From the sequence record LC727698.1: a DNA stretch of 64,000 nucleotides. One strand, given 5' to 3'. Both the position numbers and the translations under genes were made by a program. The notes under the pieces were generated by a model. That model worked only from the letters and a program-made list of their open reading frames with translations. It had not been told where the DNA came from and did no database searches. Below are positions 1-64,000 of this stretch, piece after piece. The number at the start of each line of letters is the position of its first letter. Position 1 is the first letter of the stretch.

Positions 1-1866
1 TATAGACCGGCGCCGTTAGTCGATGTAGGTCCTGTCCTACAATATAAATTTCTAGCAAATGAACCATTAGACGAAGCAACAGAATCGATGTCAATTTCGT
101 CTGGCACAGTTTCTATACAAAATAGTTCGATGTATACTTCTGGCAGCACAGTAAACAATTATTTCTATAGAAAATTACCTAGTATACTTAAAAATACCAA
201 ATTTACAATAGAACTGACAATAAGGTCAGAAGGCGAAATTCCGTCTACTAGTAATATAATAGGTACATGGAATCCATCTAACGAATTTTGGTTGTTATCT
301 GTAATTAACAACAATTTAGTATTTCAATGGAATAATGGAACTGCTACTGCCGGTACTAGACAAGTATTTACATTCAGTAATGTACAAGTACCTTCAGACC
401 AAGACGTTCATTTAGCCGTATGTAGAGATGACACTATGTTATATGGATTTGTAAATGGACAACTAGCAGGTTCGTTTGAAGTGTCATTTGCAGGGCATAC
501 TAATGTTGTATCGGGGTCTATATTCTCTACAAGAAGCATGGCCACCACAAATAACTATTTTAATGGATATAGAAAAAATATTAGAATAGTAAATGACAAG
601 GCATTGTATGTTGCACCATTCACACTAGCTAGCGTAACTATGGCTGATGTAAAGCCAGACTACTATACCCCGGAAGATGCTAGCTTAGTAGTAGGTCAAA
701 TAACATGTAAACGAAATTCATTGTTCCAAGAAACTATGAATACTCCTACTTTACTACTTACAGGTTTATCTAATTCTACAACAGGACGATTTGTAACAAC
801 TACTAATAATACTTCTGGCTTCCAATTTTCTCCTGTAACAAATTGGCAATCTGGCGATTATACAATAGAATTATATATAAACTTATCTACAGTAGGCGCC
901 GGCGGTGCCATACTAATAGGTCAATGGACATCTTCGGGTGGCACTGACATCGGATGGTCTATCTCTATGCAACAAAATGGAAGCGTCAGACATTTCTATT
1001 CCACAGACGGATTATACGACCAAGCAAACGGTAACTCTGGAGTATTGCAAGCACCTAATGGTACTTTAGTATTAAACAAAGATACCCATGTATGTGCAAT
1101 GCGGAAAAATGGGGTAATAGGATTATTTGTAGATGGTGTTAGACTAGCCCAGGTAAACGAGGCAAGGCCATTATGGAATAGTCAAATACCCATTAGAAAC
1201 ACATGGACTGCGCCAGCAGATGGATATGCGTTAGCAGAACGCTGGAATATAAGATGTATTTCTAAAGCAATGTATGATATAGACGGTTTCGTTCCGCCGG
1301 TTCGTTTACCTACATTTCCTAATTTATTAACAAATACAGGTAGTTATTCGCGCTCTGCATTGTCTGGTACAACTACTACAGCAGATACAATGGGAAATAT
1401 TATACAATTTAATTCCTCCGGACAAACATCCGGCGGCGGCTACCAAAAATATTTTATATATGGTTCTAAAAAAGTAGAAATAATAGGAAATACCATATCT
1501 TCAGATTCAACACAACAAATGAGATATGGTTTAACAAACACAACTCCTACCACATTTGCAGAGTCAGAATCTGATTTTAATTCCGGTACATTCCCATATG
1601 CGTATGCCGATAGAATTAACAGTGTCATTCAAATAGTTAAACAAGGTAGTGTTATAGGTAGTTTGCCTCATTCTACTGCCAACCATACCTTTAAAATAAC
1701 ATATGATTTCGAAAATAATCAGTTTACTTATGAAGTTACTTCTGGCACTGCACAAGGACAATCTGTTACTACAAGTCTAGATTCTACAATAACACAGAAT
1801 ACTAAGTTTGCAGTATGTGGGACCAAATCTAATATACAAATAACTTCTGTAAAAATACAACAATAA
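1..1866 (+). CDS. Virion/tail-associated protein with two LamG (concanavalin A-like) domains; 5'-truncated
   Basis: Frame 1 is open from base 1, so the true start lies outside the window. Two repeats of the type 'FTIELxI...W...H.A..R......FVNG' are typical of LamG_3 domains. Confidence 0.7.
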   Translation, partial: YRPAPLVDVGPVLQYKFLANEPLDEATESMSISSGTVSIQNSSMYTSGSTVNNYFYRKLPSILKNTKFTIELTIRSEGEIPSTSNIIGTWNPSNEFWLLSVINNNLVFQWNNGTATAGTRQVFTFSNVQVPSDQDVHLAVCRDDTMLYGFVNGQLAGSFEVSFAGHTNVVSGSIFSTRSMATTNNYFNGYRKNIRIVNDKALYVAPFTLASVTMADVKPDYYTPEDASLVVGQITCKRNSLFQETMNTPTLLLTGLSNSTTGRFVTTTNNTSGFQFSPVTNWQSGDYTIELYINLSTVGAGGAILIGQWTSSGGTDIGWSISMQQNGSVRHFYSTDGLYDQANGNSGVLQAPNGTLVLNKDTHVCAMRKNGVIGLFVDGVRLAQVNEARPLWNSQIPIRNTWTAPADGYALAERWNIRCISKAMYDIDGFVPPVRLPTFPNLLTNTGSYSRSALSGTTTTADTMGNIIQFNSSGQTSGGGYQKYFIYGSKKVEIIGNTISSDSTQQMRYGLTNTTPTTFAESESDFNSGTFPYAYADRINSVIQIVKQGSVIGSLPHSTANHTFKITYDFENNQFTYEVTSGTAQGQSVTTSLDSTITQNTKFAVCGTKSNIQITSVKIQQ

Positions 1867-1891
1867 GTCCTTTAAATTAGGAAAAATTTCA

Positions 1892-1920
1892 TTGACTAAC
1901 TCCGTTTACACTAGTATAAT
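1892..1920 (+). promoter_or_regulatory. Sigma70-like promoter
   Basis: TTGACT-N17-TATAAT. Confidence 0.8.
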
Positions 1921-1946
1921 ATATGCAATGTTTAACGGAGTTAACA

Positions 1947-2222
1947 ATGACTGACATTAATCCAAATTCTCGCCACTACTCTGCTGAAGACGTCCGGCGA
2001 ATTAAACAGTTAGTTTCTGAAGGCATGCAAGTCATGCAAGAAATTGAAGATTTAAAAACCGGACTAGCAGAAACAGTTAAAGCAATTGCAGAAGAAGTAA
2101 ATGTTAAGCCTTCCCAGCTTAATAAAGTTATTAAAATCGCACATAAACGTTCTTTAAACGAAGAACTAGATAAGATTAACGAAGTAGAAGAGATTCTAGA
2201 CGCAATTAAAGAAGGTCGTTAA
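1947..2222 (+). CDS. Small helical dsDNA-binding protein (T4 DsbA-like)
   Basis: ATG at 1947 after GGAG. Size, helical pattern and acidic C-terminus resemble T4 DsbA; lies directly upstream of polB. Confidence 0.5.
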   Translation: MTDINPNSRHYSAEDVRRIKQLVSEGMQVMQEIEDLKTGLAETVKAIAEEVNVKPSQLNKVIKIAHKRSLNEELDKINEVEEILDAIKEGR

Positions 2223-2233
2223 TATTTTCAAAA

Positions 2234-2264
2234 CAAGCCGTGCTTTTGCGCGGCTTTTTATTTT
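2234..2264 (+). terminator. Rho-independent terminator
   Basis: AAGCCG...CGGCTT stem followed by a T-run. Confidence 0.55.
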
Positions 2265-2275
2265 GTAGGACAATT

Positions 2276-4687
2276 ATGTACATCGATATTTTCGAAGATA
2301 AGAAAAATGAAATACTTCTAGTTGCAGAACGATCTGCAGGCAAACGAATATACAAACAATACCCTATAGATCATACATATTACATATTAGATGCAACCGG
2401 ACCGTATAAAGATATATTCGGTAATAATGCTAAAGCTATTAAGCCATCTAGCATAAATGAAAAAATGACTCAAATGAAAATGCTAGATTTTTCGCAAACG
2501 TGCGAAATAGACGTCAGGCCAGAATTTAGATGCCTGGAAGTAAACTATAAGAATGCACCTATGCCAGATTTGCATGTTGCATTCTTCGATATCGAGACCG
2601 CGTTTGATCAAAAACGCGGTTATGCCGACCCAGCTGATCCTTTTAATCCCATTATATCAATATCTGTATATTTGCAATGGATGCAGCAAATGGTTTGCTT
2701 AGCATTAGCACCAGAGACTATATTGCCAGAAGATGCACAACGCATAGCATCAGAAGTAGGCGAAACAATTATATGTAAAAATGAAAAAGAAATGCTAAGT
2801 ATGTTTATTGACTTAGTAGAAGATGCAGACATTTTATCAGGTTGGAACTCAGAACGTTTCGATATTCCTTATACTTTTAACAGAATTGTAAAATTATTAG
2901 GTAAGAATGAACTAAGAAAATTATGCCTTTGGAATCTTATGCCCAAGAAGCGCAATATTGAACAAGAAGGCGGCAGTAGTTTTGTTACATTCGAAACATT
3001 TGGTAGAATACATTTAGATTATCTCCAATTGTATAAAAAATATAATTACGAAGAACGTCATAGTTACTCGTTAGATTCTATTTCGGAAATCGAACTAGGT
3101 GAACGAAAAGTTCCATACAACGGAACGTTAGACAAACTTTATAAATATGATTTTAAAAAGTTTTTAGAATATAACATTCAAGATACTCGACTCCTAGATA
3201 AGTTAGATAGAAAATTAAAATATATAGATCTAGCTTCCACTATTGCACATAGTAATTGCATTCCTATCCCTACTGTTATGGGTGCAGTAGCTACAACCGA
3301 ACAAGCAATTATAATCGAAGCACATAATAACGGCATGGTAGTGCCATCTAGGCAACGTTTTAAAAACAATGATACACTTAAAGCTGCGGGCGGTTGGGTA
3401 GCATATCCTAAAGTAGGACTGCATAGAGATATTGGCTCCAGTGACTTAAATTCTCTGTATCCTTCTGTGTTAAGGGCACTAAACATGAGCCCAGAAACTA
3501 TTATCGGACAAGTTCGATTAACGCTTACTAACCCTGCAATCGAAGAATGGTGTGCAAAAGGCGGAACAAAACATACATTTGCTGCATGGTGGAACGATAG
3601 GTTTACCACTTTAGAAATGGAATATGTGTTAAACAAAGACAGGGGTACTATATTAACGTTAGATATGGCAGACGGGCGCTCGTTTGAACTGTCAGGTGCC
3701 GAAATATACGAATTAGTATTCAACAGTGGTCAGAATTGGCATATCAGTGCTAACGGAACTATATTCACACAAGACAGAGCAGGTGTAATTCCGTTACTAC
3801 TTACAAGATGGTATGCAGAACGTAAAGGGATGCAGAAAATTGCATCAGATTATAATTCTTTAGATAAAGAACACCATAGCGACAAAACTGTATTTTTAGA
3901 AGATAAATCAGTATTAGATGGAATATGCGTAGGCGAAGTTGAATTAGCAGACCATTATAATATTAATGATGTATATGTTGCAGCTACATTAAAAAATCTT
4001 GTCGAATCAAAAAATTGGCAAGAAGTAGCAATATATATGAAAAAGTATGGACTAGAAGTGTCGTCTGACAATTCAATTGTTATGTCAGATTCCCATATGC
4101 AAAACGAATATTACGAATATTGGGATAAAGCCCAGTTAGTTCGTAAAATTGGATTAAACAGCTTATATGGCGGACTACTTAACGAACATTCTAGATTCTA
4201 CGATAAAAGACTAGGACAGAGTACTACACTTACTGGGCGCTGTATCACTAGACATATGGCTTCTAAAACAAACGAAATGTTTACTGGCATTTACGATCAT
4301 GAAGGCGATTGTGTAATTTATGGCGATACAGATAGTGTAGATGGATCAACTATCCTAAATACTTCTCTAGGTAAAATAACTATAGAAGAATTGTTTAATG
4401 TGTCTGACAAGCATGTAGTTCATGCAGAAAAAGAATTTGCTTCGAATGAAGATGTTATGGTAATGTCGTGGGACAATTCTGCAAAACAACCATATATGGG
4501 GCATATAAACTATGTGTACCGCCACGAAGTAGAAAAAGAGCTATTCGAAATAGAAGACAACAACGGAAATAAAGTTATAGTAACCGAAGATCATTCTATT
4601 ATGGTTATACGTAACGCAGAACTTCTAGAGGTTAAACCCACAGATTTAACAGATAGTGATATAATATTATCTATTGTATATGAATAA
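2276..4687 (+). CDS. Family B DNA polymerase, N-terminal part, fused to the N-half of a split intein
   Basis: ATG at 2276 after AGGA. Exonuclease motifs FDIET, GWNSERFD, YNIQD; polymerase motifs DLNSLYPS, KIGLNSLYG, YGDTD; intein N-terminus follows. Confidence 0.95.
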   Translation: MYIDIFEDKKNEILLVAERSAGKRIYKQYPIDHTYYILDATGPYKDIFGNNAKAIKPSSINEKMTQMKMLDFSQTCEIDVRPEFRCLEVNYKNAPMPDLHVAFFDIETAFDQKRGYADPADPFNPIISISVYLQWMQQMVCLALAPETILPEDAQRIASEVGETIICKNEKEMLSMFIDLVEDADILSGWNSERFDIPYTFNRIVKLLGKNELRKLCLWNLMPKKRNIEQEGGSSFVTFETFGRIHLDYLQLYKKYNYEERHSYSLDSISEIELGERKVPYNGTLDKLYKYDFKKFLEYNIQDTRLLDKLDRKLKYIDLASTIAHSNCIPIPTVMGAVATTEQAIIIEAHNNGMVVPSRQRFKNNDTLKAAGGWVAYPKVGLHRDIGSSDLNSLYPSVLRALNMSPETIIGQVRLTLTNPAIEEWCAKGGTKHTFAAWWNDRFTTLEMEYVLNKDRGTILTLDMADGRSFELSGAEIYELVFNSGQNWHISANGTIFTQDRAGVIPLLLTRWYAERKGMQKIASDYNSLDKEHHSDKTVFLEDKSVLDGICVGEVELADHYNINDVYVAATLKNLVESKNWQEVAIYMKKYGLEVSSDNSIVMSDSHMQNEYYEYWDKAQLVRKIGLNSLYGGLLNEHSRFYDKRLGQSTTLTGRCITRHMASKTNEMFTGIYDHEGDCVIYGDTDSVDGSTILNTSLGKITIEELFNVSDKHVVHAEKEFASNEDVMVMSWDNSAKQPYMGHINYVYRHEVEKELFEIEDNNGNKVIVTEDHSIMVIRNAELLEVKPTDLTDSDIILSIVYE
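4334..4684 (+). mobile_element. Split intein N-fragment (117 aa, Ser1, no Cys)
   Basis: Begins SVDGSTIL right after YGDTD; block B-like VTEDHS; ends at a stop codon. Confidence 0.9.
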
Positions 4688-6362
4688 AGAATATTATCAG
4701 TCATACGCAAAAGAATTAAAAAAGAATAATAAGAAAGAATACAATCGTATTCTTTCTTTGTATGAGCCTGTATTCGATAAATGGGTTGCATTTAAGTATT
4801 ATATAAAAGGAATATCGCCGCCTGTATGTAAAGAATGTGGTAATAGAATAACTGTTTCGGCAAAACAAGCAGAATATCACACAGAATGCAAATATAATAA
4901 ACACAAGTATTCATTTGATAAATTTATAAAATGCATAGATGATGACCAATACATATATTGTGTGTGGAATGGATATATTTCAACATCTGACAATATAACA
5001 TACAGATGCACTAAACACGGCATAATTGTTCAAAAACTTAGTTCTAGACTAAAAGGTCACAAATGCCAAAAATGTTCAGCTGAGCGTAAAGTAAGTCTAG
5101 ATAACTTTAATAACTGGAAAACGCAGTGTTCTAAAATACATAATAATTTTTATGATTATTCTGTATCTACTGATTTTACATTCTTAACAAAAGATGTATC
5201 TATTAAATGTCCAATACATGGAATATTTAAACAAAAAGCAAACGTCCATCAATCAGGTCACGGTTGTAAACAATGCTCGTTCGAAGCCATCGGTCATAGA
5301 TTATCATATGACACAGATTCTTTTATAGAAAGAAGTAACAATGTTCATAATAATTTTTATGACTATACCAAAACTATATACACTAACATTAGAGATAAAG
5401 TTATTATAACATGTCCGATACACGGCGACTTTAATCAGATAGCATATTATCATACTGCCGGACACGGTTGTCAGAAATGCGATTTAGATAAAGTAGCAGA
5501 AACTACCTATAGATCTAAGGCAGAAATAGAAATATTTGATTTAGTTAAATCTTATTGCTCAGATACAATTCATTCATACAATAAATTCGGGTTCGAATTA
5601 GACATATATGTTCCTAGTAAAAATCTTGCAATAGAATATAATGGACTTTATTGGCATTCTTCTAAACATATAGAAACTGATCAAAAGTATAAAACATACC
5701 ATCTTGATAAAACCACTACATGCGAACAAAATAATATCCAATTATTACACATTTTTGACAACGAATGGCATACTAAAAAAGATATATGGATCTCGGTAAT
5801 AAAAAATAAACTAGGTTTATCTAATAAAATATATGCAAGAAAAACAGAAATTAAAGAAGTTAATTTCGATGATGCAAAACAATTTGCCGAAACGAATCAT
5901 TTGCAAGGTCATGCACAATTTCGGCATGCATACGGATTGTATTATTCGGATCAATTAGTTTCTTTATTAACAATTGCAAAGCCCAGGTTTAATAAAAATG
6001 CAAACTGGGAAATAGTAAGATTTTGTAACCTAAATAACACAAGTGTAATAGGTGGGTTTTCTAAATTATTAAAGGTAGTTTCTTGTAATTTTACAGGCAA
6101 GATAGTATCATATGCAAATAGGCGCTGGTCTGCTGGAAACGTTTATGAAAAAAACGGATTTGCTAAAACTTCAGTAATAGCTCCTGGATTTTATTATACT
6201 GACTTCAAAGATACATATAATAGATTATCTTTCTCTAAAGACAAGGCAAAAGTTAAATTAAAAAATTATAATAATTCAGTTAGTGTAGTAGAAAATATTT
6301 ACGCAAACGGATATGGCAGGATTTGGGATTCAGGAAATATTGTTTATACAAAGGATTTATAA
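4680..6362 (+). CDS. Free-standing homing endonuclease, Vsr-like/EDxHD PD-(D/E)xK family, with zinc-binding repeats
   Basis: ATG at 4680 overlaps the polB-N stop. Repeated CPIHGxFxQ...H..GHGCxxC motifs; SKAEIEI...ELDIYVP..LAIEYNGLYWHS nuclease core; sits between the two intein halves. Confidence 0.85.
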   Translation: MNKEYYQSYAKELKKNNKKEYNRILSLYEPVFDKWVAFKYYIKGISPPVCKECGNRITVSAKQAEYHTECKYNKHKYSFDKFIKCIDDDQYIYCVWNGYISTSDNITYRCTKHGIIVQKLSSRLKGHKCQKCSAERKVSLDNFNNWKTQCSKIHNNFYDYSVSTDFTFLTKDVSIKCPIHGIFKQKANVHQSGHGCKQCSFEAIGHRLSYDTDSFIERSNNVHNNFYDYTKTIYTNIRDKVIITCPIHGDFNQIAYYHTAGHGCQKCDLDKVAETTYRSKAEIEIFDLVKSYCSDTIHSYNKFGFELDIYVPSKNLAIEYNGLYWHSSKHIETDQKYKTYHLDKTTTCEQNNIQLLHIFDNEWHTKKDIWISVIKNKLGLSNKIYARKTEIKEVNFDDAKQFAETNHLQGHAQFRHAYGLYYSDQLVSLLTIAKPRFNKNANWEIVRFCNLNNTSVIGGFSKLLKVVSCNFTGKIVSYANRRWSAGNVYEKNGFAKTSVIAPGFYYTDFKDTYNRLSFSKDKAKVKLKNYNNSVSVVENIYANGYGRIWDSGNIVYTKDL

Positions 6363-6617
6363 ATGCATAATCTAACAAAACACCTTTTAGGTGTATTTTC
6401 TGCAAAAACAGAAGACGAAGAATATAACAGTGCAAAAAGAGCGTTAGAAGAATTAAACAAAAATATAAAAGAAAGAGATCCTAATAAATTTAATGTGTCT
6501 TTAGGAAAGGTATCTAAAGTAACTAATTTAGGAAAAAAGAAACAATATGTATACGATATAGGGATGAAAAATCCCGATAATCCGTATTTCTTTGGAAATA
6601 ATATATTAGTTCACAAT
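6363..6617 (+). mobile_element. Split intein C-fragment (85 aa, ends His-Asn, +1 residue Ser)
   Basis: Blocks F/G YVYDI...ILVHN; TCT (Ser) at 6618. Confidence 0.9.
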
Positions 6618-7502
6618 TCTTGCTATTTTACTGCATGGCCTGCAGTAAAAGACCTAGTAGAATCTGGCGAAATGGAATGGGATAAAGATACTGTCATTAA
6701 ATTATACGACAATGTTTCGTCACAAGTAAGTGATACATTTCCAGAATTTTTAAAACAAACATTTAATGTTCCATATAAAAACTCAGAAGGTGTTATTAAG
6801 TCAGGTAGGGAAATTGTAGCTACTTCTGGTCTTTTTATCAAAAAGAAACGTTATGCTGCTATGATGTATGATAAAGAAGGTACTAGATACGACGACGAAA
6901 ACAGCCCAGGAAAAGTAAAAGCAATGGGTTTAGACTTACGTCGGTCAGATACGCCTAAATTTGTCCAAACATTCCTTATGGAAATTCTAGTTATGGTGCT
7001 AACACATAAAACAGAAGATGAAGTAATAGAATATATTCGAGAATTTAAAAAAGAATTTAATAAAATGAAACCGTGGGAAAAGGGAATGCCAAAAGGCGTC
7101 AACGGTATCAGTACATATGAAGATAAATTAGAAGAACATATGAATAAAAAGTTAGCAGGAAGAGAGTCTAGAATCACTGTCCCCGGTCACGTGTCTGCTG
7201 CGATGAACTGGAATAAACTAAAGCTTATCAATAAAGACCTACATACTCCTAAAATCTCAGATGGTCAAAAATGTGTTGTTTGTTATTTAAAAGAAACCGC
7301 AGACAATCATTTTACTAGTATAGCATATCCTGTAGATGAATTGCACTTACCAGAATGGTTTACGTCTTTGCCATTCGATGAAGATTTAATGAGAGAAAAA
7401 GTAGTAGATAACAAAGTTAAGAACCTTTTAGGTATTCTAAAATGGGATTTTAGTAAAACAGAAGAAGCTGCTGCACACTTCGATTCGCTGTTTGGTTGGT
7501 AA
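6363..7502 (+). CDS. Split intein C-fragment fused to the C-terminal part of family B DNA polymerase
   Basis: VYDIGM...FFGNNILVHN/SCYF splice junction, then PolB motifs KKRYA and KVKAMGLDLRRSD. Confidence 0.93.
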   Translation: MHNLTKHLLGVFSAKTEDEEYNSAKRALEELNKNIKERDPNKFNVSLGKVSKVTNLGKKKQYVYDIGMKNPDNPYFFGNNILVHNSCYFTAWPAVKDLVESGEMEWDKDTVIKLYDNVSSQVSDTFPEFLKQTFNVPYKNSEGVIKSGREIVATSGLFIKKKRYAAMMYDKEGTRYDDENSPGKVKAMGLDLRRSDTPKFVQTFLMEILVMVLTHKTEDEVIEYIREFKKEFNKMKPWEKGMPKGVNGISTYEDKLEEHMNKKLAGRESRITVPGHVSAAMNWNKLKLINKDLHTPKISDGQKCVVCYLKETADNHFTSIAYPVDELHLPEWFTSLPFDEDLMREKVVDNKVKNLLGILKWDFSKTEEAAAHFDSLFGW

Positions 7503-7524
7503 TCAAAAACTATACTTTGTACAC

Positions 7525-7553
7525 TTGCATTATGAAAATATTTAATGTATAAT
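7525..7553 (+). promoter_or_regulatory. Sigma70-like promoter
   Basis: TTGCAT-N17-TATAAT. Confidence 0.7.
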
Positions 7554-7582
7554 TCACACACATCTTAGGAGAATAATAAGTA

Positions 7583-8329
7583 ATGATTGTAGACAATTTA
7601 AAGGACGTAGTTCGTAACACTCACGGTTTAGGTTTTATAGATACTGTCAAAATTATCGGTTCTGTAAATGAAACTAAATTAGAAGCTATGTCAACTAATA
7701 AAACTGTAGTTATGTACGGTTCTTTAAAAAAATCCATTCCGGGGTTAGACGATACTGTAGGTTTAAGTAGAATGTCTGTACTGAGCGGTATGTTAAATTT
7801 CCCACCATATTCGGGAGATGATGCTGAAGTTTCTATTAAGAAACAAGAACGTAACGGTGAAGAAATCCCTGCAGAAATTGTATTTTCTTCTTCGACGGGT
7901 CACAAATCGTCGTACCGGTTTATGGCACGAGATACAGTAGATGAAGTGCTAAAAGTTCCGCCGTTTAGGGGAGTTGTGTGGGATATAGTTATTCAACCTA
8001 CTAAGCAAGCGATGAAAGATCTTCAATATTTTAGTGCTGTATTGGGTTCTTATGAATCTAACTTTTTAGTTAAAGTAACAGACGGTGTTTTAGAATTCCA
8101 CATAGGTACTGGTGCTACTAGTGACCGTACCGTTGTACCATTTGCAAAAGATGTCAAGAGCACATTACGCAATAACTGGTCCTGGCCATTACCGGAAGTG
8201 TTAGCAATTCTAAAAAACGCAGATAGTGGCAAATGTACTATGTCTATTTCTAGTCAGGGTGCATTGATGATTGAACTCGACACTGGGCTAATAGAAGTTC
8301 AATATATTCTTCCTGCAAAAAGTGCATAA
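7583..8329 (+). CDS. Probable DNA polymerase sliding clamp (T4 gp45-like)
   Basis: 248 aa, adjacent to polB; YRF motif and C-terminal YILP resemble phage clamps. Confidence 0.6.
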   Translation: MIVDNLKDVVRNTHGLGFIDTVKIIGSVNETKLEAMSTNKTVVMYGSLKKSIPGLDDTVGLSRMSVLSGMLNFPPYSGDDAEVSIKKQERNGEEIPAEIVFSSSTGHKSSYRFMARDTVDEVLKVPPFRGVVWDIVIQPTKQAMKDLQYFSAVLGSYESNFLVKVTDGVLEFHIGTGATSDRTVVPFAKDVKSTLRNNWSWPLPEVLAILKNADSGKCTMSISSQGALMIELDTGLIEVQYILPAKSA

Positions 8330-8332
8330 ATA

Positions 8333-8593
8333 ATGATCTTACCTGCTCGTAAATTAGTTAAATTGCAATACTATATTGTACAGGAATCTTACAATTCTAT
8401 AGGTAGACCAATAACTACAGTTACTCTTGTATACAGAAAATATATATTTTTTACAAAGAAAGAAAAAATTATATTCGAGCGTATTAAGAAAACAGACAAT
8501 TTGTATTATAAACAAGAATCCGAAAAAGAGTTGTGTGAACAACTAAGTGTATGGGCAAAAAGAACATTAAAAATATATGATATAGGGCAATAA
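8333..8593 (+). CDS. Hypothetical protein
   Basis: ORF packed after the clamp gene and followed by a hairpin. Confidence 0.55.
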   Translation: MILPARKLVKLQYYIVQESYNSIGRPITTVTLVYRKYIFFTKKEKIIFERIKKTDNLYYKQESEKELCEQLSVWAKRTLKIYDIGQ

Positions 8594-8610
8594 TTGCCCT
8601 ATATTTTTCA
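8584..8610 (+). terminator. Rho-independent terminator
   Basis: ATAGGGCAA-taa-TTGCCCTAT followed by T-rich tail. Confidence 0.6.
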
Positions 8611-8665
8611 TTTATAAATGAATTAACCTAAATACGTATGCACTAAAGAATAATTAAGGAATATA

Positions 8666-10288
8666 ATGAAAAATTTATCAAACAGTCAAAAAGATTATGC
8701 GATCTATTTGCCTGCAATTAGTGGGTTTTACACAAAACAATTAGACAGTTCCATTAACGATCCGTCTACAAGAAAAATACCTAGCTTTCCTAATGGATAT
8801 AATACTCTTAATTTTTTAGATCCATCTAGCGATACATTCTTTTACGGGTATGGGTTATATTCTGCAGGCCATGCAGAACTGTCTTTATCTAGAACTGATG
8901 CAAAAGAATGGATGATCCAAGCCAGGGACAAAACACAAACAACAGTTATTGCAGATTCGGGTGGTTTCCAGGTAGCTACCGGTGTAATTAAATTAAACTG
9001 GGATGATTTTAAAGGAGCTAGCGGAGATAAAATAAGAAATGAAATTTTAAAATGGTGTGAACATACCGCTGACTGGTCAATGACACTAGATGTTCCTGCG
9101 TTTGCTGCTACTCCTCCGTACAGCTCAAAAACCGGTCTTAATAAATTTGAAGATACATTAGATTATTCTCTTCATAATTTACATTATTACATGAAGAACA
9201 GAACTCCAGGCGCAACTAAATTCCTTAGTGTATTATCGGGATCGGACGTAGATACATCTAAGATTTGGTACGACAACGTAAAAGCATTTAGTGACCCCGC
9301 TAAAGTAGTAGAAATGGGATATCCAGCTAGTCATACACTCGAAGGATATGCATTTGCTGGTATAAACATGAGAAATATGTATTGTGCTCTTTCTCGATTC
9401 TTAGATCTAATAGATGATAATATTATTTCAGATAAAAACTGGATACACTTTCTCGGACTAGGCAGGACCGATTGGGCTTGTTTCTTAACATCTATTCAAC
9501 GAAATATAAGAAAACATTATAATCCCAATATTAACATAAGTTTTGACGCAGCTTCTCCGTTTGTTTCTGTGGCATACGGTCTTGCATATAACTATAATTA
9601 TTTTAATCCCAAACGGTGGGGATATAATATGGATTCTGCCCCAGACAGTAGAGAGTTTAGTGATAAAGATATTCCTATGCCGTTTATGAGTCCTATTATG
9701 GAAAAATTATCATTAAAAGACATATGTCCATATCACAATGGTTATGGTATAATAAATGGTGTTAAAAATGCAAACTTTACAAAAGAAGATGTAGAAACTG
9801 CTCTTAAAGAAGGAAAAGATGCAGAATACGTGCCGCCTAGCGCAAATAAAAATGGTAAAGTAGGTAAAACCAGTTGGGATTCACTTAGTTACTTATTAAT
9901 AATGAATCATAATGTTTACAATCATATAGCTGCAATCCAAGAATCTAATAGATTAGTCGATATAGAACGGTTGCGAGTTAAAGTAGATTACCGAGATTGG
10001 ACTAGAGATAAAAAGAAAGGTACTATAGAAGTAAGTAATCACGTCCCTAGTTCGATTTTATATTTTGACCATTTCGTAGAAGTATTGCTAGATCCGAGTA
10101 CTCCTAATAAGCGACAATTACTAGAAGATTATAGACCTATGCTAGACAGCATTAGTTTCGGTAATTATAACTCAAACTCATTTAATAGTCTTTTTGATGT
10201 AGATGCTACTGCAATTGAAGATGAAAATAAGTTTGCAGACATAAACGACGAAAAACTAACTGAATTAGAACAAGGATTAGACAATTAA
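8666..10288 (+). CDS. tRNA-guanine transglycosylase (TGT)/DpdA-like base-exchange enzyme
   Basis: IADSGGFQV, MTLDVP, GYAFAG, IHFLGLG, SFDAASPF and HNVY correspond in order to TGT catalytic motifs; no obvious CxCxxC zinc site. Confidence 0.8.
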   Translation: MKNLSNSQKDYAIYLPAISGFYTKQLDSSINDPSTRKIPSFPNGYNTLNFLDPSSDTFFYGYGLYSAGHAELSLSRTDAKEWMIQARDKTQTTVIADSGGFQVATGVIKLNWDDFKGASGDKIRNEILKWCEHTADWSMTLDVPAFAATPPYSSKTGLNKFEDTLDYSLHNLHYYMKNRTPGATKFLSVLSGSDVDTSKIWYDNVKAFSDPAKVVEMGYPASHTLEGYAFAGINMRNMYCALSRFLDLIDDNIISDKNWIHFLGLGRTDWACFLTSIQRNIRKHYNPNINISFDAASPFVSVAYGLAYNYNYFNPKRWGYNMDSAPDSREFSDKDIPMPFMSPIMEKLSLKDICPYHNGYGIINGVKNANFTKEDVETALKEGKDAEYVPPSANKNGKVGKTSWDSLSYLLIMNHNVYNHIAAIQESNRLVDIERLRVKVDYRDWTRDKKKGTIEVSNHVPSSILYFDHFVEVLLDPSTPNKRQLLEDYRPMLDSISFGNYNSNSFNSLFDVDATAIEDENKFADINDEKLTELEQGLDN

Positions 10289-11349
10289 TGAAAGTTATAA
10301 TAATCCCCATCGAATCAATAGAAACTCGGTATACGTCAGAATGGAATATGTTTCTTAAACCGCAACTAGAAAAGTATATAAACGAATCCGGTCTCGATGC
10401 AGAAATAGTTCAAATCGATGTAGATTATGTTGACGAAGGCACCTCTGCGGGCGCCTTCCTTAACTTTGCAAATACAAACATATTCAAAAGCAATCAATTC
10501 ATTAAGTTAGCAAGTATAATAGAAACTTTAAACGATAACGATGTTGTTCTCTATACAGACGCATGGAATCCCACAGTAGTTCAACTAAATTACATGCGAT
10601 CGTTAATGAATAAAAAATTTAAAATAATGGGGTTGTGGCACGCCGGTTCGTATGATCCGCATGATTTTTTAGGAAGGCACTTTGATAAAAATTGGTCATA
10701 TGAATTTGAAAGATCATTATATAATATATATGATGTAAATTTCTATGCAACTAATTTTAGTAAAGATCTCATGATAGATAACCTTTTTGGTAAAACAGCT
10801 AACGTAAACAGACACGATATAGTAGGTTGGCCAATGGAATATTTAGTTGACCAACTTACGCCTTCTCCTAACAAGACAGATACTATATTATTTCCTCATC
10901 GAATTTCTCCTGAAAAACAACCAAATATATTCAAAAAATTAAGATCATTACTTCCTAACTACGAGTTTGTTTTTGCACAAGAAACTAAATTATCAAAGGC
11001 AGAATATCATACACTTCTTAAACGTTCTAAAATTGTCTTTTCGGCTTCGTTGCAGGAAACATTGGGTATAGGTTTCTACGAAGGTGCATTAGTCGGTGCA
11101 ATTCCGTTATTGCCGGACCGATTGTCTTATAAAGAAATGACAGAAAATGTAAAAAACAGAAATTTGTATGTATATCCAAATGAATGGACTATTTCAGAAA
11201 ATCTGGCAGACCTAAAAAATTTAGTTACCCTAATAGATTATACTATGCGTAATTATAATTTTATAGTAGAAGAAATGAAACTTAATTTACTGCCCGAATT
11301 AAACAAATATTATAACGGAACAGAGTTGTATAAAAGAATTTTAAAATAA
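10288..11349 (+). CDS. GT-B fold glycosyltransferase (GT4-like)
   Basis: ILFPHRISPEKQP and SLQETLGIGFYEGALVGAIPLLPD (E-x7-E); start overlaps the TGT-like stop (TAATG). Confidence 0.8.
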   Translation: MKVIIIPIESIETRYTSEWNMFLKPQLEKYINESGLDAEIVQIDVDYVDEGTSAGAFLNFANTNIFKSNQFIKLASIIETLNDNDVVLYTDAWNPTVVQLNYMRSLMNKKFKIMGLWHAGSYDPHDFLGRHFDKNWSYEFERSLYNIYDVNFYATNFSKDLMIDNLFGKTANVNRHDIVGWPMEYLVDQLTPSPNKTDTILFPHRISPEKQPNIFKKLRSLLPNYEFVFAQETKLSKAEYHTLLKRSKIVFSASLQETLGIGFYEGALVGAIPLLPDRLSYKEMTENVKNRNLYVYPNEWTISENLADLKNLVTLIDYTMRNYNFIVEEMKLNLLPELNKYYNGTELYKRILK

Positions 11350-11433
11350 TTTCCATTTAATATTCTGCATACAATTTACATTTTAATACGAAAACATTAT
11401 AATATTACAAAATTAAAAATAAGGATTATTTTT

Positions 11434-11811
11434 ATGGGAATTAAACGATGGATCGAAGTTCCTTTTCAAAAAGAAGGAATTCACATGTACCCGGGTGCAG
11501 ATAGTAACCCTGCACTAGCTACAAATGATTGGAAAGATGTATCTTTTTTAGGATATCCTCATTTTCATTATTTTTATTTTACTGTTAAAATTGAAGTTTT
11601 TCATAATGAACGAGATATCGAATTTATTCAATTTAGACGGTTCTTAGAAAGACTGTATAGTGAATCTCTGCTAAAACTAGATGGTAAATCTTGTGAAACA
11701 ATGGCAGAAGAATTATATGAACAAATTAACATTGTATATCCTAACAGGGACGTTGTGATTACAGTGGCAGAAGACAATATTAATAAAGCTGTTTTAGAAT
11801 TTTTCAAATAA
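11434..11811 (+). CDS. QueD-like (PTPS-fold) protein
   Basis: 125 aa; GIH...HFH His cluster, KSCETMAEELY and VAED pattern; QueE and TGT-like genes nearby. Confidence 0.65.
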   Translation: MGIKRWIEVPFQKEGIHMYPGADSNPALATNDWKDVSFLGYPHFHYFYFTVKIEVFHNERDIEFIQFRRFLERLYSESLLKLDGKSCETMAEELYEQINIVYPNRDVVITVAEDNINKAVLEFFK

Positions 11812-11825
11812 GCAAGGATGCTATT

Positions 11826-12086
11826 ATGTATAATAAACAACTGTCAGGAATATATACTACTACGACGATAAACTCTATGCCAGCTAGCTACTCCGGATTA
11901 ACGGATCTAGGCATATATGATACAGAACTTTCGGTATTGAGGAAAAAGATAGAACAGATAGAAAAAATGTTGTGCATGTTAGAAGTAGATAAATTACTTT
12001 CAGAAAAATATCCTGCATTAAAATCTGCATATGACGAATACGAAGTCATATTATCTGTCATAAACGGTACGGAGAAAAAAGAGTAA
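11826..12086 (+). CDS. Hypothetical protein
   Basis: ORF in operon, AGGA RBS. Confidence 0.6.
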   Translation: MYNKQLSGIYTTTTINSMPASYSGLTDLGIYDTELSVLRKKIEQIEKMLCMLEVDKLLSEKYPALKSAYDEYEVILSVINGTEKKE

Positions 12087-12605
12087 ATGGCAATGCGTGT
12101 CATTATTACTGGTTGTAACGGTTATGTTGGTAAAACAGTAAGCAAATACTACTATACATTAGGATATAATGTCGTGGGATTTGATTTAATTAATTCAAAA
12201 AATAGTTACATAACTAATTTTTATCAAACTAGCTATGCATCTAGTATTGCAGAAGATATAATACTCGAATCTGATGCAGACACGCTTATTCATTGTGCTG
12301 TAGAAAAAAGCAATACATTACAACAACATTTCTACCACAATAGTATTCAATTTATAAACTTATTATCAGTATTAAAAAATACTTCTATAAAAGAAATAAT
12401 AGTATTTAGAAATAAAAGTGCAGAAAATAATGATGCCCTTTTAAAACTCTCTAATAACACTAATAAAGACTATTTAGAAGAATTTTCTAAATCGACAGGA
12501 ATTAGTTCAAAAATATATAATTTGTTAGATAAGAATAATGAACAACACATTATAGAATTAGTACAACCGTATTTAGAATTAAGTAAACACTTTTATATAT
12601 TTTAA
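12087..12605 (+). CDS. NAD-dependent epimerase/dehydratase-like protein, short or degenerate
   Basis: N-terminal VIITGCNGYVG Rossmann motif and IHCA; only 172 aa, no clear YxxxK. Confidence 0.65.
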   Translation: MAMRVIITGCNGYVGKTVSKYYYTLGYNVVGFDLINSKNSYITNFYQTSYASSIAEDIILESDADTLIHCAVEKSNTLQQHFYHNSIQFINLLSVLKNTSIKEIIVFRNKSAENNDALLKLSNNTNKDYLEEFSKSTGISSKIYNLLDKNNEQHIIELVQPYLELSKHFYIF

Positions 12606-12616
12606 GGAGATATTAT

Positions 12617-13051
12617 ATGTACGATAAAAATTTTGTATCAATGGATCAAATGCCAGTTATTGTCAGTGACTTGGTTAGTGATATAGACGAAGCAGGAATT
12701 TCTCCTAAAGTTATTATTGCTATTAGCAAAGGTGGACTAATTCCTGCCACTATGATTAGCTATTATTATGATTGCCCTATTGTAACATACGATCCGGTAG
12801 AAGATTGTTTTAGTACAAATAATGACATAAGTTCTGAATGCATTATCGTAGATGATGTTATTGACACCGGTAATACTGTAAATTCTGTTATTTCTTTGTT
12901 AGAAGACGAATTCTTTTTTACGAAAGAAGACATTAGTAGAATTAGAGTAGCATCAATATTTGCAACAAGAAATAATACAATTGTAGATTTTTATCATGAT
13001 GAAATAAGTTACCATGATTCGGTAAGTTTTGAATTTAAACAATTTATTTAA
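12617..13051 (+). CDS. Type I purine phosphoribosyltransferase-like protein
   Basis: IAISKGGLIPA and PRPP-binding IIVDDVIDTGNT. Confidence 0.85.
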   Translation: MYDKNFVSMDQMPVIVSDLVSDIDEAGISPKVIIAISKGGLIPATMISYYYDCPIVTYDPVEDCFSTNNDISSECIIVDDVIDTGNTVNSVISLLEDEFFFTKEDISRIRVASIFATRNNTIVDFYHDEISYHDSVSFEFKQFI

Positions 13052-13121
13052 TATAAAGTTATTCTTTACTTTTAGTATGATTGCGTTTATAATGTATATT
13101 ATAAAATAAAGCGGATTATGT

Positions 13122-13994
13122 ATGAAACACAGATATACTGAAAAGTTTTTCTCAGTCCAGGGAGAAAGCCTACATACCGGAAAATTATGCACTTGGCTTA
13201 GATTTTTCGGATGTTCGTTGCAATGTAGGGGCTTTGGACAAAAAGAACCTGGAAATCCCGAAACATGGGTAGAACAACGACCGGATTTAATAGATGTAAC
13301 AAACATTACAGATTATAAACAATTACCGACTCCTAAGTATGGATGTGATTCAGACTATTCTGTATTTGCTAAATTTAAACATCTTGCAACAGAAGTCGAT
13401 CCTGTTGTAGTTGCAAATGAAATAAAACAATTAATTCCTAGTAAAACATTTGGTAAAAAAATAGGTCATGTATTTACGGGCGGAGAACCGTTAGTAAACC
13501 AAGAATCTATAGTAGATATAGTAAATTATTGGATAGATACTAATGATTATCCTGCATGGATAGGAATAGAAACAAATACAACTAGACCGTTAGAAAAATG
13601 CTTAATCGATTTAGTTAACAGATGCAAATCGATCGGTGTGCAATTTTATTTTTCTATGTCACCTAAACTACTTCATGTAGCAGGTGAACAACCCAAACGA
13701 GCTATCCATATAAATTTAATGAAGGAATATATAGATATTGCACCGGATAGCTATCTAAAATTTGTAGTAAATGAAGATCAGCGATCGTGGGATCAAGCAA
13801 AAAGTATAGTAGACACATTAAATGCTGATGGGTATTTACCGGATGTGTGGGTTATGCCAGTCGGAGGCATTTATTCCCAACAAACAGACCCTGTAATTGG
13901 AAGACTTGCAGATAAAGCTATCTTCGAATACGAATGGAATGTTAGTTTGCGTGTTCACGTATTAACCTGGGGTGACGATCAACTAGGTAGGTAA
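13122..13994 (+). CDS. queE: 7-carboxy-7-deazaguanine synthase (radical SAM)
   Basis: EKFFSVQGE, GCSLQC...GCDS (third Cys after an insertion), FTGGEP, SMSPKL, LRVH. Confidence 0.85.
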   Translation: MKHRYTEKFFSVQGESLHTGKLCTWLRFFGCSLQCRGFGQKEPGNPETWVEQRPDLIDVTNITDYKQLPTPKYGCDSDYSVFAKFKHLATEVDPVVVANEIKQLIPSKTFGKKIGHVFTGGEPLVNQESIVDIVNYWIDTNDYPAWIGIETNTTRPLEKCLIDLVNRCKSIGVQFYFSMSPKLLHVAGEQPKRAIHINLMKEYIDIAPDSYLKFVVNEDQRSWDQAKSIVDTLNADGYLPDVWVMPVGGIYSQQTDPVIGRLADKAIFEYEWNVSLRVHVLTWGDDQLGR

Positions 13995-13998
13995 AATC

Positions 13999-14418
13999 AT
14001 GAACCGTATTATCCTTTCTGTAGCGTTTAGTTTAATATCGTTGCATGCAGTATGCGGAGAAAATAAATCCCATATAAATCCGTATCTTCATGGAAAATGC
14101 GTCGGGATGGTTACTAAACTGTCTGAATACGCAAATACCGAAGTATTAACTTTAAAATTGTATAATATAGGTCAGGTACTTCATGCATACGGCAAATACA
14201 CTGCACTAAAATCGAATAATGCAGATACAGCACTGTATGATCAAGGATTAGTTGACGGAAGAGAAACAGTTTCTAAAAATATAGAAAATAACAATTTTAA
14301 TGTTTTAGTAAAATATTATGAAGATAATTGTCTAGAAATATTTTACAAATCTGCAGACTGGTTATATCATAATAACATACATCAGTTCAATAAATTAACG
14401 GATATTTTTAATAAATGA
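13999..14418 (+). CDS. Hypothetical exported protein
   Basis: N-terminal signal-peptide-like segment. Confidence 0.6.
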   Translation: MNRIILSVAFSLISLHAVCGENKSHINPYLHGKCVGMVTKLSEYANTEVLTLKLYNIGQVLHAYGKYTALKSNNADTALYDQGLVDGRETVSKNIENNNFNVLVKYYEDNCLEIFYKSADWLYHNNIHQFNKLTDIFNK

Positions 14419-15026
14419 AAAAAAGATTATTTCCATTTTGGTTATGGCCATATAGCTGGGGATTACCTGCTAAACAGAAAGCTATTGCAAAAGCAGAGTA
14501 TTATCTCGAAGGAGAAGAATTAGATAGGGAATTAGTAGCACTATCGAATACAACAAGCAAAGCCAAAGAAATTGAATTATTACATATTGATTTTAAATAT
14601 GGTAAAATAACAGAATACGAATACGATGTTGCTTTAGCTAAAACTCAATACGATCCGGGTCTGGCTTTAGACTTAAAATTAGCTGATATAGATTTAAAGC
14701 ATCATAAAATAAATGAAAGGGAACATAGCAAACGAATTGCTACCTTAAGAAAGTTACCTTGGGTAGATATAATAAAGATAGGCTTGTCTTCTTCTGATAT
14801 TTCGACAGGAGAAATGGAATTAGACTGGAATGAATATTTTATAGAAGAATTGCACGAATACGGATATGTAGGTAGGACTGATGAAGAAGTAGTAAATTTA
14901 TGGTTATCTACTTTATGTAAAAATATCGCATTAGACGAATTCGGTGGAATGGGATCTGTAGACGATCTTTCAGAAGATAATGACAAAATAGATAGCAAAG
15001 AAAACTATAAAAGGGAATTTAAGTAA
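14415..15026 (+). CDS. Hypothetical protein
   Basis: Overlapping-start ORF in operon. Confidence 0.7.
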   Translation: MKKRLFPFWLWPYSWGLPAKQKAIAKAEYYLEGEELDRELVALSNTTSKAKEIELLHIDFKYGKITEYEYDVALAKTQYDPGLALDLKLADIDLKHHKINEREHSKRIATLRKLPWVDIIKIGLSSSDISTGEMELDWNEYFIEELHEYGYVGRTDEEVVNLWLSTLCKNIALDEFGGMGSVDDLSEDNDKIDSKENYKREFK

Positions 15027-16012
15027 TGTCTAAAACTTATATTTTAATCGATACATTCAACATGTTTCATAGAGCAAAACATGTAATCAGGTCCTCCTCA
15101 TTAGATGAAAAAGTAGGCATGTGTCTTCATGTAATGTTTAACAGTATACGCAAAGTATACAGAGACCATTCTGCAGATCATGCTGTGTTTTGCATAGAAG
15201 GCAAATCTTGGCGGAAGGACTTTTATAAAGAATATAAGTTCAACCGAACAGCAGCTAGAATGGCAAGAACAGAAGCTGAAATCGAAGAAGATGCTGCTTT
15301 AATGGAAGCATATAACGATTTAATTACGTTCATTAATGATAAAACAAATTCTAGCGTACTACATCACCATAAAGCAGAAGCAGATGATATGATAGCTACT
15401 TGGATTCAAAATAATCCAAATGATAATCATATTATTGTTAGTTCAGACAGCGATTTTTTCCAGCTATTAGCACCTAACGTTAAAATATATAATGGAATTA
15501 CAGAACAACTAATCACATTAGAAGGTTTCTTTGATAATAAAGGCAAACCTGTAATTGATAATAAAACAAAGAAACCAAAAGTGGCTCCTGATCCTAAATG
15601 GTTATTATTTGAAAAATGCATTAGGGGAGATAAATCTGATTTTATTTTTGCGGCGTATCCAGGTGCAAGAGAAACTAGTTCTAAAAATAAAGTAGGCATG
15701 CGTGAAGTATTTGCCGATATGGATAATAAAGGTTACGCATGGAATAATTTTATGTTGACAAAAATTACAGATTCTGCTGGTAATGAATTTGTTGTTCACG
15801 ATAAGTACGAATTTAACAAAACATTAATTGACTTAACTTGTCAGCCAGATGATCTAAAAACAGAATTTAAAACAGTCGCAGATGTAGCTCGTAATAAACC
15901 GCCCGTATCTAACGTAGGCATCCATTTTTTAAAATTCTGTAATAGATGGGCACTAGAGCAAATCTCTAAATATCCGGACGAATTTGCAAAACTTCTTAAT
16001 GCTAAACCATAA
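15026..16012 (+). CDS. rnh: T4-type RNase H / 5'-3' exonuclease (FEN family)
   Basis: LIDTFNMFHR, EADDMIA, SSDSDFFQL, GDKSD. Confidence 0.88.
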   Translation: MSKTYILIDTFNMFHRAKHVIRSSSLDEKVGMCLHVMFNSIRKVYRDHSADHAVFCIEGKSWRKDFYKEYKFNRTAARMARTEAEIEEDAALMEAYNDLITFINDKTNSSVLHHHKAEADDMIATWIQNNPNDNHIIVSSDSDFFQLLAPNVKIYNGITEQLITLEGFFDNKGKPVIDNKTKKPKVAPDPKWLLFEKCIRGDKSDFIFAAYPGARETSSKNKVGMREVFADMDNKGYAWNNFMLTKITDSAGNEFVVHDKYEFNKTLIDLTCQPDDLKTEFKTVADVARNKPPVSNVGIHFLKFCNRWALEQISKYPDEFAKLLNAKP

Positions 16013-16014
16013 TT

Positions 16015-16473
16015 ATGAAATTAAAATCATTAACTGAAACTTCGTGGATTGTGTTAGACAACCAGGGCGATAAAGTAGGTATACTTACTAGAACCAAAGA
16101 AAAGCTCAATCTAATGACTCCTGGCGGATCTATGTTATTCGATACGCAAGATGATGCAAATACATTCTTCGGTGAAGATATATTCAGTAATATAGTATAT
16201 GTTAGCAAAACAGAAGAAGTGTTCGAATTAGATGGATGGCCAGTATCTACTGCTAACCCTGTTAGGGCACAATCAGTAAATAATCTTCCTTGTTACACTA
16301 AAACAGAGGGAGGAAAATCAATACACTGTGCCGGATATTATAGTATTAAATTTCCTGGATCATATATAAACAGTTTTTGTCCTAAACTTTCTACATTAGA
16401 AAAATACGAGTTTAGTGGACCTTTCAAAACTGAACTCGAAGCAAGAGCAACAACCAGTATTAATAAAAAATAA
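16015..16473 (+). CDS. Hypothetical protein
   Basis: Tightly packed ORF. Confidence 0.7.
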   Translation: MKLKSLTETSWIVLDNQGDKVGILTRTKEKLNLMTPGGSMLFDTQDDANTFFGEDIFSNIVYVSKTEEVFELDGWPVSTANPVRAQSVNNLPCYTKTEGGKSIHCAGYYSIKFPGSYINSFCPKLSTLEKYEFSGPFKTELEARATTSINKK

Positions 16474-16484
16474 GGAAAATAAAA

Positions 16485-16775
16485 ATGCTCGATAACTATG
16501 AACTATTAGCAAAACAAGAATTAGAATCTATGTATAAAAACGTAGTATATGATTTAGGTGCCGACATTCCCACGACATTCTTTAATATTAAGTTATCCGA
16601 GCACATAGTTCCTAACTCAGAAGCAAATAGAACATTTATAAACAAATATACTAACTTAGTGCATGGTGAATGTATGGAATTAGTTTGGTATAGGGCAGTT
16701 TGTACAACAGATTCCAAAACAAATAATCTAGTTGTATTAAAATTAGAACGTTGCAGTTCTTATCAGGAAATTTAA
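16485..16775 (+). CDS. Hypothetical protein
   Basis: AAGGA RBS; packed ORF. Confidence 0.6.
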   Translation: MLDNYELLAKQELESMYKNVVYDLGADIPTTFFNIKLSEHIVPNSEANRTFINKYTNLVHGECMELVWYRAVCTTDSKTNNLVVLKLERCSSYQEI

Positions 16776-16777
16776 TT

Positions 16778-17323
16778 ATGAACAGAAGAAGTTATGATCC
16801 CGATTTGTTTAAACAAATAGAAGAAGACGTAGACTGTTATGTGTTTAAACACGAAATATTTAAAGATATCTATTTGTTTATGGATGGTTGGGGTCAAAGT
16901 CACAGAACAAACGGTCCTGCTCTTATAATTCCTAATATATGCGAAGTTTGGTATAATCATGGAAAGATACACAGGGATAACGGTCCTGCATTTTTTGAAA
17001 TTACAAAAGACAATGAAGTTAGATATTGTTGGGTTTTAGATAACAATATAATTTCATGCAAGGATCAATACGATAACGTATTAGGCACAGAAGCATATGG
17101 TGCTTGGGTAGAAGCAACATTAATAAATCATCCTAATTTTTTGGTATTTAATACTAACTATGTAACTCATGATTATGTATCTACTGCAAAGAATAAGTAT
17201 ATGCTCGGAGCTACTGATATGAAAGAAGATAATTCTAAATGGGCACAGTTGGGTTCGCAACACGATATATATAAAAATTTTAAACCAATTTGGATGTCGG
17301 AAGAAGAATGGATCAATAGCTAA
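16778..17323 (+). CDS. Hypothetical protein with HRxxGPA repeats
   Basis: HRTNGPA and HRDNGPA; ATG at 16778 after AGGA. Confidence 0.65.
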   Translation: MNRRSYDPDLFKQIEEDVDCYVFKHEIFKDIYLFMDGWGQSHRTNGPALIIPNICEVWYNHGKIHRDNGPAFFEITKDNEVRYCWVLDNNIISCKDQYDNVLGTEAYGAWVEATLINHPNFLVFNTNYVTHDYVSTAKNKYMLGATDMKEDNSKWAQLGSQHDIYKNFKPIWMSEEEWINS

Positions 17324-17325
17324 TA

Positions 17326-17526
17326 ATGACGTTAGTAGTATTGTACATAATAATCCAATCTATTTTAGTAGGTATACTGCATCATTTAGCTATAAGAAAT
17401 CTTGTATTAAAAGAAAATTGGTTATGTGTATTTATACTATCGACTATATTATGGATATTATGGCCTATAGGTTATCTAATATCATGTATATACGCAATGT
17501 ATATTAAATATAAAAACCCTGTATAG
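17326..17526 (+). CDS. Small membrane protein
   Basis: Two hydrophobic segments. Confidence 0.5.
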   Translation: MTLVVLYIIIQSILVGILHHLAIRNLVLKENWLCVFILSTILWILWPIGYLISCIYAMYIKYKNPV

Positions 17527-17543
17527 TCTATACAGGGTTTTTA
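17514..17543. terminator. Bidirectional terminator
   Basis: AAAAACCCTGTATAG-t-CTATACAGGGTTTTT. Confidence 0.75.
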
Positions 17544-17602
17544 TATACCCAGTAAATTATAAAATCAGATAAATAATACGATGGCTATTACTGGAGATAT
17601 AT

Positions 17603-17896
17603 ATGGCACGTCCAAAACCTACTATCCTTGTTGAACATGTAGATCCAAAAACATATAAATCTGAGCAAATACTCGAAGCTGAAGCTGTGTTTGCTGTATT
17701 TTATAAAGGCGAGCCTATCAATATACGGTCACAGAGTGCATTGATAGATTATGCTCCTAAATATAAGAAATCTACATTTGTTAACCCGGGCCATGCACTT
17801 AATTTGGCTGAACGTTTAAATGAAATGTTTAAATGCACTGATTTTACTGTTCATAAATTAATTGCAGGAGAAAAATACACCGGTGAAGAATACTAA
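17603..17896 (+). CDS. Hypothetical protein
   Basis: GGAGA RBS; upstream TAAATA motif. Confidence 0.75.
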   Translation: MARPKPTILVEHVDPKTYKSEQILEAEAVFAVFYKGEPINIRSQSALIDYAPKYKKSTFVNPGHALNLAERLNEMFKCTDFTVHKLIAGEKYTGEEY

Positions 17897-18233
17897 GCTT
17901 AGAGATTCAATTTTCTCTTATTTAAGAGAAAATAACGAATCTTTAACTGAGTTAACAGATATAGAACTTAATCGTTTTATATTTGCACACCCTTCTAGTT
18001 TTAGACTGTCGTATGATGGTCTAAAACTATTTTCAAAACTATTCACTTCTTATACCTACCATATAGATTTTAAAATAACTTTCAGACAAAGATTGCTATT
18101 AGGTAGGCATCTAAAATTTCCTTATTATTTTAGTGATAAAAGATTAATATTGTTTTCATACGACGATTCTTTATATTTAAATTTAATAGGCGATATAAAA
18201 CTCTGGTTAGAATCGTTCGAACATAGTGTTTGA
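17862..18233 (+). CDS. Hypothetical protein
   Basis: Packed ORF; start uncertain. Confidence 0.55.
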   Translation: MQEKNTPVKNTKLRDSIFSYLRENNESLTELTDIELNRFIFAHPSSFRLSYDGLKLFSKLFTSYTYHIDFKITFRQRLLLGRHLKFPYYFSDKRLILFSYDDSLYLNLIGDIKLWLESFEHSV

Positions 18234-18258
18234 CATATTTTAAATACTTTTATAAAAT
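18230..18258 (+). promoter_or_regulatory. Sigma70-like promoter
   Basis: TTGACA-N17-TAAAAT. Confidence 0.7.
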
Positions 18259-18287
18259 TACAGTATATAAAGTGCTGTAAAATTGTC

Positions 18288-18662
18288 ATGAAAAAATCTA
18301 AATCTATCACTAGAGCCGAAAACAAAAAACATCAACAATATATAACTAATATGAAATTAGGTGGCAATCCTAATAAGTACGGTAAATCTAATACTTATAA
18401 AAAACCTAATATAGAACTAAGTCCTAGTATACCTGTATGGGCTACTACACTATCAGAATACAAAAGCATAGAAACAAATAAACCTATAAACAATGCTATT
18501 CCAGTCAAATATGAAGACGAATTTGCAATAAGAGAAGAAATTGCATTAAAAGAAAAAGAACGTAAAAAACAATTTGTTGCAGTAGCTTACAACAAGGGCG
18601 GATATGTATATTTAGGTGAAAATCCACCCGATGAAATTGTTAAATCAATTGGCAAAAAGTAA
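18288..18662 (+). CDS. Hypothetical basic protein
   Basis: ORF downstream of the promoter. Confidence 0.65.
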   Translation: MKKSKSITRAENKKHQQYITNMKLGGNPNKYGKSNTYKKPNIELSPSIPVWATTLSEYKSIETNKPINNAIPVKYEDEFAIREEIALKEKERKKQFVAVAYNKGGYVYLGENPPDEIVKSIGKK

Positions 18663-18672
18663 AGGAACATTT

Positions 18673-18981
18673 ATGTTCTGCACACTACTAAACTTCTTTA
18701 AAAAAGATGTAAAGGTATATGCTGTAGTGGTACTTGCTCCTGGCTTAATTTGTTATCTAAGCAAGTTAAATAATTTCGATTTAAAGATGGCAACAAGAAT
18801 TTCTGGTTCAAAATATAAATTAGACGAAAAATTAATCGAAATAATTACTAAAGAAGATGCCATATTAAAAATGATATCGGGAGAAATTACTAAAGATGGT
18901 AAAAACTATGTTAGCTTTGTAGAAATACCAGATCGTCTTAGACAAGTATTAAAATACCATTACATCGCAAATGTGATTTAA
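18673..18981 (+). CDS. Hypothetical protein
   Basis: ATG at 18673 after AAGGA. Confidence 0.6.
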   Translation: MFCTLLNFFKKDVKVYAVVVLAPGLICYLSKLNNFDLKMATRISGSKYKLDEKLIEIITKEDAILKMISGEITKDGKNYVSFVEIPDRLRQVLKYHYIANVI

Positions 18982-19004
18982 TAGAAAAATATCTAAAAAG
19001 GAAC

Positions 19005-19556
19005 ATGAATAGTATAAAAATGAAATATTACACTAAATGGTTTTTGATGACACACAGAAATAAAATGTATGATTTTAAGAATCTATCATTTTATATATTA
19101 CTAGTAGGAAATGTAGTTTTTAATCCTATTATAGCGAGTTTCTTAATTATTCTCAAAATAATGCAATTATTGCAAAATAAACCAGAATATTTAGATACTA
19201 TCCCTGTGCTTAATGAAGTATTTTATATGTTTGTTGCCGAGTTAGTTTCTATATCTTATCGGTTTATAAATAAAACACCCGATTATGAAATATTTCATTC
19301 TTCGTTTAACAAAAGAAAACCAAAACAACATAAAAATAATACATGCAAAAAAAGAAATGATCGCTGTATCGGGGAAGAAACAATTAGCAGTAAAAGATCA
19401 TCATTTTATAATACAGGTGTTAAACTATATAAAGACAGCAAAGATAAAAGAAAACGATATGCTTATCCTAGGCATTCCGGTCCGCGTGGCTCCTGCTGGT
19501 ATCCTACATTTAGACTTCCTAAATATTTTAAGAGAAAAAAGAAAAAAGGGCTATAA
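19005..19556 (+). CDS. Hypothetical membrane protein with basic C-terminus
   Basis: AAGGA RBS; ends inside a terminator hairpin at about 19543-19568. Confidence 0.55.
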   Translation: MNSIKMKYYTKWFLMTHRNKMYDFKNLSFYILLVGNVVFNPIIASFLIILKIMQLLQNKPEYLDTIPVLNEVFYMFVAELVSISYRFINKTPDYEIFHSSFNKRKPKQHKNNTCKKRNDRCIGEETISSKRSSFYNTGVKLYKDSKDKRKRYAYPRHSGPRGSCWYPTFRLPKYFKRKKKKGL

Positions 19557-19758
19557 TTGCCCTTTTTTAATGATTAAAAAATTACGTTTTACTATGTTGA
19601 CTAACTATATAGTTATTTGCTTTAATAACACCATGCTTTGCAAAACAACAAATAATAGCATTCATAAAAATTGTTAATTATGTGTTGTTTTAAAAGCTAC
19701 AAGCTGTAAAATGTAGGTGTTAAACAGCAAAACATATTCAACCACAGAGGCATTATAG

Positions 19759-20874
19759 ATGGCTAAAAAAGAAAACATCGTAGAAACGTATCTTCGTCCG
19801 ACGGAGTGTGCTGCAATTATCCGCGGCATGTTCAAGGCGAAGCGTCCTGTGTTCCTCTGGGGTCCGCCGGGGGTAGGCAAGTCGGATATTATCGCCCAGT
19901 TGGGTTTCGAGGCTGACCGGCCGGTCATCGACATGCGTCTGATCCTCATGGATCCCACTGATATCAAGGGCATTCCGTACTACGATCCGAAAACCAATAC
20001 CATGCGCTGGGCTATTCCGTCCGATCTTCCGCAACCCGGCGAAACTACCCTGGACAACGCCATCCTGTTCCTGGACGAAATGAACTCGGCGCCGGCAAGC
20101 GTGCAGGGCGCTGCATATCAGCTCATCCTGAACCGTGCCATCGGTTCGTATAAGCTGCCCGATGGCGTCGACATTGTCGCTGCTGGTAACCGCGATACCG
20201 ACAAAGGCGTTACTTATCGTATGCCTAGTCCGTTGGCCAACCGTTTCGTTCACTTGCAGATCGAAACCAACTTCGAGGACTGGCAGCAGTGGGCGCTTAA
20301 CAACACGGTACACCCGGATGTAGTTGGCTACCTCACCCAGCACAAGCAGAACCTGTTCTGCTTCGATCCCCAAGATCGTAGCAAGGCGTTTGCTACTCCT
20401 CGAGCCTGGAAGTTCGTGTCCGACATCCTCCAACTCGCAGGAATCAACAAGGACCACCTGCTACGTGCGACTATCGCAGGAACCGTCGGCGAAAGTCACA
20501 GCTACTCCTTCATGCAGCACATGAAGTATGCTTCGCAGCTTCCGAAGCCGGAAGATGTACTAACCGGCCGGGTAACCGATCTCAAAGTCGAAGAGATCAG
20601 TGCTCGTTACTCGCTCGTGGTCAGTATGTGCTACACTCTAAAAGAGTGGCTGGCTGACGTAGCTGACGCCGACAAGAAGTACACTACCGAGGATTGGCAC
20701 AAGTCGGTAAACTTGTTCTTCGAGTACATGATGAACAACTTTGCCCAAGAAATGGTCATCCTCGGCGCGCGTACTGCGTTGCGCGAATACCAACTGCCGA
20801 TCAACAGAAAGTTGATCCCTTGCTTCACTAAGTTCTTCCAAGAGTACGGCAAGTTTATTGTCGACTCGAACTAA
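19759..20874 (+). CDS. MoxR-like AAA+ ATPase
   Basis: Walker A GPPGVGKS, Walker B LFLDE, AAGNR, LANRF; much higher GC than the flanks. Confidence 0.88.
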   Translation: MAKKENIVETYLRPTECAAIIRGMFKAKRPVFLWGPPGVGKSDIIAQLGFEADRPVIDMRLILMDPTDIKGIPYYDPKTNTMRWAIPSDLPQPGETTLDNAILFLDEMNSAPASVQGAAYQLILNRAIGSYKLPDGVDIVAAGNRDTDKGVTYRMPSPLANRFVHLQIETNFEDWQQWALNNTVHPDVVGYLTQHKQNLFCFDPQDRSKAFATPRAWKFVSDILQLAGINKDHLLRATIAGTVGESHSYSFMQHMKYASQLPKPEDVLTGRVTDLKVEEISARYSLVVSMCYTLKEWLADVADADKKYTTEDWHKSVNLFFEYMMNNFAQEMVILGARTALREYQLPINRKLIPCFTKFFQEYGKFIVDSN

Positions 20875-20882
20875 GTAAGGGC

Positions 20883-20917
20883 AAAATAAAAGGGGCTTAA
20901 AGCCCCTTTTATTTTAT
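20883..20917. terminator. Rho-independent terminator
   Basis: AAAAGGGGC-ttaaa-GCCCCTTTT. Confidence 0.85.
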
Positions 20918-20943
20918 ATATTCATAGGATACAGAATTATAGA

Positions 20944-21399
20944 ATGAGAACACTAACTTCATCTTTGTTTGTCATTATAATGACATTAGTAAATATTCTT
21001 TCTGTAATATATATGTATGTTACTAACGTGCCATTATTTTATATGCTTGTTGCATTTCCTAATCAGTGTGTTATATTATTAATTTCCTGTGTATACAGAA
21101 AAATCATAGCAGAATTTTTTTATATAAAGAGATTTAGTTTTTATAAACTAGAGGTCGTTTTAGATAAGCAAAGAGGGAGCTCAACAAAATATATTTTAAA
21201 ATTAAATGTATTGGGCGAAACATATTATTTCGATTTTCATGACAATTCTTTTTGCTGTCTTCCTATTTATGCAAATTTATATACTAATTCAGAATCATTG
21301 GCACTTAAAACATTTCAAAATTATGAAGACCAAGCTGAGCTATATAAAAAGAGCAGCGCCATTACTACTGTAATAAAATCCAGCAAAGGTACTAAGTAG
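20944..21399 (+). CDS. Hypothetical membrane protein
   Basis: Two TM-like segments; similar to 21401..21859. Confidence 0.6.
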   Translation: MRTLTSSLFVIIMTLVNILSVIYMYVTNVPLFYMLVAFPNQCVILLISCVYRKIIAEFFYIKRFSFYKLEVVLDKQRGSSTKYILKLNVLGETYYFDFHDNSFCCLPIYANLYTNSESLALKTFQNYEDQAELYKKSSAITTVIKSSKGTK

Positions 21400-21400
21400 T

Positions 21401-21859
21401 ATGAGACTTCCGTTCAGTAATATATGTTTAATATTAGTACCTTTATTTGCTGTATTGATTACTATATGTATTATTCTAGAATACCAAGAACATGTCGTAC
21501 TGGCACTAGTAATAATACCTTTAATAGTATGTGTACTGTCTGTCAGTATATGCGGGATTGCGATATTGTTTTATTTGATGATTCTCTGCGAAATATCTGA
21601 AAATAAATATTTTACTTCATTCGAAATAGAAGCTATAAAAAGAAAAGGTAAACCTACATTATATTTTATAAAAAAGATATGGCTGTCCGAAATATTTTAT
21701 TTTAATATAAAACAAAATAGATTTTCTATAAGAAGACATATACATAGTTCGTATGATTCATTAGAAAAAGCACTAAAAGAAGTAGAACATATATATAAAC
21801 AATACACAGAGACAGAATATAATAAAGTTGTGTTTAAAAAAAGGAAAAAATTAATATGA
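21401..21859 (+). CDS. Hypothetical membrane protein (paralog of the upstream gene)
   Basis: Same layout; T(K/L)Y(I/F)(L/I)K...(T/I)(Y/F)YF motif shared. Confidence 0.6.
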   Translation: MRLPFSNICLILVPLFAVLITICIILEYQEHVVLALVIIPLIVCVLSVSICGIAILFYLMILCEISENKYFTSFEIEAIKRKGKPTLYFIKKIWLSEIFYFNIKQNRFSIRRHIHSSYDSLEKALKEVEHIYKQYTETEYNKVVFKKRKKLI

Positions 21860-22209
21860 TCGTCAGCGAGATTATATATTCTATTTTCATAGCTGCATTA
21901 ATAACAGTTATGACTATACTATATATAAGTCTCAGAATAATAACATGTAAGATATTAAATAAGTCACTAAAGATTTCAGCTAATGTAATTATATATGGTA
22001 CCTCTAATATAGAATATGTATATATTCCTGAAATAAAATATAAATTTCTTTCTTTTAAAATAACACATTCTGGTTTAGTTATGTTTGACAAAGAGTTTGG
22101 ATTTAGAACACTAAACGATGCCATAAATGCATTAAATATGTATGTAGACGCCGATATTATAAAAATAGTATATAAAAAGGTACCCACATTTTATACTTGG
22201 CACGAATAA
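21856..22209 (+). CDS. Hypothetical membrane protein
   Basis: N-terminal TM segment; ATGA overlap. Confidence 0.55.
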   Translation: MIVSEIIYSIFIAALITVMTILYISLRIITCKILNKSLKISANVIIYGTSNIEYVYIPEIKYKFLSFKITHSGLVMFDKEFGFRTLNDAINALNMYVDADIIKIVYKKVPTFYTWHE

Positions 22210-23705
22210 TGGATAACTTTGATATAGAATTAAAAGAACTCATAAAAAATACAAATCCTAACGCATTAGGAAATGTAGTAAAAAGTAAAAAAGAAATATA
22301 TGAGGAATTAGTTCGTCGAACTAATTCCTTTCTTCGTGACGACGTTTCTGTGACAGAAAGGATTCATATATACTTAAATCCGGCTGATAATGTTTACTGT
22401 AAGTATGATAACAAACGGACACTAAAGCGAAATAAAGATACAAAACAAACCCAATACGGATTTTGCGGAAATAAAAGTAAATGTAAATGCCATATGGAAT
22501 GGTCTTTAAAAAATCATCCAGGCATGACACAATCCGGAAAAGAAAGTATGAAAACAAAAAGGATAAAAACTTGGATAGAAAAATACGGTGTCGATAATCC
22601 ATCTAAGTCAAAAGATATTATTGCAAAACAGCAATTAAGTAAAAAACATATAAAGCCAGATCATAGAACTATAAAGGAATTGGGATATAAAAAAGTAGTA
22701 GAACGACTTTCTAACATACTCACCCCTACGTTTAGTATAGACGAGTACGAAGGGTGCTTTAGAAAAAATGTGTATGACTGGATATGCAATGCATGCGGAA
22801 ATATAGTAATCGGACACGTAGATTATGGGTCTACTCCGAGGTGCAATGTTTGTAATCCTTTAACAAAGTCTGCCGGCGAAAATGAAATATCTAACTATAT
22901 AGTATCGCTAGGTTTTGATGTGATTAACAATGACCGATCTATATTATCTAACAAAGAATTAGATATAGTAATTAAAGGTACAAACATAGCAATAGAATAT
23001 AATGGTTGTTATTGGCATTCTACAAAACACAGAAAAAAATCATATCATGTAGATAAATTTATAGAATGCAGAGATAAAGGAATAAAGTTAATACAAATTT
23101 TAGATGTAGATTGGATATCAAAACAAGACATAATAAAATCAAGGTTAAAATCTATTTTAGGTTGTAGTGATAGAATATATGCAAGGAATACAACCATAAA
23201 AGAAATAACATTTAACGAATCTTTAACTTTTTTAGAAGAAACTCACATCCAAGGTTCTTGTCAATCATCTGTAAGACTAGGTCTATACGACAATGAGAAT
23301 TTGTTAGTAGCCGTAATGACATTTGGGAAATCTAGATATACAAAAGAGGAATATGAATTACTTAGATATGCTAGCAAAAATACTGTTGTAGGAGGAGCCA
23401 GCAAACTTCTTAAATATTTCATAAAAACATATTCCCCTAAATCTATTATTACATATGCAGACAGGTGTTGGTCAGATGGAAATTTATATAAACAGCTCGG
23501 GTTTACAAATGTAACCAAGAATGACAGAAATACAGGTTATTGGTATATAAAAGACAACATAAAATATCATAGATCTAATTTCATAAAATCTAAGATTTCT
23601 AATAAAAATAATTTACATCTAAGCGAATCAGAAATAATGGATAGTTTAGGTTATTTAAAATATTACGATTGCGGCAATTACAAATATACATTGCAGGTAC
23701 GCTAG
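22209..23705 (+). CDS. Second free-standing Vsr-like/EDxHD homing endonuclease
   Basis: SAGENEI...ELDIVI..IAIEYNGCYWHS core; C-terminal half clearly homologous to 4680..6362; TAATG coupling. Confidence 0.82.
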   Translation: MDNFDIELKELIKNTNPNALGNVVKSKKEIYEELVRRTNSFLRDDVSVTERIHIYLNPADNVYCKYDNKRTLKRNKDTKQTQYGFCGNKSKCKCHMEWSLKNHPGMTQSGKESMKTKRIKTWIEKYGVDNPSKSKDIIAKQQLSKKHIKPDHRTIKELGYKKVVERLSNILTPTFSIDEYEGCFRKNVYDWICNACGNIVIGHVDYGSTPRCNVCNPLTKSAGENEISNYIVSLGFDVINNDRSILSNKELDIVIKGTNIAIEYNGCYWHSTKHRKKSYHVDKFIECRDKGIKLIQILDVDWISKQDIIKSRLKSILGCSDRIYARNTTIKEITFNESLTFLEETHIQGSCQSSVRLGLYDNENLLVAVMTFGKSRYTKEEYELLRYASKNTVVGGASKLLKYFIKTYSPKSIITYADRCWSDGNLYKQLGFTNVTKNDRNTGYWYIKDNIKYHRSNFIKSKISNKNNLHLSESEIMDSLGYLKYYDCGNYKYTLQVR

Positions 23706-23719
23706 CATAATGTTATACT
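23691..23719 (+). promoter_or_regulatory. Sigma70-like promoter for the vWA gene
   Basis: TTGCAG-N17-TATACT, overlapping the endonuclease stop. Confidence 0.6.
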
Positions 23720-23760
23720 TGTAACGTAACACAAAACATATCATTTTAACGGAGCATTAT

Positions 23761-24945
23761 ATGTCCACTAAAACCCTAGAAGAACGCATCATCCGCGCCC
23801 GTGTTCAGTTGCTGTTGAACCATCCGTTTTTCGGGACCTTGGCGCTGCGCCTTAAACTAGTCGAGGCGAACGACTGGTGCCCTACTGCCGGTACTGATGG
23901 ACGCCATCTTTATTATAATACCAAGTTCCTCGAAGACTTGGACGATAAGGAACTTATCTTCCTCATCGGTCATGAGGTAATGCACGTCGTCTACGACCAC
24001 ATGGGGCGGCGTGGCAGCAGAGAGCCTAAACTGTGGAACTGTGCTGCTGACTTTGTTATCAACCTCGAATTGCACGATATGAAGATCGGCAAGCTTATCC
24101 ACCGTCCGGGTACTTGCGAGCCGTGCTTTGATGAAAAGTACCGCGGAATGTCCGCTGACCAGATCTATGAACTAATTAAGAAAGATCCGTCACTAAAAGA
24201 TAAAGATAGCTTCGACGTTCACCTCGAACCCGGTGGTGCCGGGAATGAAGACGGCGATGCTTCTGGCAAATCCGGTCCTATCCCTATGTCTGCAGATGAG
24301 CAAGCTGCTCTTCGGGACGAGATCACTGAAGCTGTTCTTCAGGCTGCTAAAGCTGCTGGTGTCGGCAACACTCCGGCAGGTGTGCGTCAGATGATCAGTG
24401 ACATCACTGAACCTAAACTAGATTGGCGCGAATTGCTAAACCAGACTATTCCGTCGCACATTAAATCCGACTATATGTGGACTCGTCCGTCGCGGAAGAG
24501 TTGGGGAACTGGTGCGACTCTGCCGGGTCAGATTGTTGATGACAAAATCGATGTTATCCTGGCACTAGACGCCTCTGGTTCGATTAGCTCTTCTCAGCTA
24601 AGGGATTTCTTAGGAGAAGTGTTAGGAATTATGGAACAGTTTAGTGACTTTTCCATACAAGTGCTAACGTTTGATACTAGAGTGTATGAATTCCGAAAAT
24701 ATACTCCCGACAATGCAGACGAAATCTATGAGTATCCCCTTAAAGGCGGCGGCGGCACCGATTTTGTGGCTGTGTTTAACTTCCTTAAAGATACGCTCAC
24801 TGAACCGCCGCATCAGTTAGTATTCTTCACTGACATGGAAGTGTATGACTACGGCGATCCTAACTATTGCGATACTGTGTTTATAAACCACGGTCGCAAA
24901 GGTGTAACTGCACCGTTTGGCATCACCATCGACTACGACGAATAA
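23761..24945 (+). CDS. DUF2201-type metallopeptidase + vWA domain protein (probable MoxR partner)
   Basis: TAGTDG, HEVMH (HExxH), WNCAAD, MIDAS LDASGSIS, GGGGTDF. Confidence 0.85.
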   Translation: MSTKTLEERIIRARVQLLLNHPFFGTLALRLKLVEANDWCPTAGTDGRHLYYNTKFLEDLDDKELIFLIGHEVMHVVYDHMGRRGSREPKLWNCAADFVINLELHDMKIGKLIHRPGTCEPCFDEKYRGMSADQIYELIKKDPSLKDKDSFDVHLEPGGAGNEDGDASGKSGPIPMSADEQAALRDEITEAVLQAAKAAGVGNTPAGVRQMISDITEPKLDWRELLNQTIPSHIKSDYMWTRPSRKSWGTGATLPGQIVDDKIDVILALDASGSISSSQLRDFLGEVLGIMEQFSDFSIQVLTFDTRVYEFRKYTPDNADEIYEYPLKGGGGTDFVAVFNFLKDTLTEPPHQLVFFTDMEVYDYGDPNYCDTVFINHGRKGVTAPFGITIDYDE

Positions 24946-24957
24946 TCGTAGGTTAAA

Positions 24958-24990
24958 ACAAAAAAGGGGCTTATAAGCCCCTTTTTTGTT
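24958..24990. terminator. Rho-independent terminator
   Basis: AAAAAAGGGGCTT-at-AAGCCCCTTTTTT. Confidence 0.85.
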
Positions 24991-24991
24991 G

Positions 24992-25140
24992 ACTAGTTTT
25001 AACTACTTAAAGCGCTGTAGCATAGCTGTACATAAGCGCTAAATTAGCGCAAATTTGCGTGTTTTTATGCGTTACAATACATAGCTAATACTACGCATGC
25101 AAAACGCGCTATAGCGCAAATTTGCGTGTTTTAAGCACAT
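24992..25140. repeat. GA/GG/TC/CC-free tract A with a 21-bp direct repeat
   Basis: 149 nt lacking the four dinucleotides; TAGCGCAAATTTGCGTGTTTT at 25045-25065 and 25112-25132. Confidence 0.85.
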
Positions 25141-25226
25141 CTACTATACTTTTTATTTTGCATTGTATTTAATGCACAGGGACAGTATTGTATGCTTGTT
25201 TGTGTCAAATAAGACAATAAAATGTT

Positions 25227-25469
25227 ATGTTACATTATATTCCAGTTATACTATTCGTTTATTTTATAGGAAACATATTATCATTGTTTTTATACAATGT
25301 AGTATCATACAGCACACTATTTCCATATAGTATGTTACACAAACAAAACCACAAGCAAACTCTGTTTCATAAATTTATAAAAATGTGGTGGTTTTCTTAC
25401 TTAAACATTATTGTACTCAGTTGTGCTTGCATATATGTAATAGGCAAAAAATATATAAAGAGAATTTGA
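25227..25469 (+). CDS. Small hypothetical membrane protein
   Basis: Hydrophobic ORF before a terminator. Confidence 0.4.
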   Translation: MLHYIPVILFVYFIGNILSLFLYNVVSYSTLFPYSMLHKQNHKQTLFHKFIKMWWFSYLNIIVLSCACIYVIGKKYIKRI

Positions 25470-25524
25470 AATATTATAAAGATTTTATTAAGATTATGAT
25501 AAATTTAATATAGAACTAATTTAC

Positions 25525-25555
25525 AAAATAAAAGGGCTTAACGCCCTTTTATTTT
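25525..25555. terminator. Bidirectional terminator between convergent blocks
   Basis: AAAATAAAAGGGC-ttaac-GCCCTTTTATTTT. Confidence 0.8.
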
Positions 25556-25561
25556 AATCAA

Positions 25562-25882
25562 TTATTCTATTTTTGCATGAATAGTACATAGCATATTGTG
25601 ATATGCTTCCTGGTATTCAGATTCTAGTTTAATCATATCTAAGTAGATAAAAATAGCCTCTATTTTGCCTAACTTAGACAACCGTTCATCTTTTTTGCTC
25701 TTAATTAGATTTCCTATAAACTGTCTGTCAAATTTATTAACAGAACCGTTTTCACAAATAACTTCTACATAATCTACATAAGAAAGATGTAAATCGTCTA
25801 AGCTTATGCTAGGCAGAAATTCTTCTATATCAAACGAAATCCCCTCCTGTTCGGGGAGTTTTTTAAGATAGATTTTGGCCAT
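25562..25882 (-). CDS. Hypothetical protein
   Basis: GGAG RBS on the minus strand. Confidence 0.65.
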   Translation of the reverse strand: MAKIYLKKLPEQEGISFDIEEFLPSISLDDLHLSYVDYVEVICENGSVNKFDRQFIGNLIKSKKDERLSKLGKIEAIFIYLDMIKLESEYQEAYHNMLCTIHAKIE

Positions 25883-26015
25883 ATATGCTACTCCGTTCTA
25901 TGCATATAGATATTTAGCAATTATACAAAAATGCATAGTTTTAATAGCACACACAAACACGATGCAGCGTATTAGTTAGTTTTATTACCAAGCAAAATTG
26001 TGCATTTTTTGCCCA

Positions 26016-26046
26016 AAAAAAACAGCCCTAGCTAGGGCTGTTTTGT
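26016..26046 (-). terminator. Rho-independent terminator
   Basis: AAAAACAGCCCTA-gc-TAGGGCTGTTTTT. Confidence 0.8.
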
Positions 26047-26049
26047 TAG

Positions 26050-26319
26050 TTAAAGCTTTTCTAAAACAAGTGTTAGCGCATCTTCTCCTATATTAAAGTG
26101 TTGTGTCGCACTAACATGACAAAACTTGCCATATATATCTAATGCAGATATTACAACATCTTCAATAACTTTTTCTATCATTTCACTAGTATCTTTACAT
26201 CTACATTTTAGTGTAATGTTATCCATAGTTTCTTCAATGGATATAATATTAATGCCCTTTACTTCTAAAGCTTCTTTTATTTCTTGCATTTTACTCCGCG
26301 CGAGTGGAATCGCGCTCAA
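26050..26319 (-). CDS. Hypothetical protein
   Basis: Packed minus-strand ORF. Confidence 0.55.
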   Translation of the reverse strand: MSAIPLARSKMQEIKEALEVKGINIISIEETMDNITLKCRCKDTSEMIEKVIEDVVISALDIYGKFCHVSATQHFNIGEDALTLVLEKL

Positions 26320-27031
26320 GTTTTTGAGAAACCTTAAGTTCTAATTCCTCAACGGCCTTAGCTTTGCTTTCTTCTAGTAAAGCTCTAGCCTTTTCTTCTT
26401 CTCGTTTCTGCCTAGCTTCCCTGCGCTTTTCCTTGCGTTTTTCTAGGCGCTCTTTGTAACGTTCTTCTAGTTCTTCTTCTGTAAGTTCACGCTGACGACC
26501 TGGGGCTGGTTTTAGTTCAGGACATAAAGAATATGCAAGCTCTAACTTTGCATCAGCCTCTTCTTTAAGCAACCGTGCTTGAACTATAAGACCTTCTGCT
26601 CGTTGTTTATCAGTAATAGATTCTTCAACTACAGGTACTGATGCAGTTTCTGTATGTACAGGGTCGGCGCCTGCTAATGCAGCTTCACGTATCTGAGAAT
26701 TAATAAGTTCTAAAGCAACATTAGTACCTGGGTACGGTTGCATAAAAACCTGTCTAACTTCCACTTTGCGTAAAAAAGACCGATCGTGCATTGTACGAAG
26801 TGCAGGCAATCCGTCACCTAAAAGTTTATTATTTAGGACAGTATACAAATCGACAGAATTTTGTCCTTCTCTACTTTCAACTATAGTTTTTAGGTTATCT
26901 TGGTACATGTCTGGTAGTCTATCTATTTCAACTACTAAACAATGAGTAGGATCATCGGGTAATTCCCGGAACACGACATACACACGTGTTCCGGTATTAG
27001 CGATTTTCCCTATGTGGCGCTTAAGACTCAT
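26291..27031 (-). CDS. Hypothetical protein with charged coiled-coil C-terminus
   Basis: 246-aa ORF with GGAGA RBS. Confidence 0.75.
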   Translation of the reverse strand: MSLKRHIGKIANTGTRVYVVFRELPDDPTHCLVVEIDRLPDMYQDNLKTIVESREGQNSVDLYTVLNNKLLGDGLPALRTMHDRSFLRKVEVRQVFMQPYPGTNVALELINSQIREAALAGADPVHTETASVPVVEESITDKQRAEGLIVQARLLKEEADAKLELAYSLCPELKPAPGRQRELTEEELEERYKERLEKRKEKRREARQKREEEKARALLEESKAKAVEELELKVSQKLERDSTRAE

Positions 27032-27048
27032 TAGGAAATCTCCGTGTA

Positions 27049-27321
27049 TTATTTGGCTTCAGTTTCAGCTTCTTGCTCTTCTTGTTTAGGTTCAATTGCT
27101 GATACAAAAGATTTAACTTTACTAAACACTCCACCGACGCTGGCCATTTCTTCTGCGCGGAATGCTCCGCGTTGGCATGCAACATCAACTATGGTTAGTA
27201 AATCTTTAATGTCTTGTACACCTAGACGAGGTTCTTCGCTTGCTTGTTCAGTCATATTCTCTTGATCTACAACTTCTTTTTCTACAACTTCTTTTTCTAC
27301 AGCTTTAGCTTTCTTAGCCAT
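27049..27321 (-). CDS. Small acidic hypothetical protein
   Basis: GGAGA RBS; core DVACQRGAFRAEE. Confidence 0.75.
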   Translation of the reverse strand: MAKKAKAVEKEVVEKEVVDQENMTEQASEEPRLGVQDIKDLLTIVDVACQRGAFRAEEMASVGGVFSKVKSFVSAIEPKQEEQEAETEAK

Positions 27322-27916
27322 TTAACATTTCTCCGTAATTGTGTGTCGGGCTCGATTCAATTTCTGATATACATTTTTTATCAGTAATAATTATTAAGTT
27401 TGAATCCCACGGCAAATAAAATTTCCAATCACTATCTCTTATTAAAATAGGTAATTGTTGCCTACGAGAAACAAGTTCATAATAAGTAGGTCTATGTGGC
27501 ATTTTAATGGGAATAATATTCTTGTTATCGCCTTTTTTGTTATTACAAACTTTACATGCAGTGCATATATTAGTCCAATTTGTCTTACCACCGTATCTCT
27601 TAGGTAAAACATGATCTAGTGTTAGCTGTTTAACAGGAAACGTTCTAAAACAAAACTGACACTGATAGTTATCCCTTAAATATACGTTGTTTCTGGAAAA
27701 CTTTGTTTTATGATTCCATTTAATGTATTCAGTTGACATTACAATAGACGGAACCTTCATAGTAATACTGGGAGAATTAACTTCCCAATTGTCGTAATTT
27801 TTTAAAATTTCGACCTTGCCAAGCGATACTAATTTAATACTAGTTTGCCAGTCTACAACAGATAATGGTAACATGCATAACGGATTACCGTCTTTGTTAA
27901 GTATCAAAGTATCCAT
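27314..27916 (-). CDS. HNH endonuclease (McrA-like)
   Basis: RDNYQCQFC...LTLDHVLP...GGKTNWTN...CKVCNNKKG. Confidence 0.9.
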   Translation of the reverse strand: MDTLILNKDGNPLCMLPLSVVDWQTSIKLVSLGKVEILKNYDNWEVNSPSITMKVPSIVMSTEYIKWNHKTKFSRNNVYLRDNYQCQFCFRTFPVKQLTLDHVLPKRYGGKTNWTNICTACKVCNNKKGDNKNIIPIKMPHRPTYYELVSRRQQLPILIRDSDWKFYLPWDSNLIIITDKKCISEIESSPTHNYGEMLNG

Positions 27917-27943
27917 TTATAAACTACACAGTTATTTATCTTT

Positions 27944-28186
27944 TTATTTCATGTATTTCTTTAATTCTTCCGGAAAACCTTTTAATGTTACAAACACTTG
28001 ATCTTCCTGTTTTTCGAAATCAATGTTATAAAAAATTTCATTTTTTGTAGGTTGTATTTCTTCTAAAATAGTATACTTTCCATCACAATTAGAGTCTAGC
28101 CATACACCTAAGTAAAGCTTAAATACCTCTCCTAACCCGTTAGCAGATCGTTGTACACTAAACCTAGTCATATTAACAAAATCCAC
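27944..28186 (-). CDS. Hypothetical protein
   Basis: Packed ORF. Confidence 0.55.
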   Translation of the reverse strand: MDFVNMTRFSVQRSANGLGEVFKLYLGVWLDSNCDGKYTILEEIQPTKNEIFYNIDFEKQEDQVFVTLKGFPEELKKYMK

Positions 28187-28421
28187 TTAATATTCCTGGG
28201 TCTACATATTGTGAAAAGTATACAGTAGATCTACTATCTTGTATTTTTATATACCAAGGATATTTTATATTGGTACTAATAACTGCAATGAGTTTTTCTA
28301 CTTCATCCTTAGAAATATGAACTACATATTTGTTATAAAGTAAATTAGAATATAGAGTAGTGCCTTTTAATGAATAAAATTCGTCTTCTGTTAATCTATA
28401 TTCCCGTGTGACAGAAATCAT
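28173..28421 (-). CDS. Hypothetical protein
   Basis: AAGGAG RBS. Confidence 0.6.
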   Translation of the reverse strand: MISVTREYRLTEDEFYSLKGTTLYSNLLYNKYVVHISKDEVEKLIAVISTNIKYPWYIKIQDSRSTVYFSQYVDPGILSGFC

Positions 28422-28541
28422 ATACGTTTCTCCTTTTATTAAAGTATTTATCTACGTATATATTTCCTAAGAAGGGAAACAACGCCTTCCCTAGCTAGTG
28501 TGCATATTATATAACAGCATATTACCGTTGTCAATATATTT

Positions 28542-28967
28542 TTAACTAGTCTTTGTCAGAAGGTAAGTATGTTCATTATTGGTATTTTTGTTTGACTGTA
28601 TTGTGTAACCATATTGAGTAGCCATTTTTGTTGCGAGTCTATTGTATAATTTAACTCTAGATGGCTCGGATAGATCGGCAGTAAAATATATTTGGTTAGG
28701 TTTTAATTCAGAAATAGCACGTTTGGTAATATCTAATATAGTAGAGAATACTTTAAATTCATTGCCGGTTCCAGTGACCGCAGTATCATAATAATAATCG
28801 TCAACATCAACTTCCTTTGCAGTAAACGATATTAATAGTCTTCCATTAACCATAGTTTCTATGACTCTATATTTCATATTACCAACAATAAAATATGCAT
28901 TAACGGTTCCATTAGTGTTGGTATACTGATATTTTTCAATCTGATCGAATAGTTCAAATAAGTGCAT
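28542..28967 (-). CDS. Putative internal virion protein
   Basis: N-terminal MHLFE (L-x-E); AGGA RBS; upstream TAAATA. Confidence 0.5.
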   Translation of the reverse strand: MHLFELFDQIEKYQYTNTNGTVNAYFIVGNMKYRVIETMVNGRLLISFTAKEVDVDDYYYDTAVTGTGNEFKVFSTILDITKRAISELKPNQIYFTADLSEPSRVKLYNRLATKMATQYGYTIQSNKNTNNEHTYLLTKTS

Positions 28968-29037
28968 AAAAATAGTCCTTAATATGGATATTTATCTTAT
29001 ATATAAATTAAAAGGGGAATTTAATTCCCCTTTAGCA

Positions 29038-29784
29038 TTACTTACCTTTTCTTACCAAAATTGACATACAATGTGCTAATTCGTCATAGTAATTTGGAAA
29101 TAATTGCTTTACTTTTTTATGAAAACTCATAGGCATTGTTTTATTTTTATCTGCTATATAGTAATATTCGGGATCAACTTTCATTAATCTAATAGCATCA
29201 GTGCCAGTTAATTGTATTTTATTTAATAATGTTTCAGTTTCCCTAGATTTAGGTAATTTATTATTACATATTTCAGAAATTACAAGGCAAGGTTTAATGT
29301 TATCTATATTGTTATTTGCTATAAATTCGATAAATTTTGTTCTAAACGAAATTTTAATTAAATGCTCAGGAATAGGTGTATTATATACTATTGAGTTTAA
29401 ATCTAAATCTGTTAATATTTTTGCCATACGTTTTATACAGTCTTTAGAATTATAATAAATTACACGATAGTATGGAGTATTATGCCAGACTTGTATATAC
29501 TTCATTAACACTTTGGGGTGAATACTAACAATAGTTTTTAACCGCTCGGTTGGAATAATATCGCCTAATGTGTGTATATGTCTAGCAACAAACTTGTCTG
29601 ACATTTTAGAAACTAATCTAGTTTTTGCTGCTGTAGATGCATCTACAGCAACATGATACAGTAGTTCGTCGTCATCAGAATAATTATTCTCTATTAGTTT
29701 TACGATGTTATGTTTTTTGCTATTATACGTATTTAATAAGATTTCCTTCAAATCTTCTTTTTCTATATAAATTTTGTTATTCAT
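29038..29784 (-). CDS. Hypothetical protein
   Basis: Coupled ORF in a three-gene run. Confidence 0.65.
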   Translation of the reverse strand: MNNKIYIEKEDLKEILLNTYNSKKHNIVKLIENNYSDDDELLYHVAVDASTAAKTRLVSKMSDKFVARHIHTLGDIIPTERLKTIVSIHPKVLMKYIQVWHNTPYYRVIYYNSKDCIKRMAKILTDLDLNSIVYNTPIPEHLIKISFRTKFIEFIANNNIDNIKPCLVISEICNNKLPKSRETETLLNKIQLTGTDAIRLMKVDPEYYYIADKNKTMPMSFHKKVKQLFPNYYDELAHCMSILVRKGK

Positions 29785-30736
29785 TTGTTTTTCTTTTTCC
29801 TTTGCCTGTAGATAAAATATACATAAAATATTCTTCGTTATTTTTTAATTCAGGATACATCTTAAACATTTCTGACCAACTAGTTTTTGTTAATTTTTCG
29901 AGATGCTTAGGTACTATAGGCTTAAAGGTTGTTGTATATTTCTTAGCAAATGCCACTAAGTTAGCACCTGTAAACGGAGTGCCGTGTACAAATTCTTTAG
30001 AAGAAAGTTCATCCGATATATCGTTTTCGTTAATTTCAAAAAAGTTAACAATATTGTATACATCAGATTTAGAAATGTACCTATTTTTTATTATATCGTT
30101 TTTTATTGTATCTAAAGTAAATATTTGCTTAAGATCGTTTACTGTATCTAAAGCATATTTAGGACACAATTTATTAGACTTATTAAAGTCAGATACTGTA
30201 TGTTTAACTGCTGGCGGCAAATGGTAATAATACGAAAACGAATTATAAGTAAATACAAGATTTGCCATACTACACAGACGTTTAATATGTTTATCTATTA
30301 CATTGGCATATAATTTATCATAATTTTTATATGTTTTTAAATTATGTAAATCAGACATATGTATTTTATTTAAACACAGCATTAATGGAATACAGTCACT
30401 GTACCTAGCTGCCACATTATTTACAATAGGTTTACTGTTGAATTTAGATTTAAACTCATTAATTATTTTTTCATTAAACAAAATAGAAATGTCTTTTATA
30501 AGAAATTCATGCAATGCTCTGCATAACCCATCAAACTGTGTACTATTCTTAAATGCATAAAGACTAGTAGATAAACTATCATTGTTAAAAAACGATGATA
30601 ATGCATGGTGTGCATCCGATGAATGTGCTAACGGTATGTCATATCTAATAGAACTTTCTAATATATATTCTATATCGTTTCGTTCTACCGAATTCCAGTC
30701 AATTTGCGATAACATTTGTGATACTGATTTTTTCAT
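29777..30736 (-). CDS. Hypothetical protein
   Basis: 319-aa coupled ORF. Confidence 0.65.
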   Translation of the reverse strand: MKKSVSQMLSQIDWNSVERNDIEYILESSIRYDIPLAHSSDAHHALSSFFNNDSLSTSLYAFKNSTQFDGLCRALHEFLIKDISILFNEKIINEFKSKFNSKPIVNNVAARYSDCIPLMLCLNKIHMSDLHNLKTYKNYDKLYANVIDKHIKRLCSMANLVFTYNSFSYYYHLPPAVKHTVSDFNKSNKLCPKYALDTVNDLKQIFTLDTIKNDIIKNRYISKSDVYNIVNFFEINENDISDELSSKEFVHGTPFTGANLVAFAKKYTTTFKPIVPKHLEKLTKTSWSEMFKMYPELKNNEEYFMYILSTGKGKRKTNE

Positions 30737-31629
30737 TAGTTTCGGGGACCTTTAAGTTTTGCTAGTACATGTTGTTCTGACCCAGCCAAATGAGGGAAGA
30801 TCTTTATAAGTTTGTTCCAGTACGAATACGGCAAAAAATCGAGATTTATATGATCTAAATATTTTATATAATTACTATGCAACCTATTCCTCGAAAATAT
30901 AGTCAATATATGTCGTCCTGCTATATAAGACCAATCTATATTTTTAAGAAATTTAATACAACTGTCAGTAGACATTGTCTGACCATTTGCTTTATGCATA
31001 TAGAATAGCGAAGACATCCTTTCAAAAAGAAACCAGTGATATTGTTTATTTTTAGAAATAGTATCAAACCCTACAAATTTTACATATTCTTCAAAAACAG
31101 AATATCTTTTACTACAAAAAAAATTAAATACTGTTTTATCCAACAAAACGTTATGTCGTTTTAATTCTTTTAAAATAAGTCTTACTATGTTTAAATCAGG
31201 TAAAGATTGTATGGTACACAATTGCGTTATTATATCTTTAGATAATGCTTTTCTCGGTTTTAAATTCTTTAAAACAACATAAAATAATTTATGACATGTT
31301 ATAGGAACTTTTATAGGAAACATTGAATTTGAAAATTTTCCAATACATTGCCTGACAAGATATAAATCTTTTTTACTTATAGATCTGTTATATTCACTAA
31401 TAGAAGATGAATAATTACTTGATATAAAGTTTACTAATTTGGGACTTTTAATTTCCATAAGAACATTCAATACAGTAGCATTGAACGGTATATATTCAAC
31501 ATCAATAGAATTACAGACTGCAATTAGTGCATCTTTAGCTGAATTATTAGCAATTGTTATTTCTTTATTTTTTCTAAATTTAATGAAATATTCTAATTCA
31601 CTTAAAGCTTTAATGTAACTAATATCCAT
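30736..31629 (-). CDS. Hypothetical protein
   Basis: 297-aa coupled ORF. Confidence 0.65.
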   Translation of the reverse strand: MDISYIKALSELEYFIKFRKNKEITIANNSAKDALIAVCNSIDVEYIPFNATVLNVLMEIKSPKLVNFISSNYSSSISEYNRSISKKDLYLVRQCIGKFSNSMFPIKVPITCHKLFYVVLKNLKPRKALSKDIITQLCTIQSLPDLNIVRLILKELKRHNVLLDKTVFNFFCSKRYSVFEEYVKFVGFDTISKNKQYHWFLFERMSSLFYMHKANGQTMSTDSCIKFLKNIDWSYIAGRHILTIFSRNRLHSNYIKYLDHINLDFLPYSYWNKLIKIFPHLAGSEQHVLAKLKGPRN

Positions 31630-31719
31630 ACATATACCGTAAAAATTTTTACCATACTATAAAATATGTATATTCAATAGTCAACTGTGTTTGGTAACAA
31701 AATGTGGTAATTAGGCACT

Positions 31720-31748
31720 TGACATTGGTATTGTCTTTTAGTAAACTG
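31720..31748 (+). promoter_or_regulatory. Sigma70-like promoter with no downstream ORF
   Basis: TTGACA-N17-TAAACT. Confidence 0.7.
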
Positions 31749-31753
31749 TGCGC

Positions 31754-32480
31754 TTGCGTAAGAAATGTATATACGATAGTGCTATATGTATATACAGACA
31801 AGTGGCTCTGTTCCATCATTGGATATTGGTAGTAGAAACTATCCCCATCGTGCTGTTATTGTAGTTCCGATAGTGTCGGGTTAACGTTTTAACAGTTATT
31901 TAAATTATGATTTTGGGTGCCACAGAGATTGTACTTACTAAAAGGACTTAGTAAGAACCGCATATAATCTCGAAACTTGTGTAGGATGTTGGTCTAACCA
32001 CGGCATAGAATATATGCCTCAACTACTACACGGAAAGGATGATGCTCTGGTCGAAACAGAGTTTCTATAAATCTTTCAGTATAGACTCCGTATGGCTGAA
32101 AGTTGAAACACCAACATCAATAGACTATAGTTTTTGTTAGTGTGGCTATAGTTTATTCCGGCATTGAAAGTATATACAGTGATGCGAGACAGTAAGCATT
32201 AGTAGCAACTGTATATATGAGTAAGAGGATGCGTTTACAATGAGGAATTACCTATCGGTGCCCGCCTCAGGGATTGCACTTCCCGACGTACACTAAACTT
32301 CGTACCATACCGAAACATACGTTTCTGTTATTACGATTTCCTTCCCAAACGGGGAGGAAATCTTCTCCGCCCGAATATCATAAGATCAAAAGCATTAATA
32401 ATTAATACATAAAATTCGTTTAAGTAGTTATTAAGTATATGAGTTGTAGTTTACGAAAACGAATATACTTAATAACTACC
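31754..32480 (+). ncRNA. Putative large structured non-coding RNA, family not recognised
   Basis: No ORF of 60 aa or more; GC above the flanks; about 10 local hairpins plus long-range helices whose imperfections are mostly G-U on the + strand; promoter upstream and terminator at 32733-32760. Confidence 0.65.
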
Positions 32481-32594
32481 AGTGAAGCTTGCTTCGCTGT
32501 TTAAAATTGCAATTTGTATTTTCAATTTTATATTTCGAAATGTGTTTTTGAAAATCAATCTATAAAATATAATTTTAAATATTATTTTTAAATG

Positions 32595-32681
32595 TCATTT
32601 TGTGATTTTAATTTAAAATACTATTTCATGATTTAAAATGGAAATATATTAAACAATATCATTTTGTGATTTTAATTTAAA
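32595..32681. repeat. 23-bp direct repeat in AT-rich zone
   Basis: TCATTTTGTGATTTTAATTTAAA at 32595-32617 and 32659-32681. Confidence 0.8.
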
Positions 32682-32732
32682 CAATTCCATATAAAACTAT
32701 TTTGTCTATTTCTTTTATAATCTTAAAGTCAT

Positions 32733-32763
32733 TAAAAACCCTACAGACGTAGGGTTTTTATTT
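32733..32763. terminator. Bidirectional terminator
   Basis: TAAAAACCCTAC-agac-GTAGGGTTTTTA. Confidence 0.8.
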
Positions 32764-33443
32764 GATTATATGGTATTCGGTTTTAGATATTCAGATTATT
32801 ATAATTAATAATATCTGTACGATAACTATATTTTATAGAAATACATTTACTAATTACATTTATCAATGAATGGTTATTTTCTTTATATTTAATGCGTCTC
32901 AGGGTATATAGCAAATATGATAAATCAAGACACATAATATATTGTGTCTATATTTTTAATTTCATTAATCTACATAATTGTTTATTAATGTATACAGTTA
33001 TATACGTTATGTTGTAATAACAAACTAAATTATATAGAGAATACACATTAAATTCTGTTTTGTGTCAAATCAACATTACATATATCATTATGTATTGATA
33101 CTTGCTGTATATATAAAAATAATTAGTTATTATGTGCTTTAGAAGAATTCCATTATAATTAGTTTTCTGTGTCATTTGTCAAATGATGAAAAACATAATT
33201 CTTTCATCTATTTTTATTAAATGTTATTCAAGATTTATAATATAATTTTATAATGTTTGCAATTTATGACACAAGCTATTTTAATAGAATTATACTATTC
33301 AAAGTTTTGACTTATTTTGTGTGTAAACGACAAAAATAGGCATATATATAAAAAGCACACCTGTTTCCTGTATGAAACAAAATAGTATTTTATTAAAAAT
33401 AGTGTATAGTAGTAAAAAACATCATTAATCATGCACGCAATTT

Positions 33444-33665
33444 ATGGCAAACGTAATTAAAGAACTTCATCCCATTAAAGGATATTGCATAGTTGTGCGT
33501 CATCCGGGCGATACTAGATTTAGCTGGGTATCGCTAGACAATCAATATATTTTGGTAGACAATCCAGTACTTTTAAATGATGAATTTGATAATTGTAAAA
33601 ACGAATGGCCAGATGCTGAAATAAAAATAGTAGAAGTGTATGTTGTCCCGGAGAAGGTGTTATGA
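33444..33665 (+). CDS. Hypothetical protein (paralog pair with the next gene)
   Basis: C-terminus VEVYVVPEKVL vs MEIYLVPENFL. Confidence 0.6.
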   Translation: MANVIKELHPIKGYCIVVRHPGDTRFSWVSLDNQYILVDNPVLLNDEFDNCKNEWPDAEIKIVEVYVVPEKVL

Positions 33666-33880
33666 ATGCTATATCCAAAATATCTCCGTCTAAATGTTAC
33701 ACTGTCGTAGTTACAGATAATAATTGGAAATCATGCACGTGGATAAATTATAATGATTCTCCGGTTGTAGAATACGATATTTCTAAAATATCACCTATAT
33801 TGGAATCTTGTAAGAAAAAGTTTGGCAATAGTAATGTAAGGGTAATGGAAATATATTTAGTACCGGAAAACTTTTTATGA
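33662..33880 (+). CDS. Hypothetical protein (paralog of the previous gene)
   Basis: ATGA overlap; shared termini. Confidence 0.6.
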   Translation: MNAISKISPSKCYTVVVTDNNWKSCTWINYNDSPVVEYDISKISPILESCKKKFGNSNVRVMEIYLVPENFL

Positions 33881-34086
33881 AAATTCGTTATATATTACTA
33901 TTAATATTATCAGACTTACAAACACTAGTAAAGGTACAGGCATTTTTATTTGCATTGCTTCCCTGTGTTATTTTGTTTCTTCCTGCATCGTTCTTTATTA
34001 CATTAGTTATAACAATTGCCATAGTATGGATAATAAGTTTACTATCTTATTTGCTTATTAATAAACTTATACAAACGAGGAGCTAA
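33877..34086 (+). CDS. Small membrane protein
   Basis: Hydrophobic; ATGA overlap. Confidence 0.5.
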   Translation: MKIRYILLLILSDLQTLVKVQAFLFALLPCVILFLPASFFITLVITIAIVWIISLLSYLLINKLIQTRS

Positions 34087-34088
34087 AA

Positions 34089-34286
34089 ATGGCAGGTCTA
34101 AGAAAATGCATTGATGAATTCTGCAAAGGATGCATCTATGATCCTGAGTCTACCGGTAGTTGGCGACAACAAGTAGAAAATTGTAGTGCTAAATCATGCG
34201 AACTATGGGAAGTTCGACCTGTTTCGGTAGGAACTAAACAAGAAAGAATTATTGCAAAACAAAAAAGTTCACAAGAACTTGCGTAA
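34089..34286 (+). CDS. Small Cys-rich protein
   Basis: CxxCxYD...W...C....C.LW; GAGGAG RBS. Confidence 0.65.
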   Translation: MAGLRKCIDEFCKGCIYDPESTGSWRQQVENCSAKSCELWEVRPVSVGTKQERIIAKQKSSQELA

Positions 34287-34322
34287 GACAGCTAACCAAC
34301 CTAACTCTAGGTTAACCCTAGG

Positions 34323-34351
34323 TTGACTCATTTGTTGGATAGCACTATACT
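34323..34351 (+). promoter_or_regulatory. Sigma70-like promoter
   Basis: TTGACT-N17-TATACT. Confidence 0.75.
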
Positions 34352-34389
34352 TGTAGCATGTTTAAAAAACATAGCTAGGAGTAGCATTT

Positions 34390-35547
34390 ATGAGTCAGAT
34401 GTACGTAACTATCACTAATGGAATGTACCGTAACCAGCAAGTAAACGGCACATTCCTTTTACTCGAAGATGTGAAAGTTACTGGGTCGGGAAAACGAGTT
34501 ATTAACGTATTAGGTGCATTGCCGGAATGGTCTCAACATAAATGTAGAGTTACACTCGGTAATGACGCAACAGTACAGTATTCGAACGAACAAGGAGAGG
34601 TTTTAGATTTGCCTAATGTTATACGTCCTTTTGTGGGCGAAAATAATAATAATAATGTTCCTGCATCTAGTCGCGGTACAGTGTATGAAGGCACTGCAAT
34701 AGAAATTGACTACGAAAAGCAATACCAACAACTAGAATCCGAAAACGATGCAATGAATCGTATCAAACGGACCTTTGAGATTGTAAATGAACTAACAGAG
34801 GCAGCCGCAGCAGGCGAAATCCGTTCTATGATCATTTCTGGTCCTCCCGGAATCGGAAAAAGTTTCGGTGTAGAAGAAACACTAAACAGGTGTTTCTTGT
34901 TGGATAAAATTAAAGATAATAAAGAACCGTTTGAGATCGTAAAGGGCGCTGCAAGTGCAATTGGTGTTTACCAAAAGCTTTACGAATTTAAAGATAAAGG
35001 TAAAATCCTTATTTTCGATGATTGCGACCGCGTACTATTTGACGAAGATAGTCTAAATCTCCTTAAAGGTGCATTAGATACTACTAAGCGTAGAACTATT
35101 TACTGGCTTAGTGAGTCCCGTGTTTTAAAAGAAAATGATATTCCACCTAAATTCGATTTCGAAGGTAGTGTAATTTTCCTTACTAACCTTAACTTCGAGG
35201 ATACAAAGTCCCGAATCGGAAGGCACCTAGAAGCAATTATGTCCCGGTGTCATTATTTAGACATGGAAATTAGTAGTACGAGAGACCAGATCCTTCGTAT
35301 TAAACAAGTTGTGCGCGACGGGATGCTTAGTAAATATGAATTTAATAACGGAGAAGATGAAGAAATCCTAGAATATATTATCGATAATCAGAATGATCTG
35401 CGAGAACTTAGCTTGCGTATGGTAATTAAAATTGCCGATCTGATTAAATTCAAAAAAGATGGTTGGCGAGAATATGCAGAGACAACTGTACTGAAACGGA
35501 ATGCAAAATTCCGGCGGCTGTATAACGAAAAGTACAGTGATATTTAA
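34390..35547 (+). CDS. AAA-family ATPase
   Basis: Walker A GPPGIGKS, Walker B LIFDD. Confidence 0.8.
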   Translation: MSQMYVTITNGMYRNQQVNGTFLLLEDVKVTGSGKRVINVLGALPEWSQHKCRVTLGNDATVQYSNEQGEVLDLPNVIRPFVGENNNNNVPASSRGTVYEGTAIEIDYEKQYQQLESENDAMNRIKRTFEIVNELTEAAAAGEIRSMIISGPPGIGKSFGVEETLNRCFLLDKIKDNKEPFEIVKGAASAIGVYQKLYEFKDKGKILIFDDCDRVLFDEDSLNLLKGALDTTKRRTIYWLSESRVLKENDIPPKFDFEGSVIFLTNLNFEDTKSRIGRHLEAIMSRCHYLDMEISSTRDQILRIKQVVRDGMLSKYEFNNGEDEEILEYIIDNQNDLRELSLRMVIKIADLIKFKKDGWREYAETTVLKRNAKFRRLYNEKYSDI

Positions 35548-35590
35548 TACACAATAAAGTAGCAAGGATGCTACTTTCCGGAGATACGGT

Positions 35591-36148
35591 ATGAATCATT
35601 GTGTTAGGTTTGCTTTTTTAGATAGAAATATAAAAAGTTCTATAACAACGTTTATAGTTATACCTTTAATTCTTACGTCTGTAATATATTTCCTTTTTTC
35701 AGAACAAAATGTGTGGCCAGCGTGTTTTTATTTTGTCACTATGCTTATAATTTTGTTTATTGCAGAACTAGCAGCGTGTTCATCTGGAAATTTTTTTAAT
35801 TGTGCTTTAAGTATATTCTCTATTTTTAGAAATATTGGTCACTTTGATACAACTTGGAAAATAACAAATGATGGTTTTATTTATTCTTTAAAAGATAACG
35901 AAACTATACACATCTTTGTAAATAAAAACGGTGTATATTTACATAATAATGGAAAATTTATTTATGTAGATAATGTTAAAAATACTAAAATAGATTTATC
36001 TAAACTGTCTCACCCGGTATTTATATTAATAACATTTTACCTAAAACATAAACTCAAAGAAGATATGATACTGGCAGATTTATACGGATCAGTAAGTTCT
36101 AGTGTATTCATGAATGATGAAGATTTTCAAAAATTATACAGACGCTAA
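35591..36148 (+). CDS. Hypothetical membrane protein
   Basis: Two TM-like segments. Confidence 0.55.
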   Translation: MNHCVRFAFLDRNIKSSITTFIVIPLILTSVIYFLFSEQNVWPACFYFVTMLIILFIAELAACSSGNFFNCALSIFSIFRNIGHFDTTWKITNDGFIYSLKDNETIHIFVNKNGVYLHNNGKFIYVDNVKNTKIDLSKLSHPVFILITFYLKHKLKEDMILADLYGSVSSSVFMNDEDFQKLYRR

Positions 36149-36524
36149 AAAATATCTAAATACGTTTGTTTCTTGTAAACCAGAACAAACAGATATGCAT
36201 AGTGTATTAAATGGATATCAAAATTATTGTATATTCTCGTGTTTAATAGATTCTGCACAAAATTTAATAACAACTAAATTTTCTGATACTAATACTAATT
36301 CATACGAATGGATTATTTCGTACAAAGAAAATAATAAAAATATAACATATTCTGTTGAAAACAAACCAGACATCCTAAAGAATAACGGGTTGTCTGTTGC
36401 CTTTATTGTATGTAGGGCAAAAATAGTGTATACTAATAAATTAACAGAATTTGGTAAAACTAAATTAAAAGAAAAAAGAAATATTCTGTTAATAGACAGA
36501 GATAAAGAAAAACTAAAAATATAA
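36114..36524 (+). CDS. Hypothetical protein
   Basis: Packed ORF. Confidence 0.5.
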   Translation: MMKIFKNYTDAKKYLNTFVSCKPEQTDMHSVLNGYQNYCIFSCLIDSAQNLITTKFSDTNTNSYEWIISYKENNKNITYSVENKPDILKNNGLSVAFIVCRAKIVYTNKLTEFGKTKLKEKRNILLIDRDKEKLKI

Positions 36525-36526
36525 CC

Positions 36527-37393
36527 ATGAATAGTATAATTATAAAAACAAAAAAAGATCTTTTATACGAAACAACACTGTCGAATTTAGGATTTATAAC
36601 AACTACTATACAAGTAGGTGATATAGTAGAGTTCGATAAAATAGAAGAAGAACTTAATTCTAAAGATTTCTTTACTGCTTTTGTACGTACATCTACTCAT
36701 TTTCAATACGAAATAGCAAAACGTTGTGCTTCGAGATGTAAAATTGTTTTCATAGACATAAATGGTTTTAGATCGGCACAAGAATGGGAAGATATTAAAA
36801 AAGAATTTCCGTATACTAGATTTATTTTATTAAAAAATAATATGTGGAATTCTAATATTTCTGATTTTAAAAAATTAATACCAGATACAAAAGCAATTAA
36901 TATAAAATGTCTTAATAAAAACAAATTAAATTCTTTAGATTACTGGAACACAATTAAGGGTTTTTCGTTCGGCGGAACAAGCAGAGATATATTGCCTCAT
37001 TTACTAAGTATATTTGTTTCATTAAATGATGATTTTGCAGAATCTGTAGCAACAGAGACAATATTAAAACGTAATTTGTCATTATCAGATATAAAAAAAT
37101 ATATACCGGGTCCTGGTTTAATTTATGATGTAGACGATTATTTTAATGTGTCGTATCAATCTAAAATAATATGTAATTTAGAAGCTGACTGGAAAAGTAA
37201 TAAAACTGATGTAAAAAATATAGAATTCATTTTAAATGACGATACTAGTAGTTTATTCGATATAGATTATAATGAAGAATCATCATATTCTCGGATGATA
37301 TCTAACTGTGTACAAAATTTAAGTAACGAAGGATTTTGGAGTTATCATTATTTAATAGATGAATGGATACTTAAACAAATAGAGAATTTATAA
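36527..37393 (+). CDS. Divergent Gfo/Idh/MocA-like oxidoreductase
   Basis: GGTSRDILPHLLS and DVDD resemble the family C-terminal motifs; N-terminal GxGxxG not evident. Confidence 0.45.
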   Translation: MNSIIIKTKKDLLYETTLSNLGFITTTIQVGDIVEFDKIEEELNSKDFFTAFVRTSTHFQYEIAKRCASRCKIVFIDINGFRSAQEWEDIKKEFPYTRFILLKNNMWNSNISDFKKLIPDTKAINIKCLNKNKLNSLDYWNTIKGFSFGGTSRDILPHLLSIFVSLNDDFAESVATETILKRNLSLSDIKKYIPGPGLIYDVDDYFNVSYQSKIICNLEADWKSNKTDVKNIEFILNDDTSSLFDIDYNEESSYSRMISNCVQNLSNEGFWSYHYLIDEWILKQIENL

Positions 37394-38295
37394 TGAAGGT
37401 CCGTTATTTTCATCCCATAAACAATGTATTCGAAGAAACAGTATGGGATAAGCCCGATATAAAAAATACAGAAATTGAAGTTAAAACAAAATATGTAGGT
37501 GTTTCCAATAATGATTTAAATGTAATTTATAACCAAACACCTTATGCTAGTAACAAATATGGTTGTGAAAGTGTAGGTATAGTAACAAAAGTTGGATCTA
37601 AAATTACTGATGTAAAAGTGGGAGATTTTGTAGCCACAACTACGAATCATTTATATTCAGATTTTTATAATTGTAAAACAGAAGAATATGTAAAAATTCC
37701 TAAATGTTCTCCTAGATATATTTTAGAACCAATTGCTCGATCATTAAATTTAATAACACAAAATTGGAACAAATTTGTAGAGTTAAATAGAAACGAAGGT
37801 AAAATACTTATTCTAGGATCTGGTTTTGTTGCATCTGTACTGTATACTGTCTTAACAAAAGAACACGATGTTGATCCTAATAGAATATATGTTGTTGGAT
37901 CTCATAATAAATCTATCTTTAATAAATCGTTGTATAATACTCTACCGATTCACTTGTATGACATAGTGTTTGATCTGCAGGGCATGAACACACCCTTAAC
38001 AAATAATATATTGAATACGAATTCCTTATTAATAATAGGTGCCGCAGGTAAACCGACTTTAATAGATTTAAATCTATTAGCACATAAATCTGTTACAATA
38101 AATTTCCCTAGTCCCGATAATAATAAATTTTACGAATCATTAAATGATGCATGTAGAATAGTAGAAACTAAAATCTTTGATCCTAATAAATTTTGGACTA
38201 AGGGATATAAAAGAGACACTGAATGGAAAAGTGCATTCAGTACAGGGATTAATCGCCCGAAACATTATAATTATGGTTATATTATTTGGAACTAA
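37393..38295 (+). CDS. Divergent GroES/MDR zinc-alcohol-dehydrogenase-like protein
   Basis: EIEVK...GCESVGIVTKVG...VKVGDFVA; ILGSGFVA. Confidence 0.7.
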   Translation: MKVRYFHPINNVFEETVWDKPDIKNTEIEVKTKYVGVSNNDLNVIYNQTPYASNKYGCESVGIVTKVGSKITDVKVGDFVATTTNHLYSDFYNCKTEEYVKIPKCSPRYILEPIARSLNLITQNWNKFVELNRNEGKILILGSGFVASVLYTVLTKEHDVDPNRIYVVGSHNKSIFNKSLYNTLPIHLYDIVFDLQGMNTPLTNNILNTNSLLIIGAAGKPTLIDLNLLAHKSVTINFPSPDNNKFYESLNDACRIVETKIFDPNKFWTKGYKRDTEWKSAFSTGINRPKHYNYGYIIWN

Positions 38296-38297
38296 CA

Positions 38298-38804
38298 ATG
38301 GATAGAAAAGAAGTAATTTATTTTATAGGAACAGAAGTCGAACATACTCCAGTATACGGTGAAAAAACACTTTTTGTTGCTGGTCCCCAAGACGGCGACG
38401 AAGTAGTAAGTAATGCATTGAAACATAACTGTAAACATATATATTTCGGTGCTAATCAAAGTTTCCCTCTACACAAAATAGATATAACAGAAGTAATTAA
38501 ATGGAAACAAATGATACTGCATTGCTTAAATAAAGGATTTTGGTGTACTTTAGATTTCGATATATGCAATTCTTCTGTAATTTTAGAAATGGATTTATCT
38601 AAGTATGATAAATTTATTCCTATTATAAGTGCAAAAATACCAAATATATCCGAATACAATAAAAACACTATAATAAAGATAGATGATATAGGTTTTAATG
38701 AAACTAACGAAGGAGTATGGTGTCATAAGTTAAACGATTTAAAAGATAATACCGTACGTACTAGCTGGGACAAATATACAGGAGATATTTCAATTGACGA
38801 ATAA
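38298..38804 (+). CDS. Hypothetical protein
   Basis: ATG at 38298; motifs FIGTEVEHTP and HIYFGANQSF. Confidence 0.7.
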   Translation: MDRKEVIYFIGTEVEHTPVYGEKTLFVAGPQDGDEVVSNALKHNCKHIYFGANQSFPLHKIDITEVIKWKQMILHCLNKGFWCTLDFDICNSSVILEMDLSKYDKFIPIISAKIPNISEYNKNTIIKIDDIGFNETNEGVWCHKLNDLKDNTVRTSWDKYTGDISIDE

Positions 38805-39099
38805 AATTAATTATAGCAAAGTATATGAACCGAAAGGCGCACTATATAGAATTCGTCGCATTTCTGACGGTGCATTTAGCACAGGGTCTTCCAGTCCGGT
38901 GTTTGTAACTTCTGGTCCAGGAAAAGTATTCAATACCTTAGGTAAACTTAGGTCTCATCTTACTACTATTCGTAATAACCCGGTTTTACAAGACATATAC
39001 AACGAATGTGAAATTGTTCAGTATGTAGAAGCTGACCAGTCAACATACACTCTAGCTGAACACACAGAATTACTTATACTTAAAAAGTTAACACAATAA
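38794..39099 (+). CDS. Hypothetical protein
   Basis: GGAGA RBS, TTG start. Confidence 0.6.
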   Translation: MTNKINYSKVYEPKGALYRIRRISDGAFSTGSSSPVFVTSGPGKVFNTLGKLRSHLTTIRNNPVLQDIYNECEIVQYVEADQSTYTLAEHTELLILKKLTQ

Positions 39100-39203
39100 C
39101 GCGCTTTACTGCGCGTTAATTTGCGCGTATGCTGCAAAAACACGTAACACTAGAGCTTATATACGCTTATGCTTAAAAAGCTGTATAACGCAATTTATGC
39201 GTT
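39068..39203. repeat. GA/GG/TC/CC-depleted tract E
   Basis: 136 nt with a single GA (39153); shares GCGCG and AAAACACG motifs with the other tracts. Confidence 0.7.
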
Positions 39204-39639
39204 CCTTAACGAACTTGCTTATATAAAATATATAAGATTCTATGTCTTCTTTAAATGTGTTCATAAGCATCATTTATCGGAAATACTTCTGTTAAGTAAT
39301 TTAGCAGGTACAACTATAGGAGCATATAGATTCGAACGTCTCTTAAGCATGGATTATTGTACTATATCAATTGACATGCCACTCGACGACGATTATTTTA
39401 TTGCCTGTAATACAAAAGGAATTATTTCTGTAGCAAAATGTGATCTCATATCAATGAATTTTTATGATTTTGGTACACAATTATCAAATTATTACTTTTT
39501 TAAATACAACAATACACCGAATGGTTCGTTTTTTGTGTATCCATCTAAAAATTATTTAGTACATCCAGAAGTAATATCTTATATAAAGAAATATAATAAT
39601 GAGAGTTTATATAAAAGAACAACGTATTTGCCGGGGTAA
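39169..39639 (+). CDS. Hypothetical protein
   Basis: ORF whose 5' end lies in tract E. Confidence 0.5.
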   Translation: MLKKLYNAIYAFLNELAYIKYIRFYVFFKCVHKHHLSEILLLSNLAGTTIGAYRFERLLSMDYCTISIDMPLDDDYFIACNTKGIISVAKCDLISMNFYDFGTQLSNYYFFKYNNTPNGSFFVYPSKNYLVHPEVISYIKKYNNESLYKRTTYLPG

Positions 39640-39838
39640 TGCCGAAATATACGATATAGTTATCAGACAGGAAGGTTATTTAGAATTTCTAGAAGAAACA
39701 GAAACAGAATACACAGGATTTCTAAATGTTGTTAAAATATACAAATGCACTGATGGGTATCAAAAACGAATTCATACAACAAAACAGAAGTTTTCTTTTC
39801 CGAAAGATTCTGACGAAATACTTATAATAGAATTATAG
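39599..39838 (+). CDS. Hypothetical protein
   Basis: Packed ORF. Confidence 0.5.
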   Translation: MRVYIKEQRICRGNAEIYDIVIRQEGYLEFLEETETEYTGFLNVVKIYKCTDGYQKRIHTTKQKFSFPKDSDEILIIEL

Positions 39839-39848
39839 GAATTTCTGC

Positions 39849-40415
39849 ATGACTACAACTGAGGCAACTCTACTTAGTCTCGCTATCGCTGCAAGTTGTA
39901 TGGTAGCAGACATAATGTATTCTAAAGAATTTGAATACATTACTAACCTTAAAATAAAAGAAGAAAAACTAAAAGAAGAATTTGCTATAAATGATGAAGA
40001 TAAAATAAAATCATACATAGCATTGTGTAAAAGAAGAAAGAATTGCAGGGCAATAGCAGAAGCAATATATTATGAAGCGCGTAGTGAATCTAGGATCGGA
40101 ATGCAAGGTGTAGCATTTACGATATTAAATAGAGCCATGAATCCTACTAGATGGCCCAACACTCCGTACAGTGTAGTTTACTATAAATGCCAATTTAGTT
40201 ATACCTGCGACGGCAGTAGAAAACAAGGTTTTAAAGAAAAAGATAAATGGGATTTAGCTAATATAGTGGCATATAGGGCTATAAATAGACTATCTAGCGA
40301 TCCCACCAACGGCGCTGATCATTATTATGCACCGCACAGAGTAAGCAAACCGTATTGGGCAAAGAAAATGAGAAAAACTGCCAAATTAGGTAATCATGTG
40401 TTTTATAAATCGTAA
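39849..40415 (+). CDS. SleB-like cell wall hydrolase (Hydrolase_2)
   Basis: AEAIYYEARSE...VAFTILNR...WPNT...QFSY...TNGADHYY...LGNHVFY; N-terminal hydrophobic anchor. Confidence 0.88.
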   Translation: MTTTEATLLSLAIAASCMVADIMYSKEFEYITNLKIKEEKLKEEFAINDEDKIKSYIALCKRRKNCRAIAEAIYYEARSESRIGMQGVAFTILNRAMNPTRWPNTPYSVVYYKCQFSYTCDGSRKQGFKEKDKWDLANIVAYRAINRLSSDPTNGADHYYAPHRVSKPYWAKKMRKTAKLGNHVFYKS

Positions 40416-40659
40416 TGAGGATTATACTATGGTATGTAAAACAATAACAAAAGAAATGTTTGAAATGCAATATAATATAAGAAACTATTCTACTGTTGCT
40501 CATATATATATTAGCACAAGAGCAAATATAATAGAAATATATTATAGAACCCCGTTTAACCAGGGCATAGTATTGCAAAATTATTACGTTAACGAAGAAT
40601 GCGACCAATATATACAGTCTTGTAGATTATATAGGGAATATGAAAAAAATAGAATATAA
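40396..40659 (+). CDS. Hypothetical protein
   Basis: GAGGA RBS before an internal ATG (about 40429). Confidence 0.5.
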   Translation: MCFINRNEDYTMVCKTITKEMFEMQYNIRNYSTVAHIYISTRANIIEIYYRTPFNQGIVLQNYYVNEECDQYIQSCRLYREYEKNRI

Positions 40660-40939
40660 AATAAATCTTTTAATCGAAGAAATAAAAGAGTTTAAAAGAA
40701 CAAAAAAAGAACTCAATGAAGATCTAATGCAACATTATACAAAGTTCTATTCAGAACAAGTTAAAGATGTTTATTTTAGATCTTTAAATTTTAGACGAAA
40801 TTCTGTAAAACAGCTTATTAAACAATTGCATACAGTATGTAAACAAGCTAAAATAAAATTACTTTATATTAAAGCTAAGTCTTCAACTAAACAGCAGAGG
40901 CAAAAATGTAATAAAGTAAACGTAACTAGACGAACATAA
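40640..40939 (+). CDS. Hypothetical basic protein
   Basis: Packed ORF. Confidence 0.5.
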   Translation: MKKIEYKINLLIEEIKEFKRTKKELNEDLMQHYTKFYSEQVKDVYFRSLNFRRNSVKQLIKQLHTVCKQAKIKLLYIKAKSSTKQQRQKCNKVNVTRRT

Positions 40940-40955
40940 TATTTTGCGCTATACT
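40927..40955 (+). promoter_or_regulatory. Sigma70-like promoter
   Basis: TAGACG-N17-TATACT. Confidence 0.6.
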
Positions 40956-41013
40956 GTATATCAAGCTAAGAAGCTTAACAAACAACATTAATACAACCGA
41001 GAGGTAATTTGCA

Positions 41014-41373
41014 ATGGCAAAAAGCTACGAAGAAGCATGGGCACTGGCAGAATTTCCCGAGCACTCGAAGGTCGTCGATGGTCAAGTCGGCGGCGTAACC
41101 GAATACGTTCTCCAGGAAATCGACTCCTACTGCATCGTCGACAAGGACGGCAACAAGGTGTGGCTGAACATTCAGGGCAACATGCACCGCTTGCTCGGTC
41201 CGGCCACCCACATCAACGGGAAGAAGAAAAACGCATGGGCAGTGGACGGTGACATCATCCGCACTTGGGATGAATACGAAAAAGCCGTCGGCGACCGCGT
41301 GCCGAAAGAGCACATTATGATGCTCAAGCTTCAACACGGCGACGATCAGTTCGAGTTCGACACCGACGACTAA
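41014..41373 (+). CDS. GC-rich small protein with HRxxGPA motif
   Basis: GAGGT RBS; MHRLLGPA; own promoter and terminator. Confidence 0.8.
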   Translation: MAKSYEEAWALAEFPEHSKVVDGQVGGVTEYVLQEIDSYCIVDKDGNKVWLNIQGNMHRLLGPATHINGKKKNAWAVDGDIIRTWDEYEKAVGDRVPKEHIMMLKLQHGDDQFEFDTDD

Positions 41374-41401
41374 ACCGGCGACGAGTGCGCTAGGTTTATA
41401 T

Positions 41402-41430
41402 AAAATAAGGGACTTTATGTCCCTTATTTT
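41402..41430. terminator. Rho-independent terminator
   Basis: AAAATAAGGGAC-tttat-GTCCCTTATTTT. Confidence 0.8.
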
Positions 41431-41560
41431 ATGTAAGAAATAAACAATATAACGACATTTTTAGTTGAATGTTGCTTGCAATCATGTATTTTTGAATATA
41501 ATAATTAATGTAAAATATTAGTCGTTTCTGTAATTATATTTTCATAATAGGATATATAGT

Positions 41561-42169
41561 GTGTTCAAAAATGAATGTTTATTAGTAGGTGTGACTGAAG
41601 TTATTGCGAATATATTTTTATTTTCTAAATGTGTTTCTGAATGCAAACCAGCTGGCACATATGTAAGTAATCAATCTATAATCTTACGATGGTACTCAAC
41701 TGGTATAGTAAGTGAAGTTATATATAATATCAAAATAGTGCCTTCTGTAAATAATAAATTATTTTTAAATACGATAACATGGTCTGATGGTCATTATGCC
41801 TACCAAGACATTAAAAAACAGACCAAAGTATCAGATGTATTACATACTAATAAATATGAAACTTCGTTTGCTATCCATTTTAAAAACATATCGTTTGATA
41901 TGTTTATTCCTTTTATAGTAAAGGAAGTAAGAGAATGTCAATTTACAATACACGATCTACGGTACATAACAACGATTCCCATAGGATCGCGAAATACCAA
42001 TTATAAAATAATATCGTATGTAAATGATACAGATTTATGTAATGTACATTTTAGTGCCAGGAATTACCTGTACTTTTCATTGACCACATATAATTATAAT
42101 ACTATATATAAACACACATTCAAAATATCAGAACAGTTTAGTATATGGGATATTGATGAAATATGTTAA
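41561..42169 (+). CDS. Hypothetical protein
   Basis: AGGA RBS, GTG start. Confidence 0.55.
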   Translation: MFKNECLLVGVTEVIANIFLFSKCVSECKPAGTYVSNQSIILRWYSTGIVSEVIYNIKIVPSVNNKLFLNTITWSDGHYAYQDIKKQTKVSDVLHTNKYETSFAIHFKNISFDMFIPFIVKEVRECQFTIHDLRYITTIPIGSRNTNYKIISYVNDTDLCNVHFSARNYLYFSLTTYNYNTIYKHTFKISEQFSIWDIDEIC

Positions 42170-42771
42170 ATTTAAAAGAAATAGGAAAGTCTGAATACGG
42201 GAATATATTTGGAGTTAGCTATCTTATATATAACTGCAGACTTTCTAATTTCAATGTAGTTCGAAATTCATGCATAATATGTTTTGAGAGCAATTTTTAT
42301 AATTGTATAATTCATTCGTGCGAATTGGATTTATTTTATTATAAATATGGATCTTTAAATGACGATCCGGAAAATAATATTTATCCCACTGAAATTAAAT
42401 TATTAAATTCAAACAAATTAAAGAAGAATAGAATTTTTTATTCTTATATATCTATAATATCCAAAGCAAATGAGTTATACAAATATATTCCCTATATACT
42501 ATCTAGGATTGCATCCAATTCTATCGTACTTCATAATTACAAAAACTTGAATATAGGTGATTACGGCGGTTTTATACGTGTATGGACATACTGGACTAAT
42601 TCACACATACTCGGAGGACCTAATGTAAGTGTAAATAATTCGGCTATAACTGTTATATTTCCTAAGATCAATAAAACAGAATACAGCATACCTGTAATAG
42701 AATCCTATAATTTGGTATTAGAAATAGATAAAAACTCTAATATAATTTTTCCGGTATTAATAAATGAATGA
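42163..42771 (+). CDS. Hypothetical protein
   Basis: Coupled ORF. Confidence 0.55.
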   Translation: MLNLKEIGKSEYGNIFGVSYLIYNCRLSNFNVVRNSCIICFESNFYNCIIHSCELDLFYYKYGSLNDDPENNIYPTEIKLLNSNKLKKNRIFYSYISIISKANELYKYIPYILSRIASNSIVLHNYKNLNIGDYGGFIRVWTYWTNSHILGGPNVSVNNSAITVIFPKINKTEYSIPVIESYNLVLEIDKNSNIIFPVLINE

Positions 42772-43243
42772 AACCATACAATCTCTCCGAAGAGAAATAG
42801 AATTATTAAAAGATCAAGGTCTAAAATTAAGACATATAAAAAATCCTTGTAAAAAATGTATGGGTTACGGAATTATTTGTTATGGATCTACTGCTATGTG
42901 GAACAGAGGTGCAGTCGGAGGGAATGCAATAACACCCGGCCGGTGCGATTCTTGCTGGGGTTCTGGTGATGAAGATAACCCGTGGGAAAATTTATTAGAA
43001 TTAACAATTCAAAAAAGAACAATAGATACAATCTACAACTCTCTTAAATTGGACGGTTGGATAGAAGTAACGTCCGATACTGTGTTTTTTAAAGGAAGTA
43101 ACCGAGTTGTTACTAAATCTGGAAATATTTTATATGGATATAGAAGTTATTATAATGACAAACAATTAATCTGCTACATCGAAGAACCTAATACTTCAAT
43201 TAATTTAAAAATAACTAGTTGTGTTTTTATACAAAAGTGTTAA
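42764..43243 (+). CDS. Protein with a DnaJ-type zinc finger
   Basis: CKKCMGYG...CDSCWGSG. Confidence 0.65.
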   Translation: MNETIQSLRREIELLKDQGLKLRHIKNPCKKCMGYGIICYGSTAMWNRGAVGGNAITPGRCDSCWGSGDEDNPWENLLELTIQKRTIDTIYNSLKLDGWIEVTSDTVFFKGSNRVVTKSGNILYGYRSYYNDKQLICYIEEPNTSINLKITSCVFIQKC

Positions 43244-43265
43244 AATGTAATATATTTAAAAACTT

Positions 43266-43655
43266 TTGAGATTACCAATGTATAATTTCGAAAAGTTTAT
43301 AACCGAGTATCTGTATAATAAAAAAGAGACAGAGCATTACGGGTATTTTTCTATATATAATTCTATTATTTTAAAGTGTATTTCTGGATGTTCAGATGAG
43401 CACTACGAATTTATTTCTAATTCTTTTATATCATATAAATGTAAAAAGAAATTAATAATAGAATTTTCTGTTAAATCGAAAGATAACATATACCATTCCA
43501 TTAAACTTGCAGCAAAATATCACTCTAAAACAAAAGAAAAGTTAGACACTATTACTAATGTGGATAATTTATTTTTGTTTGAAACAAAAATAGGAATTAT
43601 AGGTAATAATTTGTCTGTATACGTAGATTTAGGCGAAGTGGAATATATTGTATGA
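43266..43655 (+). CDS. Hypothetical protein
   Basis: Packed ORF. Confidence 0.5.
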   Translation: MRLPMYNFEKFITEYLYNKKETEHYGYFSIYNSIILKCISGCSDEHYEFISNSFISYKCKKKLIIEFSVKSKDNIYHSIKLAAKYHSKTKEKLDTITNVDNLFLFETKIGIIGNNLSVYVDLGEVEYIV

Positions 43656-44278
43656 TATACAGTTCGCATGCAAACATATTTAGGTCTGTTGCAAATTCTC
43701 TTATTTTAGAAATTTATAAAATAAACATCTCTTTAGAAAAAATGATAGACGATGGACACGGCGACATATTAGATAGACAAGTAGTTTGCAGGAAAGGAAC
43801 TTGGTTTTCTAAAAACTATTATATAATTTCTTCTTCTGCAAAAGAATTAGTTTCTCTTTCGCCTGCATTTATAGAAATATCAAACATTACTGTATCTGCA
43901 TATACTTCCGGCGCATTAAAAAATAACCCTTTATCTAAAATGAAGGGATTCGACAAATATATGCATAATGTAGGTGATGCACTAACTGCAATTAATTCGT
44001 CTAAGCTTGCAAACAAACTATTTAAATCTATAGAAGAACAAAATATAATTGTTGATAAAGGCAGGGAAGAATATGCGTTATCGCAAAGTTTAATAAAAGA
44101 AAATTGTCATACAAACAAAGGAATGCAATATAAACAATTAGAAGAAATAATTAATACCTATATACGTCAATTACCAGAACACTTACAACACGAAGCAAGA
44201 AACAGAATAAGAAAATCCGATAAGAAACTTAAATCTTTAATTAGTTACGCACAAGAACATAACATAACTTTTATATAG
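43652..44278 (+). CDS. Hypothetical protein
   Basis: ATGA overlap. Confidence 0.6.
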   Translation: MIYSSHANIFRSVANSLILEIYKINISLEKMIDDGHGDILDRQVVCRKGTWFSKNYYIISSSAKELVSLSPAFIEISNITVSAYTSGALKNNPLSKMKGFDKYMHNVGDALTAINSSKLANKLFKSIEEQNIIVDKGREEYALSQSLIKENCHTNKGMQYKQLEEIINTYIRQLPEHLQHEARNRIRKSDKKLKSLISYAQEHNITFI

Positions 44279-44288
44279 TGGAAATATA

Positions 44289-44618
44289 ATGAAAAATAGA
44301 ATTAAACATATTTTGGATTTTTATAACGGATTTTCTTATATAGTCCTATCAAATGTTATATTTCTTTTTAGTTGTATAGTAACTACAGTATTCCTGTGTT
44401 ATGTGTCTAAATTAAATAATATACAAAATTTAGTATCCGATACGGTTTATACAATTATAGTAGTTTTGTATTGTATTATAGGTCTTCTGTGTGGATTAAA
44501 AAGTAGTGAAATAGTAGAATTGATAAAACCGGAGAAAAATATTGCAACTACTGTAGGTGTTATAACCGGCATCACTGTAGTGTTAGTTGCTATGTTGGGA
44601 TGGATATATGCGGCGTAA
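44289..44618 (+). CDS. Hypothetical membrane protein
   Basis: Three hydrophobic segments. Confidence 0.55.
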   Translation: MKNRIKHILDFYNGFSYIVLSNVIFLFSCIVTTVFLCYVSKLNNIQNLVSDTVYTIIVVLYCIIGLLCGLKSSEIVELIKPEKNIATTVGVITGITVVLVAMLGWIYAA

Positions 44619-46035
44619 TAGAAATCTTTCATCTTATAATAGATTGATATCAAAAGTAGCCGTTAAGATTAAAATTCCCCATATGATGAGCGGGAAATTA
44701 AATGGAGCATTTGATCACTATTTTAGTAAGAATATAATAGCAGAGGATGTTGCTATCAGTAGCTGGGCAGGAGATAGCAGACATGCAGGAAGATCATCAA
44801 TATATTCTGACGATATACCGCGTCAATTAATACGCAACACTGCAGGAAATACTTCAGGTTGCACGTCTTACACTAACAAAGTTATTATGAATTATAAAGA
44901 GGATGCCGGAATGACTCAAGTTAACAGAACTTACACACGTAATAGCAACGATATTGAGTTTTCTCTGGAAGAAGAATTCTCTAATGTCTTTAATGAATCG
45001 CCTATAAGAAAAACGTGGGTAGCATTTATAGATTGTAACACAAAGGCAGTAGAAGAAGCATTTAAAACTTGTCTAAGTAAAGAATCGTTTGATATAATCT
45101 CTAAAAAATATACAAATATAACTTCTTATTCGTCATCCGATGCGGAGCGAGATGCAGATGTTGCATCTGAGGAAATTTGGGTAATAGGAAACGAAAAAGC
45201 AGCTATTTCTAGAATTACAGATATTTACGATAGTGTACGATTTATGGTAATTTCTGCAAATGATAGTTGCAATGTAGCTAGGTTTGTAGAAGAATTTGGA
45301 AAAGTATATGCAAATGCATATCCTAAAGTAAAAGAAGAAAAACCGGAAATTAATATTATTGTAGCCGATTCCCACGGCTATGATTTGGAGTCGTTTGACA
45401 TGACTCCTTTGCAAAACGTAGATGTCTTTATTGAAGAAAATTATAACGATGATTTTAAAGACATATCTGAATATATAGTAGAAAAAATTATTAGTTCTAG
45501 TAAAGGTATAACACTCCTTCACGGCGAACGAGGAACTGGTAAAACTAATTTCATCCGATACATTGCAAATAAAGCTAAAAAGAAAAAACTCATATATGTT
45601 CCTTCTGATATGGCTCCGGAGTTAGCTAGACCTCAGTTTGTCTCGTTTGTTATGAACAACAAAGATAGTGTGTTTATAGTAGAAGACGCAGAAAACATTC
45701 TCCGTCCTCGAGAAGGCGGCGGCAGTTCGGCAGTGTCTAATCTTCTTAACATGAGTGATGGTATTCTAGGTGATGCTATTCGGTGTCAGTTTATTTGTAC
45801 GTTTAACTGTAAAATTACAGAAATTGACAGTGCATTGACTCGTAAAGGTCGGTTAAATGCAGAGTACGAATTTAACAAATTAACAAAAGAAAAATCCCAA
45901 AATCTTTTAGATAAAAAATACGGAACAGGAACATATGTAGCAAAAGGCGAAATGACGCTAGCAGACATTTACAATATGGATAATCCTGACTTTAAAGTCC
46001 AGCTTAAGAAACAAAAAATTGGATTCGGGAACTAA
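44587..46035 (+). CDS. AAA+ ATPase (start uncertain)
   Basis: LLHGERGTGKT, FIVEDAE, LLNMSDG, ALTRKGR. Confidence 0.82.
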   Translation: MLCWDGYMRRNRNLSSYNRLISKVAVKIKIPHMMSGKLNGAFDHYFSKNIIAEDVAISSWAGDSRHAGRSSIYSDDIPRQLIRNTAGNTSGCTSYTNKVIMNYKEDAGMTQVNRTYTRNSNDIEFSLEEEFSNVFNESPIRKTWVAFIDCNTKAVEEAFKTCLSKESFDIISKKYTNITSYSSSDAERDADVASEEIWVIGNEKAAISRITDIYDSVRFMVISANDSCNVARFVEEFGKVYANAYPKVKEEKPEINIIVADSHGYDLESFDMTPLQNVDVFIEENYNDDFKDISEYIVEKIISSSKGITLLHGERGTGKTNFIRYIANKAKKKKLIYVPSDMAPELARPQFVSFVMNNKDSVFIVEDAENILRPREGGGSSAVSNLLNMSDGILGDAIRCQFICTFNCKITEIDSALTRKGRLNAEYEFNKLTKEKSQNLLDKKYGTGTYVAKGEMTLADIYNMDNPDFKVQLKKQKIGFGN

Positions 46036-46040
46036 ACATT

Positions 46041-46283
46041 ATGCGTAGATATTTCATTGCATATTTTTCACTAGTATTTGTATTAGCTATATCCGGAATT
46101 ATATATGCGTTAATATATGGATTTGTATTTGCCGGAAAAGAAAACTCTCCTGGATATTCTAATAGTAGGGATAATCTTATTAAAAATATGAATGAATTAT
46201 TAGAACAACAAAAAGCACTAAATTTAGAAATAAAGGAATTAAACAAAGAAATTAATTCTACTCAACAAAATTACAAAATGTAG
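46041..46283 (+). CDS. Small membrane-anchored coiled-coil protein
   Basis: N-terminal TM segment plus heptads. Confidence 0.55.
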   Translation: MRRYFIAYFSLVFVLAISGIIYALIYGFVFAGKENSPGYSNSRDNLIKNMNELLEQQKALNLEIKELNKEINSTQQNYKM

Positions 46284-46308
46284 ACACCTAACAGTAGTTT
46301 CTATATAA

Positions 46309-46341
46309 TAAAACAGGAGCATTAGGCTCCTGTTTTATTTT
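46309..46341. terminator. Bidirectional terminator
   Basis: AAAACAGGAGC-atta-GGCTCCTGTTTT. Confidence 0.75.
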
Positions 46342-47074
46342 TTGAAATTTTAGTCATTATAGTATTATATAAATCATAAGCACGTTTGATTATACGTTTA
46401 TATGCTCTGGGGTTTTCATTTTTAAGAAACATAATATAATTTATGTGTGCATTTTCTATAAATGCATTTATAAATTCTTCTTTTGTTAAGACAGTTCCTT
46501 TTTTGTATAAAAAACTAAATTGATCTACAGTTTGTTCTAAAGCTTGACTTATTCTTGCATTTATTTCGTATGATTGTCTATAATATGTATCTGAAGATGC
46601 CGGATCGTATCTTTTTATTTTTTCATTCTTAAACGGTTGTCCTTTATTTTTATCTAGTGCATGCCTTAACTCATGTACTATAGTTGAAACTACACTCTTG
46701 TTATTACTAAAAGAATTACCATAATAATGAGTATAAACATATATAGTATTAGATACTAAGTTGTATTCTCCTTTCTTTGCACCGTGTTGTCCGGAAATGT
46801 CAAACACTACCTGTATATCTTTAAATTCATTGTATAGATCATCGAATATATCATCAGGAATTATATTTTTTAAAACAACAGTATAGGTACTTAACATTAA
46901 TTGTACAGTCGGCCAATCGTAGTTTTTCAACAACAATTGATCTTCTATTTCTTCTCTGTGTTGCTTTAAATTGTTGAAATATGATATAGCGTTTGCTACA
47001 CACATTTTCGCAATATTTTGAATAATCAGTTCTTCGTCTGAAGTTTCGATTAAATTAATTTCGTTTAGTCGCAC
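46322..47074 (-). CDS. HExxH metallopeptidase-like protein, putative internal virion protein
   Basis: VHELRHALD...YEINARI; N-terminus MRLNEINLIE. Confidence 0.65.
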   Translation of the reverse strand: MRLNEINLIETSDEELIIQNIAKMCVANAISYFNNLKQHREEIEDQLLLKNYDWPTVQLMLSTYTVVLKNIIPDDIFDDLYNEFKDIQVVFDISGQHGAKKGEYNLVSNTIYVYTHYYGNSFSNNKSVVSTIVHELRHALDKNKGQPFKNEKIKRYDPASSDTYYRQSYEINARISQALEQTVDQFSFLYKKGTVLTKEEFINAFIENAHINYIMFLKNENPRAYKRIIKRAYDLYNTIMTKISKNKTGA

Positions 47075-47744
47075 GATTTTCTGCCCTTTTCTTTAATGTA
47101 ACATACAATTCGTAACATCTAGATACTATTCGTTTCCATACTTTTGGATTTTCTTTCTTTAAGTATGTAAGCTGATGACCTTTTGCGAATTTTTCTATAT
47201 TATCTAGAAACCATTCTTTGGATGGTATTTCTTTTGAAGATCCCCAATACTGCAAAAATATAACCTTAAGATCATTTAATAATTCGGCTATTCTTGCATT
47301 TATTTCGTATTTTTGATTTAAATATTCTTTATGTTTATCTGAATTGTTTGTATGTTTATATAATAACGGATTACCCTTAGAACTATCTAATGCATGTTGT
47401 AATTCATGAACTAAGGTATTTGTGTATGTTATATTATTTTTATATGAATCTGGACCTATATCAAAAAGTGCTATGAGATTTTTGCCATCGGTTCTTTGAA
47501 TAAAAGCACCGTTGTATTGTTCTGGATGCTCATTCGCATACGGACGTATTATTAAATCGGAAATGTTATTTAAAACAGGATACTTATCGAAATATTCTTG
47601 TTTTATTAAATCTTTTAGTTTGTATGAATTGTATATTTTATTTTCTGCATTCTTTTCTATAACAAACCATATTATTTTTGCAATAGTAGATAATATTATA
47701 CTTTCGCTTGCCTTTTCCGTTAGATTAAATTCTAAAATTTTCAT
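47055..47744 (-). CDS. HExxH metallopeptidase-like paralog
   Basis: VHELQHALD...YEINARI; N-terminus MKILEFNLTE. Confidence 0.65.
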   Translation of the reverse strand: MKILEFNLTEKASESIILSTIAKIIWFVIEKNAENKIYNSYKLKDLIKQEYFDKYPVLNNISDLIIRPYANEHPEQYNGAFIQRTDGKNLIALFDIGPDSYKNNITYTNTLVHELQHALDSSKGNPLLYKHTNNSDKHKEYLNQKYEINARIAELLNDLKVIFLQYWGSSKEIPSKEWFLDNIEKFAKGHQLTYLKKENPKVWKRIVSRCYELYVTLKKRAENRATKRN

Positions 47745-47750
47745 TATATC

Positions 47751-47945
47751 CTATCCGTTATGTTTCCAATACTGGATAGATTTTTCTTGTTTAGAAACCC
47801 AGTCTTTAGAAGGTTTTCCTTTACCCTCATAATATCTAAGGGGCTTCCCTGTCTTTTTAGAAACAAGTGCCCATTTTCCATTTATATGTTTTAATTCTTC
47901 GTCTAATTCTGACGATTCTAGTATGCATATTTCGGAAAGTTTCAT
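47751..47945 (-). CDS. Small putative internal virion protein
   Basis: N-terminus MKLSEICILE; AGGA RBS; upstream TAAATA. Confidence 0.6.
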   Translation of the reverse strand: MKLSEICILESSELDEELKHINGKWALVSKKTGKPLRYYEGKGKPSKDWVSKQEKSIQYWKHNG

Positions 47946-48030
47946 AATCTTTAATCCTGTATTATATGTATATGCTTATTTATCGCATTATATAACTAAA
48001 TAGTGTTATCTTGTAAAGGAGGAGTTTTCC

Positions 48031-49011
48031 ATGGGAAGACCTATTAAAAGCGATTGGTTTGGTGAAAGCGAAACGGGCCAACCTAAGTTAAGCATATATG
48101 CTAAGTTACCTGGTATGACTAATGCTGCCGAGGGTTTTATAGTAGCACAAAAAGGTACTCGTAAATATAAAGTAAACGTTAACGACACTATAGGCGATGT
48201 CTTTCTAGTTAATTCTAAATTAGCTGATTTAAACGAAGGCGAAGGGGTTATATTCGTAGGCGAAGTAGATAGTGACATAACTGTTTCTAAAATACAACAA
48301 TACGGATTAGTAGCAGTTAATTCCACTGGCGAAATTCAATTCGGCGGACAAACACAATGGGTAGTAGACGAAGAAACAGGATTACAACCTGATACTAGTT
48401 CTGTCCCGCAACCAAGTAATCAAACGTTGCTTGCAAATGCCAGTACTGCATTTAAGAAAGAAAACGGAACATTATGGACTGGTTCGGGAATACCGGCATC
48501 AGGAATGTTAGTATCTAAAAATAATATAATTGAACTTGCATTGTCTGCACACTTGCGCGGTTCTGTTATTAACAGAAAAATAAACGACGACGGTTCGTAT
48601 GATATATCTCTAACTTCTTCAACACAAGATTGGGCGTTTGACTATTGTGTAGGTATTGTATCGCCGGCAGTAACAGATATAACTACAGAATACGACGTTG
48701 TTCTTACTGCATATTGCAATTCAGAAGGTAAAGAACAAAACCCAGCTGTATTTACTTTAGCAAAAGAAGATACATATGTATGGAAAAATACAGTTCTAGA
48801 CGGAGATATTACTGACAGTGCATCCGATCCCGATAATCGGTGTGTTCAAAATACTCTTAGATATACGTTCTTTAAAGATAATGTTGTGCCTCCAGTAGGT
48901 GAAGAAGATCCTATAGTAGGTACATTTATTATCAAATTAGAAGCAACCCATAAAACTAACTTTAATACTGTTAGTGCAAAAATGATAGTTCGTGTAACAA
49001 AAGATTTTTAA
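48031..49011 (+). CDS. Putative virion structural protein
   Basis: GGAGGAG RBS; upstream TAAATA; beta-rich composition. Confidence 0.55.
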   Translation: MGRPIKSDWFGESETGQPKLSIYAKLPGMTNAAEGFIVAQKGTRKYKVNVNDTIGDVFLVNSKLADLNEGEGVIFVGEVDSDITVSKIQQYGLVAVNSTGEIQFGGQTQWVVDEETGLQPDTSSVPQPSNQTLLANASTAFKKENGTLWTGSGIPASGMLVSKNNIIELALSAHLRGSVINRKINDDGSYDISLTSSTQDWAFDYCVGIVSPAVTDITTEYDVVLTAYCNSEGKEQNPAVFTLAKEDTYVWKNTVLDGDITDSASDPDNRCVQNTLRYTFFKDNVVPPVGEEDPIVGTFIIKLEATHKTNFNTVSAKMIVRVTKDF

Positions 49012-49054
49012 TAAAATCTAAACAAAGAAAAGCGCTTTTATATGCGCTTTTCTT

Positions 49055-49083
49055 TTGACACAGTTACTGTTTAATTGTATTAT
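49055..49083 (+). promoter_or_regulatory. Sigma70-like promoter
   Basis: TTGACA-N17-TATTAT. Confidence 0.7.
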
Positions 49084-49114
49084 GCAACAACAAACCGTAC
49101 AGTAGGATACTATC

Positions 49115-49357
49115 ATGCAAGAAATTATAGTGTACAGAAATCCGGTAGAAGCAGCGTTTTGGTCGAGCATGCAAGACGGAAATATTGTACTTTTTCTTGT
49201 GACATTTATGATTATGGCAGTATCATTAGTGGTAATGTTAGTAGCTCTGTATAACACATTTGTTGTTAATAAACGGGTTCGCAATAAATGGATTTATGTT
49301 CCTGTTGTGTTAGGAATTTTAATTTCTATGATAATATGCTACAATCTATTTTTGTAG
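49115..49357 (+). CDS. Small membrane protein
   Basis: AGGA RBS; two TM segments. Confidence 0.65.
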   Translation: MQEIIVYRNPVEAAFWSSMQDGNIVLFLVTFMIMAVSLVVMLVALYNTFVVNKRVRNKWIYVPVVLGILISMIICYNLFL

Positions 49358-49369
49358 AACGAAAATTAA

Positions 49370-49396
49370 TAAAAAGGGCTTAAAGCCCTTTTTATT
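49370..49396. terminator. Rho-independent terminator
   Basis: AAAAAGGGC-ttaaa-GCCCTTTTT. Confidence 0.8.
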
Positions 49397-49473
49397 TGTC
49401 TACACATACCTTTAGCACAAAAATATTGTTTTATGCTACAATGTCCTTACTATAATGTATTGAGAATATATCT

Positions 49474-50559
49474 ATGAATATTAATATATGGTATACTAAC
49501 GTAGAACTACAAACAAAAACAAAGAAACAAGTACAGATTTGGCCTAAAAAAATTACTAGTCCCGAACCTTCCTACAGTTTTACAAATTGTGTAAGAAATA
49601 TACAAAACGTATTTGACGAAATACATATTTTAAAGGATATATCTATTAGACACGGAAGTGCGAAAGTAATGCAAGCAGCAATATATATAAAAGAGATAGA
49701 TATGTATGGCAGATTTGATCTGAGGGCAGAATCTCTTGTAGAACTTTTACATACAAAAAACATTTCTGTTTCGGAAGGTGTAATTAAAGGTAAGTTTTCA
49801 TTTGATTTTAGTTCTAGTAGTTATAGAATTATTCCAGCAGATAATGTAATTTCTGCCAGTGCAAAGAAAACTGCAAAAGAACTAATTCCATTTAGGGCAT
49901 ATAAAGATAAAGTAGGAAATTCCGTTATATACCTAGGGAAGGCATCAACTGAATGTGGCAAACAATTATTTTTGACAATCGACTTGCCTAATCATCAAGA
50001 AGAAAAAGGTCTAGCAAAAATGGCAGTAGATCTTGTAGGCGGAAGATATGCATGGTATATAAATTCTGATCATAATGTGTATAAGAACGAATTTGAAAAA
50101 CTAAAATCATATGACGAAGACATGTACAATGTTATACTAAAATTAAAACAATTAGATGTAGGTGATCTATCAAGTATATATGAAAAGTATTTCTTAAAGG
50201 CGTTTTATTATTGCACAAAAGAAGGACATCGTGTATTTGACCGCAGATTTGATGTAGCAACCGGGCGGACGCTAGGCACCGGAAGTTATCTATATAGACT
50301 GCAATATACAGTAGGTGTTCCTCCGTTGTATCAAGAAATTGACGATATTAGCGAAATGTTTGTTAGTAGCGGAATTCCCGGAACATATGTAGCTATTCCC
50401 AAGAAATGGCTATCTTACAAATATATCAGTGCTAGCAACGCATTACCCTTATACGTAGACTTTAAAAATAAAATCGTCCGTAAAACAACTGTAACTGACG
50501 AAATTAACCCGTATGAATATGATGATGGTTTTATAAATGAAGTATTAAATCATATATAA
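49474..50559 (+). CDS. Hypothetical protein
   Basis: 361-aa ORF. Confidence 0.7.
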   Translation: MNINIWYTNVELQTKTKKQVQIWPKKITSPEPSYSFTNCVRNIQNVFDEIHILKDISIRHGSAKVMQAAIYIKEIDMYGRFDLRAESLVELLHTKNISVSEGVIKGKFSFDFSSSSYRIIPADNVISASAKKTAKELIPFRAYKDKVGNSVIYLGKASTECGKQLFLTIDLPNHQEEKGLAKMAVDLVGGRYAWYINSDHNVYKNEFEKLKSYDEDMYNVILKLKQLDVGDLSSIYEKYFLKAFYYCTKEGHRVFDRRFDVATGRTLGTGSYLYRLQYTVGVPPLYQEIDDISEMFVSSGIPGTYVAIPKKWLSYKYISASNALPLYVDFKNKIVRKTTVTDEINPYEYDDGFINEVLNHI

Positions 50560-50623
50560 TTTATTTAATACGATACTAGACTATATATGGTATTCTTTTG
50601 TATGATATACAACGACAGTTGGG

Positions 50624-50783
50624 AATTTAAATGCTTTTTACAGTTGCTGCAAAGCATGCAAAATAACGCATACGTAAACAGCACAAAACACGCGCATAAT
50701 GCGTTGTTTGTGTGCTTTGTGTATACTGCACTACTATGCAAACTAGCATGCAAAATAACGCATTTTTGCAGCTATAACGCTAG
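50624..50783. repeat. GA/GG/TC/CC-free tract B with a 19-bp direct repeat
   Basis: 160 nt; AGCATGCAAAATAACGCAT at 50653-50671 and 50745-50763. Confidence 0.85.
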
Positions 50784-51001
50784 GGGTACGTATTCTTACA
50801 AATATAATAATTCGCTAGAATAATGTATATTTTTAAATTCTAAATTTAACCTATCTTATAATATACATTACGGAAATGTTACAATTAAAAATTTATTATC
50901 TCAGACTTTATGCACATTCAATCTTATAATACTATATTAAATACAAGTAAAAATATATTTATTGATTTGCAAGTAACATTTAACAAACGGAGTATATTTT
51001 A

Positions 51002-52906
51002 ATGGTCTCTGTTAATATACCGTTAATTGTATCTAATAAAATATATAAAATGGAATTTGAATATAGCAAGGATGATGTGTTATATTTGTGTATGTATAGT
51101 GACAATAATACATATCTACATAATATAATAGTCAATACAGAATTCTCTATGCTTTTTGTTCAATGTATGGGTAAAACTATACCACTAGAATCAATATTAT
51201 ATATCCAGTCAAATATAAAAACAATAAGTGTGACTGATGACTATGGCTGTATAACCCTACATAACGATACATTTTGTTTATGTACTGGATATTTTCAGGA
51301 AAAAGTTAAATTTTTTGCAGATTAAATATGAATGAACAAATTATATTATGTTTCCAAGCATGCGTTAATAAATTTGTCTACTTAGGAAACCCAAAAATAA
51401 GATTATTTGGAATCGGTAAAAGTGTCAAGATATCTGCACGGAATTATAACAATATGGATATAGGTTCGTTTAGCAGTAATTTGAAATTTTTATTATATAT
51501 CGATAGTATCCAAGATGTTGGAATATATGATGAAAATTTTATATTTTATATATCAATAAATTCAGACGAAATATCATTTTTGGGTTCTACAGGTACAGCA
51601 CAAGTAGATACTGAACTTGGAATTACTATATTCTTTACCCGCACCAAAACATAATCTTAAATTATGATATTCATTGCACAGCGACTGTTACATAAAATAA
51701 CATATAATAAAAATGCAATACTGTTCGGTTGTTTTAACAGTGGATATTTTTTAATTAATAGAAAAAGTGGTATTGGATTCTTATTTACAGATATATGTAT
51801 GAAACGAATAAAATGCATTTATTTCATATTATATATTTCGCGTAATACTAATACTATAGGCAAAGATGCAATCTATATTAAAGATTTAGAACTATTAAGA
51901 GCAATGCACATACTTCGATGAATATAAATTTAATACTGATACTTCAAAGATGTACGTCTGTAATAGGAGGATTCCAGCGCGCCGGCGCAACACTTATTCA
52001 TATTTATAGTGATTCTAATTTATCTGCTATAATGACGTTACACAAAAGAAGATGCAAATGCATTGTATTTACTGACATTTTGTTTAACGACATTAAAGAC
52101 GGTTCTATAGATATCATTATCTATATAAGTAAGAATGCAAACCGAATACCCTATAACTTTGCCTACATAGAAACATCTGTTACAGATGAATCTTCTGTTC
52201 CTTTACACGATATGACAGGAATATGAATAATCCTATATATAATTTTATACTTGCAAGACGAATATGCAAACGGTATAGAATAAAATTCAATCCATTTGTA
52301 AAATTAGATACAGGAAGTTTACAAATAGATAACGTAGGTAAAATAACAGTTAACGTAAATGTATTTAATAGTAATTTTATACCTATATTTTGGCACGAAA
52401 TAGGGCATTATATTCATCATACATTAGTTAATTATAAAATTTATTTAGATTACTATGCTCCTATTTGTCCTACACACGGGTATCTTTTATATAATAAGAC
52501 ACAAGATTTTTATAAATGTCTTTATTCCGAAATGTTTGCTAGTAGATTTGCACTAAAGGTGTGCGGAGCAAAACATAAGAACTACCTCATAAAATGTTTT
52601 CACACATACACTTCTGCTGCATTTAAAACCAACATCGCCAGCCAATCTAAATTTACAAGATTTGTAGATTTTGTAGAAAAACTTTCTAGAAAATTAGATA
52701 GATATTAATATATGAACACTTATGATTATATAAGACAGAATAACGACAAAATAGTTACATTTGAAACTATATTACATATAAGCAGTAGAAGTAGAGTAAT
52801 AAGACTGCATTACAATTTTAGTTATATTTTACAACGAATGTCTCTAATTCTACCAGATAAACGTGGGAACCTGGTAATTAAATACTTTTATTACCGAAGT
52901 GTATGA
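51002..52906 (+). other. Run of six small coupled hypothetical ORFs (51002, 51328, 51664, 51918, 52223, 52712)
   Basis: Tightly packed. 52223..52708 carries HEIGH (HExxH). Confidence 0.5.
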
Positions 52907-52993
52907 AATATATTTCGTGTATATTATATAACTTTCTGTTCACTACTTATATAAAAGTACATTCCAAAAATATTGTAAATATAGTATAGTTTT

Positions 52994-53196
52994 CATATAA
53001 AAGTATGCGTATAATTTGCACATATAACGCAATAACGCAGCAACAAACAAAACGTAATAAAAAAAATGTTGCAATAGCTTAAAAGTTTTAGTATAATAAG
53101 CACATAACAACGCAATACAGTTTACAAACAAAACGTAATAAAAAATGTTGCAATAGCTTAAAAGTTTTAGTATAATAAGCGTATAATGCAGCATAG
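52994..53196. repeat. GA/GG/TC/CC-free tract C containing a tandem 57-59 bp duplication
   Basis: 203 nt; copies at 53043-53101 and 53124-53180. Confidence 0.88.
53069..53176 (+). promoter_or_regulatory. Tandem sigma70-like promoters of the tRNA array
   Basis: TTGCAA-N17-TATAAT at 53069-53097 and 53148-53176, each with an upstream A-tract. Confidence 0.8.
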
Positions 53197-53211
53197 ATAA
53201 CAAGTTAAAAC

Positions 53212-53288
53212 CCCTCGGTAGCTCAGTTGGTTAGAGCGCGCGACTCATAATCGCTAGGTCACTGGTTCGAATCCAGTTCGAGGGACCA
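53212..53288 (+). tRNA. tRNA(CAU), Ile2-like
   Basis: Cloverleaf; anticodon arm GCGA-CTCATAA-TCGCT as in bacterial tRNA-Ile2; CCA encoded. Confidence 0.85.
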
Positions 53289-53310
53289 ATTTTAAGATGT
53301 TGTGCTTTTA

Positions 53311-53395
53311 GCCCGAGTGGTGAAATTGGTAGACACAGGAGACTTAAAATCTCCCGCTTCACAGCGTACCGGTTCGAGTCCGGTCTCGGGTACCA
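53311..53395 (+). tRNA. tRNA-Leu(UAA)
   Basis: GGAGA-CTTAAAA-TCTCC; long variable arm; CCA. Confidence 0.95.
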
Positions 53396-53445
53396 AACAA
53401 AAGATATAAATACTTAACAAGATAGGAAACTATTCTAAAATTAAA

Positions 53446-53521
53446 TGGCTAGTAGCTCAGTTGGTAGAGCAAATGACTGTTAATCATTGGGTCGTAGGTT
53501 CGAGTCCTACCTAGCCAGCCA
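53446..53521 (+). tRNA. tRNA-Asn(GUU)
   Basis: AATGA-CTGTTAA-TCATT; G73, CCA. Confidence 0.95.
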
Positions 53522-53547
53522 ATTACACTTTGTTGTATATTCAATAT

Positions 53548-53623
<76 letters not shown>

Positions 53624-53692
53624 ATTTTAAATAACAGTTGTATCTAAAGAGATACAATAGTCTAAATAAAATATTCATATAATGTTTCAAAC

Positions 53693-53769
53693 GGGACTTT
53701 AGCTCAGTTGGTTAGAGCGCGCGACTCATAATCGCTAGGTCACTGGTTCGAATCCAGTAAGTCCCACCA
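53693..53769 (+). tRNA. tRNA(CAU), Ile2-like, second copy
   Basis: Body identical to 53212..53288; acceptor stem GGGACTT/AAGTCCC. Confidence 0.85.
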
Positions 53770-53819
53770 ATTTTTATATACAAATCAAACTATACTTAAA
53801 CTATATAATGAATGAATAT

Positions 53820-53904
53820 GCCCGGTTGGTGAAATCGGTAGACACAGGAGACTTAAAATCTCCCGACGAAAGTCGTGCCAGTTCGAGTCTGGCACCGGGC
53901 ACCA
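53820..53904 (+). tRNA. tRNA-Leu(UAA), second copy
   Basis: Same anticodon arm as 53311; different variable and T arms; CCA. Confidence 0.95.
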
Positions 53905-54768
53905 AACTCCTACAAAAGGAACATATTATAGTATGTTCCTTTTTTATTATGATATTTTTATTATGAATGAAATAATGCATATATCTGCCAACACATACGT
54001 AATAGAATATCGCGTATTAAACAAGTTAGTAGTCACTATAAAAAATAATAGATCTTTTACATTATGGGTACATTTTGATATCGGTACATTTTCTATGGCA
54101 TGGAAATACAATGCAATATAGAATTAAAAAATGAAATACATTATTAATTTACAATACTCAACAGAAGTAATATATATGCCGTGTTTCAACATAATATCGT
54201 TATGCGATAATAGATCTGTTACTATCCTTTCTATTACTATGATATTTAAGATAAGATACTATTTGCATCCGATGTTCCGTTATATTCTATAATACATAAT
54301 ATTTTTATTGTAACAAATACCAGAAGTTCTTAGATAATATATAGCAATTCTGTTTATTATCGATATTGCGGTATACTTAGTATTTCTTATTAACCGTATT
54401 ACATAGAATAAAGAATGGAAAAAATTTTAACTATTTCACATAAAACATTAATATGTGAACTGTCGTTATTAAAATGGTCGAAATCCATAGTTTGTGCATA
54501 TTCTGGCGAAATAATATGGTATGTTCGGTTGCATAAGAAATGTTATGTAGTACAGCTAAGATGATAATGAACTGTATTTTTTCCTATTCGTACTATTTAG
54601 AACGCATCGTATGTCATGCAAAAATCTACAAAGGGTTTGTAGTCAGTAAAAATACTTTTTGTGAGAAATCCGTAATAGCTTTATACTTAATAAATAGTGG
54701 TAGTTATTTTCATAAATGTTACGTCGATCATTACTTAATTGTATAGATATATATTTTAATAAAAATAG

Positions 54769-54797
54769 TTGACCAAACGCACAAAACAGTATATAAT
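54769..54797 (+). promoter_or_regulatory. Sigma70-like promoter for tRNA-Arg
   Basis: TTGACC-N17-TATAAT. Confidence 0.75.
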
Positions 54798-54848
54798 GTT
54801 ACGCATACAAAGCATTATTACAAAGCTATCATTAGTTGCACAAGATAT

Positions 54849-54925
54849 GCGCTCGTAGCTCAGCTGGATAGAGCATCCGCCTTCTAAGCGGATGGTCGGG
54901 GGTTCGAATCCCTCCGGGCGCGCCA
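54849..54925 (+). tRNA. tRNA-Arg(UCU)
   Basis: TCCGC-CTTCTAA-GCGGA; CCA. Confidence 0.95.
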
Positions 54926-54946
54926 ATTTTTAAAGAGTGTTGTGTT

Positions 54947-55788
54947 ATGCAAACAATAAGATTTGACATAAGACTTCTCGATTATAGTAAGAAACAAGGC
55001 TTTTGCTGTATAGGTAAAGATATATTCGAAGTGTGCAGAAAAACTCGGATCAGTCCAGGACAGTTAAACTTACGAAAAGATTATATAGGACGAGTATTAG
55101 TATGGATTGATTCGAACTATAATCTGCACAATACCTGTTTAGTAGGCTGGACTCGGTATAAAAAATTTATTCATAATTAATAATATGAATAGATGCAAAG
55201 AACATCTACAATACAGAACAATCAAAAAGCATACATTAACTTGTAGGAAATGCAAAGAGTTATCGTTACAAATAAAATTATTTTGGCTTCAACAACAAGC
55301 ATTCAGTATTAGAACTGATACTAGCGGAATATACATATTCGATAATAAATATAATTCTATTTACGTATACTCTGTGGCTTGGTATAATACAGAATTATAC
55401 GGTAAAGGGACAATAATTTTAGAATAAACATGTATATATAAGAGTACCTCAATTAATGAATAATTATTCTAATGATACAGATATTCTAAAATGGATAAAG
55501 CGTAACAATAGAAAAAATGCACGTCTAATTTCATATATAGACGGAATATATAATATTGTTTATTTCGATGGCGGAAAAGCAAGAGTTGGCATAGTAAAAG
55601 ACAATATGCACTGCAGATACGGAATACATAGTCGTGGATCTATGTATTCGAAAGATATAATGAGCCTGTGGCAATCTAGTACAGGTTCGTGTTCGCCTGA
55701 TGATGTAAAGATTATGCAAGATTATCTAGACGATAAATGTATGCTTCCGGAATTTGATTTTTCTCAGATTAAAAATTTAAAATGGTAA
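54947..55788 (+). other. Three small hypothetical ORFs between tRNA genes (54947, 55185, 55456)
   Basis: Packed ORFs of 77-110 aa. Confidence 0.5.
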
Positions 55789-55811
55789 ATAATATAACAA
55801 TATAGTTTTAT

Positions 55812-55888
55812 CGCAGGGTATGCAAGAGGTCTAAGCAGAAAGGCTCATAACCTTTTTATCGTGGGTTCGAATCCCACCCCTGCAACCA
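55812..55888 (+). tRNA. tRNA-Met(CAU), initiator-like
   Basis: C1:A72 mismatch; anticodon arm AAAGG-CTCATAA-CCTTT; CCA. Confidence 0.85.
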
Positions 55889-55897
55889 GTTTTATAT

Positions 55898-55974
55898 CTA
55901 GGCATAGCTCAAGTAGGTAGAGCACTTGCTTTGGGAGCAAGAGGTTGGGGATTCGAGGTCTCCTGCCTAGACCA
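55898..55974 (+). tRNA. tRNA-Pro(UGG)
   Basis: CTTGC-TTTGGGA-GCAAG; C1-G72, A73, CCA. Confidence 0.9.
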
Positions 55975-55983
55975 ATTTACTAT

Positions 55984-56056
55984 GCAGTCCTAGCTCAATT
56001 GGTAGAGCACTGTCCTTCCAAGTCAGATGTTACGGGTTCGAGTCCCGTGGGCTGCT
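55984..56056 (+). tRNA. tRNA-Gly(UCC), CCA not encoded
   Basis: CTGTC-CTTCCAA-GTCAG (one T-T mismatch); U73 followed by CAA. Confidence 0.8.
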
Positions 56057-56813
56057 CAATATTCTAATATAATTGATTAGTATATCTAATCGATGGTTAG
56101 TGTAGTGGATGCATATGGAAATATAGAAGTATTAGTTATGCCATCTAACATAACGGTACTAGAATTACAGGCATATACAACAGAGCTATTGTATGTAAGA
56201 AAATCTCATTGTTTATGTTTATACCTTCCTGATATAGGAAATTATGCTTTATGGTTTTTTTAGACAGATAGGATAAAAATATAAATTGATATTATTCTGT
56301 TTAAGGAACTAGAATTAAATGGCAGGTTGCTTATTTAGACTAGATTTGTCTATTTTTCGTGAAAATGTATATAGTATTTCTAGTTTGTCTTATACAAAAT
56401 CTATATGCATTTCAATAAAAACTAAACCGACAAGCAATAGAAAACAATTAGAAATATATGTTGTAGATAAAACAACTGATTTTTTAGTTGCATGCAAGTA
56501 TTTTTAGCTTATCTATTTTGACTTGCCTTTAAAATAAATAACCATTATATATTTGATATAACAACTATTCTAAATAGAAATAAAACCATAAATACACATA
56601 ATAACGGTGTGGATTTATGGAAAACATATTTAGGATATCTATTAATGCTAACGAAGGTATTATACGAATATCCCCTACTTACTTTTTTAATGGTGTTTTT
56701 TATTCAAAGCATTTGAATATTTTTATAATAGATCCCGACGGATATCTAATAAGAAAAATATATACTTGTAGTACATTCTTATGATGATTTCTTTTAAATA
56801 TACAAAATAACAT

Positions 56814-56842
56814 TTGACAAAAGTATAATTATTTCGTATAAT
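56814..56842 (+). promoter_or_regulatory. Consensus sigma70 promoter
   Basis: TTGACA-N17-TATAAT. Confidence 0.85.
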
Positions 56843-56873
56843 AAGTGTATAAAATAACAAAAGAGAATTTTAA

Positions 56874-57233
56874 ATGATTTCCAAAATTCAAATTGTATAC
56901 GGAATATATCTTCCTACTGCCGATGCAAAAATTATATACGAAGACTCAGAATACGAATCTAATAAAATAAATAAAAATATTAGATTATTTGCAAATGATG
57001 ATTATTTAGAAGATAAGATTTTAGAAAATAAGGAATTCGAAGATAATCCCTATGTTCCGCACTTTTATGGTATCTTTTGTAAAGAATTCGATAATGACCA
57101 AAGTGCATACTTATATAATGTTCCTAAATCTTTTATAGATGAATATAATAATGTAGCTCCAGCTATTTTAGCTAGACTCGGTTATTTATATAGAGTTGCA
57201 GGAAAACAACCTTGTAGAATAATTTACGAATAG
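56874..57233 (+). CDS. Hypothetical protein
   Basis: ORF downstream of the consensus promoter. Confidence 0.65.
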   Translation: MISKIQIVYGIYLPTADAKIIYEDSEYESNKINKNIRLFANDDYLEDKILENKEFEDNPYVPHFYGIFCKEFDNDQSAYLYNVPKSFIDEYNNVAPAILARLGYLYRVAGKQPCRIIYE

Positions 57234-57247
57234 AATTAACTAGTTTT

Positions 57248-57337
57248 GGAGAGGTGATAGAGTCTGGTTTATTATACTAGTCTTGAAAACTAGCGGATCG
57301 AAAGGTCCCGTGGGTTCGAATCCCACCCTCTCCGCCA
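57248..57337 (+). tRNA. tRNA-Ser(UGA)
   Basis: CTAGT-CTTGAAA-ACTAG; long variable arm; G73, CCA. Confidence 0.92.
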
Positions 57338-57342
57338 AATAT

Positions 57343-57432
57343 AGATACTTGACCGAGTGGCTTAAGGTGCTTCCCTGCTAAGGAAGTGAGTTTGAAAAAG
57401 CTCCGTAGGTTCGAATCCTACAGTATCTGCCA
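57343..57432 (+). tRNA. tRNA-Ser(GCU)
   Basis: CTTCC-CTGCTAA-GGAAG; long variable arm; G73, CCA. Confidence 0.92.
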
Positions 57433-57438
57433 ACACAC

Positions 57439-57465
57439 AAGCGGAACAATTGTTCCGCTTTTTAT
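57439..57465 (+). terminator. Terminator after the tRNA array
   Basis: AAGCGGAACA-at-TGTTCCGCTTTTT. Confidence 0.85.
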
Positions 57466-57768
57466 TAACCTAATAAATGTTGTTTTATAATGAGTAACAT
57501 TATAAAACATATCTTTCGAAATTTCTAAAATAATTTGCAATAATATTTGTTTTAGTTATTATATAGAAAAAGATTACTAGACAAAGTATTATTGCAGATG
57601 TCAAATGCAATCAACTAATATTATTATCTAATTTAGCAAAATCAGAAAATACTCATTTAAATCAGTATAGTATTACATTCTGGTATTTTCCATTAAAACA
57701 ATAAATTTACAATTTTATTAATACACCGAGTATAGTATATTAAATATAAATCACACGAGGTCACAGTT

Positions 57769-59364
57769 ATGAACAAACATTTCGATATAATTGCCGAACT
57801 CGAATATCCTACTTATACTGTACAAGTAAGGAAATATCGCGACGATGGTAGATATGAGGTTGGCCAACAACCTAACGAGGGCGAGTATGTTGCACGCCAC
57901 GAAAATTGCACTGCCGACGACGCAATCCGCGTACTATCTCACTACTGCACAGCAGCCCTTTATAAAATAAAGAAACAATACTAATTAAATGAGAATATTT
58001 GTTATGTGTACAGATGCCGGTCCTTCGCCGGCATTTTGGCAAGAACCAAACTGTGGAATAACCTATGACACTAAAGATGCGTATGGCGATTTCAGTGTTA
58101 ATGACATATTCAATGTATTAGTAAACAAAGTAAACATAGTGTTATGTGCGAATGTGTCCAACTACGAGATATTAAGCTATTCTAGGTTCTTAAAATCATG
58201 CACATAATTAAACTATGTTCCATGTATCAATATCTCGAAATCATCATAGAAAATCTGCAGGACAAAACAACATCAATTATAATTAGATTCGAAGTACCGA
58301 CAGAGTATGGTAGTATTTCATCTTTCATATTTCATTTTAAAATACATAAGAAAACAACTAAAATAACTAATAATCTAAATGATTATTCTATTAGAATAAA
58401 TTATTTACATAACAGTTATATCAGATGGATTAATAACCCAAGAATGAAACTTTATAAATGATAAACATATTTAAAATACAGATGCACTTAGCACATATGA
58501 TATATTATCATTTATCTATATATACTATAGATTCATCGTCATCACCCATCGTTTTTATTAATTTAAATAATCCTAAACCCATATGGAACAGTCATTATGA
58601 AATTAAAGAGTATAATGAATGAACTTTGAGTATGTATTTAAATTAATCAATCTACTAAAAGTTTCTAGTTCGATAGAATGTATTTCGTTATCTAAATTTT
58701 ATAACGACTATGGCGTATATATAGAATACAAAAATAATAAAAAACTGCATCGCTTGTTAGACCATAACATTACTAGCCCAATCAACATTATAGAAGAAGA
58801 ACTAGAACGCATAATTAGAATTTCTGCATCTAATGTGAAAATATCACCAGTGTACAATCGTGCTACCCAGAAAGAAATATTAAATATGTGGATAAATTAT
58901 ACATTAATTTGGCGAAGAACATTTTATTCTAGTGCATATACAATGCAACCGTATTTGAAGGTAAAATAAATGACAATAGACGAATTTCTAGAACAATTAG
59001 ACTGTGCATGTACTGATGGCAATTGCATATTTCGCCCATCGCATCGGAAAGGAATGGTAACTAACGGCGGTTGTAAGTGTCTGTCAGACAGAAATAAACA
59101 CACTAATGTACTGAGGTATATTAATTTCTTAAAATCTAAAATAAAATGATAGATTACATCTTTAAATTAAGTTCCTATTGTTTAATTTTTATAGATTCAT
59201 CACGCCATTATGGTGTACACTACGATCTGGCAGAATATTTTTCAGACGGTTCTATATGGTATAAATGGTCTTACGAGACTACTTCGCACAACGATACTCA
59301 GTATAATAAAGGAAAATACACAAAAAGTTTTATATACTTAATGGAAGGAAAATATTCAGCATGA
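57769..59364 (+). other. Run of small hypothetical ORFs (57769, 57989, 58198, 58619, 58970..59149, 59146)
   Basis: Coupled starts and stops. 58970..59149 is a 59-aa Cys-rich ORF below the track cutoff. Confidence 0.5.
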
Positions 59365-59879
59365 AAGGGTATGATTTAATTAAAGAATATTATGGTACCC
59401 GGGTTGCTAAACGTTCCGGGATTCCGTTAATGAACCATATAGATGAAGGTCTAAAAATTTTAGATACAATAAATTCTTCATACGAAGTAAAAGAAGCATT
59501 TTGTTTACATCCTTTGCTCCAAAATAACGAAGAATTTGAAAATAACTATGATTTAGTAGTAAGCACAGGCGGTCTGGTAACAAAAAGTATTCTTCTTGCA
59601 ATGGAATATAGACATAAAGCAAATACATATTTGTGTAAAAAAGAAACAGATCATTGGACAGTTGAATATGCATCTAAAAAAATAGGTCATATTATTCATC
59701 CTGTAAAAGAAATGCTAATAGCAGATAAGGTTCAAAATTTCAAAGATTTTAAAATATATCATAAAGACACCCACAAAAGATCTCATCAGTTATCTAAATA
59801 TTTTAAAAATTGGTTAACAATCTTAGAAATATCCGACGTCGACGCTAAAGATTTAGAACAAGTGTGTTATAAAGATTAA
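59361..59879 (+). CDS. Hypothetical protein with HD-domain-like (Mesh1/SpoT-like) pattern
   Basis: PLMNH...AFCLHP...LIADKVQNFKD; HD replaced by HP. Confidence 0.4.
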   Translation: MKGYDLIKEYYGTRVAKRSGIPLMNHIDEGLKILDTINSSYEVKEAFCLHPLLQNNEEFENNYDLVVSTGGLVTKSILLAMEYRHKANTYLCKKETDHWTVEYASKKIGHIIHPVKEMLIADKVQNFKDFKIYHKDTHKRSHQLSKYFKNWLTILEISDVDAKDLEQVCYKD

Positions 59880-59940
59880 CACGCATTAGATTTATAAATG
59901 CAATGCCACTAAATATCTTTAATTATGTAGGAGATATATT

Positions 59941-60579
59941 ATGTGGCAACAGCGTTGGGCATTAGTTGGAGACTCTATCCAGGCATGGGTATTAGAAAAT
60001 AGTAATAGTGGTATTATTCCGAGGGCAGATAAACTCACTGCATCTATGATACCGTTTAAAGTAAACGCATCTATACAGAACGTGTCTGTCCCGGGTATGC
60101 GTTTAGCAAAAGGAACTGATCCTAGTGATCCGTTTGATATTACTTCATTAAGCAAATTACATGGATTTTTCGGGTTAAACGGAGTTGTGTGTACATTAGG
60201 TACAAACGACTACGGAAGTCCATACGTAACTACAGTCGATTATTTTTATGCTTTAACTGATTTTTTGAATGCAGCAATATCGTTAACTATACCTGTTGTA
60301 ATTGTTTCGCCTATATGGCGACAAGATAAGGATACATCTGTATTAAAATACGACGGAACGACTAATGTACTTGCAGATTTTCAAAATACAGCACAATGGG
60401 TTACTTCACTTGTTTCTGCTAATAATAGTAATGTCTATTTTATAGATGGGAAACAAGCACCTGTCCAAAATGCAACATATTTTGGCGATGGATTGCATTT
60501 AAATGCTGCCGGTCATGCTAAATTTTGCACATGGTTAGTAAATGAAATGAAATCCAAAAATCTTTGGCAACAATATTAA
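59941..60579 (+). CDS. SGNH/GDSL hydrolase
   Basis: LVGDSI, LGTND, DGLHLN. Confidence 0.88.
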   Translation: MWQQRWALVGDSIQAWVLENSNSGIIPRADKLTASMIPFKVNASIQNVSVPGMRLAKGTDPSDPFDITSLSKLHGFFGLNGVVCTLGTNDYGSPYVTTVDYFYALTDFLNAAISLTIPVVIVSPIWRQDKDTSVLKYDGTTNVLADFQNTAQWVTSLVSANNSNVYFIDGKQAPVQNATYFGDGLHLNAAGHAKFCTWLVNEMKSKNLWQQY

Positions 60580-60580
60580 T

Positions 60581-60612
60581 AAAACATTGCCCGCATTAGC
60601 GGGCAATGTTTT
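60581..60612. terminator. Rho-independent terminator
   Basis: AAAACATTGCCCGC-atta-GCGGGCAATGTTTT. Confidence 0.85.
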
Positions 60613-60685
60613 ATTGTATTTTTATTTTTCTTATGCTATTATACAAATAATAAATAATGGACGTTTAATAACAAGGAAATGTTTT

Positions 60686-60916
60686 ATGAGTTCAGAATTT
60701 GATATAGATGACAGCGGACTTGCTGAAACCCACGAACAAATTGTAGAAAAAGCTGTAAGTAAAATACGAAAAGAAATGGCAAGAAATTCTGGCTATACCG
60801 AATGTATAGATTGCGGAGAAGAAATAGGAGAAGAAAGAAAACGTATACTGCCAAGCGCAACAAAATGTGTGGAATGCCAGTCGTTGTTTGATCTGAGAAA
60901 TAAGTTATACAAATGA
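60686..60916 (+). CDS. DksA/TraR C4-type zinc-finger protein
   Basis: ATG at 60686 after AAGGA; CIDCGEEI..ER..ILP.A..CVECQ; acidic DIDD N-terminus. Confidence 0.85.
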   Translation: MSSEFDIDDSGLAETHEQIVEKAVSKIRKEMARNSGYTECIDCGEEIGEERKRILPSATKCVECQSLFDLRNKLYK

Positions 60917-61681
60917 ATCTATCATTATTATGTAAATTATCTAGAGTAGTTAGAAATAGTACAATCGTTGTTGTTTCTATTAAATATTCTAATTTTTTTA
61001 TTTCCATTTTTAATAAAATATATAGTTTAATAAGAATTGATATTGCTTCTAATTTAGTTACATGTTGCTTATCACCGACTGTTATAAACCTATTATCGTT
61101 TTGTATAGAAGAAAGAAATGAAAATAAATCTAAAAAAGATAATAACACTAAACAAACTTAGTTGAACATTATAAGATTATATTTAGAAAACAAATATAAC
61201 CCGAATGTCTCTGAATTACATTATAACGTATTAATAGATATAATATATTAAGAATCTAAGCAATAAATATTTGCATATAAGAAGGATTCTAATATGTCAT
61301 ATAATCCAAATTTCAATACCTCTATTATAGGATTATCGTATAATTCTATAAAATTACATATAGTAGAACATGTACAAAAAGACATAAAAGGTAATACAGT
61401 TTACATTATATCATTTGTAAATGATTTTGGATTTATTTTTGCTAAGGTAAAAACTAAATATGATCCTAAAACTGTCTTATAATGCACGCCAAATATGCAT
61501 AGAACCAAGTACCATATATACATGTGTATGGGTCCGGGGAGAAAAAGGGATAGTTTTGTATAGACGTATGATTTATGATACAAAATCGATGAGTATAGGT
61601 AATTATGATTATACAACTTATATTTCGCACGAAATAGGAGGCCTAGGCTGGACCAGTTATAAGAATTTAAAAAAATGCTAG
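60913..61681 (+). other. Small hypothetical ORFs (60913, 61294, 61460)
   Basis: Short packed ORFs. Confidence 0.4.
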
Positions 61682-61740
61682 ATTTCGTTGCTGTAAAACA
61701 GTATACTAAACACTCAACACATTAACTAGCAGAGGTAAAC

Positions 61741-61890
61741 GTGGATAATATCAAATCGTGCAAATGCGCACATGATTTCCAGGACAGTGTGTACGGCAAA
61801 GGTAATCGTGTGCATAACGTGTTTACTAAGGGCTATCGTTGCACTGTTTGCGGTAAAGAAATTATTACTTCTTCCACCGGCAAGAAGTAA
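61741..61890 (+). CDS. 49-aa zinc-ribbon-like protein, not in the ORF track
   Basis: GAGGT RBS, GTG start; CKCxH...YRCTVCG; TATACT -10 at 61702; terminator at about 61896-61922. Confidence 0.75.
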   Translation: MDNIKSCKCAHDFQDSVYGKGNRVHNVFTKGYRCTVCGKEIITSSTGKK

Positions 61891-62012
61891 AATATAAAAA
61901 AGGGCACACTGTGCCCTTTTTTAATAGTAAGAAACAAAGTAAGTCATGCATTCAACTATCTATAATATACACTGTGCATTCTAATACACAGTGTATTGTT
62001 GCGAGTAATTAA

Positions 62013-62234
62013 ATGTCAACAACGCCTAGGGGAAAGAAAACTAAAATAACATGCAATAATATAGAATGTAATAATGTATTCGAAGTAAGAATTGCCGATG
62101 TTAAAAGAGGTTGGGGACTATATTGTTCTAAGTCTTGTAAACAAACTGCACAAGAGCAGCAACGGCAAATGATAAAAAAATTATCCGGAGAACATTTGTT
62201 ACCGAAGAATAAACGAAGGAAAAAGTATTGGTAA
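62013..62234 (+). CDS. Small zinc-finger protein
   Basis: CNNIEC...YCSKSC. Confidence 0.65.
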   Translation: MSTTPRGKKTKITCNNIECNNVFEVRIADVKRGWGLYCSKSCKQTAQEQQRQMIKKLSGEHLLPKNKRRKKYW

Positions 62235-62408
62235 GAGGTATAGTATGAGTTTAATACTAAACTATTCAATTTGTGCAAATACTACAACCATAACTTTTTA
62301 TATTTTCGGATTAAACATTAAAAAGGCATGGGTATACGTTACAAAGTCAGATAAGTATGGTAGGTATTTGTACGTATCTCAAGACGGATGTATGGGTGTC
62401 TTTCCTGA

Positions 62409-62705
62409 ATGGCAAATATAATTAAAATGAAACCGATATTGTATTATGTAGGTGATAATCCCGAAGGGGCATTTTTGTGCGAAATTTATGGCAAGGAATA
62501 CCCATTTATCAATAATGAAACTAGATTTATTAAAGTTAATTCTATTTTTTATATATCTTTTATATCTGTTAAGTATACATATATAAAATTTCTAGTTAGA
62601 TATAGATTTGTTGTATGGAGGTTATACGACACTGACATTTATATTTCCTTTAGTAGAGCTATGACATCTGTTGAGCGAGAAATTAATAAAATAAGAGGAA
62701 TTTAA
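62409..62705 (+). CDS. Hypothetical protein
   Basis: Packed ORF. Confidence 0.5.
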   Translation: MANIIKMKPILYYVGDNPEGAFLCEIYGKEYPFINNETRFIKVNSIFYISFISVKYTYIKFLVRYRFVVWRLYDTDIYISFSRAMTSVEREINKIRGI

Positions 62706-62841
62706 AAAATGCGTTATTTTGCACGTTTGCATTATGCTATACGCAAGTTTGCAATAACGTGCAAACGCATGTATAACGCTAATACAGCTAACAATACAGT
62801 GCATAAAAACATGTACAGCATACTAGCGTTACAACGCATAT
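62699..62841. repeat. GA/GG/TC/CC-free tract D
   Basis: 143 nt; ATGCGTTATTTTGCA at 62709 is the reverse complement of the tract B core. Confidence 0.85.
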
Positions 62842-63008
62842 CGTTGAACTATAAATGTATATATATCTGGAGCAATATGGTATTCTTGTCAGTTACTACT
62901 GATGATACCTTAACTACATATCATATATATAGAAAAAGTTTAAGAACTGGTTTAGAATCGTGTAATTTTTCTTATGTACTTGGATTAGTTATGAAGGAAG
63001 GATATTAG
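62709..63008 (+). CDS. Hypothetical ORF whose 5' half is tract D
   Basis: GAGGA RBS upstream; coding status uncertain. Confidence 0.4.
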   Translation: MRYFARLHYAIRKFAITCKRMYNANTANNTVHKNMYSILALQRISLNYKCIYIWSNMVFLSVTTDDTLTTYHIYRKSLRTGLESCNFSYVLGLVMKEGY

Positions 63009-63010
63009 GT

Positions 63011-63622
63011 TTGATTAAGTTAGTAAAACCCATTGCATATTATGGACAGAAATTTGGTATCGCTGTTTCGGGCGGTATTGATTCTATGGTTGCATTGTCC
63101 TTCTTAAAGAAATATCCACAAAATAACTTCGATGTCTTTCATGTAAACCACGGATCGGAGTATGATATCAAAGCAGAGCAATTTGTGAGAGATTATTGTA
63201 GCGACAATAAAATAAATTGCCATGTATACTGCATTAACACAAAAAAACCAAAAGGTTGTAGTTGGGAAGAACATTGGCGAAACGAACGATATAAATTTCT
63301 GCACTCTCATGAATTAGAAATCATGACTGCACATACACTAGACGACAATGTAGAGACGTGGTTGTTTTATAGTATGCACGGTTCGCCACGTATCATTCCG
63401 TATCGGAAAAAAAATGTCATTCGACCGTTTATGCTTACTACAAAAAATGAATTTAAAAAATATGCGAAAAGTAATGGCGTACAATGGTTAGAAGATCCTA
63501 GTAACCGAGACACTAATTTTAATAGAAATCAAATTCGACATAATATAATTCCTCAAGCACTTAAAGTAAATCCAGGATTGTTTAAAGTGATTGCAAAAAA
63601 AGTAAGAGAAGAGAATGGCTAA
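63011..63622 (+). CDS. tilS: tRNA(Ile)-lysidine synthetase, minimal (catalytic domain only)
   Basis: PP-loop IAVSGGIDSM, HVNHG, RNERY, TAHTLDDNVET, RPFM, EDPSN, RNQIRH. Confidence 0.88.
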   Translation: MIKLVKPIAYYGQKFGIAVSGGIDSMVALSFLKKYPQNNFDVFHVNHGSEYDIKAEQFVRDYCSDNKINCHVYCINTKKPKGCSWEEHWRNERYKFLHSHELEIMTAHTLDDNVETWLFYSMHGSPRIIPYRKKNVIRPFMLTTKNEFKKYAKSNGVQWLEDPSNRDTNFNRNQIRHNIIPQALKVNPGLFKVIAKKVREENG

Positions 63623-64000
63623 ACACTCACTTCTAACAATGTTTGTTATTTCTATTCAAGCAAGGAATTATCATATAATACCGTATGTCGGTGTTAAACA
63701 TAAACTTGTGTTTATTTTATCTAGTAGCAAATGAATACTATAATAACGCTAAGTGCTTTGCAGGAAACAATACAACCAGAGGACCGGTCATACCGCTATA
63801 ATTTTATTATCAAAGATAGACGTGGTAATAATATATTTTATTGTGTAGAAATTGAAAATTCATTACAGTCGTGGTTTGTAGACTATACATATAACAATAG
63901 TTTGATATACTTAGATATATTTAAGATTCAGCTATTAACACAAAAAATATCATCTTATATTTTTAACAGAATAACAGTAGTATTGTCAGACAGTAACTCA

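Follow-up and report, generated by a model that had tools for sequence, protein, structure and literature searches.

Organisation of the polB locus

The window analysed here, the whole 64,000-nucleotide stretch of sequence record LC727698.1, matches with 100% identity the Pseudomonas phage 30-3 (Wroclawvirus), a Pseudomonas jumbo phage of the PA5oct group. It carries polB-N (2276-4687, plus strand), which a check of the ORF coordinates places between the ATG at 2276 and the stop codon at 4685-4687, a free-standing endonuclease gene, and polB-C (6363-7502, plus strand), which starts with the C-intein. The features of the locus are the following:

2276..4333, plus strand: polB N-extein, 686 amino acids ending in YGDTD, with the exonuclease domain and, as far as motif C, the polymerase domain
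4334..4684, plus strand: N-intein, 117 amino acids, with Ser1, block B TEDH and the NX Arg-His, no Cys, net charge -14 (Pfam, PDB 9hth, alignment)
4680..6362, plus strand: free-standing predicted "Hef-like" endonuclease gene, 560 amino acids (PHROG 559 and 3339)
4731..4758, plus strand: perfect 12-bp hairpin in endonuclease codons 18-27 (folding of the 131-nt context)
4827..5489, plus strand: predicted zinc-finger repeats, endonuclease residues ~50-270 (Pfam DUF723, Cys/His columns, model)
5508..5819, plus strand: predicted Vsr / I-Bth0305I-type (EDxHD-like) nuclease core, endonuclease residues 277-380 (profile and structure matches)
5832..6359, plus strand: predicted GNAT-fold domain, endonuclease residues 385-560, closest to phage Mu Mom (Foldseek, VIA-align)
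6363..6497, plus strand: N-terminal extension of the C-intein, amino acids 1-45, absent from canonical IntC fragments of ~40 amino acids
6498..6617, plus strand: C-intein core, amino acids 46-85, with block F VYDIGM...FF and block G ILVHN, no Cys, net charge +4 (Pfam, Aes123 alignment)
6618..7502, plus strand: polB C-extein, 294 amino acids plus stop, palm and thumb, starting with Ser+1-Cys-Tyr-Phe (PHROG 262, RB69 gp43)

The first-pass annotation had described a polymerase broken at YGDTD|S, with a 117-residue N-intein starting with Ser, an 85-residue C-intein ending in His-Asn before Ser-Cys-Tyr-Phe and no cysteine in either half, and all of this agrees with the coordinates. The YGDTD motif corresponds to residues 682-686 of polB-N and its final Asp ends at nt 4333; the N-intein Ser is encoded at 4334-4336, the C-intein spans nt 6363-6617 and SCYF begins at nt 6618. 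The polB-N and endonuclease ORFs overlap by 8 nt, in ATGAATAA, and the TAA stop of the endonuclease gene adjoins the ATG of polB-C at 6363, 8 nt upstream of which lies AAAGGA. Since the three ORFs are co-oriented and touching, they are probably carried on one transcript with coupled translation.

The two extein halves together make up a family-B polymerase. The N-extein matched Pfam DNA_pol_B_exo1 and DNA_pol_B, and the halves are contiguous on PHROG 262 (positions 10-583 for the N half and 581-852 for the C half). The last 68 residues of the N-extein align to residues 555-623 of RB69 gp43, ending in YGDTD (D623), and the C-extein aligns to residues 698-849 of the same protein; the halves meet exactly at polymerase motif C. 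The locus is colinear in six sister phages, with no indel and with purifying selection on both the exteins and the intein. Among these six phages, variable sites were 56 synonymous and 10 non-synonymous in the N-extein, 22 and 0 in the C-extein, 17 and 4 in the N-intein, and none was found in the C-intein core. The C-extein protein is 100% identical in 11 genomes, and the annotations of PA5oct, MIJ3, Deifobo, Cassandra and 30-2 (5 genomes) contain the same three gene models.

Intein motifs at the break

Both intein halves were aligned to intein HMMs, as the first-pass annotation had suggested, and both matched Pfam Intein_splicing (PF14890). The N half scored above the 35.8-bit cut-off (37.5 bits, E 2.6e-9), whereas the C half fell below this gathering threshold (22.2 bits, E 1.3e-4), its match spanning profile positions 100-155, complementary to those of the N half. 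The N-intein also matched the nearest solved structure, that of the Aes123 PolB1 intein (PDB 9hth, E 8e-12), and aligned to Aes123, CP21, PTm1 and SCTP-2 with 32-37% identity; the C-intein core is 41% identical to Aes123 IntC.

By its sequence, the intein has the complete set of class-1 catalytic motifs. The nucleophile at position 1 is a Ser, in a block A (SVDGSTIL) that aligns with SVVGDTII of Aes123, and the T-x-x-H of block B (N3) is present in VTEDHSIMV, to be compared with VTADHSVMV in Aes123 and VTEDHSIMV in CP21. The NX motif (Lys/Arg then His), whose conservation is restricted to Ser1 inteins (Pasch et al. 2023), was found in INYVYRHEV, which the 9hth alignment pairs with INYIMKHTV of Aes123. 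Block F, the His-Asn of block G and Ser+1 follow one another in VYDIGMKNPDNPYFFGNNILVHN|S, and no variation was seen among 20 relatives at V63, Y64, D65, I66, H84, N85 and S86. The split has the expected position, with a stop after block N4 (4685-4687, after LLEVKPTDLTDSDIILSIVYE) and a new start before block F (the ORF at 6363), and in the alignment it maps to the N4-F loop of the contiguous SCTP-2 mini-intein.

Regarding the size of the fragments, the 117 residues of IntN fit the typical ~100-120, whereas IntC, made of the ~40-residue core and the ~45-residue extension, reaches 85 instead of the typical ~35-46. This is a deviation in size and no catalytic feature is missing. The extension is kept as an open frame in nine divergent relatives, its sequence is unconserved, and two low-confidence helices are predicted in it. 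In a relative which has the same architecture, the endonuclease and the N-terminal region of the C half are 43% and ~40% identical to those of the window, respectively. It should be noted that the 45-residue extension brings the C-fragment to ~2x the usual length, an observation counted against the trans-splicing model.

Both intein fragments are devoid of cysteine (0/117 and 0/85 residues) in all six genomes compared. The exteins contain 13 Cys in 980 residues and, by our own arithmetic, a Cys-free stretch of 202 residues would be expected ~7% of the time at this frequency, so that a Cys-free intein is by itself unremarkable; relatives of the same clade have 0-3 non-catalytic Cys. What carries meaning is the Ser found at both position 1 and position +1, rather than the total lack of Cys. 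Residue +2 of the extein is a Cys.

The endonuclease gene between the intein halves

The gene located between the intein halves belongs to a family with more than 5000 homologues, detected in 846 phage records, at five places per PA5oct-group genome and, in Campylobacter phages, in as many as 12 copies per genome. The ORF is intact in the six genomes, among which 47 synonymous and 26 non-synonymous sites vary, and its AF2 model has a pLDDT of 91. Three modules are predicted. In the first, a treble-clef zinc finger (C..H..C..C) is repeated three to four times, with invariant Cys/His columns and strand-strand-helix units repeated in the model, and this is presumed to be the DNA-binding module; in this region Pfam detects DUF723 in the window's protein and DUF4379, DUF723 and CapR in homologues.

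The second module is a nuclease core, for which a Vsr-like identity, a type mentioned in the first-pass annotation for known fractured phage genes, is supported here. The family profile matched I-Bth0305I (PDB 3r3p, E 2.7e-5), the domain model superimposed on 3hrl_A (Z 12.3, rmsd 2.1, VIA-align), BLASTP aligned the core with the Aes123 VSR endonuclease (E 0.003), and among homologues the Pfam families Vsr, MTES_1575 and DUF559 were matched with E values of 5.5e-6 to 9e-3, in every case under the curated cut-off. D308, E319 and H326 are invariant in the family, in line with a Vsr-type fold and catalytic residues. The core is homologous to those of the I-Bth0305I / EDxHD enzymes and phage Hef (Taylor et al. 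2011; Sandegren et al. 2005), and Hef-type homing enzymes have been placed in the I-Bth0305I family (Taylor et al. 2011). By contrast with the classic I-Bth0305I / EDxHD type, in which the N-terminal module is NUMOD/HTH, zinc-finger repeats occupy this position in the window's protein, a GNAT domain is added at the C-terminus, and the "NGD" Asp of the classic members inspected is replaced by Leu in the family (consensus EYNGLYWHS).

The third module is predicted to adopt a GNAT fold closest to Mom. Its best Foldseek match was Mom (8bv8, E 1.2e-5); with VIA-align, Z scores of 12-14.5 were obtained with GNATs, 12.7 with Mom, whose alignment (145 residues) was the longest among the GNAT matches listed. 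Three homologues scored 25.1-26.5 bits with Pfam "Mom" (PF25680), just under the 27.1-bit cut-off, whereas the sequence profile of the family did not reach 8bv8 when searched against PDB. The "HNH" label given to the MIJ3 endonuclease (PMC6892783), as well as to PHROG 559, was considered and rejected: it is unsupported by the window's protein, no HNH Pfam family was found in this protein or six homologues, and no HNH enzyme was among the top structural matches listed for the model.

We propose that this protein is a selfish Vsr-type enzyme of a multi-copy Hef-like family, with predicted zinc-finger repeats and a Mom-like GNAT domain. What the first-pass annotation called a homing endonuclease is therefore to be corrected to a protein of three modules and 560 residues, from a family with five copies in this genome. 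A different reading would make of it not (or not only) a homing enzyme but a Mom-type DNA modifier joined to a restriction nuclease, with a role in conflicts between phage and host or between phages, and residing by chance in the intein. It finds support in the fold of the C-terminal 175 residues and the near-threshold "Mom" matches in homologues, in the five "momylating enzymes" fused to REase domains counted in PA5oct, for which a modification-plus-restriction role was predicted (Iyer et al. 2021, PMC7824862), and in an ORF that stays intact and moderately constrained in six phages though no empty, element-free target allele is known within the genus. Nevertheless, location in the endonuclease slot of a replication-gene intein is a hallmark of homing elements, the family is free-standing and multi-copy, its nuclease profile matches a proven homing enzyme in whose family the Hef type is included, and other endonucleases, or none, are found at the same split site in relatives. 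We hold this reading to be somewhat unlikely; the homing and Mom-type roles are mutually compatible. A rather speculative combination of the two would be a selfish nuclease whose own active Mom-type domain serves it (for example by marking and protecting its own genome while rivals are cut), with the 45-residue tail of the C-intein tuning splicing. If so, the fractured polB would be a regulated node of phage-phage conflict and no passive scar.

The 131-nt context of the hairpin at 4731..4758 folds more stably than its shuffled versions (z -3.8; 0/200 shuffles fold as well), and the hairpin is possibly a translational control element. Dassa et al. (PMC2677866) described hairpins upstream of the endonuclease start, whereas that of the window lies inside the ORF, with no untranslated gap.

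Evidence for the proposed protein trans-splicing

An Rfam search of positions 2000-8000 (E<=1) returned no intron or other RNA family. No joined polB RNA was found in contigs from four RNA-seq libraries of a PA5oct-like phage, which are colinear across both borders; these are assembled contigs, from which rare variants are dropped and in which carried-over DNA is possible. A full-length polymerase arising at the RNA level, which according to the first-pass annotation would speak against splicing of the protein, finds no support in either analysis. With no intron model matched and no joined contig, protein trans-splicing is the best explanation of the locus. It is further favoured by experimentally active relatives at the same site, as the insertion site is shared with Aes123, CP21, PTm1 and VPALA, and both Aes123 PolB1 (PMC11923092) and CP21 PolB1 (PMC12707363) trans-splice in vitro. 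The opposite net charges of the N-fragment and the C-intein core were also counted in its favour, whereas the poor in vitro activity of some naturally split inteins (~30% for Aes123, ~40% for CP21) was counted against it.

We infer that the locus is highly likely to be a fractured family-B DNA polymerase gene, the halves of which would be joined by split-intein protein trans-splicing. An ancestral intein would have resided within motif C of the polymerase, where YGDTD meets S, and insertion of a free-standing endonuclease gene at the usual endonuclease position of this intein would have split it into two genes. The acidic N-fragment and the basic core of the C-fragment would associate to form a class-1 Hint domain, and splicing would proceed via two oxyesters (at Ser1, then at Ser+1) and cyclisation of Asn85. 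Release of the intein would restore the canonical YGDTD-SCYF motif C in a 980-residue polymerase. The anatomy of the locus, its homologies, the pattern of selection and the lack of an RNA-level joint are results of the analysis; association of the fragments, the chemistry of splicing and the dependence of replication on it are inferred from the active relatives at this site, Aes123 PolB1 and CP21 PolB1. The only recognisable replicative polymerase of the region would, by the same reasoning, need post-translational stitching.

Three other explanations were weighed. The polymerase pieces could form a non-covalent two-subunit enzyme, the intein halves being only a dimerisation clamp that does not splice. 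T4-type phages such as 44RR reportedly run their split gp43 as a two-subunit complex without splicing (Petrov et al. 2010). Functional fractured genes without intein are cited by Dassa et al. (PMC2677866). Here, however, the break lies inside catalytic motif C and separates the metal-binding YGDTD from the Ser, which would leave a 202-residue Hint domain in the active site. Moreover, residues needed only for splicing are all kept (Ser1, the Thr and His of TEDH, the NX His, His84, Asn85 and Ser+1), those of the C side being invariant in 20 relatives and those of the N side kept in the aligned relatives, which would be unexplained if binding alone mattered. We regard a two-subunit enzyme as very unlikely. 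Joining of the message by an intron, RNA trans-splicing or ribosomal bypass, with the intein-like motifs being irrelevant, has precedents in the group I introns with free-standing endonuclease genes that interrupt phage polB, as in Aeromonas phage 25 (Dassa et al., PMC2677866). This is scarcely credible given the Rfam and RNA-seq results and an interruption that is in frame, with intein motifs exactly at the extein borders.

It was also considered that polB might be a decaying pseudogene, another polymerase replicating the phage, since jumbo phages sometimes have more than one polymerase and SCTP-2 carries a Pol I-like gene nearby; nothing was found in favour of this. The synonymous excess in the exteins (56/10 and 22/0), the invariant C-extein protein of the 11 genomes, the lack of frameshifts or stops and the complete set of polymerase motifs make decay extremely improbable, and trans-splicing of the two gene products remains the preferred reading.

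Comparison with known split inteins

The split intein was already known. In the sister phage MIJ3, the locus of which is 98.6% identical to that of the window at the DNA level and 100% identical in the protein of both intein halves, a putative split PolB intein was described in orf153-155 (Imam et al. 2019, Front Microbiol, PMC6892783). The published blocks A, N2, B, N4, F and G are identical to ours and there is no biological difference between the two loci, so that the intein is not new, which the first-pass annotation had suggested it might be, and the value of the present work lies in characterisation rather than discovery. Ser nucleophiles, the lack of Cys, trans-splicing and the long C-fragment are not mentioned by Imam et al. 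(PMC6892783). What is added to the MIJ3 description is the domain make-up of the endonuclease, the charge polarity, the ~45-residue C-intein extension and the variation of endonucleases at the split site; the promise as a protein-ligation tool, as a candidate only, is the new part.

Aes123 PolB1 (Mootz laboratory; engineered as CL and CLm; 9hth) shares with the window's intein the host gene, the xDTD|S site, the split at the endonuclease position, Ser1, Ser+1, the NX His, the absence of Cys and an intervening endonuclease gene of the Vsr type. The two differ in sequence (32% identity in the N half, 41% in the C half), in charge polarity, which is reversed (-14/+4 in the window, +8/-11 in Aes123), in the length of IntC (85 and 39 residues) and in the endonuclease (560 residues, Hef-like, and 353 residues, classic type); in addition, the Aes123 polB is split once more, into 43A and 43B. 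CP21 PolB1, LCGC14 PolB2 and GOM-OPS-1 PolB2 are, like that of the window, PolB split inteins from phages or metagenomes with Ser1, Ser+1 and NX (PMC12707363), and CP21 PolB1 occupies the same site, its IntN being 37% identical. In each of them a single non-conserved Cys needed to be mutated (PMC12707363), whereas the window's intein has none in either fragment; these three were characterised biochemically, ours by its sequence.

The closest isolate relatives, with 37% (N) and 43% (C) identity, are the mini-intein of the Salicola phage SCTP-2 and the split intein of the Klebsiella phage KP13-7, both in jumbo-phage PolB. They are inserted two codons upstream of the window's site (YGD|S...N|TDS, Thr+1), and that of SCTP-2 is contiguous, without endonuclease, and ends in Lys-Asn. 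The term "fractured gene", already used in the first-pass annotation, is appropriate in the sense of Dassa et al. (2009, PMC2677866), whose examples are mainly phage replication genes with oppositely charged fragments, as in the window.

Efficient cysteine-less split inteins are few, those named being the Aes123-derived CL and CLm, PolB16 and LCGC14 (including in PMC12707363). The window's intein, although of an ordinary kind, can reasonably be considered as a candidate tool and, given its 32-41% identity to Aes123 and its opposite charge polarity, may be orthogonal to existing cysteine-less tools; in practice, the length of the C-fragment and the Cys at position +2 of the extein would be complications. 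As its host is P. aeruginosa PAO1, the locus offers a clean, cultivable example of the fractured gene, a state first seen mostly in metagenomes.

Organization of the fractured polB locus

The 5.2-kb stretch encompassing the interrupted polymerase gene is 100% identical to that of Pseudomonas phage sp. 30-3 and 98.2-99.1% identical to those of PA5oct, Callisto, MIJ3 and seven further records, all of them ~287-kb jumbo phages of P. aeruginosa. The three gene models of the locus are annotated, at unchanged positions, in the five records opened (PA5oct, MIJ3, Deifobo, 30-2 and Cassandra), which are classified in the Arenbergviridae, genus Wroclawvirus. The first-pass annotation had described a polB broken by a cysteine-free split intein with an endonuclease gene between the halves. 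This observation is confirmed: the coordinates, the fragment lengths, Ser1, the terminal His-Asn, the SCYF motif and the zero Cys count were each correct when rechecked.

Features of the polB locus
2276-4687: polB-N, start ATG 2276, YGDTD ending at nt 4333
4334-4684: N-intein (IntN), 117 codons, the first Ser, 0 Cys
4680-6362: endonuclease ORF, 560 aa
5832-6359: GNAT domain, residues 385-560, the C-terminal third and module 3 of the endonuclease
6363-7502: polB-C, start ATG 6363; its first 85 codons are the C-intein (IntC), ending in His-Asn, 0 Cys; extein resumes with Ser-Cys-Tyr-Phe at 6618
6363-6497: N-terminal extension of the C-intein, ~45 aa

The intervening ORF most likely starts at ATG 4680, which shares the overlap ATGAATAA with the polB-N stop, and its TAA stop directly abuts ATG 6363 of polB-C, 8 nt upstream of which lies a Shine-Dalgarno-like AAAGGA. 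A strong hairpin resembling an intrinsic terminator (2235-2256; 9-bp stem with 6 GC pairs, then a T run) precedes the polB start by 20 nt, and upstream of it is a small ORF (1923-2222) with a weak Phage_DsbA match. Just downstream of the locus, a 540-aa ORF (8666-10288, + strand) gave no Pfam match. For PA5oct as a whole, a deazaguanine DNA-modification system and hypermodified DNA are reported (PMC7824862; PMC12191111).

A split intein with serine at both nucleophile positions

The alignment to intein HMMs proposed in the first-pass annotation recovered both halves, as Pfam Intein_splicing matches the end of polB-N (profile 2-93, above cut-off) and the start of polB-C (profile 100-155, E 1.3e-4, below cut-off), the two matches jointly making one domain. 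Among solved structures, the top match of the N fragment was 9hth (Aes123 PolB1 intein, E 8e-12); the next ones were Ser1 inteins as well. The class-1 motif set is complete (Ser1, TEDH, VYDIGM, HN and Ser+1). So is the NX motif with its Arg-His, whose conservation Pasch et al. 2023 describe as confined to Ser1 inteins. V63, Y64, D65, I66, H84, N85 and S86 are invariant among 20 relatives of the C half. Relatives carry 0-3 non-catalytic Cys. With 13 Cys in 980 extein residues, the chance of finding none in the 202 intein residues is ~7% (arithmetic from 13/980); the absence of Cys is therefore not striking by itself, and the feature that counts is Ser at both nucleophile positions.

Split inteins are found at the same xDTD|S site in the Aes123 group of Aeromonas phages, Campylobacter phage CP21, Tenacibaculum phage PTm1 and Vibrio phage VPALA. 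Each has an ORF of 262-367 aa with a classic Vsr-type motif between the halves; the Aes123 and PTm1 records name it VSR endonuclease, those of CP21 and VPALA a hypothetical protein. The Aes123 and CP21 PolB1 inteins trans-splice in vitro without reductant (PMC11923092; PMC12707363). The related inteins of Salicola phage SCTP-2 (contiguous) and Klebsiella phage KP13-7 (split) lie two codons upstream of the window's site (YGD|S...N|TDS, Thr+1), and that of SCTP-2 ends in Lys-Asn instead of His-Asn. The insertion point has apparently shifted between these homologous inteins and that of the window.

Metagenomic relatives of the PA5oct-type intein have at the split site the same 560-aa endonuclease (L012), classic 322-362-aa EDxHD enzymes (L016, L018 and L019) or no endonuclease at all (L014). 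They show all stages of the gene-breaking model of Dassa et al. (PMC2677866) and suggest that endonucleases have replaced one another at a single split-intein site. In several of these relatives polB has a second break, further upstream.

Proposed protein-level reconstitution of the polymerase

Mapped to the PHROG 262 polymerase profile, the N half extends to position 583 and the C-extein takes over at 581. In the alignment to RB69 gp43, the last residue of the N-extein falls on D623 of YGDTD. Splicing would therefore recreate YGDTDSCYF, and the polymerase so rebuilt would lack no part on either reference. The predicted spliced products are YGDTDSSYF in SCTP-2 and YGDTDSVYF in KP13-7. The six Wroclawvirus genomes compared align colinearly across 8.2 kb with 0 indels, and each of them retains Ser1, HN and Ser+1, intein halves free of Cys, and an intact endonuclease gene. 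The C-extein protein is identical in 11/11 genomes. A search for a close polB allele without the intein gave none; beyond the genus, the most similar polB is 44% identical.

Variable sites among six Wroclawvirus genomes (synonymous/non-synonymous)
N-extein: 56/10
N-intein: 17/4
Endonuclease: 47/26
C-intein: 1/1
C-extein: 22/0

The rival proposition raised in the first-pass annotation, that a full-length polymerase is made at the RNA level, was looked for in an Rfam scan and in RNA-seq contigs, and neither gave a sign of it. The scan of 2000-8000 revealed no intron at E<=1, its sub-threshold matches being Leu_leader and SorY only, both spurious because they fall on the terminator-like hairpin upstream of polB. 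In four RNA-seq libraries holding PA5oct-like sequence (49 differences), the contigs were colinear across the stretch, covered both borders and contained no joined transcript; assembled contigs may hide rare forms and DNA carry-over is possible, making this absence of evidence and not proof. RNA-level joining was rejected on these two grounds, and the interpretation that an active polymerase requires protein trans-splicing is supported.

Differences from known cysteine-less tools

The window's intein is 32% (N fragment) and 41% (C fragment) identical to that of Aes123. Its net charge is -14 for IntN and +4 for the IntC core, whereas in the Aes123/PTm1/CP21/VPALA group IntN ranges from +3 to +8 and IntC from -8 to -14. 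Split inteins are known with either charge polarity (Dassa et al., PMC2677866). Its reversal here suggests that this intein may be orthogonal to CL and CLm, the engineered forms of the Aes123 intein.

The IntC core is alignable from ~residue 46, and nothing corresponding to residues 1-45 is present in the IntC of Aes123 (39 aa), CP21 (38 aa) or PTm1 (43 aa). The frame of this extension is open and of similar length in nine divergent metagenomic relatives, across which no conserved sequence was found, and absent from eleven; the KP13-7 extension is longer still. AF2 predicted two helices in the extension with low confidence and no confident structure for residues 1-90 of the C half, which is unsurprising when one fragment of a split intein is modelled by itself. 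Import of the extension by the Hef-like endonuclease was rejected, as L018 and L019, with classic ~320-365-aa endonucleases, also have it, and L016, likewise with a classic endonuclease, lacks it. Codon 45 is an in-frame GTG and falls where short-form IntC fragments begin; initiation there, giving a canonical 41-aa fragment, was judged unlikely since this GTG has no Shine-Dalgarno whereas ATG 6363 has one, and it is also disfavoured by the open upstream frame in the nine divergent relatives.

The suggestion of a new Cys-less intein holds as to composition, with 0 Cys in both fragments, but not as to the locus: Imam et al. 2019 (PMC6892783) described the putative split PolB intein of MIJ3, listed the same block sequences and noted the similarity to SCTP-2, with cysteine, serine and trans-splicing unmentioned. 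In the library searched, no paper connects PA5oct or MIJ3 with cysteine-less intein work. Inteins of this kind are familiar and this particular one is already in print; what is left is its biochemical characterisation and two small puzzles, one posed by the IntC extension and the other by the endonuclease's Mom-like domain.

The intervening endonuclease

The 560-aa protein has more than 5000 homologues. Members of its family are present in 846 phage records; each PA5oct-group genome has them at five places, and Campylobacter phages, for which the name Hef-like is used, at up to twelve. Its AF2 model is confident (pLDDT 91) and, with the searches, resolves three modules: repeated treble-clef zinc fingers, a Vsr-type nuclease (residues 277-380; structural match 3hrl, Z 12.3) and the GNAT domain. 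A single-sequence PDB search gave nothing useful, I-Bth0305I being reached by the family profile only (E 2.7e-5), and BLASTP against the Aes123 enzyme gave E 0.003. Hef-type enzymes were already assigned to the Vsr-like family by Taylor et al. 2011. The HNH label of the MIJ3 record found no support in Pfam searches of the protein and six homologues or among the top structural matches listed.

The best Foldseek match of the GNAT domain is phage Mu Mom, an adenine-modifying enzyme, and homologues match Pfam 'Mom' with scores slightly under the curated cut-off. Iyer et al. 2021 (PMC7824862) had counted five proteins in PA5oct that fuse Mom to a REase, and suggested for them a role in modification and restriction. 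The domain may be catalytic or may act in DNA binding only.

A perfect 12-bp hairpin at 4731-4758, inside endonuclease codons 18-27 (fold z -3.8 in its 131-nt context), may damp translation of the endonuclease; hairpins upstream of such genes were described by Dassa et al. (PMC2677866). A second Hef-like paralogue (22197-23705, + strand, 502-aa ORF), among the five copies per genome, is 37.5% identical across the nuclease and GNAT part and differs in its N-terminal module, with a sub-threshold DUF7487 match.

Follow-up and report, generated by a model that had tools for sequence, protein, structure and literature searches.

The window analysed here, a stretch of 64,000 nucleotides from LC727698.1, belongs to Pseudomonas phage 30-3, a jumbo phage of the PA5oct group. 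Positions 8666-13994 of its plus strand hold seven co-directional, tightly packed genes, which encode, in order, a 540-aa transglycosylase, a GT4-type glycosyltransferase, a DpdL homologue, a small ORF, a truncated GalE, a phosphoribosyltransferase and QueE. These genes and the features ahead of them are as follows.

7583-8329, plus strand: sliding-clamp-like gene, given as context (PCNA annotation in PP408249)
8579-8605, plus strand: terminator-like hairpin with a 12-bp stem and a T run, directly ahead of the module
8666-10288, plus strand: DpdA-like transglycosylase, 540 aa (PA5oct gp168), predicted TGT-superfamily TIM barrel
10288-11349, plus strand: GT4-type glycosyltransferase (GT-B, retaining), 353 aa (gp167), its start overlapping the gp168 stop codon (TAATG)
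11434-11811, plus strand: DpdL homologue, 125 aa (gp166), a QueD paralogue
11826-12086, plus strand: small ORF, 86 aa (gp165), accompanying the epimerase gene
12087-12605, plus strand: truncated GalE remnant, 172 aa (gp164), the Rossmann N-terminal half alone
12617-13051, plus strand: type I phosphoribosyltransferase, 144 aa (gp163), PF00156
13122-13994, plus strand: QueE, 7-carboxy-7-deazaguanine synthase (radical SAM), 290 aa (gp162), phrog_2076

All of the genes that a first-pass annotation of this DNA had listed are present on the plus strand, and the TAATG overlap that it reported between the transglycosylase and glycosyltransferase genes, which share one base, was verified at 10286-10290. 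The sliding-clamp-like gene has no Pfam match. The hairpin at 8579-8605 suggests that a new transcription unit starts from 8666, and the only other terminator-like site found on the plus strand between 8666 and 14000 is a weak 7-bp hairpin at 8860-8878.

The transglycosylase gp168 has no sequence match in Pfam, PHROG, NCBIfam or PDB; no curated TGT or DpdA sequence model recognises it, and no PADLOC Dpd model matches. When its AlphaFold model (pLDDT 87) was compared with the PDB using Foldseek, the best five matches were all TGT/QTRT structures (E 3.6e-5 to 1e-3, probability 1.0), and structural matches in BFVD include phage TGT/DpdA proteins, among them those of nt-1 and phiST. The TGT-like motifs DSGGFQ (D97), TLDVP (D142), HFLGLG and SFDAAS (D294) are invariant, as are D97, S98, G99, G100, Q102, D142, H261, G264 and D294 across 23 divergent members of the family, which comprises 1023 clusters at 50% identity. 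Comparison with the DpdA of Acidovorax phage ACP17 by hhalign gave a probability of 82%. We found no published name for the long subfamily to which gp168 belongs. Structural modelling thus predicts that gp168 is a TGT/DpdA-fold enzyme with intact catalytic aspartates.

At the far end of the module, the assignment of gp162 as QueE holds (phrog_2076, 6.6e-49, at 13122-13994). Its N-terminus is matched by NCBIfam QueE models below their cut-offs, its cysteines are spaced C-x3-C-x39-C, and 31 of 31 relatives share C31, C35, C75, T119, G120 and G121, while E122 and P123 of the same TGGEP stretch are kept in 30. Neither FolE nor QueC is encoded in the window, as the first-pass annotation had stated. 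Elsewhere in the genome, folE is present about 54 kb off together with two PTPS/QueD genes (PA5oct gp231, gp230 and gp226), whereas queC was not found: whole-genome probes for QueC, QueF and Gat (one-sequence HMM and phmmer) gave no match. The gene at 11434-11811, originally described as QueD-like, is better described as a DpdL homologue, DpdL being the QueD paralogue found in phiST. It matches phiST CGPG_00067 (tblastn 4e-8; BLASTP 3.7e-14; 33% identity) and ACP17 gp125 (47% identity). DpdL and its LxxxHRHxF motif were defined by Cui et al. 2023, who proposed that the protein decarboxylates 7-carboxy-7-deazaguanine (CDG) to 7-deazaguanine, a predicted role that failed in E. coli in the discoverers' hands (PMC10516641). 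The gp166 version of this motif is LGYPHFHYF, in which Phe replaces the otherwise near-invariant Arg. The inserted base had been proposed to be CDG or a derivative; since the gene is a DpdL homologue, 7-deazaguanine is likelier than CDG itself. A 7-deazaguanine cluster centred on a TGT/DpdA-fold enzyme is thus supported, and very probably the module carries out 7-deazaguanine DNA modification as the core of a phage DNA-hypermodification system.

Among the closest known systems, the dDG pathway of phiST (FolE-QueD-QueE-DpdL-DpdA3; Cui, Hutinet et al. 2023, PMC10516641) follows the same CDG logic without QueC, combines a DpdL paralogue with a TGT-superfamily DNA transglycosylase, and places its deazaguanine genes beside replication genes. 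It differs in that DpdA3 has 259 aa, against 540 for gp168, with no detectable sequence similarity between the two (BLAST E above 2; Foldseek E only 5e-3), and in that its locus lacks the glycosyltransferase, GalE and phosphoribosyltransferase. Moreover, phiST DNA contains dDG at 302,000 per 10^6 nucleotides and is reported to have all of its canonical G replaced (PMC10516641), whereas PA5oct DNA is apparently modified in part and context-dependently (PMC12191111). The ACP17 locus (DpdA gp123, gp124, DpdL gp125, QueE gp126) repeats the DpdA-GT-DpdL-QueE order; its genes overlap as well, and the glycosyltransferase lies directly between DpdA and DpdL. Its unannotated gp124 is 38% identical to gp167 (1e-59), FolE and QueD are also encoded, and no QueC was seen in the genome stretch examined. 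Its DpdA (424 aa) belongs, in contrast, to a different subfamily with a sub-threshold TIGR00449 match and is barely related to gp168 (BLAST E about 0.004). Expression of ACP17 dpdA and dpdL in E. coli yielded no dDG, and the paper never uses the word "glycosyl" (PMC10516641). The DpdA1/DpdA2 systems (9g, CAjan, iggy, nt-1; preQ0, preQ1, G+) and the bacterial Dpd island (dpdA-K) also exchange G for 7-deazaguanines post-replicatively with a TGT-fold enzyme, with an anti-restriction role and motif-limited modification, and gp168 is structurally similar to the nt-1 and Motura proteins. These systems use QueC to reach preQ0 and beyond, unlike the pathway described here, and our literature search found none for which a glycosyltransferase had been reported as a component.

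For comparison we collected 80 related IMG/VR loci, of which the 55 with at least 7 kb downstream were taken as informative. In 80 of 80 a clamp homologue lies directly 5' of the DpdA-like gene, which is fixed within the replication module between the sliding clamp and the RNase H / 5'-3' exonuclease gene. PA5oct DNA has been described as restriction-resistant in a pattern suggesting modified G, as a target of nucleases that recognise modified G, and as cut at some G-containing sites and not at others (preprint, PMC12191111). The first-pass annotation had raised tRNA as an alternative target; deazaguanine would then be placed at position G34 in tRNAs of the host or the phage, a candidate being the phage tRNA-Asn(GTT) at 53446-53521, and be converted to a glycosyl derivative by gp167, by analogy with vertebrate galactosyl- and mannosyl-queuosine. 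Transfer RNA is the classical substrate of TGT-fold enzymes, 12 tRNAs including tRNA-Asn GTT are encoded by the phage, and a YhhQ-like gene occurs within the bacterial cassettes described below. Glycosylated queuosines are indeed found in vertebrate tRNA (reviewed in PMC4425180). However, the gene is fixed in the replication module, the PA5oct virion DNA itself behaves as G-modified (PMC12191111), the closest viral structural relatives are phage DpdA-type enzymes, and the GalE of relatives together with a full FolE-QueD-QueE pathway suggests a bulk, stoichiometric demand. We consider a tRNA target very improbable.

The AlphaFold model of the glycosyltransferase gp167 (pLDDT 91.8) has BshA, MshA, PglA (E about 1e-9) and glycogen synthase as its best Foldseek matches, with a weak match to WlaC. 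In 28 sequences that reach down to 20% identity, R205, E209, K210 and E265 never vary and E257 hardly does, giving an E-x7-E spacing; such conservation of donor-binding residues argues that gp167 is catalytic. Both the protein (pI 5.6) and its acceptor domain (pI 4.75) are acidic, which the T4 DNA glucosyltransferases are not known to be. The T4 system, in which alpha- and beta-glucosyltransferases modify 5-hydroxymethylcytosine, is similar in its GT-B fold, its UDP-hexose donor, the presence in a lytic phage of a glycosyltransferase alongside a base-modification pathway, and the expected benefit of restriction escape. It differs in the base, in the acceptor hydroxyl that hmC supplies, and in that the acidic gp167 may act on a free base; no T4 glucosyltransferase is among the best 50 gp167 structural matches listed by Foldseek.

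With at least 8000 matches, gp167 belongs to a very large family, and every homologue whose neighbourhood was examined adjoins DpdA-like and/or DpdL genes. These neighbourhoods covered phage contigs, ACP17, Sinorhizobium phage Phosso, in which the DpdL and glycosyltransferase genes overlap, Xanthomonas and Burkholderia phages, and cellular genomes, where the association holds in 29 of the 29 loci with room for it. Within the 55 informative phage loci, the glycosyltransferase and DpdL are each present in 54, FolE in 43, QueE in 40, full-length GalE in 37 (GalE-HMM) and the phosphoribosyltransferase in 30, with QueC/QueF in none; the module genes lie on a single strand throughout. The recurrence of the same gene set in 54 of 55 contigs places the arrangement far beyond chance. 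A further 19 bacterial loci, mostly alphaproteobacterial, all have the glycosyltransferase and DpdA-like genes adjacent or within about 1.5 kb, and 18 encode a YhhQ-like membrane protein of the queuosine-precursor transporter family. FolE was not detected nearby, no phosphoribosyltransferase was found in these cassettes, and QueE and DpdL are only occasional (DpdL in 3 of 19), so that the conserved unit of these islands is reduced to the YhhQ-like, glycosyltransferase and DpdA genes; neither envelope genes nor genes for other base modifications are conserved there. The coupling of glycosyltransferase and transglycosylase proposed from the gene overlap is thus borne out by near-obligate co-occurrence in very divergent phages and bacterial islands. 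Since DpdL-bearing phages without the glycosyltransferase also exist (phiST, Aeromonas Ahp1 and Rhizobium RHph_I1_18), the enzyme appears to be an add-on that is not essential to deazaguanine insertion.

Because the glycosyltransferase is almost always co-inherited, the new base may also bear a sugar, and we regard action of gp167 on deazaguanine as somewhat better than an even chance. It is unlikely, in our view, that the modified base is simply one of the known deazaguanines, either the dDG of phiST or dCDG, while the glycosyltransferase and GalE, co-riding in an early/replication operon, serve another acceptor, which might be a different DNA base, a protein of phage or host, or a glycan of the host envelope. 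Such an arrangement would agree with the ability of phiST to make dDG by DpdL and DpdA without a glycosyltransferase, with the lack of an obvious glycosyl acceptor at C7 of 7-deazaguanine, with the small-molecule or glycan enzymes that are structurally closest to gp167, and with the size of its family. Against it stand the constant neighbourhood of the glycosyltransferase and the absence of conserved envelope or other base-modification genes in the bacterial unit, and an obligate pairing over two DpdA subfamilies is hard to explain without a shared substrate. Another possibility is that gp167 is a non-catalytic, structural partner of DpdA, or that it makes a pterin glycoside unrelated to DNA together with FolE and the DpdL-like T-fold protein. 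Bacterial DpdA is helped by the ATPase DpdB, glycosyltransferase and DpdA genes are adjacent or overlapping in many lineages, and cyanobacteria make pterin glycosides with FolE, a PTPS-like protein and a group-1 glycosyltransferase. The conserved donor-binding residues and E-x7-E argue instead for catalysis and GalE in the module for real sugar flux, and the bacterial cassettes keep the glycosyltransferase, DpdA and YhhQ-like genes while dispensing with FolE and, mostly, DpdL, which counts against the pterin version; we rate both versions as highly improbable.

The gene at 12087-12605, described at first as epimerase-like, is indeed GalE-related and is a degenerate remnant. It matches PF01370 over positions 1-112 only and scores 20 bits against the galE model TIGR01179 (cut-off 262), whereas its 312-aa counterpart in relative L004 reaches 273.8, enough to count as a GalE equivalog. 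Where the GalE of the relative reads YGNTK, the remnant shows no evident Y-x3-K. The remnant is also fast-evolving, with 33% identity to its counterpart in relative L130, against 80% for DpdA and 65% for the glycosyltransferase. Full-length GalE (323-357 aa) occurs in 42 related loci. The GalE equivalog in a relative's module and the full-length GalE in 37 of 55 contigs argue for consumption of a UDP-hexose. The small ORF gp165 has no family matches (Pfam, PHROG), and its homologue lies directly 5' of the full-length epimerase in relative L005 (40% identity over 48 aa).

The phosphoribosyltransferase claimed for 12617-13051 is confirmed by a PF00156 match above cut-off (43.6 bits, 2.6e-11; cut-off 26.3), and its best NCBIfam match is the xanthine phosphoribosyltransferase PRK09177 (2.8e-9, below threshold). 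By sequence, gp163 is closest to xanthine/guanine (6-oxopurine) phosphoribosyltransferases. The tubercidin cluster likewise contains a PF00156 phosphoribosyltransferase, TubE, inside a FolE-QueD-QueE cluster without QueC, and its substrate is CDG; it differs in that gp163 may simply salvage guanine and in that the tubercidin decarboxylase is a UbiD-family enzyme rather than DpdL. A nucleotide-pool or small-molecule route could replace base exchange, with gp163 turning CDG or 7-deazaguanine into a ribonucleotide and gp167 decorating the free base or nucleoside, the product being incorporated by polymerase or serving as a soluble metabolite, for instance an anti-host or anti-defence compound. 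Precedents are TubE, which acts on CDG, and HuiG, which acts on a preQ0 derivative; in addition, the phosphoribosyltransferase is conserved in the module, and the glycosyltransferase has an acidic acceptor domain and structural matches that use small-molecule acceptors. We find this route quite improbable, however, given that the transglycosylase, whose catalytic aspartates are intact, is the member most consistently present (80 of 80, in the replisome block), that bacterial cassettes lack a phosphoribosyltransferase while retaining the glycosyltransferase and DpdA, that salvage of released guanine is a simple alternative role for gp163, and that the PA5oct restriction pattern fits motif-selective exchange better than polymerase incorporation (PMC12191111).

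Glycosylation of a 7-deazaguanine scaffold has precedents in huimycin/dapiramicin biosynthesis, where HuiG transfers a sugar from UDP-GlcNAc onto the exocyclic N2 of a preQ0 derivative (PMC7439116), and in vertebrate glycosyl-queuosine. The former is a soluble antibiotic and the latter a tRNA nucleoside with its sugar on the queuosine cyclopentenediol, and neither occurs in DNA or is coupled to DpdA. GT4-type domains (PF13439) are listed for the huimycin cluster family in a preprint (bioRxiv 10.64898/2026.04.15.718813). As counterpoints, C7 of 7-deazaguanine offers a retaining GT4 enzyme no obvious hydroxyl-type handle, and attachment at N2, the sole precedent, would place the sugar in the minor groove, an awkward site in a genome that has to be replicated. 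Our literature search found no report of glycosylated deazaguanine in phage DNA, in agreement with the first-pass annotation.

From the folds, motifs, gene content and co-inheritance established here, we infer a route that includes the DpdL chemistry, DNA as the target, and the acceptor, sugar and linkage of the glycosyltransferase. FolE, QueD and QueE would convert GTP to CDG, from which the DpdL homologue most likely strips the carboxyl group to give 7-deazaguanine; without QueC there would be no onward route to preQ0. Expressed with the replication genes, gp168 would swap guanine in new phage DNA for 7-deazaguanine, probably at preferred sequence contexts, and gp167, translationally coupled to it, would transfer a sugar from a UDP-hexose to the deazaguanine, whether this is still a free base awaiting insertion or already part of the DNA. 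Its acidic character and acceptor domain and its small-molecule structural matches suggest that it may act before insertion, if on the base at all. In relatives the module's own GalE points to UDP-galactose or UDP-GalNAc as the donor, and in the PA5oct lineage, which has only a dead GalE remnant, the donor would be host-supplied. The phosphoribosyltransferase most likely recycles guanine freed by the exchange, or alternatively may convert the deaza base to a nucleotide. We assign a probability of roughly 0.55 to this reading, a 7-deazaguanine (probably decarboxylated CDG) in DNA with a coupled glycosylation step. If it is correct, a sugar-decorated 7-deazaguanine would shield the phage genome from restriction enzymes.

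The cluster at window positions 8666-13994 matches Pseudomonas phage sp. 30-3 (LC727698.1, 194666-199994) at 100% identity, and ten further PA5oct-like jumbo phage records (Wroclawvirus, Arenbergviridae) match it at 98.5-99.3%. The window is AT-rich (GC content ~31%), and the cluster is filled by seven open reading frames on the same strand, spaced by 0-84 nt and designated here by the names of their PA5oct counterparts.

8579-8605: strong hairpin and T run, directly 5' of the module
8666-13994, + strand: seven-gene module predicted to encode gp168 (DpdA-like transglycosylase), gp167 (glycosyltransferase, GT), gp166 (DpdL homologue), gp165 (small ORF), gp164 (GalE remnant), gp163 (phosphoribosyltransferase, PRTase) and gp162 (QueE)
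8860-8878: weak 7-bp hairpin
10283-10293: AAT TAATG AAA, junction of gp168 and gp167

The first-pass annotation had described a 7-deazaguanine gene cluster in which the transglycosylase and GT genes are joined by a TAATG overlap. The overlap is present, one base being shared by stop and start, and the cluster itself was confirmed and gained strength from comparative data. All of the individual gene calls were right as far as they went, with refinements: the gene called QueD-like encodes a DpdL homologue, and the one called epimerase-like the N-terminal half of a GalE. Because the terminator-like hairpin precedes the array and no comparable + strand terminator was found within it, apart from the weak hairpin at 8860-8878, it is plausible that the seven genes form a single transcription unit. 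Matches to sigma-70-type promoters were not commoner than in shuffled sequence.

The window also encodes a split family-B DNA polymerase, a clamp-like gene and an RNase H / 5'-3' exonuclease, followed by 12 tRNA genes. The polymerase is carried by two ORFs, the first of which (2240-4687) ends in the N-part of an intein splicing domain while the second (6363-7502) starts with the C-part; between them lies a 562-aa homing-endonuclease-like ORF (DUF723, 4674-6362), and the region 2240-7502 resembles a split intein accompanied by a separately encoded, free-standing endonuclease. In the tRNA cluster (53212-57432), a Met(CAT)-Leu(TAA) pair is duplicated in tandem (53212-53395 and 53693-53904), and there is also a tRNA-Asn(GTT), in which G34 would be a classical site of TGT action. 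Outside the window but close to its upstream edge, approximately 10 kb from the module, is a gene for a 190-aa cytidylyltransferase-like protein (PF01467, sub-threshold; NC_071039.1 212750-213322).

The 540-aa transglycosylase gp168 had no match in Pfam, PHROG, NCBIfam, PADLOC or PDB sequences and did not reach the curated TGT models (PF01702, TIGR00449/TIGR00430). HMMER profiles of its family (A1 and the broader A3) were likewise without a match, and found no TGT among all PDB sequences; what connects the family to TGT is fold comparison and hhalign at the level of motifs. Only the DpdA of Acidovorax phage ACP17 (gp123) gave a sub-threshold match to TIGR00449 (29 bits, compared to a cut-off of 47.6). 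Structure prediction was more informative. For an AlphaFold (AF2) model built from 35 homologues (pLDDT 87.3, pTM 0.86), the five best PDB matches were the TGT of Z. mobilis, QTRT2 and QTRT1/2 (E 3.6e-5 to 9.8e-4, probability 1.0, TM to target ~0.5), with generic TIM barrels ranking next at E > 0.02. When the model was compared with the viral structures of BFVD, the homologue from Vibrio phage 2.275.O came first; further matches included proteins named tRNA-guanine transglycosylase from Achromobacter phage Motura, Dinoroseobacter R5C and mycobacteriophages, as well as R9TGF0 of Vibrio phage nt-1. A weak match (Foldseek E 5e-3) was the 259-aa protein M4SLA5 of Cellulophaga phage phiST, which has the same length as CGPG_00065, the DpdA3 of that phage.

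Residues D97, S98, G99, G100, Q102, D142, H261, L263, G264 and D294 are invariant in 23 family sequences down to 19% identity, and we take these (D97-S-G-G-x-Q102, D142, H261-x-L-G264, D294) to be the TGT active-site residues, with the catalytic aspartates, namely the acid/base of D-S-G-G-F-Q and the nucleophile that follows the HxLG(x)G strand, assigned by motif and not by superposition. Profile alignment with hhalign placed DSGGFQ, HFLGIG and SFDAAS of the gp168 family on DSGGLQ, HLLGVG and SYDSTT of ACP17 DpdA (82% probability), and paired GYAFAG with GYAVGG and HFLG with YLMG of E. coli TGT. The CxCxxC pattern of the TGT structural zinc site (CxCxxC...H) is not evident in gp168. Among 35 close members, C354 is kept in at least 90%, and H415 and H420 are invariant; all three are absent from the conserved lists of the broader alignment. 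The PA5oct-lineage protein also appears to contain an extra stretch of ~30 residues relative to the family consensus (residues ~355-395, window 9730-9850), for which the model confidently gives two short strands followed by a helix and another strand.

This family is large. At least 1605 matches were obtained among 8000 candidates scored from a 90%-clustered database, with no Pfam annotation among the 120 matches listed, and 1.84 billion 50%-identity representatives yielded 1023 clusters at E <=1e-3 and 294 at <=1e-30. BLAST groups gp168 into a family of its own with proteins from several Alphaproteobacteria and from two phages, Phosso of Sinorhizobium and 2.275.O of Vibrio (E 1e-25 to 1e-69). 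In sequence, gp168 is essentially unrelated to ACP17 gp123 (BLAST E ~0.004) and to E. coli TGT, and comparison with DpdA3 (CGPG_00065) revealed no kinship (BLASTP E 2.3-4.7, hhalign probability 31%). The window, Shimia, ACP17, phiST and Vibrio proteins were compared with the PADLOC Dpd models, with no relevant match. Because predicted fold and motifs fit the TGT/DpdA superfamily, and the sequence is unrelated to DpdA3, ACP17 DpdA or TGT, gp168 is best filed as a probable member of this superfamily, within a separate long subfamily and not with DpdA3 or bacterial DpdA. Its location in a replisome module, together with the restriction resistance of PA5oct DNA, indirectly supports a putative role in exchanging guanine for 7-deazaguanine in DNA.

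The model of gp167 (353 aa, pLDDT 91.8) exhibits a GT-B fold with two Rossmann domains and gave 83 PDB matches at E <=1e-3, the best being BshA, MshA, PglA, glycogen synthase and sucrose-phosphate synthase (E 1e-9 to 1e-8, TM 0.57-0.66). T4 DNA glucosyltransferases were absent from the best 50 structural matches listed. By this fold, gp167 is a GT4-type, retaining GT-B glycosyltransferase; it fell short of the Pfam Glycos_transf_1 gathering score (19.9 bits vs 26.4). Among 28 sequences down to 20% identity, the donor-binding residues R205, E209 and K210 are invariant, as is E265, and E257 is nearly so (E-x7-E); over this stretch, the gp167 profile matches WlaC (E 9.6e-4). Conservation of the donor-binding residues and of the E-x7-E pair argues for a working enzyme. 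The acceptor domain is acidic (pI 4.75). Since both the GT and the DpdA-like proteins are acidic, bulk charge and pI do not separate DNA from small-molecule acceptors.

A scan of IMG/VR with the transglycosylase family profile returned at least 569 loci, and we analysed 80. A clamp homologue lies upstream of the transglycosylase in every one of these. Where 7 kb or more of downstream sequence was available (55 loci), GT and DpdL were each found in 54, FolE in 43, QueE in 40, full-length GalE in 37 and PRTase in 30, and QueC or QueF in none. The genes share one strand, the usual order being DpdA-like ... DpdL-GT-GalE-PRTase-FolE-QueE, and DpdL is located upstream of GT in 48 of 60 loci. Starting from the GT instead, every homologue examined lies in the same module. 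Cultured phages with this GT are the PA5oct-likes, Phosso, ACP17, Xanthomonas phages X1 and BUDD, and Burkholderia phage BCSR5, the GT each time being no farther than 1.2-3 kb from DpdL; the two genes overlap in Phosso, and in ACP17 the GT sits between DpdA and DpdL. ACP17 has retained the GT although its DpdA belongs to a different subfamily. The GT also matches proteins of the PhiXhv/Ep group of Xanthomonas and Erwinia phages (24% identity), in which tblastn at E <=0.01 found no DpdL homologue.

Two cultured phages depart from this arrangement. A GT beside the DpdA-like gene had been expected in Phosso and in Vibrio phage 2.275.O, and was rejected in both, the neighbouring genes being unrelated; in Phosso, GT and DpdL are 170 kb from the DpdA-like gene. 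The Vibrio phage has the most distant cultured homologue of the transglycosylase, in a locus (L003, 7905-14931) that also encodes QueC, QueF, FolE, an amidotransferase (Gat) and a transporter of the YhhQ type, and searches of this phage with tblastn found no homologue of GT (E <=1e-5) or DpdL (E <=0.01). Because that homologue is accompanied by QueC, QueF and an amidotransferase, and not by GT or DpdL, the subfamily of gp168 may also serve a preQ1 or G+-type pathway.

To extend the comparison to bacteria, 185,579 species genomes were scanned with the GT profile. This identified 29 loci, several of them phage-like contigs in metagenome-assembled genomes, and all of those with sufficient room also encode a DpdA-like protein. 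The 19 loci analysed are mostly alphaproteobacterial (Sulfitobacter, Shimia, Roseobacter, Devosia, Pelagibacterium, Methylobacterium, Azospirillum and others). Their conserved unit consists of the GT, the DpdA-like protein and, in 18 of 19 loci, a YhhQ-like membrane protein, often with a 585-aa protein that has no family match, a LuxR-type response regulator and a MASE1 histidine kinase. Four of five YhhQ-like proteins tested scored just under the PF02592 cut-off (24-26 bits), and the fifth scored lower. FolE was not detected near the 19 loci, and QueE and DpdL were found only occasionally. Since GT and DpdA stay together with the YhhQ-like gene where FolE goes undetected, they form a two-gene core that persists where the base is presumably imported and not made. 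The same observation led us to reject a pterin glycoside as the product, a reading to which the combination of GT, T-fold protein and FolE in phages might otherwise lend itself: the GT remains with DpdA and the YhhQ-like gene where FolE is absent and DpdL usually so. In the sole bacterial locus annotated (L115, 5054-12300), the cassette adjoins an integrase and an ABC-3C defence system, and integrase-sized homologues recur in seven bacterial loci. The cassette of YhhQ-like protein, GT, DpdA-like protein and 585-aa protein may be an unrecognised self-DNA modification or defence system. Co-occurrence in phages (54 of 55 loci) and in bacteria thus bears out the proposed coupling of GT and transglycosylase, which is real, ancient and widespread, and the first-pass interpretation is to this extent supported in part.

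The first-pass annotation had seen neither FolE nor QueC in the window and suggested a search of the remaining genome. This located a GTP cyclohydrolase I (FolE, gp231; PF01227, 1.5e-59) and two PTPS/QueD proteins (gp230 and gp226; 2e-30 and 2e-21) ~54 kb upstream of the cluster, where genes for thymidylate synthase and ribonucleotide reductase adjoin them. Six-frame HMM and phmmer searches of the whole genome found one copy of each module gene and no match to QueC, QueF or Gat probes (single phage sequences). With FolE, QueD and QueE present and no match to these probes, the gene content predicts that the phage can make 7-carboxy-7-deazaguanine (CDG) by itself, but not preQ0. The genome's only PP-loop protein, a stand-alone 203-aa ATPase (63011-63622; PF01171, 1.7e-36) annotated as tRNA(Ile)-lysidine synthetase and comprising the N-terminal domain only, was rejected as a QueC candidate, its domain being of the TilS type and not PF06508. 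Within the module, gp162 matches the QueE family phrog_2076 over its full length (6.6e-49) and did not reach the NCBIfam QueE equivalog cut-offs (41.6 vs 260). Its radical-SAM cysteines C31, C35 and C75 (C-x3-C-x39-C), and T119, G120 and G121 are invariant in 31 of 31 relatives, and E122 and P123 (TGGEP) are conserved in 30.

By sequence comparison, gp166 (125 aa) is a homologue of DpdL and not a canonical QueD. It matched the phiST protein CGPG_00067 (tblastn 4e-8 at this position; BLASTP 3.7e-14) and ACP17 gp125 (BLASTP 9e-33; 47% in tblastn), and tblastn also found it in Cellulophaga phages phi13:1 and phi19:2, where, as in phiST, the CGPG_00067 position adjoins a MazG-like gene, and in about ten other phage lineages. 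In the DpdL signature LxxxHRHxF, which corresponds to CxxxHGH of QueD, residues L39, H43, H45 and F47 are invariant in 14 sequences; residue 44 is Arg in 13 of the 14 and Phe in the PA5oct lineage (LGYPHFHYF). No Pfam match was obtained for gp166, including to the T-fold/PTPS family PF01242, a DpdL profile returned nothing relevant from PDB, and hhalign against four phage QueDs gave a probability of only 14.7%. The T-fold/PTPS kinship of DpdL rests on an HHpred result reported for the phiST protein by Cui et al. 2023 (PMC10516641), from whom the name DpdL for this QueD paralogue comes, as does the proposal that 7-deazaguanine arises by its decarboxylation of CDG. In phiST, they found dDG, the deoxynucleoside of this base, at 302,000 per 10^6 nucleotides, with G completely replaced; DpdL activity was not reproduced in E. 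coli.

The 172-aa gp164 scores 20.3 bits against the GalE equivalog cut-off of 262.3 and covers just model positions 1-118, and the Y-x3-K of the catalytic S...YxxxK is not evident in the stretch aligned to YGNTK of a relative, so that it does not qualify as full-length GalE. In that 62%-identical relative (L004) the counterpart has 312 aa and passes the NCBI GalE equivalog cut-off (273.8 bits), and GalE is full length in 42 related contigs. We interpret gp164 as the N-terminal Rossmann half of a GalE, kept as an intact ORF in the PA5oct lineage. The nearest relative again has a short remnant (162 aa), and because the two are only 33% identical, compared to 80% for the DpdA-like protein and 65% for GT, the remnant is evolving fast, under relaxed constraint. 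The adjacent gp163 (144 aa) is a type I PRTase (PF00156, 43.6 bits; gathering cut-off 26.3) in which a PRPP-loop sequence, IIVDDVIDTGNT, is visible; it is closest to xanthine/guanine PRTases and does not reach the xanthine-PRTase equivalog (36.7 vs 138).

Together, these observations place the module among the known phage systems for 7-deazaguanine modification of DNA, with a transglycosylase subfamily that we found named nowhere and a GT/GalE branch that we found reported nowhere. The available text of a preprint (PMC12191111) shows that PA5oct DNA withstands restriction, infers modified G in it, in GA and/or GG context, describes restriction of this phage by nucleases that sense modified G, and notes QueE (gp162) and a PTPS (gp230); in that text gp166-168 are unmentioned and the chemistry is not determined. 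The PA5oct omics paper mentions neither deazaguanine, queuosine nor restriction, and a literature search, with coverage short of all journals, found no description of glycosylated deazaguanine in phage DNA.

We propose that FolE, QueD and QueE would convert GTP to CDG, from which DpdL would generate 7-deazaguanine, and that the DpdA-like enzyme would swap this base into freshly replicated DNA. In a coupled step the GT4 enzyme would add a sugar from a UDP-hexose donor, the GalE of relatives supplying the 4-epimer. The sugar could be attached to the free base or to DNA; we lean towards the free base, because DpdL and GT are frequently adjacent (48/60), the structural neighbours of gp167 are of small-molecule type and its acceptor domain is acidic. 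The enlarged DpdA could then take the bulky glycosylated base; eukaryotic TGT accepts queuine. The PRTase would be best explained by salvage of the guanine released in the exchange, or alternatively by a TubE-like conversion of CDG or 7-deazaguanine to a nucleotide. A chemical difficulty for the GT step remains: C7 of the decarboxylated base has no ordinary acceptor. HuiG of huimycin synthesis, the only precedent, glycosylates N2 (PMC7439116; bioRxiv 10.64898/2026.04.15.718813), and a sugar linked in this way would be expected to lie in the minor groove. More speculatively, the major groove would be a better fit for a C-glycoside at C7, or for an acyl glycoside of CDG should DpdL act differently here.

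The most far-reaching interpretation, at a rough probability of 0.45, is that PA5oct-like phages, hundreds of uncultured large phages from marine and freshwater sources, ACP17/Phosso-type phages and a set of alphaproteobacterial islands would carry a chemically new DNA base, a hexosyl (Gal/Glc or HexNAc) 7-deazaguanine, made through a dedicated GT4 enzyme and the unnamed long DpdA subfamily. Because the decarboxylated base lacks an ordinary hydroxyl, the linkage might be an unusual one (C-, N2- or acyl-glycoside).

To our knowledge, sugars in phage DNA occur only on pyrimidines (hmC and hmU/T derivatives). The eight 7-deazaguanine DNA modifications in Cui et al. (PMC10516641) all have small C7 substituents. 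If the proposal is true, it would be the first case, in any genome, of a purine-type base that bears a sugar, and detection of the predicted nucleoside would establish glycosylated deazaguanine as a new class of DNA base. The absence of product from ACP17 DpdA and DpdL in E. coli would have one possible reason in a conserved neighbour gene that was not reported in that experiment. A base-exchange enzyme paired with a GT would offer tools for site-selective DNA labelling, and the modification would bear on the sequencing of environmental phage DNA, given that the module is abundant in marine metagenomes. It would likewise bear on phage therapy, for which PA5oct-type phages are candidates against P. 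aeruginosa, and on how these phages evade restriction, CRISPR and type IV/END-nucleases.

Follow-up and report, generated by a model that had tools for sequence, protein, structure and literature searches.

The stretch of DNA analysed here, a window of 64,000 nucleotides, corresponds to ~186–250 kb of Pseudomonas phage 30-3 (LC727698.1) and to ~214–278 kb of phage PA5oct. Window bases 20000–40000 are 100% identical to phage 30-3, and ten other PA5oct-like jumbo phages (genus Wroclawvirus, ~285 kb) share 98.5–99% identity with them. The window holds a DNA polymerase gene, a QueE gene, structural genes, a tRNA cluster and many small open reading frames (ORFs) on the plus strand. Set among these genes are five tracts, T1 to T5, from which the dinucleotide steps GA, GG, TC and CC are missing, except for a single GA in T5 (Table 1). 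Below, GR denotes G followed by a purine and YC the same steps read on the opposite strand.

Table 1. Tracts and neighbouring features, numbered by position in the 64,000-nucleotide window.
Feature	Position	Strand	Remarks
Weakly GT-B-like ORF	10288-11349		QueE neighbour
Rossmann-fold ORF	12087-12605		QueE neighbour
Phosphoribosyltransferase	12617-13051		QueE neighbour
QueE-like radical SAM enzyme (7-carboxy-7-deazaguanine synthase)	13122-13994	+	PHROG 2076, E=6.6e-49
DUF2201 gene	23761-24945
Terminator hairpin of DUF2201 gene	24957-24990		T1 begins 2 nt past it
T1	24992-25140		strict run, 149 nt; extends to 25179 past a single TC at 25140/41
T1, exact 21-nt repeat TAGCGCAAATTTGCGTGTTTT	25045-25065, 25112-25132
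Short GR/YC-free run	32970-33037
ORF on one side of T5	38794-39099
T5	39068-39203		one GA at 39153/39154, splitting it into 86 + 50 nt
ORF on other side of T5	39169-39639
Short GR/YC-free run	40803-40880
Short GR/YC-free run	43197-43268
ORF upstream of T2	49474-50559
78-aa ORF over T2	50587-50823		probably spurious
T2	50624-50783		strict run, 160 nt
T2, exact 19-nt repeat AGCATGCAAAATAACGCAT	50653-50671, 50745-50763
T2, terminator-like hairpin	50690-50715
T3, diverged third unit	52979-53025
T3	52994-53196		strict run, 203 nt
T3, tandem promoter cluster for tRNA operon	52994-53196	+	promoter hexamers, repeats
T3, promoter hexamers	53069-53074/53092-53097, 53148-53153/53171-53176
tRNA-Met	start 53212
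Short GR/YC-free run	54774-54829	+	precedes tRNA-Arg (54849)
ORF upstream of T4	62409-62705		T4 begins at its stop codon
T4	62699-62841		strict run, 143 nt
99-aa ORF starting in T4	62709-63008		doubtful as a gene
TilS-like PP-loop gene	63011-63622		203 aa; T4 lies ~170 nt upstream

Four spacers lack GA, GG, TC and CC

The initial annotation had placed all five tracts at coordinates that proved exact on recount, and the comparison of longest runs with simulated controls that it had suggested bears the tracts out. The longest GR/YC-free run in first-order Markov sequences of 64 kb (100 simulations) averaged 61 nt and reached 95 nt at most; the observed strict runs measure 143–203 nt. With the window's own dinucleotide probabilities (0.49 for G followed by a pyrimidine, 0.56 for C preceded by a purine), the per-tract P value is ~1e-13 (also given as 1e-13.5) to 1e-16. 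Each tract contains 49–59 G or C bases, in permitted contexts only. Because tract G+C (27–38%) is not below that of the window (31.8%), AT-richness is not the cause, as the annotation had maintained, and an origin by chance or from AT-richness was rejected on the simulations and the G+C content.

Both step classes, GA/TC and GG/CC, are missing from the tracts. Relative to the window, the other steps stand at 0.89x for AG/CT, 1.07x for AA/TT, 3.3x for GC and 1.95x for CG. No motif extending beyond the dinucleotides was detected: no further trinucleotide is excluded, and trinucleotide content is what dinucleotide content predicts, so that the rule is purely one of no purine after G on either strand. 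The exclusion originally described is thereby confirmed and strengthened. Other claims about the same tracts held as well. Each carries a two-copy internal direct repeat, and the shared word TGCAAAATAACGCAT occurs twice in T2 (plus strand) and once in T4 (minus strand). The statement that they lie mostly at operon boundaries was roughly right: five of five lie in spacers between genes on the same strand, one of them right after a terminator and one right before the tRNA cluster.

In the whole PA5oct genome, runs longer than 140 nt occur at the four window loci only. The PA5oct positions of T1, T5, T2, T3 and T4 are 239311–239498, 253410–253545, 264979–265138, 267312–267557 and 277085–277227. 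Runs of ~105 nt are found at two loci of the left early region, and the late region at 44–232 kb (188 kb of replication and structural genes) contains no run longer than 72 nt. Among other spacers of at least 136 nt, 44/49 have a normal ratio of excluded steps to G+C (0.3–0.6; genome, 0.475), so the GR-free state is not general to non-coding DNA, and a general property of intergenic DNA was rejected as its origin. In other phage DNA the longest runs are much shorter: IMG/VR contigs (284 kb) reach 58 nt, phage pf16 (41 kb) 31 nt and phage CAjan 65 nt. The tracts constitute a distinct class, found in a few spacers of the early and accessory regions. For the genes at the tract loci, relatives of gp385 were absent from IMG/VR, and those of gp340 and of the TilS-like gene (40–45% identity) are without islands. 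Shorter GR/YC-free runs of 48–105 nt, each of which is by itself only marginally beyond chance, occupy spacers directly upstream of plus-strand genes. GC skew, considered as a signal of a replication origin, follows gene orientation and is thus uninformative on where an origin lies.

The exclusion is maintained by selection

Seven sister genomes (98.5–99% identity) were aligned over a 38-kb region, and the nucleotide differences (SNPs) within the tracts were compared with those outside. In 18 of the 19 variable tract columns both alleles are free of excluded steps; the remaining column has a GG, carried in T2 by PA5oct and Callisto. Under neutrality, modelled with transition/transversion weighting, 39% of changes should create an excluded step, which makes one in 19 improbable (binomial P=0.001), and outside the tracts 582 of 1221 comparable SNPs (48%) do create one (Fisher P=1e-4 against the tracts). 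The deficit is seen for GA/TC on its own (0/19 versus 31%, P=0.0016) and likewise for GG/CC (1/19 versus 26%, P=0.036); neither AG/CT nor CA/TG, taken as control classes, shows it. SNP density in the tracts is about half that of the surroundings. The GR-free rule is maintained by selection and is not a relic. That 18 of 19 changes obey it points to drift within a restricted alphabet, which argues against both a relic and plain conservation of binding sites.

Promoters and hairpins in a restricted alphabet

T3 has the organization of a tandem promoter cluster. It consists of two 79–82-bp units, in which an A-rich UP-like stretch is followed by TTGCAA and TATAAT 17 bp apart, together with a diverged third unit. 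The hexamer pair scores 10/12 matches in both units and the cluster ends 15–35 nt before tRNA-Met, so that sigma-70 hexamers, a spacing of 16–18 bp and a position upstream of a transcribed unit are all found here. One unit is missing in phage PAC2, and in PA5oct the run is 217 nt long. PA5oct also has GR-free runs with TTTACA-N17-TATACT/TATTAT immediately before ncRNA001 and ncRNA002, two transcripts that each account for 2.4–5% of phage reads at early and middle timepoints of RNA-seq. Others, with TTGCTA- or TTTACA-type promoters, precede gp450, gp53 and gp121; the run before gp34 has a weak promoter match only. According to the PA5oct RNA-seq paper, gp34–gp105 and gp450 are early and highly transcribed.

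The −35 boxes of these promoters, TTGCAA, TTGCTA and TTTACA, contain no GA, unlike the consensus TTGACA. PA5oct lacks an RNA polymerase, and rifampicin blocks the phage, which indicates dependence on the host enzyme. The genome has eight perfect TTGACA-N17-TATAAT promoters, most of them within the replication and structural modules, and the published PA5oct promoter logo is TTGAC/TATAATA. Since promoters bearing GA are evidently in use, GA modification cannot block transcription in general, nor do promoters in general need to be GR-free.

No strong sigma-70 promoter was found in T1, T2, T4 and T5. They are higher in G+C, with two-unit direct repeats spaced 67–93 bp and terminator-like hairpins built from GC, CG, AC/GT and CA/TG steps only. 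The word ATAACGC(A) is common to them, with 10 copies where a model trained on the tracts themselves predicts 1.0. In T1, each copy of TAGCGCAAATTTGCGTGTTTT is a palindrome followed by a T-run and is thus terminator-like, and the word AAGCGCTGTA is also present. T5 consists of two diverged units ~90 bp apart (CTTATRCTTAAAAAG ... ATAACGC) and includes an 8-bp GC-rich hairpin, TAACGCGC/GCGCGTTA, made without GG or CC. T2 has three ATAACGC words and T4 two, and ~45 nt at the right end of T2 recur, inverted, at the left end of T4.

ORFs have been annotated over two of the tracts. A GR/YC-free tract can hold no TGA on either strand, and the 78-aa ORF over T2 is not called in three of six sister annotations; on both counts it is probably spurious. 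It is doubtful that the 99-aa ORF starting in T4 is a real gene, and both ORFs are probably by-products of the tracts. The islands thus carry functional-looking elements (promoters, hairpins, ATAACGC(A)) in a restricted alphabet. That promoters, terminator stems and A-tracts are all written in it suggests a constraint on the DNA as such.

Apparent DNA modification in PA5oct

PA5oct DNA resists EcoRI, XbaI, BsaI and BmrI, from which modified G at GA and/or GG was inferred (PMC12191111). These enzymes have 22–104 sites in the genome, all of which contain GA or GG. The report on the ten-enzyme panel names the enzymes that were resisted, with the cutters unlisted; the five others include HindIII, FspI, BsgI and NdeI (PMC12191111), for which PA5oct has 32–139 sites with no GA or GG inside the site. 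The odd enzyme among those reported as resisted is ApaLI (GTGCAC), which has only two sites in 287 kb, so that its apparent resistance is uninformative. Some restriction enzymes tolerate 7-deazaG. The digest pattern suggests a context, GA and GG, that equals the set excluded from the tracts, and we infer that the modification is specific to GR contexts. We count it as a weak point that this motif comes from ten enzymes in one preprint. A second preprint describes resistance of PA5oct to EcoRI in vitro and to all tested nucleases in vivo.

Within the window, QueE is the only gene of the 7-deazaguanine pathway. PA5oct encodes FolE (46% identity to that of CAjan, E=3e-34) and QueD (E=8e-6) elsewhere in its genome, so that FolE, QueD and QueE of preQ0/CDG biosynthesis are all present. 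The TGT-like gene presumed in the initial annotation was not found: the 40 window ORFs scanned gave no match to Pfam TGT or a corresponding PHROG, and tblastn of the CAjan and iggy DpdA proteins, TGT-fold DNA guanine transglycosylases that are the hallmark of phage 7-deazaguanine systems, against the whole PA5oct genome had a best E of 0.18. A regular-expression search found the CxCxxC zinc motif in no real ORF, PDB sequence searches returned no match for DpdA or QueC, and queries with QueC of CAjan, iggy or pf16, which converts CDG to preQ0, likewise had no match. Homologues of the QueE neighbours of phages CP220 or pf16 were absent from PA5oct, and the sole PP-loop enzyme seen is the TilS-like protein. 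A published Domainator and Foldseek analysis names QueE and PTPS only, and no DpdA (PMC12191111). A very divergent DpdA3-like protein could nonetheless be present.

The position of QueE beside a phosphoribosyltransferase, a Rossmann-fold protein and a weakly GT-B-like protein would also fit a route at the nucleotide level, so that a TGT-like gene stays unconfirmed. Incorporation at that level should be independent of sequence context. Palindrome avoidance across the genome did not differ significantly between GR-free and GR-containing sites (P=0.26). Avoidance is nevertheless strongest for two hexamers that are both GR-free, GTGCAC (2 in PA5oct versus 28 expected) and AGTACT. Nanopore (ONT) reads of PA5oct are public (PMC7318152).

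The excluded set appears to follow the phage's own motif

In Pseudomonas phage iggy, dPreQ0 replaces G strictly at GA, as mapped by nanopore sequencing (PMC10484667). The iggy genome contains four GA/TC-free runs of 152–171 nt, against a simulated maximum of 85–100 nt, and these runs are rich in GG/CC; one was discounted as an island because it is a Q/P-rich coding repeat. In the main control region, a divergent intergenic stretch of ~800 bp, the frequency of GA/TC per G+C is 0.054 versus 0.155 in the flanks, with GG/CC, AG/CT, AC/GT and CA/TG unchanged or higher. Across five Iggyvirus genomes, 9 of 80 SNPs in the control region create GA/TC, compared with 81 of 286 outside it (P=0.0012), and four control classes gave no significant difference. 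What is excluded therefore matches the phage's own motif in both cases (GA for iggy, GA plus GG for the PA5oct-like phages), which makes CRISPR PAM avoidance or DNA mechanics hard to invoke. CAjan, whose motif is GA and GGC, has neither islands nor depletion, and so the phenomenon is not universal.

Alternative explanations

It is possible, if rather improbable, that GA, GG, TC and CC were purged as recognition elements of a nuclease, of CRISPR PAMs or of a phage nuclease directed at host DNA. PAMs common in P. aeruginosa are CC for type I-F and TTC for type I-C systems, and the excluded set does remove every CC/GG and every TTC/GAA on both strands. The selection against re-creating excluded steps would be expected of such target avoidance, and the nuclease resistance reported for PA5oct in vivo would agree with it. 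Yet it supplies no reason to purge a few spacers and spare 40-odd other long ones, and there is no trinucleotide signal such as TTC alone. The depleted zone of Iggyvirus keeps GG/CC and even enriches it, which removes the type I-F PAM as a common cause; each phage's own modification motif fits instead.

The tracts could also be arrays of sites, hairpins and promoters in short spacer DNA whose words happen to lack GR. The words in question would be ATAACGCA, GCGCAAATTTGCG, AAGCGCTGTA and TTGCAA...TATAAT. Over-represented words common to the tracts, the two-unit repeat architecture of each and the halved SNP density are what such an incidental vocabulary should produce. Exact repeats, however, make up only about a quarter of T1 and T2, the tracts align with one another over short segments only, and their trinucleotide content is that predicted from dinucleotides. 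SNPs that change the sequence still obey the rule in 18 of 19 cases, and unrelated element types (promoters, terminator stems, A-tracts) share this one rule. We therefore hold an incidental vocabulary to be quite unlikely.

C-to-T loss at TC and CC, which the initial annotation had listed as an alternative, is disfavoured by composition and by the SNPs and appears very improbable. A YC-specific cytidine deaminase would have turned TC/CC into TT/CT; known DNA cytosine deaminases between them prefer exactly YC, and the pattern is strand-symmetric. The product steps AG/CT and AA/TT, however, are not enriched, G+C equals the genome average, and the excess of GC and CG would require an ancestor of ~55–65% G+C. 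On such a relic, neutral SNPs would re-create GR at 39–48%, against the one in 19 observed.

A mobile or duplicated repeat family, also listed there, or a set of structured ncRNA genes is scarcely to be credited: although T2 and T4 share 15–19-mers in both orientations and internal repeats are present, the tracts barely align (pairwise local scores of 19–34 versus 16–27 for shuffled sequences, with 46 over ~45–50 nt for T2/T4), no terminal (inverted) repeats or target duplications were seen, Rfam at the gathering threshold returned 12 tRNAs only, folding z-scores (−1.1, −1.1, −0.8, −2.2 and +0.1) are no better than those of dinucleotide shuffles, and the RNA-seq-based PA5oct annotation places no ncRNA at the tracts.

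A model for modification-free islands

We propose that the tracts are probably selected, hard-wired modification-free regulatory islands of PA5oct-like jumbo phages. The phage would replace G at GA and GG by a bulky 7-deazaguanine-type base, and selection would purge GA and GG from both strands of regulatory spacers of 140–250 bp, so that every G of an island would stay ordinary even when the virion DNA is fully modified. The purpose of the islands would then be readability, in that proteins reading the major groove of G could recognise their sites. One such reader may be host RNA polymerase with sigma-70 acting on injected DNA; a second may be a putative factor that binds ATAACGCA and palindromes.

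The initial annotation had suggested modification-free islands on the pattern of excluded steps. That part of the suggestion gains from the selection seen in 18 of 19 SNPs, from digests that fit GA/GG and from the Iggyvirus parallel; the enzymology that went with it does not, as neither TGT/DpdA nor QueC was found. The missing DpdA and QueC, the use of TTGACA promoters, the lack of islands in CAjan and the want of a strong promoter in T1, T2, T4 and T5 all count against our reading.

A more speculative extension, which we regard as unlikely, is that the islands act as a timer. Host sigma-70 would recognise GR-free promoters on the injected, fully modified genome, and these would fire first, whereas promoters of the replication and structural modules would be masked by modified G in the TTGACA −35 box until unmodified daughter DNA is made. 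The islands would in that case represent the half of an epigenetic early/late switch that can be seen in the sequence, in a phage without its own RNA polymerase, and the same logic would hold for Iggyvirus.

Hypermodified phage genomes are commonly regarded as disguised throughout, and neither the CAjan, iggy, PA5oct and END-nuclease papers nor a full-text search yielded a description of such islands. If the tracts are indeed modification-free islands, sequence alone would predict the modification motif, here GA plus GG, of an enzyme that was not found, and a scan for excluded dinucleotides could be applied to other uncharacterised phages. It would also mean that 7-deazaguanine-type bases impair protein–DNA recognition at a cost sufficient to shape a genome. 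In a jumbo phage that is a therapy candidate and is reported to resist all DNA nucleases tested, the islands would mark the few unprotected places, with a bearing on host defence, on phage engineering and on the success of END-type nucleases.

Relation to known systems

T3 resembles the tandem early and stable-RNA promoters with UP elements known from T5, T7 (A1–A3) and rrn (P1–P2) in its repeated −35/−10 elements at 17-bp spacing, in its A-rich upstream stretches directly before a tRNA operon and in its dependence on host RNA polymerase. It differs from them in that its −35 box is TTGCAA rather than TTGACA and that all of its ~200 bp are GR-free; the islands T1, T2, T4 and T5 contain no promoter comparable to those of this class.

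With the phage DpdA systems (CAjan, GA and GGC; iggy, GA) the PA5oct-type genomes share the FolE/QueD/QueE pathway, a G modification apparently limited to G before a purine, and protection by that modification against restriction and CRISPR nucleases. The iggy control region, moreover, is depleted of exactly the motif mapped for that phage. Unlike those systems, PA5oct-type genomes yielded no DpdA or QueC, and the CAjan and iggy papers describe no motif-free islands, CAjan having none.

Avoidance of restriction sites and palindromes is similar in that selection removes short words over the action of an enzyme there. In its classical form, however, such avoidance is genome-wide and directed against host enzymes, whereas the phage islands show total avoidance of dinucleotides in patches of 140–250 bp, and the enzyme is apparently the phage's own.

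A possible broader likeness is to vertebrate CpG islands and to the Dam GATC sites of pap, IS10 and Mu mom, where the methylation state of regulatory DNA is at issue. There, as is proposed for the phage, regulatory DNA is epigenetically distinct from the bulk of the genome and readable by proteins. CpG islands and Dam-controlled promoters keep the motif and control the access of the enzyme to it; the phage, in contrast, would delete the motif itself.

Possible routes to the modified base

The gene for QueE, a protein of the 7-deazaguanine pathway, lies in a cluster together with those for a 144-aa phosphoribosyltransferase, a 172-aa Rossmann/epimerase-like protein and a 353-aa, weakly GT-B-like protein. 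For the cluster's 540-aa protein, no relatives were detectable in searches of Pfam, PHROGs and the PDB. Across the whole PA5oct genome, neither DpdA nor QueC was detected, and the QueE cluster could represent a new route to the synthesis or attachment of the modified base. The annotated tRNA(Ile)-lysidine synthetase (203 aa) consists of a PP-loop ATPase domain alone (Pfam ATP_bind_3, E=1.7e-36), and its gene begins ~170 nt downstream of T4, one of the spacer tracts free of GA, GG, TC and CC. Because QueC is likewise a PP-loop enzyme, and one that was not found in the phage, we propose by analogy that the 203-aa protein might act on a deazaguanine carboxylate rather than on tRNA.

Features discussed
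Feature	Sequence	Position	Strand	Remark
tRNA promoter units	Window	53061-53196		Compared with PAC2 locus L017
GTGCAC sites	PA5oct	123710 and 130991		Site count
Divergent intergenic region	Phage iggy	59.9-60.6 kb + left end		L013:9700-10628 plus L012:1-300
PP-loop ATPase-domain gene	Window	63011-63622	+	Annotated as tRNA(Ile)-lysidine synthetase
QueE cluster	Window	8666-15026	+	Five genes named: QueE and four neighbours
DNA polymerase gene, two parts	Window	2240-4687 and 6363-7502	+	Within 2240-7502

Palindrome avoidance

The two most avoided hexamer palindromes of PA5oct are GTGCAC, the ApaLI site (2 observed versus 28 expected), and AGTACT (15 versus 50), both of which lack GA and GG. This shortage is as expected if purging is needed only for those sites that modification cannot protect. 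A class-wide test of palindrome avoidance in the PA5oct genome was not significant.

Features of the islands and of the window

Islands T2 and T4 share the opening GGAATTTAAA(AA)ATGC (at 50624-50640 and 62696-62712, respectively), in which a Shine-Dalgarno-like GGA is combined with TAA and ATG, resulting in ORFs that begin exactly at the island boundary (11 codons in T2, 99 in T4). Both ORFs are short or dubious, and a leader peptide encoded by either would be purely putative. At the tRNA promoters, copy number of the 79-bp unit differs between sister phages, PAC2 having one fewer, and the −35 element of the diverged upstream unit reads TTGTAA in 30-3 versus TTGCAA in PA5oct.

An ORF for a Hef-like homing endonuclease (4674-6362) separates the two parts of the DNA polymerase gene, and similar endonuclease genes occur several times in the genome. 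A 147-nt TA-free run (41129-41275; simulated maximum 90) lies inside a small, locally GC-rich ORF (41014-41373) whose composition seems foreign in a genome of 32% G+C and which may be of host origin. A 180-nt run without AT (26345-26524; simulated maximum 97), pyrimidine-rich on the plus strand, falls within a minus-strand hypothetical gene (26291-27031) and is probably a Lys/Glu/Arg-rich coding region of that strand.

Comparison with Iggyvirus

In Iggyvirus, where GA is the mapped dPreQ0 motif, GA/TC is threefold depleted across a divergent intergenic region of ~1 kb in which CCAGG-type repeats are abundant, and SNPs among five genomes preserve this depletion.
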